DNA of 64,000 nucleotides, taken from assembly GCF_964204865.1 (NCBI RefSeq), contig NC_135255.1, forward strand, positions 15,004,001 through 15,068,000. Direction: 5' to 3'. The DNA is from Styela clava. Its lineage: Eukaryota. Below the pieces are notes generated by a model that saw only the letters and a program-made list of their open reading frames with translations, ran no database searches and was not told the DNA's origin. Below are positions 1-64,000 of this stretch, in pieces (the stretch's first letter is position 1; every line of letters begins with the position of its first letter). Both the position numbers and the translations under genes were made by a program.

Positions 1-230
1 AGAAAATTTTGATTTCAAATGATTGACTTTAACTGAAAATGAAATTTTAGTTTCAAATTGGTTACCAAAAACATAATAACTTTCGAAATTAGATTTTACA
101 AAATTTATAATAGCAATTTTAGTATTATTTAATTTTGTTTTAAGTTACCTTGATGTTCCAAGAAATAAAGTGGCTACAGAACATCTCCACAAAACTATTC
201 GAAGAATTCTATGCATCAACTTCTACAAAT

Positions 231-455
231 CTACGTAGTTGCTTTTCCATATAAAAAAAAACGTGCAGCGGACAGAACAGAAAACGCTGTTTTATCGACA
301 ATCTCGGTTATTTCAAATCCATACTTTTTGTACAATGTAAAAGCCGGCATTTGACTGTCTTCACAGTAAAGCACTATACGATGAAATCTCATTTCTGTAG
401 CTTGATGTATAGCATGCCCAAGCATCTTGGAACCAATTTTCATTCTTCGTAGATT
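231..455 (-). pseudogene. Orphan terminal exon (exon 4) of a NAT8/camello-like GNAT acetyltransferase
   Basis: ORF 231..443 (MKIGSKMLGHAIHQATEMRFHRIVLYCEDSQMPAFTLYKKYGF) is paralogous to exon 4 of the genes at 7741 and 23702. The RLSVTP start and AG acceptor of those paralogs are missing. An A9 run at 253-261 shifts the conserved YMEK ending out of frame (could be a homopolymer error). Confidence 0.75.
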
Positions 456-1048
456 TGTATTGGGGTGAATATATAAAATATATCAAATATTTACCAGCTG
501 TGAGATTTATCGTAACCGAGAAAATTATTCATATTTGAAACTTAATGAAGCTAATCAGTTCCATATTCGGTGAAATTGCTGGACGGACCAGTGTAATAAT
601 TGAAGTGAATTCTAACGCCAAAAATATTCCATGAGGGAACTCTTGCAATTTTTTAATGATTCCTGGCTTGTGAACTAAAACAAAACATTAAAAGATCAAA
701 ACCAAAAAATCAATGCGCCGAATAGTGAAAAACGTCACAACAGGCAGCGTGATCAAACAGTAAATGAAGAATCAGTGATTGCGGAGCAGCAAACGTCGAC
801 AAATGTGTATTTGCAAATTTAAGCAATCAATTTGTGTAATATCAAGCTATGATAGCTATGAGCATATAACAGATTTTTTTCGCGGACCTTCCGAAAGTCG
901 ACCGGCAAAATTCGTTCATCAAATATGAAAAGTGTATTTTTGTCAAAAATTGGAAGCATTCTGTGTAAGTGCAAAACACTATAGTATGGTGAAAATGCAA
1001 TTAAGCATGTAAATTGTAAATGTACCAAATGAGGGAATGAAAACTCAC

Positions 1049-1145
1049 GAGTATTTTGCGAATTTCTTGACGCCAGTCCATTCTTCGAAATCCACTCTTA
1101 GTTCATAAGACCCGGATGAAGTTATTTGGTGTAGCAATTCAAGGC
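1049..1145 (-). pseudogene. Isolated 97-nt fibrinogen-domain (FReD) exon with flanking intron sequence
   Basis: AG|GC CTT GAA TTG CTA CAC CAA...AAA TAC TC|GTGAGT encodes GLELLHQITSSGSYELRVDFEEWTGVKKFAKY. It is a reverse-complement paralog of exon 28991-29087, and intron homology spans ~885-1290. Confidence 0.85.
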
Positions 1146-1997
1146 CTGAATCAAGAAAGAACAGTCTTAGGTCGACTTTTTGTATAAAAAGTGCCAAAAA
1201 CGCTGTATCGGAGAACTTTGTAATGTTGTTTTTTACTTGAATAGAATAATGCGTGACAGAATGGCTTGCGCTGAAGCATGCAATTTCACTAATTATTTGA
1301 AAAGGTTAGAACAGTAGCTCCCAAAGTGGGTTCCGCGGACCTTTTGGGGTCCGTTAACAATTAATTTGCAAATTAATTTGATCTGGAAAAAAAAATTGTG
1401 AAAATATTGTTGATAGATAGTTTTCAACCAAATATAAAATTGCATGAAAGGTGAATTTGAATTTCGACTGGTTTAGTATTGAGCATTTTTGACTCCAACA
1501 ACAATAATTAAGATTTTCAGTCATAAAATCGTCTTATACCTAAAAAGCATAATTAGGTATCTAGTAACTGTCATGGTCGGTTAATTGGGTTCTATATTAC
1601 ACGGCTGTAAACGTATGGGTTGTCCAATGCTGTTTACATGGTGGATGCTCAGATAGGTAATTTGCTTTCTGTTTCAGTATTTGCTACACGTCGGAACCAA
1701 TGAATTGTTTTTCGTTCCCGAGTTCACCTTTTAGCTATTATTTTTAGCTAGTATTTAAATAATATTATAATATTTAATCAAAATGTTTTCACTTACTCGC
1801 TACAATCAGAAAGAGTATCTGAGTCACCAATATAATGATTATATTTCCGTCAAACGTTGCCGCGAACATTGTCGTAATCATAGTCATGGTGCCTCTGCTT
1901 CAGCTACTATTTACTGGGGTGTCTCCACCTGATAAATACATCATAATACATTTGTACTGTTATCTGGTAACGCTTGCATTCCTGATGCTTTCGCTCC

Positions 1998-2262
1998 TTG
2001 TCTGTCTGTCTGTTTGTTTGTTTGTTTGTCTGTTAGATGAACGCGATATTTCACGAAGGCGAGGTTGAATCTGCTCCAAATTCGCATGTGCATTCACCAT
2101 ATCTCGGACTAGAAGCTTATTGATTTTGAATGAATCATGTCGTATAATTAGCGAGTCATTAATTAATTAGTGATGGAACACGTGGTGTCACTATAGAGTC
2201 ATGAATCGAAACCGCAGTTTCGATCGATAAGTCTTCGGTCTCCGACCAATATTCTCGTTTAA
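1998..2262 (+). mobile_element. Helentron-associated (DINE-1/HINE-like) element, 5'-deleted copy
   Basis: (GTCT/GTTT)n microsatellite, 3' subterminal GATCGATAAGT, short hairpin and TTT end. Same family as 17203-17502 and 38594-38889. Confidence 0.65.
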
Positions 2263-2267
2263 TAATT

Positions 2268-2485
2268 GGGCGCTCCAGAAGTGTGTGTACCAATATGGAG
2301 AAAACTAATTTGGTTTGCCTAATTTCCATCAAGTTGTGTAAAGGGACTGAAACCTATGGGATTCACCTATGTGTATATTCACTTTGCTAACGCAGACAGT
2401 CCCCGAACTCGTAATAGAACTAAAATAAGGAAAATCGGAATAAAATTATGGCCTAACTCTAACCTGGTACACATATATACTACCA
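2268..2485. mobile_element. MITE-like repeat with GTGTACCA...TGGTACAC inverted ends
   Basis: Inverted termini and an internal CCTAACYCTAACC motif. Related copies at ~17509-17725 and ~42643-42787. Confidence 0.55.
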
Positions 2486-4338
2486 ATAATTGTAACTTTG
2501 GTGATTAATAAATGATATAATAAGATTAATTACGATGCATTGAATTGAAATTGGTATTACCTGAACTTTACAATTTCTCCAGCATCTTATTTTCACTCCT
2601 ATATAAGAATGTCCGTATATTCCGTTTCTAACAATTTCCCTTACTATGGGGAGATCTTCTCTTTGAAATCCGCGAATTCGCAATCCTTGATTCATAGTAG
2701 AACAAGCTAGCGTTTCACATAATCGGGGAATGCTTTTTACAAATTATAATGTAAAAACTTAGGTTTCAATCGTGGTATTTGCCGAACATCTGTACATTAA
2801 ACATGAGCCGCAATCTACGTTGCGTCACGTTATTATCGTATTATTCATAAGATTAAATATTATAAGCCTCTTCATAATTGTCTCTTGTTACTGAGAGTTC
2901 AACATGCTTTCGTTAGTCTTGTTTTCACTGGCTTATGTATGTAATTGAGAGTGTGAAGCACTTTGACGATTTGTTGTGCCTGAATACGCCGCATGACTTT
3001 TGCTGAGCATGTGACTAATGACGAGACAAGTTGGAAAATATTATGAAATTAAAATGCGCATGTTACTACATATTAATTCTCCTCCTAATTAAAAGTCACG
3101 TTTTCTGTGTGCGCTAGTGATGACGTAATTAATAGTCAATTTGTCCCCAGAGACATCTATGAATCCTCAAATATTATACAGAATAAAACATTTTGTTGTA
3201 ATTTGATATAATTTGCTACCAATCGCTGTTCACTCGATAATAAGTTGGTATTTACTGAAAGCTATTATCTTCATTTTTTCAATTTTTTTGCGACCAGTGA
3301 GGATCATTCTAATTTGAGTTTTATTAAATTGGAAGGAATTCAGCATCAAGTGAACATATATCGACATAGGAATTTGTACAAAAATAATTGTTTTAAATCT
3401 AGTTTTTTTGCCTGTTTGGTTCAAAATGGCTGTACTATTTGATTTTCTTTCATTAAATAAGTTGAGGAAAAATGGATGCAAATTGCATTTGAGTGTGAAA
3501 GAAGACGCAATACACCAGAGATGGTTATCGAACAACGTCACCTATAAATATTTATACTTATCTTATTTAGATAAGTATACTTATCTTATTTAGTAAAAAA
3601 CACATCTCGGAGAAAGCGTATGCGGACGTGCTATAAATCATTTTCCCGAATAGGTTGCGTTCTGGTTGTTACGATTTTTCCAGGTCATTTCAGCCAACCC
3701 TTTCACCAGCAGCATTTGAACTAGCAAGAGATTTCGCCAGATTACTGGCGCGATTACCGATCGCAAGGGTGGGCAAAATAGAATATTTCAAGTCGAATAT
3801 TTTCAGTGAATTCTCGAAAATTGGGTATTTTTAATACATATACAACATGCATCCATAACGCTAGACATTCTAAAGTTGGTGAGCTACATTTCTGCCCGTC
3901 CTCTTTTATAAGAAGGACCAATACTTACGCAACGGCGAACCTCGAAATTTGGTTTTATATTTCTGGGAGAACTATGCATTCATATCGGCGAAATATGTTA
4001 AAGACGACTACGAAGGAGTGAATTCGAGAGTCATTGCGTGAATCCTGAATGTTATTTTGAGTGCAAATAATGATTTAATAAATCTGCAATAACGACAATT
4101 ATAATAGTTAAATAATAATTCCTTGGTAAAATTTGGAAAAAATTACGCACAATAATTTGTTACTATGTTTGACATTTCCAATTTTACGAAACGGCGTTAG
4201 TGCGCTTTATGCAAAACTAAGAATTGAAACAATGCGCAAATACGACTCCTCAAATTTGTCGTGCACACACAAGGGAAGAGTAAATTTTAACAAGTTCCAA
4301 CATTCCAAATAGTATCTTGCATAGCCTTGTAGTCCTAA

Positions 4339-4662
4339 TGTCACGGTACGGAGATGTTGCTACCGTGGTTGTAGATGAATCAGAAGACTCAAGGATTCCG
4401 GATTGGTTGTTTATTGTACGGCAACTCCAATACCAAACTCAAAACAGCATAACAGATTACATCACTGAAGAACTAAAAACACGACCGACCGCCAGCGCGG
4501 CAGCCGGAGAAAAGAGGTCGAAAGTTTTTGCCTCACATGTAGTGAATGGTCGGAGTCCAAATCCGACAAAACAGCATTAAATAAGGGTCAACATAACAGT
4601 CTATGAACATAAGAAAAATATATATACACACAATATAAACACGGACACTCTAGTCCGCGACA
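4339..4662 (-). mobile_element. Solo LTR (324 bp) with 4-bp target-site duplication
   Basis: TGTCAC...GCGACA termini, CTAA on both flanks (4335-4338, 4663-4666), AATAAA on the minus strand. Orthologous copy at 19395-19721, so it predates the duplication. Confidence 0.7.
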
Positions 4663-4958
4663 CTAATTCGAATATGCAATTTAACCTTAAGCAGCATCTA
4701 TCTTTTTTTGTCTTTGAAATTACAAATGAATAAAATTACTAATTTTTAGATGAAGCATTTCATATCATTACTAAAATTAAGAATTTTTCATGTAGAATTA
4801 AACCAGATTAGAATCTGGTAAATTAATTTCACTCGAGCTGTAAAAGGTATTTAACTTTAGAGTGTTGAAACTACTGACGGTAGGTACCGTACAAAAACCA
4901 ACTTCCATTACTAGAGATTAGAGAAAATATAGAAATATAATCGCGCATCACATTATTT

Positions 4959-6653
4959 TTACAATTTTTTTTCCATATAATGAATATTAATACCAAGAAG
5001 CACAAACATTAGGGGTTTGTTAATAATTCTCGTCGTAATAAATCCATGAGTTAAATACATCGAAATAGCAGGCATTTGCATCTCAGTGCAAACCAGTATG
5101 ATTCGATTGTAGCTCAATGCAGAAGCTTCATCTACGGCATGTGCAAGCAATTTTCTTCCGATTCCTTTTCTGAAGTTTGATGATACAGACATTCTCTATA
5201 AAATGAAATTTACACAGATATAATTTGATACACTTAGATTTAAAAAACCTGTGATTGCACAAAACGAAGACAATCACTTTACGAACGGCGTTAGCGATTG
5301 TTCCGTCAAAAGAGAAGATTTTCGGCAATATTTTTGCAAAAACGATTATTACATGGTATACAGTACACTAAACTGGCAATGTATATGCCTTAAAATGACT
5401 GGTAAATGTTTTATCCTTTTTGCAGGCCTTTTTGTTCCTGATTACTGACCAACTAATAAAGTTAAATATATATCTCCAACCTGATTATGATTTTGTTTCG
5501 ACCTTGTTTGAATTATCTAGCAACTTACTTTTAATTTGATAGTGGATATTGGTTGTCGATTAGTAACGTCTTCTTGAGTTTTCAAAGCAACTGTCCCGAC
5601 TATAAACGTATCATAATTTTCTATAAATTCCATCACCCAAAATCTCGGGTATGTGTTTTTGATTTCATCAAAATCATTGAGATCATTTATCTGACTTTCG
5701 ACTGTGTTGATAAATTGCAAAATACCTTGATAGAAGCATATACAATAATATTGTTGTTAATTTTTTTTCAACCAAGTTGAAATTGAATGAAAGGTGAATT
5801 TGAATTGCGACTGGTTTATTTACACCAGACTTGGGCATCTTTGACTCCAACAACAACAATCAAATTATCATTCATAATTTTATTTTACCCAAAACACAGC
5901 TCCGTGTTTAATAACAAGGACGCTAATGAGATAGAATTAAGAAGTCTTGCTTGTTCATTCTTGTTAAAAGTGAAAATGCGGATGTTTTATTTGTGGTATC
6001 CGAATTTTCATTTTTACTGCCCATCTCAACTATTAATTTTATCCATTCTCAAAATTCACTTCTTAACGGTATCTTTTCTCACAAAGAGTTTAATAATTAT
6101 AGATACCTCATCATTAACTTTAAAATTTGTTTTCACTTACTAGCAATAAACACAAAAAGTAATTCAGTTATCGAAGAAATTATGATGTTTCCGTCAAATA
6201 TTGCCGTAAACATAGTGGTAATCATAGTCATAATGATCTGAAGTTTTGAAATAAAAATAATTCACCAAGTAGAGAAATAAATTCGTTTAACTGGTATTGT
6301 AGATTTGAGACTTGAAACGCCGCCTCCGCCAATATTTGCTGTCGTCTCTACCACATCAGAACATCATTTAAATATAAAACATAGTATATGTGTGTATAGA
6401 TTTAGGGTTAGGATAACTAGTAACGCTTTCATTGACTATGTTTCCGATTTTCGTTTAGGAATTTGTAACTTTATTTAAAGTTATCGTGAATAAAATATTA
6501 AATGCTGACTAATAATCTAAATCTCTATTAACAAACATTCAATTGGTAATGGTGCTTGGCGTTTAAATAAAATAAGAAACTATATTACCAGAACATTCCG
6601 ATTTTTCCAGAATAGTATTTTCAACCTCGCGTAAAAACGTCCATACAATCCAT
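4959..6653 (-). pseudogene. NAT8-like GNAT pseudogene (5'-deleted)
   Basis: Exons 6589-6653 (partial), 6141-6237, 5529-5725 and 4959-5195, all GT-AG. An ~822-bp deletion relative to copy B removes the start codon. A 3-nt deletion turns the acetyl-CoA motif FRGKGIG into FRKGIG. Confidence 0.85.
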
Positions 6654-7740
6654 GTGAATGGATATCATTTAGAAATATCGATGTACGATTGATAAAACTC
6701 ATTTATATTGTATTCGTGAGCCGGTACTATATGTAATTAAAATAATTAAATAACGAATTGAGCATGTTGAAAACATGTGACGTTTTAATTAACGTTAAAT
6801 GGAAAGGGTGACGTTGGTCCGATGAGTCAGTGCTTGGTATTGTTTTGTTGGGTGACTTGTGTTGTTCGAGTTGATTACTCCAAGATTTTAGAATTATAAA
6901 GTTATTTAAGTCTATAAGTGCCAATAAATTTGTCTCTCTTTAAACATCAACCTATCAAAATGCCACATGTATGCACTACCAGCAAAACTTTAGAAAAGAT
7001 TGGCTTATAGAATCAGCCTTTAAGGAATGGATTGTATTACTGTATTTTGTAGTATAATAAACATTGTATGGCGGCCCTGTACGGATCCGCTGACACGGGG
7101 TAAAGCGGGAGGAACAATAGTTCGACACACGGTAGCTGCTTCATTTAACGATGAATCGTGTTAGACTTGGTATTTGCTGAACATCTATATATATCTTGAA
7201 AGTCTTCCAGAATCTGCTTTGTGATACTACAACAGCTTACCGTTGTCAGCATATCATATTTGAAGATATTGACATATATCTTGTTATCAAGAAGCTGTTT
7301 GGATTTAAGCCTAGGTTTATGTCATTAAGGGTGATGAATTTACGACAAGCACGTTTGCGTTTTATCATATTCGACTACAAAATCTGAATTTTAGTGATGA
7401 CAAGACTGATGAAGTGCTTCAAAAAAAAATTTGTAATATTATGAAATGTGCATGCTACAACACCAAATGGGAATTATCGTAGATTCAGTGGAACAATCAA
7501 AAGTCTCCTTGGGAGCACAAACACCAAACGAAGTGGAGACGATAGCGACAGCAATTCTATCGCCCGTGCAGATAATCGAATTTACACTTTTCACTATTTG
7601 GTAGTCGATTGTGAACGCTTAGAAAAATTACTGTTTCATACATATTGTTTAGAATGTTTTACATTTTTTAAGATATTGACGAAAAGATGTTGTCACATCT
7701 TAACGTAACAGAGGAACTTGAGATTTCCAATGTATTAACT

Positions 7741-9430
7741 TTAATGTAGATCCTTTTCCATGTACAATAAACGTACCCCGGACAGAACGGAAAACATTGT
7801 TTTATCAATAATCTTAAATGTTTTGAATCCAAATCTTTTGTACAATTCAATAGCTGGCGGTTGCCTGTCTGAGCAGTAAAGCACCATACGCTGAAATCCC
7901 ATTTCTGTAGCTTTCTGTAGAGCATGCTCAAGCATCTTGGAGCCAATTTTCATTCTTCGTAGATTAGGCGTGACAGATAATCTCTGCTCAAAATAAATGG
8001 AATAACGGATGCGATGATTAGAAATTACATGATCATGGGTATATATGTGAATATATCAAAATTTATGAGCTCTGACAAAGGTTCATCGTGACCAGGAAAT
8101 TAAAACATATATGAAACTAATAAATATTATATTATCTTTTCACATTTATTTTCTTATAAAAAGGTTTTCACAAAACAAGATTACGCATACATACTCTATC
8201 AATAGTATCAACTCATATTCAAGCAAAGCATCATGAACAAATGAAGTGTAAAGTTTTGCAAAAACTGTTTGACTATGTGCCGTTTGTTGAACAAAGACAC
8301 AGAGAAAAAAATCGAATATTCATTAACGTAATGAACCAAATACCTGAATCAACATATTTTTTTAATAATACGACTGGAAAATAATTGTCATCAGATTTGA
8401 ATCAGCAAATTGCATTGCAATGTTATGAGCAAAAACCCACCTTTAATTCCACTGTTTGCGTTGAATCATAATCTTTGTCGCAAGTTGTCGTAAGCGCAAC
8501 GGATGCAACAATCTGTTTTTGGTTATTTATGATTCCATCTAATATCCAGAATTTAATGTATTTTTTCGAAGCTACTCCAATATGTCTCAAGTCCTTCAGT
8601 TCGTTTTCAATACCAATGTAGAATTTTAACATGTCTGAAAAGATGAATAGTTAGGTATATAGTTCCTTATCTTAATGTATTATTCATATTTTCTTACATG
8701 CTAACGCCAGCGACGACTCTTGAGCGAAAATGATAAAAATAAACGTACAGATGTCTCCATCAAGCAAAATCATTAGCCCTGTGGTGACAGCGAGTAGAAT
8801 GTTCTGAAACATAGGATTTTCAAAGTTGATATTTACTGTCTGCCTGAAACAATTTTTTGGCACGGGAGCGTAAAAACAGCCTACCTACCTAACTTGTAGC
8901 CCAACCGATTTCAATTTTTCAGTACTCAAATAATGGAAGTTGTGGCATAATGCATTTCCTCTGAGAAGTACGATATCCGATATTCAATCTCAATTAGGCT
9001 GTTTCATTTTAATTCACGAGAATTTTGTTTTATGACGTCAAGCGTGACTTCTACGTCACAAATGCACTCTGTGAATCGCACAGCGCAATGCGTTGAGAAA
9101 TCAAAAAATATAAGACTGCTGGGCCACGTACTTAATGCAAATTTGCAGTGCTGCAATCGAATGATTTTGCAATCCTTGCTATTTTACACAGACATGTTGC
9201 GAACAAAAAGTATATTTAAAAAATTAAAACGTTTGTTTGAGATCTAATGTAATATGTGGTTCGACTTTTTATACCTGGGCCTTTATGTTCTGTCTAAAAC
9301 AATCTTTTAAATTTTGTAGCCATAGTCCGTACAAGTTGTCGCTGATCATTTTTATTGTTTCGTCAAAATCCTTCCTCTCCATCACACGGATATTGTTTTC
9401 AAATTGTGTTTTCAAATAATTCGTGCACAT
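7741..9430 (-). CDS. NAT8/camello-like membrane-anchored GNAT N-acetyltransferase, ~232 aa, apparently intact
   Basis: Exons 9275-9430, 8698-8803 (hydrophobic segment), 8441-8634 (KFWILD...IVASVAL...VELK) and 7741-7983 (RLSVTPNLRRMKIGSKML...QPPAIELYKRFGF). GT-AG, phases 0/1/0, no internal stop. Confidence 0.85.
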
Positions 9431-11853
9431 TCTTCAATTTCTAACATGACATACAAAAAAAAAATACAGATAAAAATATATATGTTTTAAAACAAATCTT
9501 TTTGTACATACAAGCTAAAATCCCGAGTTCACAATGTCGTTTCTCTACTTATACTAATTTTTTCATTGTATGCACATACATGTAGTCTACCCTTTTTCTA
9601 ACGCGATATCAAGATATTAGAATATCGTATATTAGAACGCGCACTGTAACAGTCTTTGTTATGATTTGAACTACTTTATATGTGTTCAAGAATGTGGAAT
9701 AGACGTCGTCAAAGCACTTCCTTATCAATTGTCTGACATTTGTGACGATGTATGGATCGGCTGAACAGACTGATGACGCGATGATTGAAAGCGAAGAGGA
9801 AAACACATTGAGGCAGTGAACATTCTCACTGTGCTTGTGTTATGGTACGATGTGCTCTTCCAAGTCAATTTTAGTCGTCATCTATAATTATCATTTTAAC
9901 GTTTCCAAATCCAAATGTTCAACTGACCTTCAACTTAAATTATTGTGTCGTCATCTTGTTAGTTGATTTATCAGTCCTGGTTTGTCAGCAACTTTCTTCT
10001 TCAACCGACTTGTTTCGGGTAACCTTGCACAATCTTCAATCCTTTCAGAAGATGCTATTTTTTGTCGTGTCACCTATGTATAGGAGGACAATATTAAAAC
10101 AGCGTGTTGAATATTGTTTATTGCTGTTGTAGTAGAAGAATGAACCCAAGATAGTAAAACCATAACCACTAATATTAATTATCATTTTAACGCCCTCGCT
10201 ATTTCCCCTCTTTACCATTTGAGAGGTCACGTGTCGCTTTTGATACAGTGACCCCACTTTACTTGTTTGCCACCTAGCTACTGCAAACAATCATCTGTAG
10301 TGTAACATCAACATAACGGTAGAATGCTAGTTCAAGTTCAACGGCTGACGCTTTTCAACAGTATTTTTGAAAATCGTCAGTCTCAAAACGTTTAAATGGT
10401 ATATCACCGTAACTTCAACTCCTCACTTTCAGTTGAAGTTCGTTCCCGTTGCACTCCGGTGTTCTTTTCTTGGAGATGACCACCGAACGACTCTATCTGC
10501 TGGGGCTCAAGAGGCTCTTTACAAATGAGTGGCTTTTTGTGGAGAGCCTTTGTCGAGCTGTAAAGCTTATAAGTACGTTGTGTAAAACAAGCAAATGTCC
10601 CGGTAACAAACTCTTACGCGACCCGGTGTATGTCCATTGCATGATCATTTTTGGAAAAAATTCCCATACGAACAAATATTTATAAAGAGGTAAGAGGATA
10701 ATTGAGAACGAAAAATGAGCAAAAATTTATTTTAACCGGACAAATAATGATGTCTGAGTCGTCAGACCAACTCGAATGATTTCATTAATTAAACATTAAG
10801 GCGCCATTGTAAATCCAAGTATGGATATTTCTCTGCCGCTCCTTTCCCTTGGTGCCCTAAGCACGTGCTTATTTTGCTTAATGTTTAATCCAGCCCTGCC
10901 TGAAGTGCATATTTTTTGCGATATACTGTTGGAAAAACATTTTAACTTTCCAAATAATTATTTTGAACTTCATCTGGCACACAATGTAATTATTAAGCAA
11001 TGCATACGATAGTCCCATTTGATTGGCTTTCATTCAGGCATGCACATTCTTCGAACTAACGCAGCATGTTAATGAAATATTGTTCAAAGTAATTAGCCTT
11101 GTCAGGGGTCGTCAAGCCGAACAAGTAGTTTACGTTGTTCGCAAATGGCGGGATCTGGGAGGGAAAATGCGGTAGCGAAGGAGAGGGAAAAAGAGGAAAA
11201 GCGTCAAACGCTGTATAGTTAGTTCTGTGGTCATCTCCAAAGAGCAGCGGAGTGCAACAGTCAATTAGGCCAGCAAAAAAGGTATCTACCGTGGAAATCA
11301 AGCAGCAGCAATACTTTTGAGAAAACCCAGCAGGAAAAATCAACTAACTCATCGGGGGGCAGTAATAATAATACCTACCCTACCCCCTGTGGTTGCGTTC
11401 GAGAAAGTAAGACTACCCAATGAAAATAGAATAACCTAACTCTTCTTTGCGGGGAAAAGTTGTCAGTAAGTTTAATCCGGGGTACTAATGACAAGAATAA
11501 TATGGCTTGAAAATGAAATCGAAAAGTTGGTTTGCGCAAATCAGCTCTACGTGCGGAAACGTAAATAAATGCTATCAGGGACGATAATAAATTCCTGTCC
11601 CGATCCCAGGATGCGGGCGTGGTTTTGAGCCACTAAAAATGGTTCGCCAAACAATAATAATTTGGTAAGACAAAACAATCGTAAAGTGGTGTGTGTAACC
11701 AAGCCCTAGATGCGGGAAGGTTTGAAAACGACTAAGATGATCAAATTCATGACTCGATCCCGGGATAGGCGTGTGCATATATTCAAAAGCAATTTATTGC
11801 TTTGTTGAGACTATGTGTGTCAGTTTATCTGTTCTTGTTTTTTAATAACTTAA

Positions 11854-14514
11854 CCCTACAAAACTCTAGGTAACACGGGTGCCATCGTGTTCTGAAACTT
11901 GAACTACACACGCACTTGTACTCGATTGTGGAAAGTAACTCCTACAATGCAATGGGCTGTACACCTGGTATTTCATATTCAAAGATTAAGACACTCGGTG
12001 GCGTACTGATTCCGGAGGCGTGGTCTTTTTACCACGTGTATGAAAGAATGTCCCGTTGGGTGAAGAAGTTTGGAGCAATTATTTAAAAAATCAAAGTAAG
12101 ATATAATTTTGAAAATTACCGTATTTTAATTTAGAAATATTTTATTTTAGTTTGGTACCTTTTATGAAATGTAAATGCATGCACTAAATTTCTCCTGACG
12201 CTGATAAAATTTGTGGTGACACGGGTGTCACTGCGGGTACTTGATCATATTCATTTTCATGAAAAGTTTTGCTCTTACTGAGTCTTTTTTAGGATTTTAT
12301 GGCCGTAATTTTAGGAATTTATCCAGCTAGTAGAGCTTGCAGGATTTGAGAGCATCAATAAGTAACGGGAAGCAATTTCAAAAATTTCAGATAATGGCAT
12401 TGAGGTAGGTTGGCTGTAGAAAGGGACTTAGTGTTAAAGATGTACTCACTATTTTGGATTGTGACGAGAGCGATAATGACGATGGGAGTAATAGTGATTC
12501 AGATAAGGATTACGCGGGAAGTAGAGATGAGTTGGCAGGAGGATCAGAAGTAGAAATTCAGATAATAAGTTTGTCAATAATGAGACTGATGTAACGAGCA
12601 CAGCGACTGCATATATATCAAAGTTGACTGGGAGGTCAAAAAGCAAAAATGAAATATTTTTGAAGTAGTTCAATGAAATTTTACCATCTTCAAACTGACT
12701 ATTTAGCAGTATCAAAATGAATCAAGAATTTAGTAATTTTATTGTAGGGAGTACATTTTAAATGTTACATAAGCTTCTTCATTCTATTATTCAGACGGAT
12801 ACCTTGGAATCGGAATTATCTGACAAAAAAAAAGAAGCTCCATCGAAAAATACAAAGTCCATTTATCTGGCAAAAACAAGAATTTACAAAACTAGATATT
12901 TCCTTTACTGGGAAAAGTATTTGTACTCCGGAGAATTCAGAAATAGAGACCCCGTTGAATTATTTGCGAAAATTGTTCACTGCCGAAATGTTCGAATTGT
13001 TGGCTGAGCAAACCAATTTATACTCTGTCCAAGAAGATGTCAAGTCTATCGGAACAACAAATAAAGAACTTGAGCAAATGATCGGGATGTTTTTTCACAT
13101 GGGTCTTGTGCAAACGCCAAATGTACCAATGTACTGGGAAAAATCAACATCATATGCACCTGTTTGCACCGTGATGAGCAGGAATAGGTTTCAACAGCTG
13201 ATCACAAACATTCACATGATCGACAATTATTCGGTGACTGACGAAAATAAAAAGAATGACAAACTGTGGAAAAAAAGGCCCTGGTTAACCAAGATGAGAG
13301 AAGCTTGTTTGAAAATCGTACCCGAAGAATACAATTTTGTAGATGAAATGATGTGTCAATATAAAGGGCGAACAAGCCCTATCAGACAATATATAAAAAG
13401 TAAGCCTCATCCTTTGGGGTTCAAAATATGGGGAAGAGCAGGGATCATTGGCCTTCTTTATGATTTTTCTGTGTACCAGGGTGGCGATGGCAAACGAAGT
13501 GAACTTGGTCAGGGTGCGGACGTGGTTTTGAAATTGACAGAAACTTTACCTAATAATTGTAATTATAAGATCTTTGGTGACAATCTTTTTACGAGCGTTT
13601 TTGATAGAAATACTGATGGAAGCTGGAAAACATTACGTCGGTACGGTGCGCCAAAACCGAATTGGAAACACAAAGATGGCCGATGAGAAGGACTTTAAGA
13701 AAAAAGGAAGAGGATGATTATAGTGTTGAAGATCTCCGTAAAATATGGCAGTGACTCTTTTATCATCGCATATTGGGGTGGAACCCGCCGGCACCATCAA
13801 AAGATGGCACGAGAAAGAAGAAAAATACTTAGATGTACCAATTCCTGCAATTATTAAGGAATATAATGCATTTATGAGACTAATAGACAAATTAGATTCC
13901 TTTTTAGCCAAATACAGATTTAGGATAATGTCCAGAAGATGGTATATATATTTATTTTGGCATTTGGTAATGGTCGGCTTGGTAAATGCCTGGAAACTTT
14001 ACCGCCGAGACTTCGTACAAATGGGCATGCCTCGGAAATCAATGATGAAAAGGAGGCATTTCCAAGGTGCTGTTGCAAGCGCACTTGTCCAGATAAAAGC
14101 CGCAAAAAGCAGTGAAAGACCGTCGGGGTGCGAATTCGTGTACACTCGGCCATCTAAAATTGCAGCATGTACACCAGTTGACGATGTTCGTCAAGATGAT
14201 TATGCGCATTGTCCCGTATCTGTGGAAAAACGTGGGAAATGCAAACACTTCAAACCAATACACAGTGCTGCAAATCCATGAATAGGCTTTGTCTCGTCAA
14301 AGAAAGAAACTATTTTGTGTCATTTCATACAACTTAAATGAGGTATATTTGCACACCCAAGCCCTCAGTGACATATGGCATTTTTTATCAGAGGAGGAAA
14401 GAATTCTGAAAATTTTTTTTTGTTTGTTTCAATTAAAAATGTTCAATAAAAGAAAGTAAAATCTTGAATATAAAAATTTTAGCCAAACTCGTTCGCGTGT
14501 TGGGTTTTGCAAGG
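11854..14514 (+). mobile_element. Decayed piggyBac DNA transposon (PGBD3-like transposase)
   Basis: Left end TTAA|CCCTACAAAACTC (11850-11866). Degenerate right end GGGTTTTGCAAGG|TTTT (14502-14514). Subterminal GGTRACACGGGTG repeats at ~11869 and ~12216. Internal transposase remnant. Confidence 0.8.
12955..14337 (+). pseudogene. piggyBac transposase (DDE_Tnp_1_7-type), frameshifted
   Basis: Motifs MSRNRF, VDEMM, RQYIKSKPHPLGFKIW, FGDNLFTS, YNAFMRLIDKLD, RRWY and a Cys-rich tail (QCCK...LCLVKERNYFVSFH). Frameshifts near 13600 and 14250, in-frame stop near 13716. Confidence 0.9.
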
Positions 14515-14844
14515 TTTTTCGTTTCCTTTCCAACATATCTGGCTTTTAATCCCCAATATGAGATATCCCAAAAAAATTCAAACATACGAGGAAAATCAAT
14601 TCCCGTCACGAATAATTCCCAGGTATGAACATCTATTTCGAACATCGCCAAATCGAGTTCTCAGCAGATATTTCTTACTCTTTGAAGATTTCGTTTTTTC
14701 TTTTACTTAACTTTATAATGTATCTCGCTTCTAGTTTCCGATTTGAATTTTTGCCTTTTTGTTATGAAATACCATTTTTCCAACACGGAGTCGAAGTCGA
14801 TTGTAAAATAAACATGAATTCAAGATTGGAAATAGGAAAAATAT

Positions 14845-14973
14845 TATTAATTATTCCCAAAATTTTTAAACATATTATTCTCAATACCGTAAGAAAAGTC
14901 CGTTTCTAACAATTTCCCTGGGCACCGGGAGATCTGCTCTTTGCAATTCGCGAATTCGAAATCCCTGGTTCAT
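14845..14973 (-). pseudogene. Degenerate NAT8-like exon 1 remnant
   Basis: MNQGFRIRELQRADLPVPREIVRNGL followed by a deletion/frameshift to TGA. No matching downstream exons found on this strand. Confidence 0.75.
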
Positions 14974-15818
14974 AGAAGAATGAGGTAATCATGAAGTTGG
15001 CCAGCTAGGGAGTATTTTATATCGATCCCACTGTAACAAATTTTGTGATCCAGTGCGATTAAATTGTTAGTTACATCCTTATGCGTTTGCAATATTTGCT
15101 GCAATTGCGAACATGATGTATGAACTATTTATTTTATCGAAACAGTGCGGTGAGATTTCAGTTATTTTTAATTATTACAATCATCAAAAAAATAACATGA
15201 CGATCAACAAAATACCAAACGATTTATAGGTCCATTTCATGCCGAGAAACATTCATATTGTTCAATAGCAGAGGGAAAGGATCAGTAATTATTAGGCATA
15301 CGCTAGTCGTATTGTACATAGTATTGTACCAGTGTCTGTGTAGTGTCACTACATTAGCATTCCATGACTAAAAGTAAAATATGTAATTTGTTGCATTCCA
15401 TATTGGCGGTAATATGCTAACTTGGCCACATTTGCCTTAAGACTTTTCATAAAGTTTTTTCCCTAGGTCCAGCAATTTACCAATCCCCATATTATATTAT
15501 TCCACCACATTTATCTACAATATTCTAGCAATCGCATTCCCTGTGTCTACCTGGTAATGGTTTCTGAAAATACTTTATTTTGGTATTTTATATCATAGGG
15601 AGCTCGCTGATGTCTAAGTTTTGGAAATCTGAATACGAGAAAAGCTTATAATCATTACTCAAGAGTGAAGAATAATACCATAATAACGTGTCACTACGCA
15701 GTCAAAAACGATCAATACTGATATAAATGAACTAAATAAAATATCGAAATTCAACTTCACCTTCACACGATTTCATATTTGGTTGAAATCAACGATAATA
15801 ACAACTATTTTTTTCGAG

Positions 15819-15994
15819 TCATTTTGCAATTCATCAACTCAATCGAACATCAGATAAACGATCTTAAAGATTTTGATGAAATCGTAAACCGATACGTAAG
15901 ATTTTGGGTGATGGAATTCCAAAAAAATTGTGATACAGTCATAGTTGGAACAGTTGCTTTGAAAACTCTAGAAAACTATAATAATCGCCAACCA
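15819..15994 (+). pseudogene. Inverted, 3'-truncated NAT8-like exon 3
   Basis: ILQFINSIEHQINDLKDFDEIVNRYVRFWVMEFQKNCDTVIVGTVALKTLENYNNRQP on the + strand, preceded by inverted intron-2 homology from ~15720. Every other NAT exon in the window is on the minus strand. Confidence 0.85.
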
Positions 15995-15997
15995 CGA

Positions 15998-16525
15998 TCG
16001 ATCTTGAAAGTTCTGCGGACAATGTTTCAATATTGCAACATTCCGAAAAGCAAGCCAAGGCGTTTTCGTACCACACAATGCTGAAGACTAGAAAAATTTG
16101 TTAAATCACAATATCAATTTACAGTTTCGCGGACGACCGGCAAAATTCGTTCATCAAATATGAAAAGTGCCATCAATTATGAAAAATGTATTTTTGCCAA
16201 AAACTGGAAGCATTCTCTGTAAGTGCACAACACTATAGTATGGTGAAAATGCAATTAAGCATGTAAATGTACCAAATGAGGGAATGAAAACTCACGAGTA
16301 TTTTGCGAATTTCTTGACGCCAGTCCAATCTTCGAGATTCACTCTTAGTTCATAAAACCCGGATGAAGTTATTTGATGTAGCAATTCAAGGCCTGAATCA
16401 AAAAAAGACAGTCTTTGGTAGACTTTTTGTATAAAAAGTGCCAAAAACGCTGTATCGGAGAACTTTGTAATGTTGTTTTTTACAATGCGTGACAGAATGG
16501 CTTGCGCTGAAGCATGCAATTTCAC
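15998..16525 (-). pseudogene. FReD gene fragment (97-nt exon 16296-16392, intron, first bases of the terminal exon)
   Basis: Encodes GLELLHQITSSGFYELRVNLEDWTGVKKFAKY. Reverse complement aligns to 28900-29128 joined directly to 36584-36796, i.e. without the retrotransposon. Confidence 0.85.
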
Positions 16526-17001
16526 TGATGAAAGATTAGAACAGTAGCTCCCAAAGTGGGTTCCGCGGACCTTTTAATTTGCAAATTAATTTGATCTCGA
16601 AAAAAAAATTATGAAAATATCGTTGATAGATAGTTTTCAACCAAATATAAAATTGCCTGAAAGGTGAATTTGAATTTCGACTGGTTTAGTATTGAGCATT
16701 TTTGACTCCAACAACAACAATTAAGATTTTCAGTCATAAAATCGTCTTATAACTAAAAAGCATAATTAGGTATCTAGTAACTGTCATGGTCGGTTAATTG
16801 GGTTCTATATTACACGGCTGTAAACGTATGGGTTGTCCAATGCTGTTTACATGGTGGATGCTCAGATAGGTAATTTGCTTTCTGTTTCAGTATTTGCTAC
16901 ACGTCGGAACCAATGATTTGTTTTTCGTTCCCGAGTTCACCTTTTAGCTATTATTTTTAGCTAGTATTTAAATAATATTTAATCAAAATGTTTTCACTTA
17001 C

Positions 17002-17934
17002 TGGCTACAATCAGAAATAGCATCTGAGTCACCAATAAAATGATTATATTTCCGTCAAACGTTGCCGCGAACATTGTCGTAATCATAGTCATGATGCCTC
17101 TGCTTCAGCTACTATTTACTGGGGTGTCTCCACCGGAAAAATACATCATAATACATTTGTACTGTTATCTGGTGACGCTTGCATTCCTGATGCTTTCGCT
17201 CCTTGTTACTTATCGATCTTAAGATCGGTAAGTATGTTGATAGGTATTTGTCTGTCTGTCTGTTTGTTTGTCTGTTAGATGAACCCGATATCTCACGAAG
17301 GCGAGGTTGAATCTGCTCCAAATTTGCATGTGCATTCATCGTATCTCGGACTAGAAGCTTATTGATTTTGAATGAATCATGTCGTATAATTAGCGAGTCA
17401 TTAATTAATTAGTGATGGGACATGCGGAGTCACTATAGAGTCATGAATCGAAACCGCAGTTTCGATCGAAAAGTCATCGGTCTCCGACCGATATTCTCGT
17501 TTAATAATTGGGCGCTCCAGAAGTGTGTGTACCAATATGGAGATAACTAATTTGGTTTGCCTACTTTCCATCAAGTTGTGTAAAGGGACTGAAACCGATG
17601 GAATTCTATGTGTATATTCACTTTGCTAACGCAGACAGTCTCCGAACTCGTAATAGAACTAAAATAAGAAAAATCGGAATGAAATTATGGCCTAACCCTA
17701 ACCGGGCACACATACATACTACCAATAACTGTAACTTTGGTGATTAATAAATGATATAATAAGCTTCATTACGACCCATTAAATTGAAATTGGTATTACC
17801 TGAACTTAACAATTTCTCCAGCATCTTATTTTCACTTTTATATAAGAATGTCCGTATAGTCCGTTTCTAACAATTTTCCTTACTATGGGGAGATCTTCTC
17901 TTTGCAATCCGCGAATTCGCAATCCTTGATTCAT
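17002..17934 (-). pseudogene. NAT8-like GNAT pseudogene (exons 1-2 only), duplicate of 1797-2695
   Basis: Exon 1 17800-17934 has a TAA at 17806-17808 (AAA in copy A). Exon 2 17002-17098 has the same defective acceptor. Exon 3 is lost just after its acceptor (~16597). Confidence 0.8.
17203..17502 (+). mobile_element. Helentron-associated (DINE-1/HINE-like) element, full length
   Basis: 5' ACTTATCGATC and 3' GATCGA(T/A)AAGT subterminal inverted repeats, GTCT microsatellite, 3' hairpin TCGGTC-TCC-GACCGA, T-rich ends. Confidence 0.7.
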
Positions 17935-19394
17935 AGTAGAACGACCTAGCGTTTCATATAATCGGGGAATGCTTTCTAATCGTGGTATTTGCCGAACGTC
18001 TTTACATTAAACGTGAGCCGCAATCTGCGTTGCGTCACGTTATTATCGTATTATTTGTGAGATTAATTATTATAAGCTTCTTCATAATTGTCTCTTGTTA
18101 CTGAGAGTTCAACATGCTTTCGTTAGTCTTGTTTTCACTGGCGTATGCATGTAATTGAGAGTGTGAAGCACTTTGGTGATTTGTTGTGCCTGAATACGCC
18201 GCATGACTTTTGCTGAGCATGGGACTGAGGATGAGACAAAATGCGCATGCTGCTACATGCTAGGATAATAATTCTCCTCCATATTAAAAGTCACGTTTTC
18301 TCTGTGCGCTAGTGATGACGTAATTAATAGAGAATTTGTCCCAGAGACTTCTATAAATCCTCAATTAATATACAGAATAAAACATTATGTTGTAATTTGA
18401 TATAATTTGCTACAAATCGCTTTTCACTCGATAATATGTTAATATTTACTGAAAGCTATTATCTTCATTTTTTCAATTTTTTTGCGACCAGTGAGGATTA
18501 TTCTAATTTGAATTTTATTAAATTGGAAGGAATTCAGCATCAAGTGAACATATATCGACATAGGGATTTGTACAAAAATAATTGTTTTAAAACAAGTGTT
18601 TCAAATCAAGTTTTTTTGCCTCTTTTGTTCAAAATGGCTGTACTATTTGATTTTTTTTAATAAATAGAAAAAGGTTGGAGAAAGCGTATGCGGACGTGCT
18701 ATAAAACATTTTCCCGAATAGGTTGCGTTATGGTTTTTACGATTTTTCAGCTCATTTCAGCCAATCCTTTCACCAGCAACATTTGAACTAGCACGAGATT
18801 TCGCCAGATTACTGGCGCGATCACCGATCGCAAGGGCGGGAAAAATAGAATATTTCAAGTCAAATAATTCGAATATTTTCAGTGAATTGTGTAATATTGA
18901 CTATTTTTAATTCATAAACAACATGCATTCATAACGCTAGACATTCTAATGTTGGTGAGCTACATTTCTGCCCGTCCTCTTTTTTTAGACGGCAACGGCG
19001 AACCTCAAATTTGGTTTAAATTGCTGGGAGAACTATGCATTCATATCGGCGAAATATGTTAAAGACGGCTACGAAGGAGTGAATTTGAGAGTCATTGCGT
19101 GAATCCTGAATGTTATTTTGAGTGCAAATAATGATTTAATAAATCTGCAATAAGGACAATTATACTAGTTAAATAATAATTCCTCGGTGAAGTTTGGGAA
19201 AAATTTCGCACAATAATTTGTTACCTTGTTTGACATTTCCAATTTTACGAAATGGCGTTAGTGCGTTTTATGCAAAACTAAGAATTGAAACAATGCGTAA
19301 ATACGACTCCTCAAATTTGTTTGTGCACACACAGGGAGGAGTAAATTTTAACAAGTTCCAATATTCCAAATAGTATCTTGCATAGTAGTCCTAA

Positions 19395-19721
19395 TGTCAC
19401 GGTACGGAGATGTTGCTACCGTGGTTGTAGATGAATCAGAAGACTCGAGGATTCCGGATTGGTTGTTTATTGTACGGCAACTCCAATATCAAACTTAAAA
19501 CAGCATAACAGATTACATCACTGAAGAACTAAAAACACGACCGACCGCCAGCGCGGCAGCCGGAGAAAAGAGATCGAAAGACAGTTTTGCCTCACATGTA
19601 GTGAGTGGTCGGAGTCAAAATCCGACAAAACAGCATTAAATAAGGATCAACATAACAGTCTATGAACATAAGAAAAATATATATACACACAATATAAACA
19701 CGGACACTCTAGTCCGCGACA
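19395..19721 (-). mobile_element. Solo LTR, duplicate of 4339-4662
   Basis: TG...CA ends with CTAA TSD (19391-19394, 19722-19725). Confidence 0.7.
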
Positions 19722-20011
19722 CTAATTCGAATATGCAATTTAACCTTAAGCAGCATCTATCTTTTTTTGTCCGTGAAATTACAAATGAATAAAATTACTA
19801 ATTTTTAGATAAAACATTTCAAATATATCATTAAAATTAAGAATTTTTCATGTAGAATTAAACCAGATTAGAATCTGGTAAATTAATTTCACTCGAGCTG
19901 TAAAAGATATCTAACTTTAGAGTGTACTGACGGTAAGTAGCGTACGAAAACCAACTTCCATTACTAGAGATTAGAGAAAATATGGAAATATAATCGCGCA
20001 TCACATTATTT

Positions 20012-21786
20012 TTACAATTTCTTTTCCATATAATGAATATTAATACCAAGAAGCACAAACATTAGGGGTTTGTTAATAATTCTCGTCGTAATAAATCCAT
20101 GAGTTAAATACATCGAAATAGCAGGCATTTGCATCTCAGTGCAAACCAGTATGATTCGATTGTAGCTCAATGCAGAAGCTTCATCTACGGCATGTGCAAG
20201 CAATTTTCTTCCGATTCCTTTTCCTCTGAAGTTTGATGATACAGACATTCTCTATAAAATGAAATTTACACAGATATAATTTGATACACTTAGATTTAAA
20301 AAACCTGTGATTGCACAAAACGAAGACAATCACTTTACGAACGGCGTTAGCGATTGTTCCGTCAAAAGAGAAGATTTTCGGCAATATTTTTGCAAAAACG
20401 ATTATTACATGGTATACAGTACACTAAACTGGCAATGTATATGCCTTAAAATGACTGGTAAATGTTTTATCCTTTTTGCAGGCCTTTTTGTTCCTGATTA
20501 CTGACCAACTAATAAAGTTAAATATATATCTCCAACCTGATTATGATTTTGTTTCGACCTTGTTTGAATTATCTAGCAACTTACTTTTAATTTGATAGTG
20601 GATATTGGTTGTCGATTAGTAACGTCTTCTTGAGTTTTCAAAGCAATTGTCCCGACTATTAACGTATCATAATTTTCTATAAATTCCATCACCCAAAATC
20701 TCGGGTATGTGTTTTTGATTTCATCAAAATCATTGAGATCATTTATCTGACTTTCGACTGTGTTGATAAATTACAAAATACCTTGATAGAAGTATATACA
20801 ATAATATTATTGTTAATTTTTTTCAACCAAGTTGAAATTGAATGAAAGGTGAATTTGAATTGCGACTGGTTTATTTACACCAGCCTTGGGCGTCTTTGAC
20901 TCCAACAACAACAATCAAATTATTATTCATAATTTTATTTTACCCAAAACACAGCTCCGTATTTAATAACAAGGACGCTAATGAGATGGAATTAAGAAGT
21001 CTTGCTTGTTCATTCTTGTTAAAAGTGAAAGTGCGGATGTTATTTGTGGTATTCGAATTTTCATTTTTACTGCCCATCTCAACTATCAATTTTATCCATT
21101 TTCAAAATTAACTTCTTAACGGTATCTTTTCTCACAAAGAGTTTAATAATAATAGATACCTCATCATTAACTTTAAAATTTGTTTTCACTTACTTGCAAT
21201 AAACACAAAGAGTAATTCAGTTATCGAAGAAATTATGATGTTTCCGTCAAATATTGCCGTAAACATAGTAGTAATCATAGTCATAATGACCTGAAGTTTT
21301 GAAATAAAAATAATTCACCAAGTAGAGAAATAAATTCGTTTAACTGGTATTGTAGATTTGAGACTTGAAACGCCGCCTCCGCCAATATTTGCTGTCGTCT
21401 CTACCACATCAGAACATCATTTAAATATAAAACATAGTATATGTTTGAAAAGATTTGGGGTTAGGGTAACTAGTAACGCTTTCATTGCCTATATATATTT
21501 CCGAATTCGTTTGGGAATTTGTAACTTCATTTAAAGGTATCGTGAATAAAATATTAAATGATGACTAATAATCTAAATCTCCAAATCTCAACAATCATTC
21601 AATTGGTAATGGTGCTTGGCGATTAAATAAAATAAGAAACTATATTACCAGAACATTCCGATTTTTCCAGAATAGTATTTTCAACCCCGCGTAAAAACGT
21701 CCATACAATCCATTTCTCACAATTTTTCTGACTATAGGAAGATCTTCTATTTGTAATTCGCGAATCCGAAATAATCTTTTGTTCAT
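20012..21786 (-). pseudogene. NAT8-like GNAT, full exon set but with a premature stop
   Basis: Exons 21649-21786, 21194-21290, 20585-20781 and 20012-20251. CAA>TAA at 20771-20773 early in exon 3, where copy A has CAA. Motif FRGKGIG is intact. Confidence 0.8.
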
Positions 21787-23701
21787 AATGGGATGAGCTG
21801 GCATTTCACACAGTTGACCAAATCGAGATTACATTTTAAAAATCACAATGTACAAACTTTAGGTTTTAATGTGATTAATAAAATCGCTCTGCGTCACTTC
21901 CTCGTGTGTTTGTTCATAATAGGCTGCAATTGCAATCTTCATTTATTTTATCTAAACTATGCATTGAGTGATTCAGTTATCATTTATACTACAATCAATA
22001 ACATTCATATTGTTGAAATAAATGTAGAAAATTAACAGGACGTAAATTCATTTAAAATTAAATCGTAATTATAATGATCTATTCATTTACCGCGTGACGA
22101 TGCTACTTTCGCATCATTATTTTGTTCGATATTGTTTAACTGCTAACTCGTCATTCCTTGTTTGTTCCGCTTACTAAATAATCTGTCCACTGTAATTTAA
22201 AACAACGTTACTCACTGTTCGTTTTTTTCTATATAAACTATATAAATATTTTTTCTTAGCATTGTTATAAACTGATTGCCTGAAAAATCATGACTTTGGT
22301 TGATTAGACGAAACGTAACAGAATAAAAGCCTTTGAAACGCCAATATAGCCATTTTGATTTTCGCTACAGTATCCTTGAAGTGAATGCGGATCCAGGGCT
22401 AAATGTTTTTTTCAAGATCTAGATGTAAAATTTGGAGCCTAGATGTTAGCTATGAAATCTAGATTTTATTTTTTCAAGGTTCTAAATATTATTCAGTGGG
22501 AAATAAATAAAAAGATGTGTATAATACTGTGATATGTGAATGGATATTATTTCATTATTTAGAAATATCGATGTAAGATTGATAAAACTCATTTATATTG
22601 TATTCGTGAACCGGTACTATATGTATTTAAAATATTTAAATAACGAATTGAACATGTTTAAAACATGTGACGTTTTAATTAACGTTAAATAGAAAGGGCA
22701 ACGATGAGTCAGTGCTTATGTTGCCAAGGGTGACTTGTGTTGTTCAAGTTGCTTACTCCAAGATTTTAAAATTATAAAGGTATTTAAGTCTATAAGTGTC
22801 ATTAAATTTGTCTCTCTTTAAACAACAACCTATCAAAATGCCACATGTATGCACTACCAGCAAAAATTTAGAAAAAACTTAGATTGACTTATGGAATCAG
22901 CCTTTAAGGAATGGATTGCCCCTTCGGATGATAAGAACAAAGCCTTTTGTAAGTTCTGCAGGCGGGAATTGAATTCTAGCTTCTTCGACATCTAATATTA
23001 CGGTATTATGTAATATAATAAACATTGTATGGCAGCCCTGTACGGATCCGCTGACACGAGGTAAAGCGGGAGGAACAATAGTTCGACACACGCTAGCTAC
23101 TTCAATTAACGATAAATCGTGTTAGACTTGGTATTTGCTGAACATCTATATCTTGAAAGTCTACCAGAATTTGCGTTGTGATACTACAACAGCTTACCGT
23201 TGTCAGCATATCATATTTGGAGATATTAACATATATCTTGTTATCAAGAAGCTATTTGGATTTAAGCCTAGATTTATGTCATTAAGGGTGATGAATTTAC
23301 GACAAGCACGTTTGCGTTTTATCATATTCGATTACAAAATCTGGATTTTAGTGATAACAAGACTGAAGTAGTGCTTCGAAAAAAATAAATTGTAATATTA
23401 TGAAATGTGCATGCTACAACACCAAACGGGAATTATCGTAGATTCAGTGGAACAACCAGAAGTCTCCTTGGGAGCACAAAGACCAAACGAAGTGGAGACG
23501 ATAGAGAGGAGCTCAGCAATTCTATCGCACGTGCAGATAAGCGAATTTACACTTTTCACCATTTGGTAGTCGATTATGAACGCTTAGTACAGTATTACTG
23601 TTTCATACATATTGTTTAGAATGTTTTACATTTTTTAAGATATTGACGAAAAGATATTGTCACACCTCTACGTAACAGAGGAACTTGAGATTTTCAATGT
23701 A

Positions 23702-25412
23702 TCAACTTTCATGTAGATCCTTTTCCATGTACAATAAACGTATCCCGGACAGAACGGAAAACAAAGTTTCATCGATGATCTTAAATGTTTCGAATCCATA
23801 TCTTTTGTACAATGTAATAGCTGGCGGTTGCATGTCTGCGCAGTAAAGCACCATACGCTGAAATCCCATTTCTGTAGCTTGCTGTAGAGCATGCTCGAGC
23901 ATCTTGGAACCAATTTTCATTCTTCGTAGATTAGGCGTGACAGATAATCTCTGCTGAAAATAAATGATATAACGGATGCGATGATTAGAAATTACATGAT
24001 CATGGGTATATATGTGAATATATCAAAATTTATGAGCTCTGACAAAGGTTCATCGTGACCAGGAAATTAAAACATATATGAAACTATTAAATATTAGAAT
24101 CTCTTTTCACATTTATTTTTTTTTTAAAAATATTTTCACAAAACAAGATTACGCATACATACTCTATCAATAGTATCAACTCATATTCAAGCAAAGTAAT
24201 ATGAGGAAATGGAAGTGTAAAGTTTCACAGACACTATACTTGACTATGTGCCGTTTGTTGAACACAGACACACAACAAAAATTCGAATATTCATTAGCGT
24301 AATGAAGCTAATTACTCAAATCAACATATTTTTTCAATAATACGACTGGAAAATAATTGTCATCAACTTCGAATCAGCAAATTGCATTGTAATGTTATGA
24401 GCAAAAACTTACCTTTAATTCCACTGTTTGCGTTGAATCATGATCTTTGTCGCAAGTTGTCGTAAGCGCAACTGATGCAACAATCTGTTTTTGGTTATTT
24501 ATGATAACATCCAATATCCAGAATTTAATGTATTTTTTCGAAGCTACTCCAATATGTCTCAAGTCCTTCAGTTCGTTTTCAATACCAATGTAGAATTTTA
24601 AAAGGCCTGAATAGATGAATAGTTAGGTATATAGTTCATTATATTATTATATTATTCATATTTTCTTACATCCCAACGCCAGCGACGACTCTTGAGCGAA
24701 AATGATAAAAACAAACGTACAGATGTCTCCATCAAGCAAAATCATTAGCACTGTGGTGACAGCGAGGAGAATGATCTGAAACATAGTATTTTCAAAGTTG
24801 ATATTTACTGTCTGCCTGAAACAATTCTTTGGCACGAGAGCGTAAAAATAGCATACCTTCCTAATTTGTAGCCCAACCAATTTTAATTTTTCAGTAGGCC
24901 TACTCAAATAATCGAAGTTGTGGCATAATGCATTTCCTCTGAGAAGTACGATATCCGATATTCAATCTCAATTAGGCTGTTTCATTTTAATTCACGAGTA
25001 TTTTGTTTTATGACGTCAAGCGTGACTTCTACGTCACAAATGCACTCTGTGAATCGCACAGCGCAATGCGTTGAGAAATCCAAAAATATAAGACTGCTGG
25101 GCCACTTAGGCACTTAATGCAAATTTGCAGTGCTGCAATCGAATGATTTTGCAATCCTTGCTATTTTACACAGACATGTTGCGCACAAAAAGTATATTTA
25201 AAAAATTAAAACGTTCAATTGAAATATAATGTAATATGTGGTTCGACTTTTCATACCTGGGCCTTTATGTTCTGTCTAAAACAATCTTTTAAATTTTGTC
25301 GCCATAGTCCGTACATGTTGTCGCTGATCATTTTTATTGTTTCGTCAAAATCCTTCCTCTCTATCAAACGGATTCGTTTTTCAAGTTGTGTTTTCGAATA
25401 ATTCGTGCACAT
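23702..25412 (-). CDS. NAT8/camello-like GNAT N-acetyltransferase, ~234 aa, apparently intact (duplicate of 7741-9430)
   Basis: Exons 25257-25412, 24670-24775, 24413-24606 and 23702-23950. GT-AG, phases 0/1/0, open frame. Confidence 0.85.
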
Positions 25413-25869
25413 CTCTAGCTTCTGATATGACAATCAAAAAAATCTTTGTTCATGAAGATATCAGCAATTCAGAAAGAATTACAAGCTAAATATGAACTTC
25501 AACTGTTGCTCTCACAACTTAAACTTAATAAAGGCAGTGTAAACAAAAACTAACAGTGCAATATTTGCTTTGTGCTTGTTTTCTATTTGTTCCGAATAGT
25601 AACCCTTGTTTGAAAGCCTGTTTAAATCCCATATTCATTTCGGACACTATTGCTTTACCATAAAAGTTGCATATATAAAAGTATATAATTGATTTATCAC
25701 GTAGATTTTTCCCGGATAAGTTCAATCTGTTATCAGCGGGAAAGTGTACGGTGCCTGTACATCTGTGCTTATAATTTTTTTAATTCAATAATATAGCACA
25801 GAGTCCTGCATCTGTTTGTGGCGGCATGGATTGTTTCCATCTATAGATCGTTGTATATACATCTGTTAA

Positions 25870-26285
25870 AAACAAGCGAACAATGCTCAAATATATGGAC
25901 CCAAAGGCCAGCAGTACCGCTAGTCTTCCCGACTTCGATTTGACCGACCATCACGAGATCGCGGAACCGCCACACGGTGCGCAGTTTTTATGACGTCATC
26001 ACTCGAACTTTCATGGTGAAAAACGAATCTCATGGAGCCCGCAGAAATATTTAACATAGATAAAAGTAATATTCTTCTAGCGACAGCATCAATCTTTAAC
26101 TACCGAAAATTTCAACGCAATTGTTCCAGTATAGTTATGGAGAAAGCAAGAATAATAAAGAATGACTAACAAGAACAACAATAACAACAACAAAATAACA
26201 AAACGATCCTTATGTCCATTTTGTGTCTAATCATAACAAAACGATTCATAGGTCTACTTCGTGTCATGAATAAATTGGACTGAGA
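25870..26285 (+). repeat. Interspersed repeat family with TGACGTCA core and (AAC)n tract (possibly a second Helentron-type family)
   Basis: Related copies at ~27320-27610 (inverted), ~48515-48760 (inverted) and ~55330-55540 (partial). Confidence 0.5.
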
Positions 26286-28493
26286 GGAATTAAAACCATA
26301 AAGTCTGCTTTGCTAAAATTCGTACGCGTTTTGGAAATTTGAGCTTGTTGTCTATAAAATGCTCGTGAGTGTTTTTAATCATACTATGGGTCACCTTAAT
26401 TAATGTTTCTTTTTGGACTTGGCAATAAAAAGTTGATAAAAAAAACATCGTCAGAGTGATCAATGGGAAGCGGTAGGTTTTACGGTTTCAGCGGAAAATC
26501 ACATTTTTCTAATCCATAGCTAACGCAAAAAATCCCAAACTTATTTATATACAAAGACAGACAATCAATCCCAGACAAAATTCATATATCATCGTATTCG
26601 TTCACACCGATAAGAAGGACTTTTCCAAATATTACATTTGTCGCATTACAAACTTTATTCAATTCATTTACCAAATACCGGTATATTCCGAAGGAAAATG
26701 TAAATATACATACTGCTCATATCGCATGCTCGCCAAAGAGCATTTTTGTGAAACTACATTTGCCCAAAAATCTGTTACCGCTGATTGCATTTTGCAAAAA
26801 TCATTTTCGCGAAAATGGTCCCGCAAAACACTTTTACACAAAAGACGCCAACTTATATATCATACCACACTCTGGTTAAAAAAATGTTACGTCACATTTT
26901 ATTTGAAAAATTATATGTATCACAATGTAATGCAATGAAATTATGTTGTTTTGTTAACTTAGACAAGAAAACAATTGTGACCTTACTGATAGCAACATGT
27001 CTGTCTGCTGCGGAAGACAATTTTTGCGACCACATTACGCAGTTGAACAATCATTGCATTAAGAAAAATAGAATTCGGGGAACGCCTGGCGCCGTCGATT
27101 ATGAGATTATTGATAAAAAGATAAAGAAGATCTTCCAAGGTAAGGTTGCTACGCTAACATCAAATTTAGTGTCAGTTTTCCTGTTGATATAGCTAGTCCT
27201 TAATTTAAAAGCAATGTTTGAATAGCTTGAAAATGTGGATTATATATTCAGTGACGTTTTCGTCTTACCAATTCACTATTCATTTATTCTCGACAACATT
27301 AAACACATTTATTTGACACAAAATGAACCGATAAATCGTTTTGTTATTTTGTTGTTGATCTTGTTTTTAGTCATCCTTTTATTCTTGATGTTATGAAAAA
27401 AATCGCCTTTCTCTTTAATTAATATGAACCAATTGCTTTTCAGCGGTTAAAGTTGGTTGTTGTTGTCTTTTATTTGTTGCTAAATTTTCTATAAAATCTT
27501 GTATTTCATCTGAAATTCCTCCATTTTATTATTATTTGTGGAAACACGTTTCATGACGACGTGGCGGCTCTCTTTTGTTTTGATTTTGCGGGCTCGTGCT
27601 AAGAATTTCGAAAGTTATTTGATAACGGTAACGCACTGTATAGACTAGGTAAGGTAGGCTTCAATTTGACTTTCCTGTCCATATATTCAATCACCGCTCT
27701 CTTGTTATTCTATGATTCAAATCGATGTAGAAGATAAGTAGTTTGTTACGCTAGATCCTCTAAATACTCAGATGAGTAAGCTACTTTAAAACGAAACACG
27801 CACAAATCTACATCATTATTAATATTTATTAATTTGAACCGTTCAAATAATTAACTTACATTTTAACATGTATATGAATTGTGTTTCAAAGATACTGAGA
27901 ATCGGCTCAATAAGAAAATAGCAAATTGTAAGGCTGCCGTGAACAGTTTGAGAGAAGGTAAGTAATGTATATATTTTATAAATAAATACTGTGCCATGAA
28001 ATGTTTTTAAACATATTTATGTGAGGTATCACACTTATGTCTGAAATTTTCCAAAACTACGTGTCGTCCGTCCAGCAACTGATTGCAGTAAAGTATCAAT
28101 GAAAGATATAAAAAAGACCGGCGACACAGGAGGTATAGTTGATATATATCCAGGAGGAAAACAGACAGAAGTTTGTGATTGGGAAACTGATGGAGGAGGA
28201 TGGCTTGTAAGATAATGAATTAACATTTTCGCCCAATCAAAATCTCATCATATTAGTAAATGTCATATACAATCACCTATCGGTTCGATATGGATAAAGG
28301 CAGTGGTTTGAAATAAGCAAACATCAATTATCACCAACATTATCTAAACTGAATCATCTCTGTCATAAAACAAGCTCTCACTCGCTACTATAAAATTACC
28401 GCTATTGATTTGGTTATGTTAGCTATTGAAAATAATTTACATTTTGGAGTTTTTAGTTCGGATGTCGCCTTTTTGACCAAATATAAAATCTAA

Positions 28494-28706
<213 letters not shown>

Positions 28707-29128
28707 TGAATAATTTATTTGGCAATGACTCATTCACAGAATTTACTGAGTTTTTTCATAATCAGTGAAAATATTTGCATTTTCTGATGTCACCGGACCG
28801 ACCAAACAAGAAAAATTTATTGATATAAATTCTAGCATTTTCAAACAATTAGTGATTTGCTTTAACTCAACTCTTTCTGTCCTGCAATATTTAGTTCAAG
28901 TAAAATACAACATTACAATGTTCTCAGATACGACGTTTTGAGCACCGTATATACAAAAAGTCTACCAAAGACTGTCTTTTCTTGATTCAGGCCTTGACTT
29001 GCTACATCAAATAACTTCGTCCAGGTCCTATGAACTCAGAGTGGATCTCGAAGATTGGACTGGCGTCAAGAAATACGCAAAATACTCGTGAGTTTTCATT
29101 TCTTTGGTACATTTATACATTAATTGCA

Positions 29129-29716
29129 TGTAAGTGACGCCCTTTAACCTAATGATATTTGAAGGCGACAAATACGTCCCGACCGAGATGGCCGGCCTGT
29201 AGACTATATAGCTGGCTGTATTCCTAAATTCCTTCGTCCAATATGATTGCCACTAACTTGCAATGTGTTAAATTTATTTGAAACCAATTAATCCAGTTCT
29301 TTTATTGAGTGACGAAAGATAATACGGTGTACTGTAAATTATATTCTAATTCCGTGTGCCGTATACCGTATATTTAAAGAATTTTTTGGGCTACCAACTA
29401 CAAGTCTACATCTGTAGGACAAACATGCTTGATTAACAATAAACTAAATAAATGTGCAGCTTACTAACTAATCAATAACCTAAATGGACCTATACCGACG
29501 GTAAAGCAGAGTCGGAAACCTAAACATTTTAAGCTAAAACCTAACCTAAAACGGCGCTGCCAAATGCAAAGCGCAACCTGAAACAACGGGCTGACCTTGA
29601 GTCTGAGTCGGTCAAACGCGGGCTCTTGTCACGTGACATCTATGTGACGTCATAATAGGTGTTAAATGACCCATAACAATATTATGATTTAAAAAAGGGA
29701 AAGATTGATCGTTACA
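29129..29716 (-). repeat. 3' LTR of the BEL/Pao element
   Basis: Direct repeat of 35991-36578, adjacent to the polypurine tract. Confidence 0.95.
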
Positions 29717-29726
29717 TACCGCCCCC
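29717..29726 (-). other. Polypurine tract (GGGGGCGGTA)
   Basis: G-rich tract immediately 5' of the 3' LTR on the element's sense strand. Confidence 0.8.
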
Positions 29727-29979
29727 AATAACTTGACCGGGACTGTGGAAAGTTATTTCAAAACAAAACGATCAATAAATCACATAAAACATAACTAGTA
29801 ATCGAACGAAACTCATGAAACATCACTCCACAAATTGGTGGAATTATACAAAATGAATATATACATATAAACATATATCTTAGCGACCAAAAGCCAAATT
29901 GTCTTAATAGCCTCAATAAAGCTTATATAGAGCAAAGCCCATTAAATATATTGTAACATTTAGTCATTACAATCATGCT

Positions 29980-32900
29980 TCACAATTCTTCTAGGAAGCA
30001 TAATTTTCTGATATCACGAATGAAAGATGAAGAGGCAGTGTCTACACGCACTCTTCTAACATGACCATTACTATCAGGAAAGGTCTCCCTGATGATTCCT
30101 TTGGGCCATAAGCCTCGCTTGGTGTTCTCATCTACCACGAGAACTAAATCGCCTTCTTTGAAGTTTCTTTCAGGATGGAGCCACTTTTGTTTGGCCTGAA
30201 GTTGAAGATATTGCTTGATCCATTGTGACCAAAATTGATCCGCTAAGCAATGGACTAGTTTCCAGGATTTACGATATCCATCAGCTCGATTGAACTCTCC
30301 AGGAGAAAGCGACGAGTCAAGTTGACCCGTCAACAGCATCTTTGGAGTTAGAGGGGGAGAATCCGCAGCATCGTCACTGGATGAGGTGATAGGACGATTA
30401 TTGATGATTCGTTCCACAATGCACAGAAACGTTTGTAGGCCTTCATCATCAAGCACTCTTTCTCCAACCAGTGCATACAAAACTTTACGCACTGTACGAA
30501 TAATTCTTTCCCAACATCCTCCTTGGTGGGAAGCAAGTGGAGGTGAGTGGATGAACTTGACACCACGATTAAGCATATAGTCGTGTAATTTATCATTGTT
30601 CCAGCTCTTTATTGCAGCCTTGAGTTCTCGTTCGGCCCCAACAAATGTAGAGGCATTGTCACAGTAGATCTCCTTTGGCATGATATGACGACTTGAAAAT
30701 CGTTCCAAGGCATTCAAAAACGAATTGGTCTCCAAAGAATGTGAAACTTCGAGATGAACAGCACGAGAAGACATGCATGTGAAAACACAAACATATCGCT
30801 TTATTGTGCTTCTTCCTTGCTTGATTATGACTGGCCCCATATAATCTATTCCAGTCCATGTATAGGCTGGATGACCTGGGGTTACCCTGCTGGCAGGAAG
30901 AGGTGCCATAACTTGTTTGCCAACCTTTGCTCTTTGCATGCGGCATTTAAGACATTTCCTTAGGTAAGAGCGAACAGTAGATTGACCATGTATTATCCAG
31001 TATCGTTCTCGAATGACTGCAAGAACATGTAATGTGCCACTATGTCCCTCTTGCTCATAGTACTTTTTGATGAGTAATCTTGTCACATGGTGATCTTGAG
31101 GTAGAATTATTTGATGTTTGCTATGAAGTGGTAGCAAAGAATGTTGAAGACGTCCTCCAATTCTCATCAAATCATCTTCGATAAATGGACATAAATTCTG
31201 AAGTGACTGACACTGACCTTTACGAAGTTGACTCTTTGGAACCTTATGTTCTATATTATTCATTTCAAGATACTTCATTTGTTTAGAAAACACATCACGC
31301 TGGGTGATTCTGAGAATTTCATGAGTGGCATAATCCAGCTCATCAACACTTAATTTGCCTATATCTTGAAATTTAACTTTGTGCAAATACTTTGCTTTGC
31401 AGAATTTTGTGAAACGTATTATCCAAGCAATTGCCCTTTGAAGTCGCCCATAATCTGAGTAGCGCTCCATAAGCATAGACAATACAGACTTGACATTATC
31501 CTTTTCCATATTAACATTCGTATTTATTATAGTCTTGACTTCAGGATCATTTTCAGGAATTTGAGGTAAAACTTCAGGACGCTTAGGCCAGTGTTCCTGA
31601 GAATGCCAAAGAAATTCAGGCGCATTAAACCAAGAAATGGCTTTGTCGATACATCTGGGACTTAATCCTCGTGATGCTACATCTGCAGGGTTATTTTTAG
31701 TGTCTACATGTCTCCATTGATTAATCGATGAACTATTGTGAATTTGAGCCACTCGGTTAGCTACAAAAACATGATACCTTGCTGATGTATTTGATAGATA
31801 CTGGAGCACCGAAGTTGAATCTGTCCAGTAATGAACATTGTTGACTTTGTATTCCAACTCCTTTAGGACAAATCGACTGAGCTTCACTGCGAGTACAGCT
31901 GAACATAGCTCCAATCTTGGGATGGTAATCTGCTTTCTGGGTGTCACTCGAGATTTTCCCAAAACAAATGAGCAATGAATAACACCATTCTGTGACATCA
32001 TACGCAAATAATTTACTGCACCATATCCAACTTGGCTGGCATCACAAAACGTATGAAGCTCAATGTGGTCTGTCTTAAATCCTGGCGGTTTGAAACATCT
32101 GGGAATGGACACATCCTGCAGTCTCGGAAGCTCGTTAACCCATTTTTGCCATATTTCTTCATATCGGGTTGGGATCGGAGAGTCCCATCCAATATCTTGA
32201 GCACATAGAGTTTGCATGAGGCTTTTCATTGGTAAGATGAATGGTTGCATCATACCCAATGGATCATATATTTGTGATATCATAGAGAGACAACCACGTC
32301 TCGTGAGAGGCTTTGGCTTTATATCCACTTTCACAGTGAACTGGTCACTGACATTATTCCACATAATACCAAGTGTCTTAGAGCAATATGATTTATCAAG
32401 AGTTGAATCCAAAAAACTATCTTTAGCTTTGTCTATATCTGAAATAGAAGAAAGAACAGACCGGCAGTTACTGCGATACTTGGTAAGATGAAAACCTACA
32501 TTAGATAACAAGCAATCTAACTGATTAATGACATCAATAGCACAATGAGAAGAATCACAAGATTTCAAACAGTCATCAACATAAAAATTATTATTAACTG
32601 TATTTAAAACTTCAATATTAGCATTTGTTTCATTATCTATAGCAGCTCTTTTTAAAGCATATCCAGCTGCACTGGGTGAACTGGTTAGGCCAAAAAGACT
32701 TCTTGTCATAAAATAAGATTCAGGTTCTTTTGAAATGTCATCATTTGGATACCATAGGAACCTCAGAGAATCCCAATCATCAGGATGAACTTTAACTTGA
32801 TGAAACATTCCCTTTATGTCACACACAAAGGCTATGTCTTCCTGCCTGAATCTGGTCAGAACTCCAACAAGATTTGAGCAGTGGTCTGGTCCTTGTAATA

Positions 32901-35847
32901 CATGATTGTTGAGAGAGATATTGTCCACCTTGAATGAACAATCAAACACAAGCCTAAACTTTTCACCAGTTGAGTGATGAGGTAAATACCAAATCTTCCT
33001 TTCATCAGATGGGACATGGTCTTCAGGTATTTTCTTAGCATAATCATTGTCAATATATTCATGAATTTTTTCTTTGTATTTATCAAAATACTCTGGATCA
33101 CGTTGAAATTTTCTCTTCAAATAATCAAGTCGTTTCTTTGCAAATTTATAACTCTGTGGGAATTGTGGTTCTTCACATTTCCATGGTAACCTCATTTGAT
33201 AGTGACCATCGACCTTACATATTGAATCTTTCATGATTGACAAAGCTCTCGTATCTTCGATCGATGGCGCAAATTCTTCAGTGAAGTCAGATTCACTGAA
33301 GTCACAATTAAACATTCGTTGCAACTGCTCACAAAGAACATCTCTTTCAACATTAGCAAAATTGATAGACATACCATTGGTCCCCTTTGAAACATCTTTG
33401 CCTATGAGTGTCCATCCAAGTGGGGTATGAACAGCTGCAGGTTGGCCTTTATTCCCTAGTCTTTTATCTTGAATTATTAGAGCTTCATAATTATCAGCAC
33501 CAATCAATAATTCTGGTTCATGATTCCCTATTTCAGGAAAATCGAAACCGTTAAGATGCCGGTAACTTTGTATATCTGCCTTTGTAGGAAGTCCATCTGA
33601 AAGTATTGGAAGTGACTCAACAGCTAGAACATCTTCCAACATAAACTCGTCAGATTCCTGTAGACCCTTAACATTTAGGTGCAATCTGTAGCCGTTTTGC
33701 TTATGTAGGCCATTGACTGTGGAAATAGTGAAAGAATCTTGCTTTCCTTTCACCTTGAGTTTCTTCATAAGACTTAGCTTACAAAGAGTTGCATTTGAGC
33801 CATAATCAAGAAGTGCAGTGGTTTTCACAGAGTGTGAACCATCTGACGAAGTTACACTAACTGGTACAATCATGAGATATACCCTTTTCCTTGAATTGAG
33901 AATTGATGCATCAGTGCTTCCATTGACAACATGAGTTGAAGTGTCACTTGCTGCATTTCTATCAGAAGGCTTGTCCTGTCTGATACGTTCTTGGTTGTGT
34001 AGAAGCGAATGGTGCAATTTTCCGCAGTTCTCAATTTTGCATCGGTTGTCACTGGGACAGTTGCGTGCTACATGCTTGGTACGAAAACAATTGAAACATA
34101 AAGCTTTTGACTGAATAAACTTTGAACGGTCTGGAACAGACTTCTTGATAAAGGATTCACATTTCCACAACCTGTGGGGTCCATCACAAAGTAAACAATC
34201 CGAAAACACATTGGACGACTTAACTTGTGATGTTTGGGTGACATAAGCGGACACCTTGGTAGAATTATAGCTCTTTTTTGGCATAGCATTTCTATTCTTC
34301 AAATTTTGCTCTGCAGTGAGACGGCTCAGCCTAGTATCTGCCAATATTGCAGATTGATTAACAAATTTATACAAATCATGATATGTTGGTTCTTTGTCAC
34401 TATTGTAAGTAGATGTATGATGTCTTGTGAACTCTCTTTGCATTGGTACTGGAAGTCGTAAATAGATTTTGTCAAACAGATCTTGACTGTCAAGCTTAGA
34501 ACTATGTTCCCAATTTGTCAAAATGATACCACAATTACGCATTTGTGTGGCAAGATCATATAATGCTTCAGAATCTTGTGGCTTTATGCTAGGGCCATTT
34601 TTGAGTGAATCCATAAATGCGTTTACAACTTTGTAATCTCGTCCGAATTGTTGCTTAAGAATTGAGCGAGCATCAAGATAACCTTGCAAAGGTGGTTTTA
34701 CAATGATACACGATTCGATTGCTTTCCTGGCTTTTCCAGTACATTGATCAATCAAATAGTTAAGTTTAGTACGAGGATCTGCAATTTTACTATCATACAT
34801 ATCATCAAAATTTTGAATAAACCTGTGATAACTCAATGCATCTCCACCAAATTTCTCTATTTCTTGAGGTCCTTGTCTAATTGAAGATGCCATGCAATAC
34901 AGAGCATCAGCAAGACTCATTGAATTTTGGTTATCACCAACCGAAACTGGTGTAGGCCCATGGCTATAGCTAGTTGGATTACCTTGCATAAAAACTTGTC
35001 TATCAGGAACATGTTTAGACTCCTGTCTTCTTGGTTGAGGTTGCAGAATGCTATTGTATGTAAAAGATGAATTATATTGCATCTCTTGTGGTGCTTGATA
35101 GACTGGGTGATATCTGTCCGCAGCAGTATGGTTAATGTTACATTGCTCGTTATGTCTTTCCGGTGAGTGGTATTCAGCACCTGAGTAGCGTTGTTGTTCC
35201 GACTGGGGAACCTGACCAATATAAGGATGATTTGCTTGTTGTATGCTAGGGAGATAATCTTTGTTCATGTATGTTTGTGACGCGATAGGTGGGCTAGGAT
35301 GTCTTTGAAATGAAGGAGTTTGCTTGGTCTGGTGCTCATGAGAAACTGACGCTGGTTCAACTTCATCAAGACATGCATTAACTTGTTCGCCATATGCATT
35401 ATTTGGCATTGCGGGAGGCACATTTGAAACTTGAGTTACATCTTGTCGTAACGAAGAAATAGAACCTACACATGAAGGTGCCCGACTGGCGGACGCTAGA
35501 GATTCTAATTCCTCATCTATCATGGATGCCTTAGCGCGTGACAAGTTAATATCAATTTCAAGCTTTGCCTGCTTCATTTCAACCTTTTTCTGCTCCATTT
35601 CCACCTTTTTCTGCTCCATTTCCACCTTTTTCTGATCCATTTCCACTTTTCTTTGATCCATTTCTACTTTGCGTCTTTGGAGCTGGGCTTCATTCTCCAT
35701 CTCCTCCAACTTTAACTTTGTTAAACGAGCACGCTCCGAGCGCAGGCTGACACTAGACATCTTGCTACAATGCGAGCCATTAGATGCTGTACTTTTAGCA
35801 TCATCAAAAACTTGCCAATCAGCACTTGAACTGTTTGAAGCCATCAT
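29980..35847 (-). CDS. BEL/Pao Gag-Pol polyprotein, 1955 aa
   Basis: Gag with three Cys/His knuckles (CLLCDGPHRLWKC, CFNCFRTKHVARNC, CKIENCGKLHHSLLH), protease LLDYGS, RT FYVDD, Pao RNase H (FCDAS, IPRLEL, WTDS, NPAD), integrase (GIDYMGP, CDN, GGCWER) in PR-RT-RH-IN order. Confidence 0.97.
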   Translation of the reverse strand: MMASNSSSADWQVFDDAKSTASNGSHCSKMSSVSLRSERARLTKLKLEEMENEAQLQRRKVEMDQRKVEMDQKKVEMEQKKVEMEQKKVEMKQAKLEIDINLSRAKASMIDEELESLASASRAPSCVGSISSLRQDVTQVSNVPPAMPNNAYGEQVNACLDEVEPASVSHEHQTKQTPSFQRHPSPPIASQTYMNKDYLPSIQQANHPYIGQVPQSEQQRYSGAEYHSPERHNEQCNINHTAADRYHPVYQAPQEMQYNSSFTYNSILQPQPRRQESKHVPDRQVFMQGNPTSYSHGPTPVSVGDNQNSMSLADALYCMASSIRQGPQEIEKFGGDALSYHRFIQNFDDMYDSKIADPRTKLNYLIDQCTGKARKAIESCIIVKPPLQGYLDARSILKQQFGRDYKVVNAFMDSLKNGPSIKPQDSEALYDLATQMRNCGIILTNWEHSSKLDSQDLFDKIYLRLPVPMQREFTRHHTSTYNSDKEPTYHDLYKFVNQSAILADTRLSRLTAEQNLKNRNAMPKKSYNSTKVSAYVTQTSQVKSSNVFSDCLLCDGPHRLWKCESFIKKSVPDRSKFIQSKALCFNCFRTKHVARNCPSDNRCKIENCGKLHHSLLHNQERIRQDKPSDRNAASDTSTHVVNGSTDASILNSRKRVYLMIVPVSVTSSDGSHSVKTTALLDYGSNATLCKLSLMKKLKVKGKQDSFTISTVNGLHKQNGYRLHLNVKGLQESDEFMLEDVLAVESLPILSDGLPTKADIQSYRHLNGFDFPEIGNHEPELLIGADNYEALIIQDKRLGNKGQPAAVHTPLGWTLIGKDVSKGTNGMSINFANVERDVLCEQLQRMFNCDFSESDFTEEFAPSIEDTRALSIMKDSICKVDGHYQMRLPWKCEEPQFPQSYKFAKKRLDYLKRKFQRDPEYFDKYKEKIHEYIDNDYAKKIPEDHVPSDERKIWYLPHHSTGEKFRLVFDCSFKVDNISLNNHVLQGPDHCSNLVGVLTRFRQEDIAFVCDIKGMFHQVKVHPDDWDSLRFLWYPNDDISKEPESYFMTRSLFGLTSSPSAAGYALKRAAIDNETNANIEVLNTVNNNFYVDDCLKSCDSSHCAIDVINQLDCLLSNVGFHLTKYRSNCRSVLSSISDIDKAKDSFLDSTLDKSYCSKTLGIMWNNVSDQFTVKVDIKPKPLTRRGCLSMISQIYDPLGMMQPFILPMKSLMQTLCAQDIGWDSPIPTRYEEIWQKWVNELPRLQDVSIPRCFKPPGFKTDHIELHTFCDASQVGYGAVNYLRMMSQNGVIHCSFVLGKSRVTPRKQITIPRLELCSAVLAVKLSRFVLKELEYKVNNVHYWTDSTSVLQYLSNTSARYHVFVANRVAQIHNSSSINQWRHVDTKNNPADVASRGLSPRCIDKAISWFNAPEFLWHSQEHWPKRPEVLPQIPENDPEVKTIINTNVNMEKDNVKSVLSMLMERYSDYGRLQRAIAWIIRFTKFCKAKYLHKVKFQDIGKLSVDELDYATHEILRITQRDVFSKQMKYLEMNNIEHKVPKSQLRKGQCQSLQNLCPFIEDDLMRIGGRLQHSLLPLHSKHQIILPQDHHVTRLLIKKYYEQEGHSGTLHVLAVIRERYWIIHGQSTVRSYLRKCLKCRMQRAKVGKQVMAPLPASRVTPGHPAYTWTGIDYMGPVIIKQGRSTIKRYVCVFTCMSSRAVHLEVSHSLETNSFLNALERFSSRHIMPKEIYCDNASTFVGAERELKAAIKSWNNDKLHDYMLNRGVKFIHSPPLASHQGGCWERIIRTVRKVLYALVGERVLDDEGLQTFLCIVERIINNRPITSSSDDAADSPPLTPKMLLTGQLDSSLSPGEFNRADGYRKSWKLVHCLADQFWSQWIKQYLQLQAKQKWLHPERNFKEGDLVLVVDENTKRGLWPKGIIRETFPDSNGHVRRVRVDTASSSFIRDIRKLCFLEEL

Positions 35848-35990
35848 AAATGATATGATTAGAGAAATGAATTTACAATAATCAGTCAGTGAAATTTATT
35901 TGTACAAGTCAATCTTGAATTGTGGCCTGGGCAATCCTAAATGCGTTGAGTGGCTTGTCCACTCAATGCCACGAAAAATTCTTTAAACGA

Positions 35991-36578
35991 TGTAAGTGAC
36001 GCCCTTTAACCTAATGATATTTGAAGGCGACAAATACGTCCCGACCGAGATGGCCGGCCTGTAGACTATATAGCTGGCTGTATTCCTAAATTCCTTCGTC
36101 CAATATGATTGCCACTAACTTGCAATGTGTTAAATTTATTTGAAACCAATTAATCCAGTTCTTTTATTGAGTGACGAAAGATAATACGGTGTACTGTAAA
36201 TTATATTCTAATTCCGTGTGCCGTATACCGTATATTTAAAGAATTTTTTGGGCTACCAACTACAAGTCTACATCTGTAGGACAAACATGCTTGATTAACA
36301 ATAAACTAAATAAATGTGCAGCTTACTAACTAATCAATAACCTAAATGGACCTATACCGACGGTAAAGCAGAGTCGGAAACCTAAACATTTTAAGCTAAA
36401 ACCTAACCTAAAACGGCGCTGCCAAATGCAAAGCGCAACCTGAAACAACGGGCTGACCTTGAGTCTGAGTCGGTCAAACGCGGGCTCTTGTCACGTGACA
36501 TCTATGTGACGTCATAATAGGTGTTAAATGACCCATAACAATATTATGATTTAAAAAAGGGAAAGATTGATCGTTACA
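35991..36578 (-). repeat. 5' LTR of the BEL/Pao element
   Basis: Direct repeat of 29129-29716. Contains TGACGTCA and TCACGTGA palindromes and sense-strand AATAAA. Confidence 0.95.
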
Positions 36579-38246
36579 TTGCATTTGCACCATATACTAT
36601 AGTGTTGTGCATTTATAGAGCATGCTTATTATTTTTGACCAAAATGCACTTTTCATAATTGATCAACAAATTTTTCCAGTCGACAGCGAAACTATATATA
36701 TTGTGATTTAACACGGTTTTTAGGAAAAATCCTTGGTTTGCTCATCGAACTGTTGCAATATTAAAATATTTAATGTCCTCAGGTCTTTCAAGATCGGCAG
36801 TGCGAGTACCCAATATCAGCTCGGTGTAGGTGGCTATTCTGGTGATGCTACGGATGCCATGTCCCAAAAAAACGGAATGAAATTCTCAACAAAAGATAAG
36901 GATCACGACACTTGGAGCAAAAATCGCGCTGTATCCCACACATTTATCCAATCTTAATGGAAAATACTATAAAGGTGGTACACACTCTTCTTATGGTGAT
37001 AGGGTCAATTGGTATGGATGAAGAAGATATCTTTATTCCCTCAAATTTACGGAGATGAAAATTTGACCAACTGCATAAAGTGGGAGAAAGATGAAATGCT
37101 GAAAAATTGTTTCCAAACAATATTTTGATATTTTCTTTCAATTTCCAATACATATACAGAAAACACAGGAGGGTGGCAGACAATACTGGGAGCTGACTTT
37201 TCAATACGGGATGTCATCTCGCTTCCAAATGTCTGCACAGAAAATCTGGTTTTTAATTTCGTTTTCTGATTGCGATTACAGGTCTGATTTTCGTAATACT
37301 AAACCATAAATCACAAGTACTTCTGGGTTGAGGATATGTAGTGTGAAGTCTTAATATCGACATACATATACGTGTGTTCAAATCATTAAATTTTTCTCAA
37401 TCTTAATGCATTCATGATATATGAGCTGATATGAACAGACAATATAGGTGCAAGGGGTGATTTGGTGTATGCAAACCAACAGCCAACAGACGTTTTTTTT
37501 TGTTTTTATACATCTGCAGAGATAGACTATCTAAATAGTGAATGATTTTGACAAGAAGGTTATAATAACTTCATTCAGAAACATAAGCAAAATCGTAATA
37601 TATACGATATATCACATATATATCACGGAAAATATAATTCAAAATTTGTATTACATATAAATCAACATCAAAGACAGCAACCTACTGCTACTACATCTAC
37701 TTGTTGCTTGCATGAAACTTTGGTGAGAATATCGAATTATAATCAGACAAAAAAGATCGATATGTAACGATTTGATAAATCGTTGTTGAAATTGCTTTTG
37801 TTGTGAGTCTCATTATTGTAATGGTTGTTTATGGGTTGGTAAAAAGTTGCTTTTCTACGCAATTTTTCAGTGTAGGCGACTTAATAATAGAATAAGTCGA
37901 AAGAGGGCTATTACATTTACTTGTAATTCAACAACTAAAGACATGGACAATAATTTCATCTCATATTGCCATCAAACTGAGGCATATTTTGTATTTTCCA
38001 TTTATATAGCTATTCCAGAACGATTAAGTAAAGCTGACTAAATGTAATATGGCATGGATCAAATGATTGTCTCAATGCAATACCACACAAATCCAATTCT
38101 CCGATTCTAAGATTTCCGATATTTAGTTAAATTTGTCTTGCCGTTGCAATAAGGTAATTAGGTTCAATATACCAAGTTAACGTAGTCATTACTTCCGTTT
38201 ATATATATTTGAGAAATGTTCTCTTTATCAGAAACAGCATTTATTG

Positions 38247-41200
38247 TTACAATTTTCTTTCCATATAATGCATATCAATACCAGGGAGCACAAACAGTAG
38301 GGGCAACTTGATTATTCTCGTGGTAATAAATCCATAAGTTTGATACATCGAAATAGCAGGCATTTGCAGCTCAGTGCAATCTAGTATTATTCGATTGTAG
38401 CTCAATTCAGAAGCTTCATTTACGGCATGTGCGAGCAATTTTCTTCCGATTCCTCTTTTTCTGAAGTTTGATGACACTGACATTCTCTATAAAAAAAATA
38501 ATGCAACACCATCACATTGAAGACAATATACTAGCATACTCGCGTTTAGAAGTTAATCAGGAATACCAGAGATAATTCAGGATAGCAATATACAAAACGA
38601 GATAGCGATCGGAGGCCGCCGACTTATCGAACTAGCGGCGTGTATCCTTCGCTCTGACTCAGTAGCGACACCGCGTGTCGCATCACCAATTAATTAATAA
38701 CTCGCTAATTATACGACATGATTCATTCAGAATCAATAGGTTTCTGGTCCGAGATATGATGAATGCACATGCAAAATTTGGTTCAACCTCGCTTTCGTGA
38801 GATATCGCGTGTATCTAACAGACAGACAGACAGAAAAACAAACAGACAATTACCTATTAACAAATACCGATCAAGATCGATAAGTAACGAGGACATGTGA
38901 TTGCACGAGTCAAATACAACTTGGTAAATTATGTCGTTGGACGCTGTCACTTTGTAATTTTGTTTCAACTAAATTTTCTCAGTCTTATTTAGATTTTTTA
39001 GCAACTTACTTTTAATTCGACAATTGCTATTGATTGAGTATTAGAAACGTTTTCATGTAGAGTTCTCAAAGCAACTGTCCCGACTATAAACGTTTCATAA
39101 TTTTGTATGTGTTCCATCACCCAAAATCTAACGTATCGCTTTTGGATTTTATCAAAATCATTGACATCGTTGATCTGAAGCTGGATTTCCATGATAAACT
39201 GCATGGAGACTTGAAAAAAAATAAAGGTGCTGTAAATAATTTCAAAGCAAAAATAAAATTAATGGAAAGGTAAATTTGAAATACGACATTTCGACTTTCT
39301 CATTCATGTTAGCCTTAAACATTTTTGAACGAATCAATAAGAATCAAAATTTAAAGTTTTAACCATAAAATACTTTTAAAAAACACAACCAACTATTCAC
39401 TAAGTATACAGTATTGGACCCTGATGTCAAATTTGCTAAGATGGCCGAGCTGTACAAATTTATATTCTAAATTATACATGTGTAATTGAAGAAGAAATAC
39501 AGTTTTATTAGATTTTTATCTGCGCAATTTGATATTTTCTTTTTTACTTTTTACATCTAAACCGTTCACTTTAACTTTCTAAGTCTTCTATATATATATA
39601 TTAACAAAATCTTTCAAACAATATACAGTTGTTCCAACAGAAACATTAATAAATGTTTGTCACTCACTTGCAACAAACAAAATAAGCATCTGAATCACCA
39701 ATGAAATTATGATATTTCCGTCAAATATTGCCGTGAACATTACTGTAAGCAGAGTTATGATGCCCTGTTTAAAAATTACACAGAAAATTAGTTTATTATG
39801 TAAAATACTAATTTGGTTCATTCAGGGGCGGATTAAGCCCTCTGATGCCCCCTCATGTGTAATTTAATCATAATAACAATAAACCACATAAGTGTATTAT
39901 TATCCATTAAAAATAATCACAACCAACAGTAAATGAGGGAGTGTGACAATAAAGATTCATGCCTCCAGTCTCAACGTGAATTGAAATACCAAAGGATACA
40001 AGTCACAACTGTAGTTTGAACTTTTACCGGTACCTAGTAGTCTACCTCAGAGTGGTTCAAGGTTGCTAGGTTGAAATACCGCAAAAAATTTTGAGGTGGT
40101 CTCGCGGGCCGCAAGTCGAAGAAAACCCAAAAGGGATCGAAATATCGCGAGTTTACTTACTTTAAATTTAATAAACAACGAAAGTTTACCGTTCTAATCA
40201 GACTATTATTATGTTGTATTGGTGGCGTTCTTTTAAAGAAGATTTATAAAGCCTTCAGTTATTTTAGAGGTAATTCCCGAGAATTACAGTTGTATTTTGC
40301 GCATCTCGCGTTTAATGTCGCTTCAAATTATATTCTTTCGTGACAGATATTACTTGAAATCAAACCAGACACTGTGTGATGGGCAAGGAAATACGTTTCC
40401 GACGTGTTTTCCCTATGTCCCCTTTCTTGCGACACTCATTTAAGTTGGTATTTCGGGACCTAGCTAAAAAATACTGGATTGCGCGGCGTTAATTCGGCTC
40501 TGCGTTTCATCACTACTGTCACATGGCCGACGCTTGTAAACAGAGGAGTGTTTTTTTTTCAATAAAGGCACAAAGCGTTAGAAAAAAGGATTTTAATCTC
40601 GGGATCCCAACCCCAGTTGGGTTAGCTAAAAAAAACTCAAAAAAGTTCATCTATTAGATACAAATATACGCTAAAATTGTTCTGTGAGCCGCACAGAATG
40701 TATCAGCATGACAGGGTTTGGACCACCCTGGTCTACCTTTTCAAAAAACTCCGGACTTCGCTGACCACTAGATCGTTGAAATGCGATCGTGGAACCGCCA
40801 CATAGTGTAAATAGTTTATTGGTCCAATTGTTGGAGAGAAAGAAAATTTTTTTAAAACAAAATGCAGCAACAAGGTGAATACTAGAAAAAAATATCTATA
40901 TATAAGAAAACGACTCATAGGCCCATTTCGTGTCCAAGAAATAAGTTTCATTGTTTATTTTTATTAAAGAATTTTAATATGATACTTGAAGACGAAAAAT
41001 AAGCGAACATTTTGAAGTTTGAGTCGTCTGGTGAACTCGTAATATTTTAATAAACACCGATAAACTATATAAAATTCTGCTCTTAAATTTCTTTGGTGCC
41101 CCTCTTTGCTTGGTGCCCTAAGCACGTGCTTATATTGTTGAATGGTTAATCCGGCTGGGTTCATTGTTAGTTCGGCTTTGAATCTCGCCGCAATAAATAT

Positions 41201-41563
41201 TTATTGGCCTTTAGCAAATACTTGCTGCGCCTCAGTCACATATATGTTATATAAAACTTTTAGATATCTGAATGGTAACTTGTAACACTTCTAGCAGTGC
41301 CGTTTGACTAAGTTGAAGTATTGTGATTAATTTTAGTTATCGTACCAGAAGCATTAGCAAATGACTTTGAATTCTACATTGATAAATGCCATCAGAAATG
41401 AAATTACGCAATTAAAAATTAATATTACCAGAACATTCCGATTTTTCCAGCATAGTATTTTCAATAAAGTGTAAAATTTTTTGTAAAGCCCGTTTCTAAT
41501 AATTTTCCTGACTTTGAAGAGGTCTTCTCTTTGTAATTCGCGAATTCGGAATTCTTGGTTCAT
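38247..41563 (-). CDS. NAT8/camello-like GNAT N-acetyltransferase, ~223 aa, apparently intact
   Basis: Exons 41429-41563, 39668-39764, 39010-39209 and 38247-38486. Motifs RFWVME, IVGTVAL, VELKRMSV, FRKRGIG, AISMYQTYGF. Confidence 0.88.
38594..38889 (-). mobile_element. Helentron-associated (HINE-like) element in NAT intron 3
   Basis: Reverse-complement copy of 17203-17502 with the same subterminal repeats and microsatellite. Confidence 0.7.
39823..41157. mobile_element. Non-autonomous hAT element with 8-bp TSD GGTTCATT
   Basis: Ends CAGGGGCGGATTAA...TTAATCCGGCTG, TSD at 39815-39822 and 41158-41165. The same right end recurs at ~10849-10898. Confidence 0.8.
40048..40730. mobile_element. Nested non-autonomous hAT element with 8-bp TSD GTCTACCT
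   Basis: Ends CAGAGTGGTTCAA...TTGGACCACCCTG, TSD at 40040-40047 and 40731-40738. Confidence 0.8.
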
Positions 41564-41755
41564 AGTAGATAACTTCATACAGTTGACCAGCAGCAGGAGA
41601 ATTTACATAAATCCTACTTCAACAAACTTTGTATTTTCTATCCGATTAAAATCACATTTCGTTCCTGGTTTGTTCGTAATATATGTGTTACAATTGCGAA
41701 CATAGTTATACATTTCATTTTCAGAATTACTATAATCGTATTAGAAAAAAACATT

Positions 41756-42522
41756 TACCGTATTTCCCGGCGAATGAGTCTACCCGGTGAATAAGACGAG
41801 GCCCGTTTTTAAGCCTGAAGAGATGGCTTTTCGCATATAAACTGCCAATAAGACGAGTAGTAAAATCGCATAAACATCGGAATCTCAAATTACCATGCAG
41901 AGGCTTTTGAGCGGTCGCCGCCTTTGCGCATTGGTTAAAATAGCCTATAATGACTTTTCATGTATCGTAGTATTCAATCCATAACAACTAAGAGAATTCA
42001 AACTGTCTTTCAATTACAATCTAATTGTGTTCAACCTAACTCGCGATTGCGTGCACCCTGTAATAACTCTACTGATTTAAAACAACACCGCAATGATGAA
42101 AACGTGGGGATGCTATCGCCGAAGGTATTTGGTATTTTATGGTACGAATCGAATAATAAAGCGACACCAAAAAAATTATCATACTTGTTTAATAAGACGA
42201 CCCCCCAAAATCAGGCCAAAAATTTGTACTATGGATATCTATGTAGTGTGAATGCATCAGTATATCATTATCACAGGCTTGTCCATGGGAATCCCATGGG
42301 AAACGTGCCATAATACTTTTTCAAATTTTATATATACCCATAGTTCGTGCAGATCATCGTTGATCACTTTTATTATCTCTTTGAAATCCTTTCCTTCTCG
42401 TCAAACAATTTCCCAATTTTTTTTTAACATTTCCCAATTGAAATATATATATATATAAGTAAATATATACTTTTTTTTTTTTTAACAAAAAATTGATCTT
42501 GCGTCTTATAAGCCGCGTACGG
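41756..42522. mobile_element. Tc1/pogo-like MITE, apparently interrupted
   Basis: TACCGTATTTCCCGGCG left end, repeated AATAAGACG motifs, inverted CGTCTTAT...TACGG at ~42502-42522. Confidence 0.5.
42318..42410 (-). pseudogene. Highly degraded NAT8-like exon 1 fragment (7741/23702 subtype)
   Basis: CATAGTTCGTGCAGATCATCGTTGATCACTTTTATTATCTCTTTGAAATCCTT aligns with 9321-9373 (CATAGTCCGTACAAGTTGTCGCTGATCATTTTTATTGTTTCGTCAAAATCCTT). Confidence 0.6.
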
Positions 42523-44808
42523 ATCAGGTAGCGCTATATTGCCTATACTCAAAAACCAGTACCAGTACCTATTGCGCCCTATGTATGAACAAAAAGCAAA
42601 TTTAAGAAATTTATGGTCCATAAAAGAGATGGCGGACATCGGTACGCAGTATGTGTACCAGGCTAGGGTTAGGCTAATTTTCCTTATTTTAAGTTCTATT
42701 ACGAGTTCGGGACTAGCCAAGTGACTCCCGTAGTATTTGTACCTGAAATTATAGCCTAACCCTAACCGGGTACACATACTACGTTAGGGTATCCGCCACC
42801 TTAGTTCACATGCTTCGGGGGTACCCCATAAAATACGTTATATATATACTTCAACTGTTTCTTCCTCCTAGCATCTAAGGTCGTGCGCAACTTATGTTCG
42901 CAAACTAACATATAATTCACCAACTAGTAACTACAAGCGGCCATTGTTTGACGAGTAACAACATTACCTTGTTAAATATATTTAATATATACTGTACTTG
43001 ACTTTGCTTGATAATTTACCTGTAAACATTTAACAACGGAAGAATACGTTTGAAATACAATGTGAAAGAATAGGAGTCATTTTATTACTAGGCACGATGT
43101 GTCCCTGTGGACCGTTTGGCGACAATGTTGTTACTGATAGACATAAAATCGCTTCTCAACGGCACAGCCAACCTTTTTATTAGTCGTTGCAGTTCAACTC
43201 CAAATTTTGCGGAGAAAGTGTATCATCATCACGAAAATGTTTCACATATTTAAGCGAGCCTTCTCACAAGGAATTCATTTGCTAGCCGTGATATAAACAC
43301 TGTCTAACGCTTGTATTTCATGATTCTTTTGGCATTTCATGAAAAGGTTCAAAGGGAATTCGTAAAATAAATTTTATGTGGCATCCAATTTTGAAATGCC
43401 ATAAAATTTTGGTCTATCAATTTGTGGCTTACTGAAATTTGAAAACTATTTTCAGTAAAGGATAAATGTTACCTAGTATTTGATAAAAACTGATAATAAA
43501 GTTCTCAAAGTTGAACTTTTATAGTTTGACATTTAGATTCGCGATGCATGCACTATCAGTTGTGTGTGTACTTATTCTTACCCAAGTTTGGACATTTTGT
43601 ATTTTTACAATATCAACGTCGAGGCTATAAAGATTTAAGATAACTCAAATCAATTTTTTTTTGTTCACCTACTTTACTTGCCTTACTTTTGTTTTCATAC
43701 TCAGACTTACGTAACTTTACTCTTACTTCATTGCAAATTCTGAAAATGGAAACGAAAACATAATATACTATATATATATATATATATGTCATATTTATTA
43801 TGTTTAATATTGTTTTTTAAAAATAATTCAGAAAATTTTTTCAGCAATTTATTAATTTCAAATGTTCTTAAGAATCCCGTGATAAAATATTATCTGAGAA
43901 ATATTCTCCTGTTGCACATAGACATTGATTGATATACTGCCTGAAACATGCTTTTACGGGGATTATATCTCTGGAGCATGTTGGGCATAATTGACGGAAA
44001 CCCACAATTCCAAGCACTGGCATAGTAATATCTATATATAAACTGTACAAATGAGCAATTTACCAAAATTACAAATTATTTATAAATTACTACCGAATAA
44101 ACTACCTTAAAAGAGGATGTATGACGCTGAAAATTATTGACCTCAAAAGTTGTTTCCCAATTCAACCTTTCTGATAACATAAATAGAGTACTTGCTTGAT
44201 TTTGCTGAATATTCGAACACTTTGATTGTTGGAAAAATGTCAGTCGAGTAATTTCTGATAAATTATCACAAATTTAGTACCAAAGTCTTTTATCCCGCAT
44301 AATCAAGCAGATTGCAGTTGAAAAAATATGTTCCTCCTCTTTGAGTAAATGAAATTTTGTCCAAAATTGTAGAATACGATAAGCATAAGTACATTTTTCT
44401 TTGCCTATACATGAGGTCAAGATTTTTTTGAACATCGATTCTTCTCGGTTCTTCTGTGACTTGTTCGCTATCGTCGATAAAACCTTTTAACGACGAAGAT
44501 TTGGTTTTCTTCCCCCAGGTAAATCCGACAGTGGAAAATTGACTAAAGTTACTGTCTAATGCTGAAATATATAGCAGGTTCTGGCTCCACGATTTGAACG
44601 AATTAGCGGTCTCGAACGTACTAAGTTGCCATTGTTTTGGAACTTGAGTGAAATTCGTTCTCAGCGCATGCCACCGCGCAATTAAATAACTAAACTCTTC
44701 TGTCTCGTGTCGTGGACAGACAACATATGTCCAACAGTTGTCAAGACTCGAATGCATTGTCGTAAACAAATTCACCCAACTACGAATCAAGTAATCATGG
44801 ACATCATT

Positions 44809-46591
44809 TTATTTGTACAACTTCATTTCCATATAATGCACATTTATACCAGGAAGCACAAATAATAGGGGTTTGTTTATGATTCTCGTGGTAATAAATC
44901 CTTGAGTTCGATACATGGAAATAGCAGGCATTTGCATCTCAGTGCAATCTAGTATTATCCGATTGAAGCCCAAGGCAGCAGCTTCATCTACAGCATGTGC
45001 GAGCAATGTCCTTCCCATTCCTCTTTTTCTGAACTTTGGTGATACAGACATTCTCTATAAAATAAAATACTGCAGATACATACTCAATATCATAGCATAA
45101 TTACGGTTGGAAGGCCTGATACTCCGTTGCCTGTATACAGACATAATCCGTGGTAACTTTATTTAACGCCGACATGTATTTTCAGGAAACAAAAACAACC
45201 ACGTTAGAAATCATGTCAACAATTGTTTCGTTGAAATCAAGGAATAGATTCCCAGCAATATATTTTTCTTTGAAAATTTTTGCAGAAACGAACATACGAT
45301 TATATGCAGGGAAAATGGTAGTTAGTATGCATTTGCATATAATCTAGGTTTTGTGCATTCTTTGTAGGCCTTGTCACTTTTCACGCGACTGAAGTTAGGA
45401 ATTTTTAGGATTAGTTTAGGAATTAGTAATATATCTCCGACCAAGTTAGCGTTTCATTTGACCTAAATGATTTTATTGAACTATCTTGAAAGCAAATTAC
45501 TTTCAATTCAACAGTTGATATTGGTTGGCGATTGGTGACGTCTTCTTGAGCTTTTAAAGCAACTGTCCCGACTATAAACGTTCCATATTTTTGTATATGT
45601 TCCATCACCCAAAATTTTACGTATCGGTTTTCCATTTCATCAAAATCATTGAGATCGTTTATCTGATGTTCTACTTCGTTGATGAATTGTAAAATGCCTT
45701 GAAAGAAACGTAATAATGTTGTAAATGATTTCCATTTCATCATAAAATTGCATAAAGGTTGAAATCGAAATCCGTTATATTTATCGCACCGATTTATCTA
45801 TACCAGTCTCGAGCATTTTTTACTTCAACAATAACACACAAAATTTAACATTTTCAACGATAACTAGGTCTTTTTAACTATAAACAAGTAGGTATTATTT
45901 GACCTGAACACTGATGGGTCGTAATTTAAAAATGGTTGGCATTGCTAAACTAGAGAAATTGCGGGTTTCGACTATATAACGTTCGGTAAAGTTCTACCTA
46001 TTCACAGCCATGCTAGAAGTGGAGGTGGAGATGTTTTATATTTTGGAACACTTGGACCAAAGGTTTGTTCCTTTATCTTCATCCACAAGTCTTTCAAGAT
46101 CTATACAATATTAATATACAGTATATATATATGTTTTCTCTTACTTGCAAGAAACCAAAAAAGTATCTGGGCGATCAAAGAAATTATGATATTCCCTTCA
46201 AATAATGCAGTGAATGTTGCTGTAATCATAGTCATGATGCCCTGTGTGAAATTATTAGATAAATTAAATCACCAGGTAGAGTAGTTAGTACAATTCGAGG
46301 AGAAGTTCAATTAGGCTAGTGACATTTTTATTCAATAATTGAAACGTAATATTAAGTTGTCGGGCATAGAGTATCAATACTTAATAACTTGCATCTTTTT
46401 TAACACGCATCGCAATTGGTAATGGTACTTGGCGATCAAATAAGAAATTATATTACCAGAACATTCCGATTTTTCCAGCATAGTATTTTCAAACCCGTTC
46501 GAAAAAGTCCGTATAGACCGTTCCTGATAATTTGCCTGGCTATGGAAAGATCTTCTCTTTGTAATTCGCGAATTCGAAATTCCTTGTTCAT
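44809..46591 (-). CDS. NAT8/camello-like GNAT N-acetyltransferase, ~224 aa, apparently intact
   Basis: Exons 46457-46591, 46145-46241, 45501-45697 and 44809-45054. Motif FRKRGMG, open frame, GT-AG. Confidence 0.88.
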
Positions 46592-47373
46592 GGTAGAAAA
46601 GGTTGCGTTTCATGTACTTATTTAACTGAAGAATACTTATACAAATCACATCCAATTTCTTCTACCGGCGAATGCGAACTCGACTAAAACACTAAACTGA
46701 GCTGTTAGACGTGGTACTTACTGAGCATCTTTATCTTAAACATGTTTCGGAATCTGCTTATTGTCAATGCATTATCGAATTGATTGCGTATTTCAGGATT
46801 GCACAATTCTAATGTTGAGATAATTGTTTAAAAAGTAAATTAAACCGATTTCGTATGTATATATTAATATCAGGAGCATTGCCAGGGAAGGGAAATTTCT
46901 AATTGCCGAGTAATACCGTAACAGTGGGTTTTCAAGAATCTTAATTAGGGACTGAGGCTACAAACTAATAAATATTGCTATGTATCTGCTATGTATGATA
47001 CACAAAAAACTTTTTCACATCTCAAAAGGAGAGTCCCTGGCTATGCCCATGATTAATATTATTACGTGGGTATAGCAAAACCTTTTCTTTGAAATCATTG
47101 TCACATTAATCCTAGTATAATTCATTTTTTTCTAGCGAGAGAGCGCTTTTTCGTATCGTACAAAGCGGTGTGTACTAAAGCATGCTTGTTTTCACAAACA
47201 CCCACAAAAACTCTAGTATGTGGTGGAAAACCTTCGCACGCAGCGACTTGGATAAGCAATTGCATTTTTGCGAATTTAAAGTAGATATATATATACTGGT
47301 ATATAGATAACACTATCAATATCGACAGACACACGTAAATTAAATGTTTCAAGATCGTATATTTTTGCTCACA

Positions 47374-49291
47374 TCAGCACATTTTTGACATAACGTACAA
47401 GTTAAATCGGAATAATCCAAACATATATTTATATTTTAACGTTTTTTTCTTTTGAAATCCAGCTCGTTTATAGACTTTCAGAGCTCGTTGTTGAACATTC
47501 CAACAATAACACACAACTTCCCTGTATTTCATTGTAGATGCGTAATCTGTGGCATGTTGCAAAAGCCGTGCACCAAGTTTTTTACCCCTCTTGCCAGGTG
47601 CAATTGACCATCTCTGAAAATGTCGAGTTAAATGATATTAACTATTAATTTGCCGCTTCATGAGCATGTTTGCAATCTTTAAAACGAAGAAATGTTCGTT
47701 TCTATTCAATATACAGCAAAATATTGAAATATTATGACGTCAGTCTTTATGACTCATATAACTTTTAAAAAAGCAATGAATTTGCGAATATCTCAAAATT
47801 TTCAACATTCAGAATTCGCGTTTATCTTCCTCGACTATAGGACTATACCTTCAACTCCAAAGTTCGTCGAGGATTCACAATATATTTTTTCATGTCATCG
47901 TCAGGTTCTCCTAGGCTTATGGATCCAACCATTTCCCAGCCTTCCGGTTCTTCCAACTCAGCTACCCAGAATTCTTCCAGATCTATCGCATCTTCTACAG
48001 ATTCATTGTCCAAATGATCCGCATCATTCTTCCAGTTTCTTTTATAAAATATTACACCTAAAACATATTAAAAATAAAACAGGAGTTTCAAATATTTTTA
48101 TAAAGAAAAAGTATTATCAGCCTAATTTTATTGAATCATATATCAATATTTTCAATATCTCATATATATTTATTGATCGTAAGTGTGGGGAATTCCTTCA
48201 TTGGCGACCTGTTAAACTGGTAGTGTTACCATGAACTAAGCTACCGTCAAACGGTGGTCATTGACAGCTCTGTCACAACAAAAAACGTGTAGGCCTTCAA
48301 AGCCTTATGTTCGTCAGTAAACTCTTCGATTAGGAATTATTTTCATTTTTTTTAGGCGGGGCACATAACTTCACTTTAATTCGGATTCCATGAACGTATT
48401 TTGTTATTGACAGATAGAATGATATGAGTTAGAAAAAGATGTTGAAATACGAAATGAATTTATCAAAACGCAATAATTATATATATATATTATTATCTCA
48501 ACGATATATGTTTATTGGATACGTAGTGGACATAACGATCGTTTCAATATTATGCTGTTGTTGTTGTTGTTCTTGTTCTTTGACACGTTTTTGAAAAGTC
48601 GCTTTTCTCTTCGAATACTGGACCAATTGCTTTGAAATTTTCAGTGGTTAAAGATAAAAATTTTCTCCAGAAGGCTATTACTTTTTTTTCGCTATGACGT
48701 CATCAAAATGATGTGACTCTACGTGTCCATATATTTGAGCATAGCTCTCTTGGTATTAATACAATTATCAATTTTTAAATATACATACCGATGGTTAGAG
48801 CCGCTATGTTCATCATCAGAAAAATCACAATAACTCCTACAACGTCTCCATGAAACAGACGAGATAAGAAAATGCCGATTGCGAATGCCGTAACCTGTAC
48901 ATTTCCAATACATGATTTAAATCTGGTATACGATAAAAAAAACTAGGCGATTGCCAGAAATTTTGACTCGATAGATTTGTTTTAGCTAATGATCGTTTCT
49001 AAAAATTCTTATTAAATATTTAATGATACATACATAACTAGAAATAAAAGAGCCAAGACTGGTGATGACGACAAGGTTTGAGAAAAAAGGCAAAGCATAT
49101 GAAAGTGGGATGAAGACCTTTATTTAAATTTGAAAGATAAATACCTGAAATCTCCAGTTCAGTAACAGTACTTTCCTCACTGCATTTTTATAATTGTCGC
49201 GATATCCAGCACTGATAATGTCCCGTGGTATGGATACATCGTCATCGTGTGTTAAATATCTAATACGATATCTCTGACTGGAATCTGCCAT
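47374..49291 (-). CDS. Divergent NAT8/camello-like GNAT N-acetyltransferase, ~233 aa, apparently intact
   Basis: Exons 49145-49291 (MADSSQRYRIRYL...), 48789-48894 (hydrophobic), 47849-48057 (FWVAE...MVGSISL...LELK) and 47374-47613 (RWSIAPGKRGKKLG...ALKVYKRAGF). Same intron positions and phases as the other copies. Confidence 0.85.
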
Positions 49292-51349
49292 GTCGGTAAG
49301 CTTTGACTTTGCATAAAAATGAAACAGTTGGCAATACCCGCAATTGTGTCATACGTACCGCAAGAAGTGAAGTGTTGTCCACCGTGGCGAACACCATCTA
49401 TCTAATGCGATTTATTTCTGGTCCGCTCTTGGTAGTATATACAATGAAACTGTACCGGTATGTCAGTATAAACAGTATGTTTAAGCGTTTGCATGAAGAG
49501 CTTCATTGAAACAAATGTAATAACAAAACCTGAACGCGAGCTCACGACAACCCATATAAATTTATACAACGAACACCCACAAGATGTCCTTTGCTTGAAA
49601 ACTTCAAACAAAATGTTTCTGAATAAGACGCCAAATAAGAGTATTGTACACGATTATAAAGTTTAGTATATCATTCGGATCATGTGTAGAAAAACCCGGT
49701 CAAAAGACGCCCATGCCACCGCTCATAATAAAAAATAGTAATTATCCAGTTAAGGTCGGAAATGATTTCAAAATTTGAATCATTCGAGGAGTGACCAACC
49801 AGTCAGAAACCAAGAGCCGCATTTCGTACTTTATTAACGCAAACAGTCACATTATAAACAAGAATACACATGAGCATCTGATATAGCCTACCTCTATTCG
49901 ACTCTGCTAGAATGCTATTTTGTGTAAATGTCACTATAACAAACATGATTATGACAGAATTGACAAGCTATTTATTATTACGCATGCTACTTAGTGGAAC
50001 TTCTGGCATTCCTTGGATTGAGCGATGCTCTTTAAATTTGGTTTGTATGTCGTTGTAGCAAATCGAAGCAATTCTTTAACATGCGTGTCAGTCAGAAAAG
50101 ACTAATGCTTTGATTTCGCGTGTTTCAGGGTAAATAACACAGATTCGCAGACGTATGTTGACCCAAACATTGGCAATATCCTAAGCGCAGCTTGTTTGAC
50201 ATTGGGGTATTTTCCCATTGGAATGCTTTTCTATAACTCAATGGTCCTTTCCCTTAAAGCGCATTTCAGTTGGTCTTCTTCATAAAGATCGATCATCTTA
50301 AACTCAGTTGTAGTCGGCGAGGGTTGTTTCCCAAATCCCACATTCTTTCATTAGTGCTTAGTGGCGGTCGGCGGGGACTTTCTACAAAAGGTGCTACCAT
50401 TCTCGGAAGCATAATTATTCTATATATAAATTAAATGATATATATATAAACAACCATTCCATACATCTGAAACAAATTACTTGCTAATCAATCCCATACC
50501 TGACATGGACTGGTAACTGGACGAAGGGCCTCAGCTTTGTATCAGAATGAACAGAAAGGCACATCACACACGCAATTTTCTGCGTTTCATTTTCAGTGCC
50601 CGCGGCAGCATGTTTTACTTGACGCGGGGCTCTTCGGACAAAATTTACGGTGTTTTCTTGCTTTACTCTTAGTGCGTATGATATCGTTTCGATCTGTAAA
50701 AGAGCATACCTCCGCGCCAATTTCAATCTGAGATGTTCTATGAATTTAGAAACGGTAAACCCGAGAGAGAGAGAGAGAGAGGTTATTTCATTTTGTCAAA
50801 CCGTAAATATATGTCAAACCAAGAAAACAATATATACATACATACATAACAAGAGATAGAGTCAGTTAGCACAAGAGACAGAAAGGATCAAATTGATGAA
50901 CTGTCTGTCAGTCTTAGTATTCCTCCACTTACAGGCAGACATTTGGTTTGCAGATTCACTCATTTGAATTATCTTATTGCCATGCATCTTGTCGCCATGG
51001 TTGCAAAATACCGCATTTTTATTATAAAAAGTAAATTAAAATGAACTACAAATTTAAAACGGGATATTCAAACAATCAATACCTAAAGCAGCGCACACGA
51101 TAGTTTCAGATGAGGCATGAATACATCTGCTTCGAATCAACGCAGTAGGCTAAGTTTAATGTAATTAATTTGGGGTAATTAGCCTCGCCGTGGGCTGCCA
51201 GGCGTGACGTCGTTAATTAAGTGAGATACTTATACAACAGATCCTCGTCAGTAGCGGTGGCGCAGGAGAAGCGTAGAGACATGGTTAAACATCAGGCCAG
51301 GTATGAGGATGAGTTCGAACCCCGCAGGGTAGAGTTGTAGGGATGGACA

Positions 51350-52330
51350 ACCAGACACGACAGGCGGTCGAAGGAGGAAAAAGGACCAACGAGCAAGCGA
51401 GAACAGTAGTTCAAGAAGAGCAGGGATGAAAAGCATACGAAGCAGGCGGTCAAAAAAAGGGAGCAAGCGAGAACAGCAGTCCAATAAAAGCAGAGGATGA
51501 AAAGCAGACGAAGCAGGCGGTCGAAGGAGAAAAGGGAGCCAACGAGCAGGCGAGAACAGCAGTCAGTCCAAGCAGGCGGTCTAATGAGAGGGAGAGAGCA
51601 AGCGAGAACAGCAGTCCCAAGAAAAGCAGACGAGGCAGGCGGTTGAAGAAGAAAAAAAGCCGACGAGCAGTTCAAGAAGAGCAGGGAAGAAAAAAAGCAG
51701 ACGAGCAAGCGAGAACAGCAGTTCAAGAATAGCAGGGATGAAAAAGCAGACAAGGCAGGCGGCCAAAAAAGGAAATAAAGTTCACGAGCAAGCGAGAAAG
51801 AACAGCAGTCCAAGAAGAGCAGAGGGGAAAAAGCAGACAAGGCAGGTGGTCGCAAGCGAGAACAGCAGGGATGAAAAAGCATGCAAAAAAAAGTGCATGG
51901 GGCTGGACCACTGGACCAGCAAAGGAGCTGACAAGCAAGCCCAGTCCAGAACGGCAGCGTTCATGGGGCTGGACCGCTGGACCAGCAAAGGAGCCGACAA
52001 GCAAGCCCATAACAGCAGCAGCCAAATAGGGTGGTAGACAACCTCACTGGGTTGTAGGAGCCAACGAGCAAGTCAGAAAGAACAGCAGCCAAAGAAAATA
52101 TGCTAGGGTTGGTTACACGACGAGCGGCCTAACTGAGCGTGAGGCAGCCAGAGGGGAGGAAAAAGAGCCGACAAGCAAGCCAAATGGTGGTAGACTGAGC
52201 ATTGAAAAACGAGAGAAAAAGTCTGAGGCAGTGAGCAGAAGTCCTGAATGGGGGGACTTGCTGACGAGCAAGAAGAGAGACAGACAAAGTCTAGGAAAAC
52301 AGATGAAGGGGAAAACCAGAACCGCAGCCA
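51350..52330. repeat. Degenerate purine-rich ~78-bp minisatellite plus an ~66-bp direct repeat
   Basis: Recurrent CGAGCAAGCGAGAACAGCAGT and AAAAGCAGACGAAGCAGGCGGTC units. CATGGGGCTGGACCRCTGGACCAGCAAAGGAGC occurs at ~51896 and ~51962. Confidence 0.8.
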
Positions 52331-54228
52331 AGTTTGCTTATGACACTATTGAAAATTCTAAGATGAAGTTAGGCGCAATATGCGTTGTGTTTTTGTAAGT
52401 ATAGGTTATACGATACACGAAGTTTAGACAAGTTCAAGTGGTTATCTGTAGAGAAATATTATAAGAAGGTGAGTAGTTAAACGTAAAAAGTTTTTGTTTC
52501 AACGTCGCTTTATGCAGACATGATCTCGTGATAAATCTTCAACAAAATCTGATTCATAATTGGTTGCGAATCTGCCAGCGCTTATCGATCAGTGGGAAGA
52601 GACATAGGTAAGCCATCAAGCGTAGTCGTGCAAACTAAATTATCCTTATGTGGCGTTTTCACTTCCGAGGAAAGTCAGCTTAACCTCTTCCAGATTACCA
52701 CACAAACATCTATACTGCTATTTTCCAGTTGAACTGAAAAGGGCGAATAAAATGATTATTTCAGGAGTAAAACGACCAGGCCCCTATTACCGGCATTTGA
52801 GGAGTGTCCGCCAGAGACCTAACCTAAATATGGTCCTGAGGCGGAGCTTGTGGTGTTTTCACTGGAGTTGTCCGCCCTTGTGAAAAAAATTGAAGACGAA
52901 CGCTTCTCTGAATATTTGAACGAATTTTCACGCAACACCTTTGTGACGGAACAAACCATTCGAGGCAGAAGAGAGGTTGACGGATTTTTTTTTTGTACAA
53001 ATGGCATGTTATTAAAGGAGGCTCCCCAAGATTTTGTAACCGAAATATGAAATTTATATTTTTGAAAATTAAAGACCCATCCACCCAATTTGTTACCATT
53101 TGTTCATTCAATATTTTTTTTATTATTATTTGATGTCCGCCAAACTTTACTGATAAAACCGCTTACGATAACCACTCTTCCACACACCTACAATTCGAAA
53201 AGCTTGGTATGACACCAATTAATCATTTACCCTGCAGCACTTTTCAGACGGAACAAACCATCGGAGGTAGACGGGAAATTTTCAAGGTTTTCCATATGCT
53301 AAAATTTTTGTTACTAAAAGTTATTTTCACAGACTTAGGAAATTATTATCGGAGTCGAACTTAAATTTTTTACAACCCGGAATTCGGGAGTTGATTATAA
53401 ATTTTCCTTGGCTACCTCAGCAAAGACCCCACCTTGAAATTAGTTGAACACATCAACACGAGCAGTTGTTGCAGACATGAAGATATATTGAAATAAGTAG
53501 CATGATACCAAAAAAGGGCACATATTTGATTTCAAATGTTAGATATAGGCAAGAAGTGTAAAAATTCGTAACATCACCGTCTTGGAAATTATTGCTCACA
53601 AAACAATTTAAGTAACTATTTGATATTTATCAAGCTTCTATTTCAATTTTACTAAATATGAAAAAAATGACGCTCTAATATTTTGTTTTCTAGTTATAAA
53701 TATTATGTAATTTCACAAGCAGCGTAGAAAAAAAAAATTAAAAATCGAAGAAATTGATAGATTGCCTCGCAAGTATAATGATAAATTTTGCTTTGGATGG
53801 GATGTACAACGTAACAAAAAGTAACTAATGTATAATATAATGCCGGAACGAAAAGTAACTAATTTTTTATATGATGCCGGGATCAACTGATGCAGTGAAT
53901 AAACGCGCGAATATGTACATCATAGTCTGGCGAAAGGTCGCAATACACAGTAATAAATTTCATTGTGGATCGTGAAAATCTTCAGACTATGCCTGACTTG
54001 AAAGGACTAATGTGCAAATACCTTTTAAACGAACTACAAACCGACTGCAGTACAAAGTTTGGAAAATAAATCACTGCAAAACGTCAACTCTCATTTCCAC
54101 TATGGTAGTAATACTGCAATTGATACTATTTGAGGTATCACCAAGGCAGACGCGCAACGAGATGACTCACAAAAAAATGTCAGTTAATAGACGACGTACA
54201 AAAAATAAATCTTAACACAGTAAACGCT

Positions 54229-57200
54229 TCAAGCTGATGGACCTTTCTCGGTTGTGTTGTTTTCTTCTGGTTTGAAATCAATTTCTGATGATGGTTCGGT
54301 TACTTGTCCTTGTGATAAAACAACTTCGTTTTCGTCAACAATGGCAAGCGTAGAGGAACTCGCAATATTTGAAGGTGCCATAGTCAACGTCGTTTGCTCC
54401 ATCACTCTTGTATCATTGGCAGAAGGTTTTCTGTCCTGAAAGTGAAGATTGTCGTTGAGGTAAATGAGGGATAAATATATGGGAATAACGGGGCATTAAA
54501 AAGGTTCTTAAATATAGCAGTGCTGTGAAGTCAGTGAGCCACAAAATTTTGACTCGATTCAAGCCCATAATTTCGTGACATTTCGATAACTTGACATATT
54601 ATGCAAGCCTTCGACCGAAATCCGGCCTTAAATCCGGGGATCCAAAATTTCGACTCCGGATCCGGCTCCAATAAGACATGACAAATATCTAGCTCAATAG
54701 CCTTATTAAATTCGCCGCGAGCTTATTGAAGGCAATTGTTCAAATGAACAAGGAAAATCCAAACAAAATCGGCCATTTCCTCAACTACGACTACTTTAGA
54801 ACATCCGTACTATAAAAATATATCGCAATAGTGTAGTCTGTTGCAACAACTGACAAGTAATATCCCGTTTACTTTGTTTGCATAGCTGGCAGTATCGTTA
54901 TCTAATGCAAATTAAACCTCCGGTTGAATCAGTTGAATTCGCTTGAACCAGCCATTCCTAACAAAAGTAGGCGGGAGCAAAACACGTGGCCATGCATGGT
55001 CAGTGGTTACGAAATGTACATGTCAAAACGCTACACAATCAGTTTTATAAAATGAGTCGAAATATTCAAATTCCTATTATTCGATTTTCCAGTCTATTGA
55101 TTTTAGAAAAAATACATTTAGTTTCACAATATGACCACTAAGGCTTTCTATATTTGAAAATACAGTTATACCTCGGTGGTTGAACCACTCGATAACCGAA
55201 TAATTCAGTAGTTGACTAATAAATTCTTGCCACAAATGCTGTGGCACTCAAATGAAAATTCGGTGACGGAATGAATACCCGATCGCGTCGCCGAGTGAGA
55301 TGACGCCGGAACCGCTCATTTCGGATGCCTCTTGACCATTTATGTTTAAATATATGGAGAAGGAGGCGTAGTCCTAAACGATGTAGTACGGGTATGCAAT
55401 CTTTCACTGTAGACTACCGACACGACAATCGTCACGACTAACGCGAAAGCGCAATCGCCTCAAATTACGCAATTTTTGATGGCGTCATCGCACGCAATAA
55501 ACGAATCTCATAGAACCCACAGAATTTTTTTCAAAACATACTGTAACTGATACAAAAAAATTTATATAATTATCTTTATTATGTTTAATCTTCATTGTGT
55601 ACACATTCAAATAATTATGTCCTTCAGATGCACGTTTTGTTAGTAATCCGGGTATATTTTGGAACGAATCAAAATAATTACCATTGTCGAATGATCACGT
55701 TTGTTCGGTTACGCAACGCGATAGACGGATGGATGAAAATAGGCCATGTTGAAAGCGTGAAGGCTCGCGACATTTGATATTATTTGCACACGACACCAGA
55801 CTTTGACACGAGTGTCGCACGCAGCGGCGGATTGCGTAATAATAGGAAAGATTGCCCATGTATTCATTACTAATGAGTGGGACACGAATGTACAAACAAG
55901 TTGATAGATTTACAATGACACAGTTATCAGGGATGAGTGAACTGGGCAAACCTCTGCTTTTAATATGGAGCAGAAAATTTGCTTGCATACCTGCGATTTT
56001 AATCATTTAGGCAGTACGGAATCCTATTAAGGCCATTATAAAACAACTATATGCAGTGTATTCACAATCAATAAAAACTTGGTTCCTGTTATTAGTGTAA
56101 TAAATTGCCATGTTTGAATTTGATAACATATATAATATTCTTTAGCGTTTTCGATACCCAACACTTTCACCTACAAACTAGTTTACTAGTTTCACAACTA
56201 TCATTTTGATTACAAATTTCAATCCAACCCCAAAGTAGCTAATTTCAAAGTAGTTTCAATCCAAAGTAGTAATAGCTAATTTTAGTCTTGTATATCCCGG
56301 CTTTTTAAGAACTATAACTGGATTAAAATCCTGAGAAGACAAAATACCCATGGAGTTTATTGATTCCTATCTGGTTTTGAGGAACCACAACTAAAACTGA
56401 CAAATAGCTAGCCAAACCACGAAAAAAATATCTAACATAGTTGAAAATAATGTCTTAAGAATTGTTAAAATTTCAGTTGTTGGGTCATCTTTGACATAGT
56501 TCCGATTAACCACAAGAAAACGGAGTCTGAGCTCTGGGAAACCCATTATAAAGAAACTGCCAACATTCATACAGTATAGTTCGAAATCATAGACATACCT
56601 AATTAATAATAGAAAATTTTTTAAAAACAAATCCAACTTACCAATTTTGGTTTATCTGGAGGGCAGCAAGTTTTAGCAATACAACTTTCCCCACACACTA
56701 ACTGACAAGGGAGCTCGTCCTCGGAAAAAGAAAATTCGGGTTGAACTGTGCATGAGTGTATGCCTTCATCGTGGAGAGACGCTTTAATCTGAAAAGAAAT
56801 AATAAAATTGACATGGAGAGCATGGAATTTAAAAAAAAAAAAAAATGACAGGCTCAATTTCTGAAAAATAGTAGAACTAATTTTCCTTTTTTGAAAAGAC
56901 GCTCAAAAATACCTTCCCAAATTTCATGCCTTGTATAATTCTAACTAAGCAACTATAAGGATAACTCCTAACCATACCAAATATTTCATAACAATAAAAA
57001 AAACTTTTATCCCAATTCCCAACTGTTTAGAAGCATTACATGTTAAAGCTGCGTCAAAAACACCTATGGTGTATGAACACAGAAAATTTGACAATTTAAA
57101 TTTCATTTTATAAGATGTTTTGTTTTGCTGCTCTTTGACCTTTGGAACGATTCCCTTCTATATATATTAGAAAGCCTTTCAAGTGCAAATAGGCCAATCT

Positions 57201-60200
57201 CTTCATAAGATAGCGTAAACAACTATTATCCTCTTGCCTTCAGGCAAATATTGATTGCACGTATATCTCAGCCAGTTGTGCAATGTCTAAATAAATTGAA
57301 ATACATATTCGTAAGCTGCCACTTTGTTTACGGCTTGTGTTATTGAGTTAACAGGCACTCATTCAGGAGTGAATCTATATTTTAGCTAAGCCACAGACAA
57401 TCTTTGAAATATAAAAGACTACTGTAACCATATAAAAGAATTGTGATGCTGCATTACGCAACAGTAAATGCGGACTCACAAGATCACGAGACTAGCTCAT
57501 GGCAAAGTTCTTGGAAAAACCCTGCACAAATTGCTTTATCTGGAGGGTACAACAAGGGTGGATGTTTTTTTCATGCACTGATGAGCCTGAAAGCTTCTTA
57601 CAGTCAGCAATTCGGGAACACTAGGCCATATCTTATTCTCACACGGAGGATTTACATTTTCTGCTAAAATTGAATAACTATGCTGCATTGATATAATGAG
57701 TAAGTCAGTTTGAGAGATTGGCAATTGAAACAATGCTGGTATTTTCTCAGCAAAGTGCATAAAGCTTGTTGAATAAACCCCATGCTTCATAAAAAACGTT
57801 TCGTTAAATATAAATTGAACCATTAAATTCCTTATATAATATGATATATACCTTTTGCACGAGTCTTTCATAGGTTTCTGCATCAGCACACTGCACATGA
57901 ACTGTAGCTACTATTTTGTCACCTGTTAATTGCCAGATATGTAGATCGTGTATTGCTTGAATTCCAGCAATTTGTTTGATTCTAAAACAAAAACAAAAAA
58001 CATGTGAATATTGATTTTTGCACACTTGAATAAATCAATTTTCAATGACTTCTGTAAAATTGTAATATCCGCTATATTTTCAACTCAATTGCTGTGTCGA
58101 AATTTCATTTTAAAGGAAGATATCCAAAATCAAGTAACTTGAGTTAAGTTATTATTAATGGAATTATTGACTATGGTTTTAATTCTTACACCTTCACTCT
58201 GAACAAGGCTCAAGACAAGCAGCCACTGATAGGCATTAAGATACTGTTTTCCTGGAAGAACTGAAATCTTTCAGGTTGGGCAATTGTCTACTTCATTTTA
58301 TCACACTTTAGATAAATTTTGACGCTTTCCACTCTAAACGAAGCCCAGTATTAGCAGCTACTACTGGAAGTGCCACTACTTTTTGAAATGCTGTGATCTT
58401 TTCAGTTTCGCTTTGTCATCATAATTGAGTTTAAAATATTGAACAAAAAAAATGTTTGGCTATTCGCCTACCATTCATTGAAAAAACATTCATTCTTTAT
58501 TTCTAACACACAGACTAAAGTATTATAGCTTCACAAAAATACATTTGTTATGTTCAAATGTTCCATTAGTAAAACATATAATTTACAAATACTAACTTGT
58601 TTCTGATTGATTCCAACTTGATATGTTTTGGAACAGTTTCAAGTAAGATCATACTTGATTGCTTGAATAAAGGAATTGTGGTGAAAACCATGATGCAGAC
58701 AAGTATTAAACTCATCGTAGGGTCCATATATAAAGTCCATGGGTTTGTTTCTGCCTGTGAAAAATATAAACAAATTTGTCATGCACCATATGTTATTCTA
58801 AAAATTTGCTTCAAGCAAGGGAAATTCAAAACAAATCAAATATTTGAATGCAATCAAAATTGGTTACATTTAGCATGACAAATGTTGACTTTAATAAGAA
58901 TAGTTTAAAACAATTTCTAAAAAATTTGTTCAAATTCCATGTTGAATTATTCAAAATATATTATGTCTATTCAATAACATGATTGAAGTCTCTAAACATA
59001 AGGTTTTGTTAGACACAGACGAAGTATGACCCCACATATAATGATTTGTTTTCCGTTTGAAAACTTGGAAGATGAAATAGATTAAAGTACGATACCCTAA
59101 AAATTACACAAAGCGGAAGAGTAGTGAGATAAACGAACCAGGAAACCTATCAACTCGAGATGGATGAGTGATGAATCATCCAGCCGTAAATAGAAACCAA
59201 ATAATTGAATAAATGCTAATAACCAATTATACTGACAGAATGCCAGCTCATCAACCTAAGATAAATTGCAATTGCAACAAATATTATCGGAAAACTGAAA
59301 TGTTATAAAACTCACAAGAATACCAAATTCTATTTGAAAATTTCAAAAATGGTGTTTTGAATTTATGAATAATTTATAGCATCTGCACACGCCCTCAGAA
59401 ATTGAGTCTAGGTAAAACCACAGAGCCACTCAGTCAGCATATTCACTCACACAAGACAAAGGAATTCTGTGATGTGTCAGCAGTCAGCACATCAATGAGC
59501 ATGACCAATACACATAAACACAATAATAAATAGATATACAATGTGGGAAGTTATTTGAATAAATGTTCAAAGGATAAAAATTTTATCACAGACACTCACA
59601 TGTACCACATTACCGCAATAACTGAGGCTCTCAAAATTTATTCTCCTTTAGACCTTCACAAATTTACAGTACAGAAAAGTGAATTCATGGATTGCGAAAT
59701 TTAACTCCAAGGCAGGTCAAATTTACCTCAGTCACTTTTCATATAAATTTTTGGAACCAAGCGGAAAATTAAGCAACTTGCAGTAGAATATTAGCTAAAA
59801 TGACGAGGTGTTACAAAAATACATTCTAGTTTATGTGCAATAAGACTTTTGAATTCCTCATATCAAATATTAAAACTATTACTAAAGGCCTAAACAAAGA
59901 AAGAAACTTTATGTGAAATTTTTATTTTGCTCGAGTAAACAGCACATAAATAGGAACAATAAGAAGCGTTGAGCAATAAAAGTCATTTACACAACTTGAA
60001 GAAACAAGTTCTTCCAGGAACATCAGACAGATGGTTCATGAGTAGGGTGATAACAAACAAAGACAGCTGGTAAATATTTAATTGAAACTTAGAAAGAAGG
60101 AACATGCCCTACATTTCACAGTTGATAATTTGCACAAGGTGATAAGTCATACAAGGAGCTAATTGATATGTCTGTCAAATTAGTCCGAATAATCAATACA

Positions 60201-63200
60201 TGCTATTCAAGGAGAACTACAAATAAATATAAGGCTGTGCGCATCCAGCGGAACAAAAATTAATTAGACAATGTCAATATTTAACTAATTCAACAGTTTA
60301 ACAATTTTGCAGAACCATTTAAAAACCACCAATTCTGTCTTGAAAGCAATTAATACTGGTCAATTTGATATGTTTGAATTTTTGCGAATAGTATTAATAC
60401 AGCAAGTGGAAATAACTTTTTGTATGAGAACATATCGGTATAATGCAATAATATATTTGTGCTATATATGAAAACTTTTTGGTGGTCATACAAGTGTATG
60501 ACTGAATCATATACATCATAGAGGAAATAGAACATACCGGTAAGTGAATAGATAGATCCTTTCATGTCATAACACTACGTTCTGAACAGCAAATTCTTTA
60601 GTTTGAAGTTGGTATCGGCATATGTAATGCACATAATGCAACAAAGACAAGCACCGTCAGTTTATAATATGAAATATTGAAAGACATTAAGGGTTTCAAA
60701 AAGAGAAATTGAATCGAAAAACTTGCCTTCCTAACACATTCTGAAAGACTGAATTGTAGACTTCGATATTGGATTTGGTTAAATAATGTGTAAGTACTGC
60801 TATTAGTCTGCCACTTACAAGCATAAAACACAAACAACTTCCTACACAACGATGAGGTCATATCTACAGTCATATGAAAGAGAAACAAGCTATACTTTAT
60901 TATTACTTATCATCTTGAAACTTGGGAGCTATGTTCGAATTTATGGATCATCTGACTAATAGGATGACTGCAGTGTCAGCAAAATTTCAGACTAATGTCA
61001 AAAGAGTTGTATCAAATGTAATACAGAAATGTGCCGTGAACTAGAAATATCAGCAAAATATAGGTGAAATATCCAGCCCCTAAGACTTGAAAAAAAAAAA
61101 AAGCCTTCTAGGAACTTTCTCATCTTTACCTACTCAAGATTTGCAATCTATTATTCCAACTAACGGGTCCACCTCATGTCCAAAAATAAGTCATGGTTCA
61201 TGTACAGTAAGACAGTGAATAAAACAATAACCAAAGTACAATACTTTCATTACCCCTATTACAAATCACTGTTCTAGCAGCAAACTTTGGTACCTCTTCA
61301 AAATAAATATACTTGATATTTCGTGGAAAGAGATTATGCTATTTTTCTTTATCTTTAAAATAACATAACAATTTCACCATTTTGTGTGATGAAGAAAATT
61401 AGGTGTATGTAAAAATTAAATAAAATTACACATTACTTACCGGAACAAGCCACAGAACTGTAGCGCTGATCATAACAATAACTGAACCAAGTGCATCACC
61501 AAGTACATGTAAAAAAACTGCTCTCATGTTCAGATGCTGCTCTTCAGTTACAGCCTAAAAATGAAATTTTCATTTAATACATGTAACATTGAATTGAAAA
61601 ATACCTCGCTTAGATAAAATTGATTAAAAAAACGATAATACCAACCTTTTTCTTTGGTGAGTCTGTGTCTGATTCCTTATCTGAATCTTTGTTATGGCCA
61701 TGACCATGGCCATGATCGTGCGAATGACCATGTGAATGAGATCCAAACATGATCAAACCAAATATGTTGATAAGTAAACCTCCTGTGAAATAAGAATAGC
61801 TTGTTAATAAATCTGGTAATATTTGACTGTAATTACAAGAAAGCCATAGGCAAACATATGGACACAAAAAGTCAAATGTAAAAATGGAAATATTTGGGGT
61901 AAAATATTGGGTCTCAAATAATAGGCCTAAAAAAACAAGTAATAGCCTCCTATGGACTTTTTTAATTTCAAGTAGAAAATTTGAAAGATTATTCGAATGT
62001 TGCTTAGAATACCGATTCTTATCACAACAATAACCCCAAGAATTCCAACATGACTTTGAAAACATGTATCCTACCTCCTCCAACAGCAAGTACGAGCTTT
62101 GGTGAATCCACATGTTCAGGTTTAGTAAATTTTTGTACTGCTTCCAATGTTATAGAAATACACAGTGCGAGAAGAAATGTTGAGTTGATGAGAGCACCTA
62201 AGATCTAATGAACATGAATTATATATTCTTAGAGTATGAAGTCAAAAATTACGAATTTTATTAATGGTGATATTCGAAACCAGAATTCACAACAGAAAAT
62301 CAATAAGCATCGAGTTTGCTAAGCATCCTTGATTGACAATTAATTAGGTAAGGCATCACTGAAGTTTTTATTGTCAAAATTTGATTTTTTGTGGTTGAGA
62401 GTCAAAATTGTTTCAATTTCTTTCATTTGCAATATCTGAAGTGCTATATATATATTTTTTTTATATTCAATCAATACTGTGACATGATTGCTTGAAAACA
62501 TTTGAACCCCAAGGGTCAAAACAAAAGCCTCGATGACTTTCACCCATCTAGCAAACTGACCCCTATGCAGTGTTTATATACTAGTTAGTGTTGATGTTGT
62601 TTTGTGAAAATAAATCTCTCTCATAATATATTACCTCAGAGTCAAAGTCAATTTTTAAACGGCCCAGAATTTAGAGTCCACAGCCTTAGTTGGAAAATCT
62701 ATATTGACTGATCAAAATTGACCACAAAAATATGTAAACATCAATATGCAAACATAATAAATTAATCCATATCATGAAATTGATTTCTACTACAATTCTA
62801 AATGAAATCACAAATATAAGCCACTGATAAACAAACGGAACCCAATTTCAAAATCAATAAAGCATTACATGCTTAATTTGTATGATAGCCTATACTATAA
62901 AAACATTCATTACAATTAATTCAGATTTATTTGTAATGATAAATTGCAGAAATTAAATAGACAAGTCAAACATATACTACTGATATATGTGTTGTATACA
63001 GAATTGATGTTTTATAAAACCCCATTCTGTTATTCCCGATTCACAAACTCCATAAATTGTCAACATACCTCAAATCGAACCCAACCAAAAGTATTAAAAT
63101 ATGGCTCTTTAGAAGGCCATGGACGGAACGGATCTCTTGCAGTTCTTCGACTCATTCTTACAGCTACAAGAGCAACTATTAATGATAAAGCATCAGACAA

Positions 63201-64000
63201 CATATGAAAAGAGTCGGCAACCAGCGTCAAGCTGTTTGTAATATGACCTGGAATGAAAAATATAACAATTAGTCCACTATGGATTTCAGGTATACTTCAA
63301 AATCAGATAAAATCTCTATGCTAATAGGGTTAAAGGTCGTGTGATGATTTATTGTCAGAAAAAGAAGAAAATCTCTGATGCAGTGTTCAACATGGTGTAA
63401 GTAAGGAAATGAAGTTTTTAAGCTGAAATCAATTCCATTTTGGTCATATGTCATTCTTTCACTGTGATTTATTGTCAGAAAAAAATCTTTGACACAGTGT
63501 TTAAGATGGTGTGAGGAAATGTGGTTTTTTAAGCCGCGATCAATACCATTTTGGTCATATGTCATTCTTTTCTATTATACCAAAAACATTCAGAATAATT
63601 CAATACAAACTGAAATACAATTATGATGGGAAACCGGATATCTCGAAAAAAAAATAATTAGAACAGTGATATTCAAATCTAAAATAAATTGCAAAATAAA
63701 ATTTTAGGACAATATCTAATTGCATACAGATATAACTATTCTCGATTATTTTACCTATACTATTTTTGATTCCTTATGCTAGTCATTATCAGCCTCTAGC
63801 CACATTTAATTAAAATTCATTGAAAATCAATAAATCATACTCACCCACAATTAATTCAGTAAAAAAGTATCCTATAATAAGAATCAACATTGAAACAAGT
63901 CTGCCAGTTTTGGACTTTAATAATTTTTTGCACAATCCACCCCCTTCATCATAAGTTCTATATAAAACAGCATCTTCTCCACCACTGTCTTCGCCACTGT
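54229..64000 (-). CDS. SLC30A1: ZnT1-like cation diffusion facilitator zinc exporter (5' end outside the window)
   Basis: Exons 63845->64000, 63069-63247 (SLTLVADSFHMLSD, NTFGWVRFE), 62075-62204, 61646-61782 (His-rich loop), 61441-61554 (LNMRAVFLHVLGDALGS), 58597-58754 (YMDP), 57852-57981 (IHDLHIWQL), 56642-56788 (GIHSCTVQPEF, C..C..C..CC) and 54229-54435. Phases are consistent. TM2 is HxxxD (ZnT1-type) rather than the NxxxD of ZnT10. Confidence 0.92.
63344..63571. repeat. Intronic ~115-bp tandem duplication
   Basis: TGATTTATTGTCAGAA...CCATTTTGGTCATATGTCATTCTTT occurs twice. Confidence 0.75.

Follow-up and report, generated by a model that had tools for sequence, protein, structure and literature searches.

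A BEL/Pao retrotransposon of Styela clava likely primed by its own LTR RNA, the primer apparently being completed by splicing in related families

Introduction

In the retrotransposon Tf1, the transcript's first 11 bases pair with the primer-binding site, and the RNase H cut falls between bases 11 and 12 (PMC7175516). Self-priming of this kind has been reported or predicted for the Tf1/sushi group, Tcn1 and the copia TAR lineage (PMC6317226, PMC4600332). For Belpaoviridae, the ICTV describes a primer site of 18 nt matching the 3′ terminus of tRNA-Arg or tRNA-Gly (PMC8742986). An earlier note on the present DNA knew of no description of self-priming in BEL/Pao; neither this nor a spliced primer was found among titles and abstracts, a scope that excludes subscription journals, Repbase notes and supplements. 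Primer sites are likewise unmentioned in main-text passages of PMC554778, PMC3118150 and PMC6238403, whose supplements could hold annotations.

Here we describe a BEL/Pao element in a 64,000-nt stretch of Styela clava DNA (the window) and compare its primer site with those of related families.

Results

An intact BEL/Pao element

The element lies on the minus strand and has the following structure.

29129-36578, minus strand: complete BEL/Pao retrotransposon with two identical LTRs and a target duplication
35991..36578, minus strand: 5′ LTR, 588 bp, TGT...ACA, 100% identical to the 3′ LTR
29129..29716, minus strand: 3′ LTR, holding a second copy of the primer segment at 29373-29386
36579..36583 and 29124-29128, minus strand: 5-bp target-site duplication TGCAA, flanking the element
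29980..35895, minus strand: single open gag-pol frame, 1,971 aa from stop to stop, first ATG at 35847
29717..29726, minus strand: purine-rich tract adjoining the 3′ LTR, putative plus-strand primer

The 1,971-aa frame encodes DUF1759, reverse transcriptase (RT), the Pao domain PF05380, an integrase zinc finger and DUF5641. Membership of BEL/Pao is established by the Pao-type Pol domains (PF05380, DUF1759, DUF5641), with RT before integrase, and by TG...CA LTRs, target duplication and purine tract; the domains are not of the Ty3/gypsy type found in the Tf1/sushi chromoviruses. The element is an intact, recently inserted BEL/Pao retrotransposon, and the earlier description of it as young holds. 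Its closest protein match (97% identity) is labelled Styela clava in the source, and its other protein relatives come from ascidians, echinoderms (sea urchins), cnidarians (corals), one hemichordate and one bivalve. Named BEL/Pao reference elements (Sinbad, Sparrow, Surcouf, Suzu, Tas and others) were absent from the protein matches, and no relative was found in viral contigs.

Elsewhere in the window, a DDE_Tnp_1_7 (PF13843) transposase occupies two frames at 12748-14281 on the plus strand. A duplication spaced 15-16 kb joins ~100-9500 to 16500-25400, with 93-100% identity in many blocks, and older copies of some of these blocks occur at 38-46 kb. The stretch at 51001-53000 is strongly skewed (A-/G-rich), carries on its minus strand a frame of 222 aa that matches no Pfam family, and is probably a simple repeat.

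The primer site is complementary to the element's own LTR

The region following the 5′ LTR contains these features.

35988..35990, minus strand: spacer TCG, 3 nt, between U5 and primer site (0-6 nt in related families)
35974..35987, minus strand: primer-binding site, 14 nt, without TGG, able to pair with the LTR segment and set 3 nt from the U5 edge
36235..36248, minus strand: 5′ LTR segment predicted to act as the self-primer, 14 nt (15 counting a U-G wobble), of an intronless family
36168-36163 and 36140-36135, minus strand: AATAAA signals (two), which lie 66 and 94 nt downstream of that segment
35946..35966, minus strand: hairpin of 8 bp with a 5-nt loop just downstream of the primer site, read from the sequence

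The layout reported in the earlier note, with TCG and then a 14-mer after the 5′ LTR and no TGG, was reproduced. No TGG occurs in the first 19 nt after the LTR, and the first lies at 35971-35969. The 14-mer (35987-35974) is the exact reverse complement of 36248-36235, as had been reported, and likewise of 29386-29373 in the 3′ LTR. The positions given for the segment (upstream of the AATAAA signals) and for the pairing (3 nt from the U5 edge, the length of the TCG spacer) are also correct. As in Tf1, the site is complementary to the element's own 5′ LTR and lies beside U5; the 18-nt site for a tRNA-Arg or tRNA-Gly 3′ end, which is a descriptive and not a phylogenetic criterion of the ICTV, is absent.

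The match was compared with several controls. None of 2,000 dinucleotide-shuffled LTRs contained a 14-nt complement (mean 6.7, maximum 12), and none of 312 other internal 20-mers of the element had a complement of at least 10 nt. Three further full copies of the element retain a 13-nt pairing. The primer-site 15-mer has seven matches in the genome: five are copies of the element, and the two non-cognate matches both fall outside tRNA genes, one of them within the coding region of another element. The 14-mer is A+T at 13 of 14 positions and overlaps TTTAAATA.

Host tRNAs were compared for 63 of 33,143 candidates. Thirty tRNA loci were fetched, all from one cluster, and the one scanned was tRNA-Lys. 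This dense tandem cluster of tRNA genes spans G000:C2:15.88-15.94 Mb (L131-L160), and the five genes in L131 are tRNA-Lys(TTT).

Pairing covaries across BEL/Pao families

The genome contains at least 150 PF05380 matches, of which 100 were fetched as a first set. Seventy-two of these, together with the element, had an LTR pair and a perfect 5-bp duplication and formed 20 families, with 34-52% RT-RNase H identity to the element; the 28 others lacked one or both features and were left out. In none of the 20 families does the sequence after the LTR start with TGG, and this sequence differs in each. Contiguous complementarity followed the family: it averaged 8.95 nt against the cognate LTR and 6.93 nt against non-cognate LTRs (20-family matrix, 0/100,000 permutations), and reached at least 9 nt in 11 families. 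When one splice was allowed, the means were 11.0 and 7.0 nt, respectively (20 families, 0/100,000 permutations). A direct-repeat control, in which the site was matched to the antisense LTR, gave the background level of 7.3 nt. A conserved TATA box upstream of the segment was not found (1/20 families).

A second set comprised 20 BEL elements picked by another domain. Eight were left out, among the loci that passed L179 and L186 were excluded for wrong boundaries, and the new families L178/L180/L184 fitted at 7+5 nt, while the fit of L185, also new, was judged by eye. L174 and L176, which are outside the 22 families of the final count, have 11 contiguous nt as judged by eye. In that count, in which L063 represented its own family, all 22 families had a complement of at least 9 nt (9-14 nt) within the first 20 nt after the LTR, while each of the next 13 windows downstream reached this length in only 0-3 of them. 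TGG was absent from the first 10 nt after the LTR in every one. Broken matches were seen in the young copies L037 (LTR segment, 6 nt), L096 (acceptor) and L069 (3′-end pairs), and in the older copy L009.

Pairing with the own LTR is thus a lineage trait of the BEL/Pao families in this genome. The earlier note had proposed self-priming and named covariation among sister families as a check; each family has a distinct site with a complement in its own LTR, which supports the proposal. Since distinct, family-matched pairings have been kept in the relatives, the group likely starts DNA copying from a piece of its own RNA.

Other features of these families were noted. By eye, the primer-site sequence is partly repeated shortly downstream, within the first 40 nt after the 5′ LTR, in the L045, L099 and L124 families, and the leaders of L120 and L033 can pair with the primer site, giving a possible competing hairpin. 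L032, L033, L037, L052, L056, L117 and L185 are 4.4-6.1 kb long with near-identical LTRs, in families whose members measure 7-8 kb, and are therefore likely to be internally deleted yet recently moved. LTRs of the L078, L045 and L253 families end in TA, not CA, with perfect target duplications.

An LTR intron splits the predicted primer segment in related families

In 12 of the 22 families, the complement forms only across an intron in the LTR, a feature absent from the earlier note. The intron has a donor-like GT and a pyrimidine-rich AG at its ends. In these families the complement is 6-9 nt unspliced and 10-14 nt spliced, and the intron site lies 5 nt before the 3′ end of the segment in all 12. 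The splice-site rules were fixed after the first families had been seen and were relaxed twice, for an AAG acceptor (L124) and a GTGAG donor (L185), both resolved by eye.

The copy L085 lacks exactly the intron predicted for L090 (226 nt) and L084 (230 nt). For L041, contigs from two studies (runs X1 and X5, presumed RNA) carry the predicted 74-nt GT..AG skip, which is absent from X6 and from the genome-sized X10. The loss in L085 and the X1/X5 junctions establish that the LTR intron in related families is real. The transcript data consist of nine presumed-RNA sets, all contigs, which cannot show a start site. The spliced contigs extend at least 30 nt upstream of the donor; they therefore derive from the 3′ LTR, from read-through RNA or from an upstream start, and give no evidence of a short first exon.

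When the intron label was mapped on a 20-family tree, it required two changes, against a mean of 6.9 for shuffled labels (0/500). The element falls in a seven-family clade without the intron. With midpoint rooting, we infer two intron losses, a direction favoured by L085 and by the intron-bearing relatives found elsewhere.

In the LTR at L041:2053-2134, high-depth contigs of X1 and X5 use the intron donor position and then run into unrelated sequence. This suggests that LTR fragments are exonised in host transcripts.

Possible signature of a primer end and predicted folding

Across the 22 families, the helix has its 3′ end directed at U5 and is separated from it by 0-6 nt. A C directly follows the 3′ end of the helix in 20 of them, at an LTR C content of 17%; the element's own family is one of the two without it. 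The pairing reaches no further than 9-14 nt upstream from the segment's 3′ end. Among minority site variants, the first unpaired base shifts towards the LTR in five of six independent cases (by eye; binomial 0.018), a pattern that copying of the primer into the site would produce. In Tf1, about half of the cDNA keeps a copied primer-binding site (PMC11042837).

The predicted probability of the element's helix was 0.95-0.98 with an RNA start up to 20 nt upstream of the segment, and 0.02 with a start at 40 nt. The corresponding probability exceeded 0.5 in 17 of the 22 families with a start at the segment, and in 7 with a start 40 nt upstream. For L066, L065, L120 and L058, the helix is predicted to be mostly unformed in cis at equilibrium.

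Gypsy and metagenome comparisons

Gypsy elements served as controls, with 12 of 20 delimited and eight left out. TGG was present in the first 10 nt in 11 of the 12, and complementarity reached only 4-6 nt in all, in LTRs that were shorter (177-241 bp, one 745).

Of 80 metagenome loci, 72 were dropped and eight kept, in which the LTR was whole and its end defined. Seven of the eight scorable relatives fitted (1/40,320 permutations), six when spliced (11-15 nt) and one contiguously (10 nt); L210 did not score. An exploratory scan of eight more metagenome loci, made with no independent LTR end and no null, gave spliced candidates in seven. The top contiguous entries at region ends in that scan were rejected as script artefacts.

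Discussion

Taken together, the analysis makes it likely that minus-strand DNA synthesis of the element is primed, as in Tf1, by RNA from a segment of its LTR and not by a tRNA. By analogy with Tf1, transcription would start at or shortly before the LTR segment, and the 5′ end of the transcript would fold onto the primer site. The element's RNase H would then cut just 3′ of the helix, before the C present in 20 of 22 families, and RT would extend the freed 3′ end into U5. In the intron families, the complete primer would exist only in the spliced 5′ end. Because strong-stop DNA would begin downstream of the cut, the unspliced 3′ LTR copy would be the one to pass on the segment and its intron; the intron would be lost when that copy is spliced. 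Such inheritance would explain the intronless L085, and also L037 and L096, in which the LTR segment or acceptor is damaged and the site unchanged.

It is improbable, though it would fit several observations, that the same LTR-derived primer comes not from the capped 5′ end and instead from the 3′ LTR of the same RNA, from its partner RNA in a dimer, or in trans from short or solo-LTR transcripts. The segment is present in both LTRs, LTR-only matches are numerous, the cis helix is weak in several families, and the spliced contigs have those 30 or more nucleotides upstream of the donor. However, if spliced 3′ copies were used routinely, the intron should soon disappear, and just one loss copy was seen among ten intron-bearing families. 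The point at which complementarity ends, 9-14 nt upstream of the 3′ end, also looks bounded by a 5′ end.

The pairing might instead be a structural switch acting in translation, packaging, dimerisation or site protection, with a tRNA fragment or other small host RNA as the primer. The ICTV listing of Belpaoviridae as tRNA-primed (PMC8742986) and the half-tRNA priming known in copia lineages (PMC6317226) would favour this, as would the small part of the host tRNA candidates covered by our comparison (63/33,143). We consider it very improbable: 22 distinct AT-rich sites would require many different host RNAs, the genomic matches of the 15-mer beyond the five element copies are one coding region and one site outside tRNA genes, and a primer end would account for the constant polarity, the offset of 0-6 nt and the conserved C. 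A chance AT-rich match or a TATA box resembling a site, the caveat attached to the earlier note for a 14-mer so rich in A+T and overlapping TTTAAATA, is hardly credible and is refuted at the lineage level by the shuffle, position and cross-family controls. Against it, too, the homologous segments for the most part do not resemble a TATA box, and an intron interrupts them in 12 families, about half, so that they must be transcribed and the caveat fails as a general explanation.

Priming by the element's own LTR RNA therefore remains our reading of this locus, and we think it probable that it extends further: a widespread animal BEL/Pao lineage would be tRNA-independent, its ancestral primer would be built by the spliceosome through the LTR intron so that only spliced RNA starts reverse transcription, and the intronless forms would have arisen from copied spliced 3′ LTRs. 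If so, BEL/Pao would be the third superfamily with self-primed reverse transcription, and the ICTV description of Belpaoviridae as tRNA-primed would be corrected. A spliced primer would couple the replication of these elements to the host spliceosome and provide the host with a control point, while the elements would be free of tRNA supply and of tRNA-fragment defence. It would also explain why tRNA-based primer-site filters miss them. The cut site, the junction and the length of the primer are predicted exactly and can be put to a direct test.

Comparison with known systems

What would be new is the occurrence of a known mechanism in a superfamily regarded as tRNA-primed, together with the apparent completion of the primer by splicing. 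Tf1 and Tf2 of Schizosaccharomyces pombe, Tj1 of S. japonicus, the Tf1/sushi group and Tcn1 likewise have a site of about 11 nt that complements the 5′ LTR beside U5 and use no tRNA (PMC7175516, PMC4600332, PMC6317226). Whereas that group belongs to Ty3/gypsy, the present families belong to the PF05380 Pao superfamily, with 9-14 nt of pairing and a 0-6-nt offset, and an intron splits the primer in 12 of 22. The start site and RNase H cut, shown for Tf1, are here predicted from it. In the TAR lineage of plant Ty1/copia elements (Houba, Osr-1), self-priming was predicted by the same criterion, with at least 10 nt of pairing 0-5 nt from the LTR (PMC6317226); those are copia elements of plants, and no spliced primer is described for them in the part of that source dealing with the lineage. 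With the Belpaoviridae of the ICTV, the present families share LTRs of 0.2-1.2 kb, a PR-RT-RH-IN gag-pol, a purine tract and a metazoan host, but the tRNA-Arg or tRNA-Gly site of that description occurs in none of the 22 (PMC8742986).
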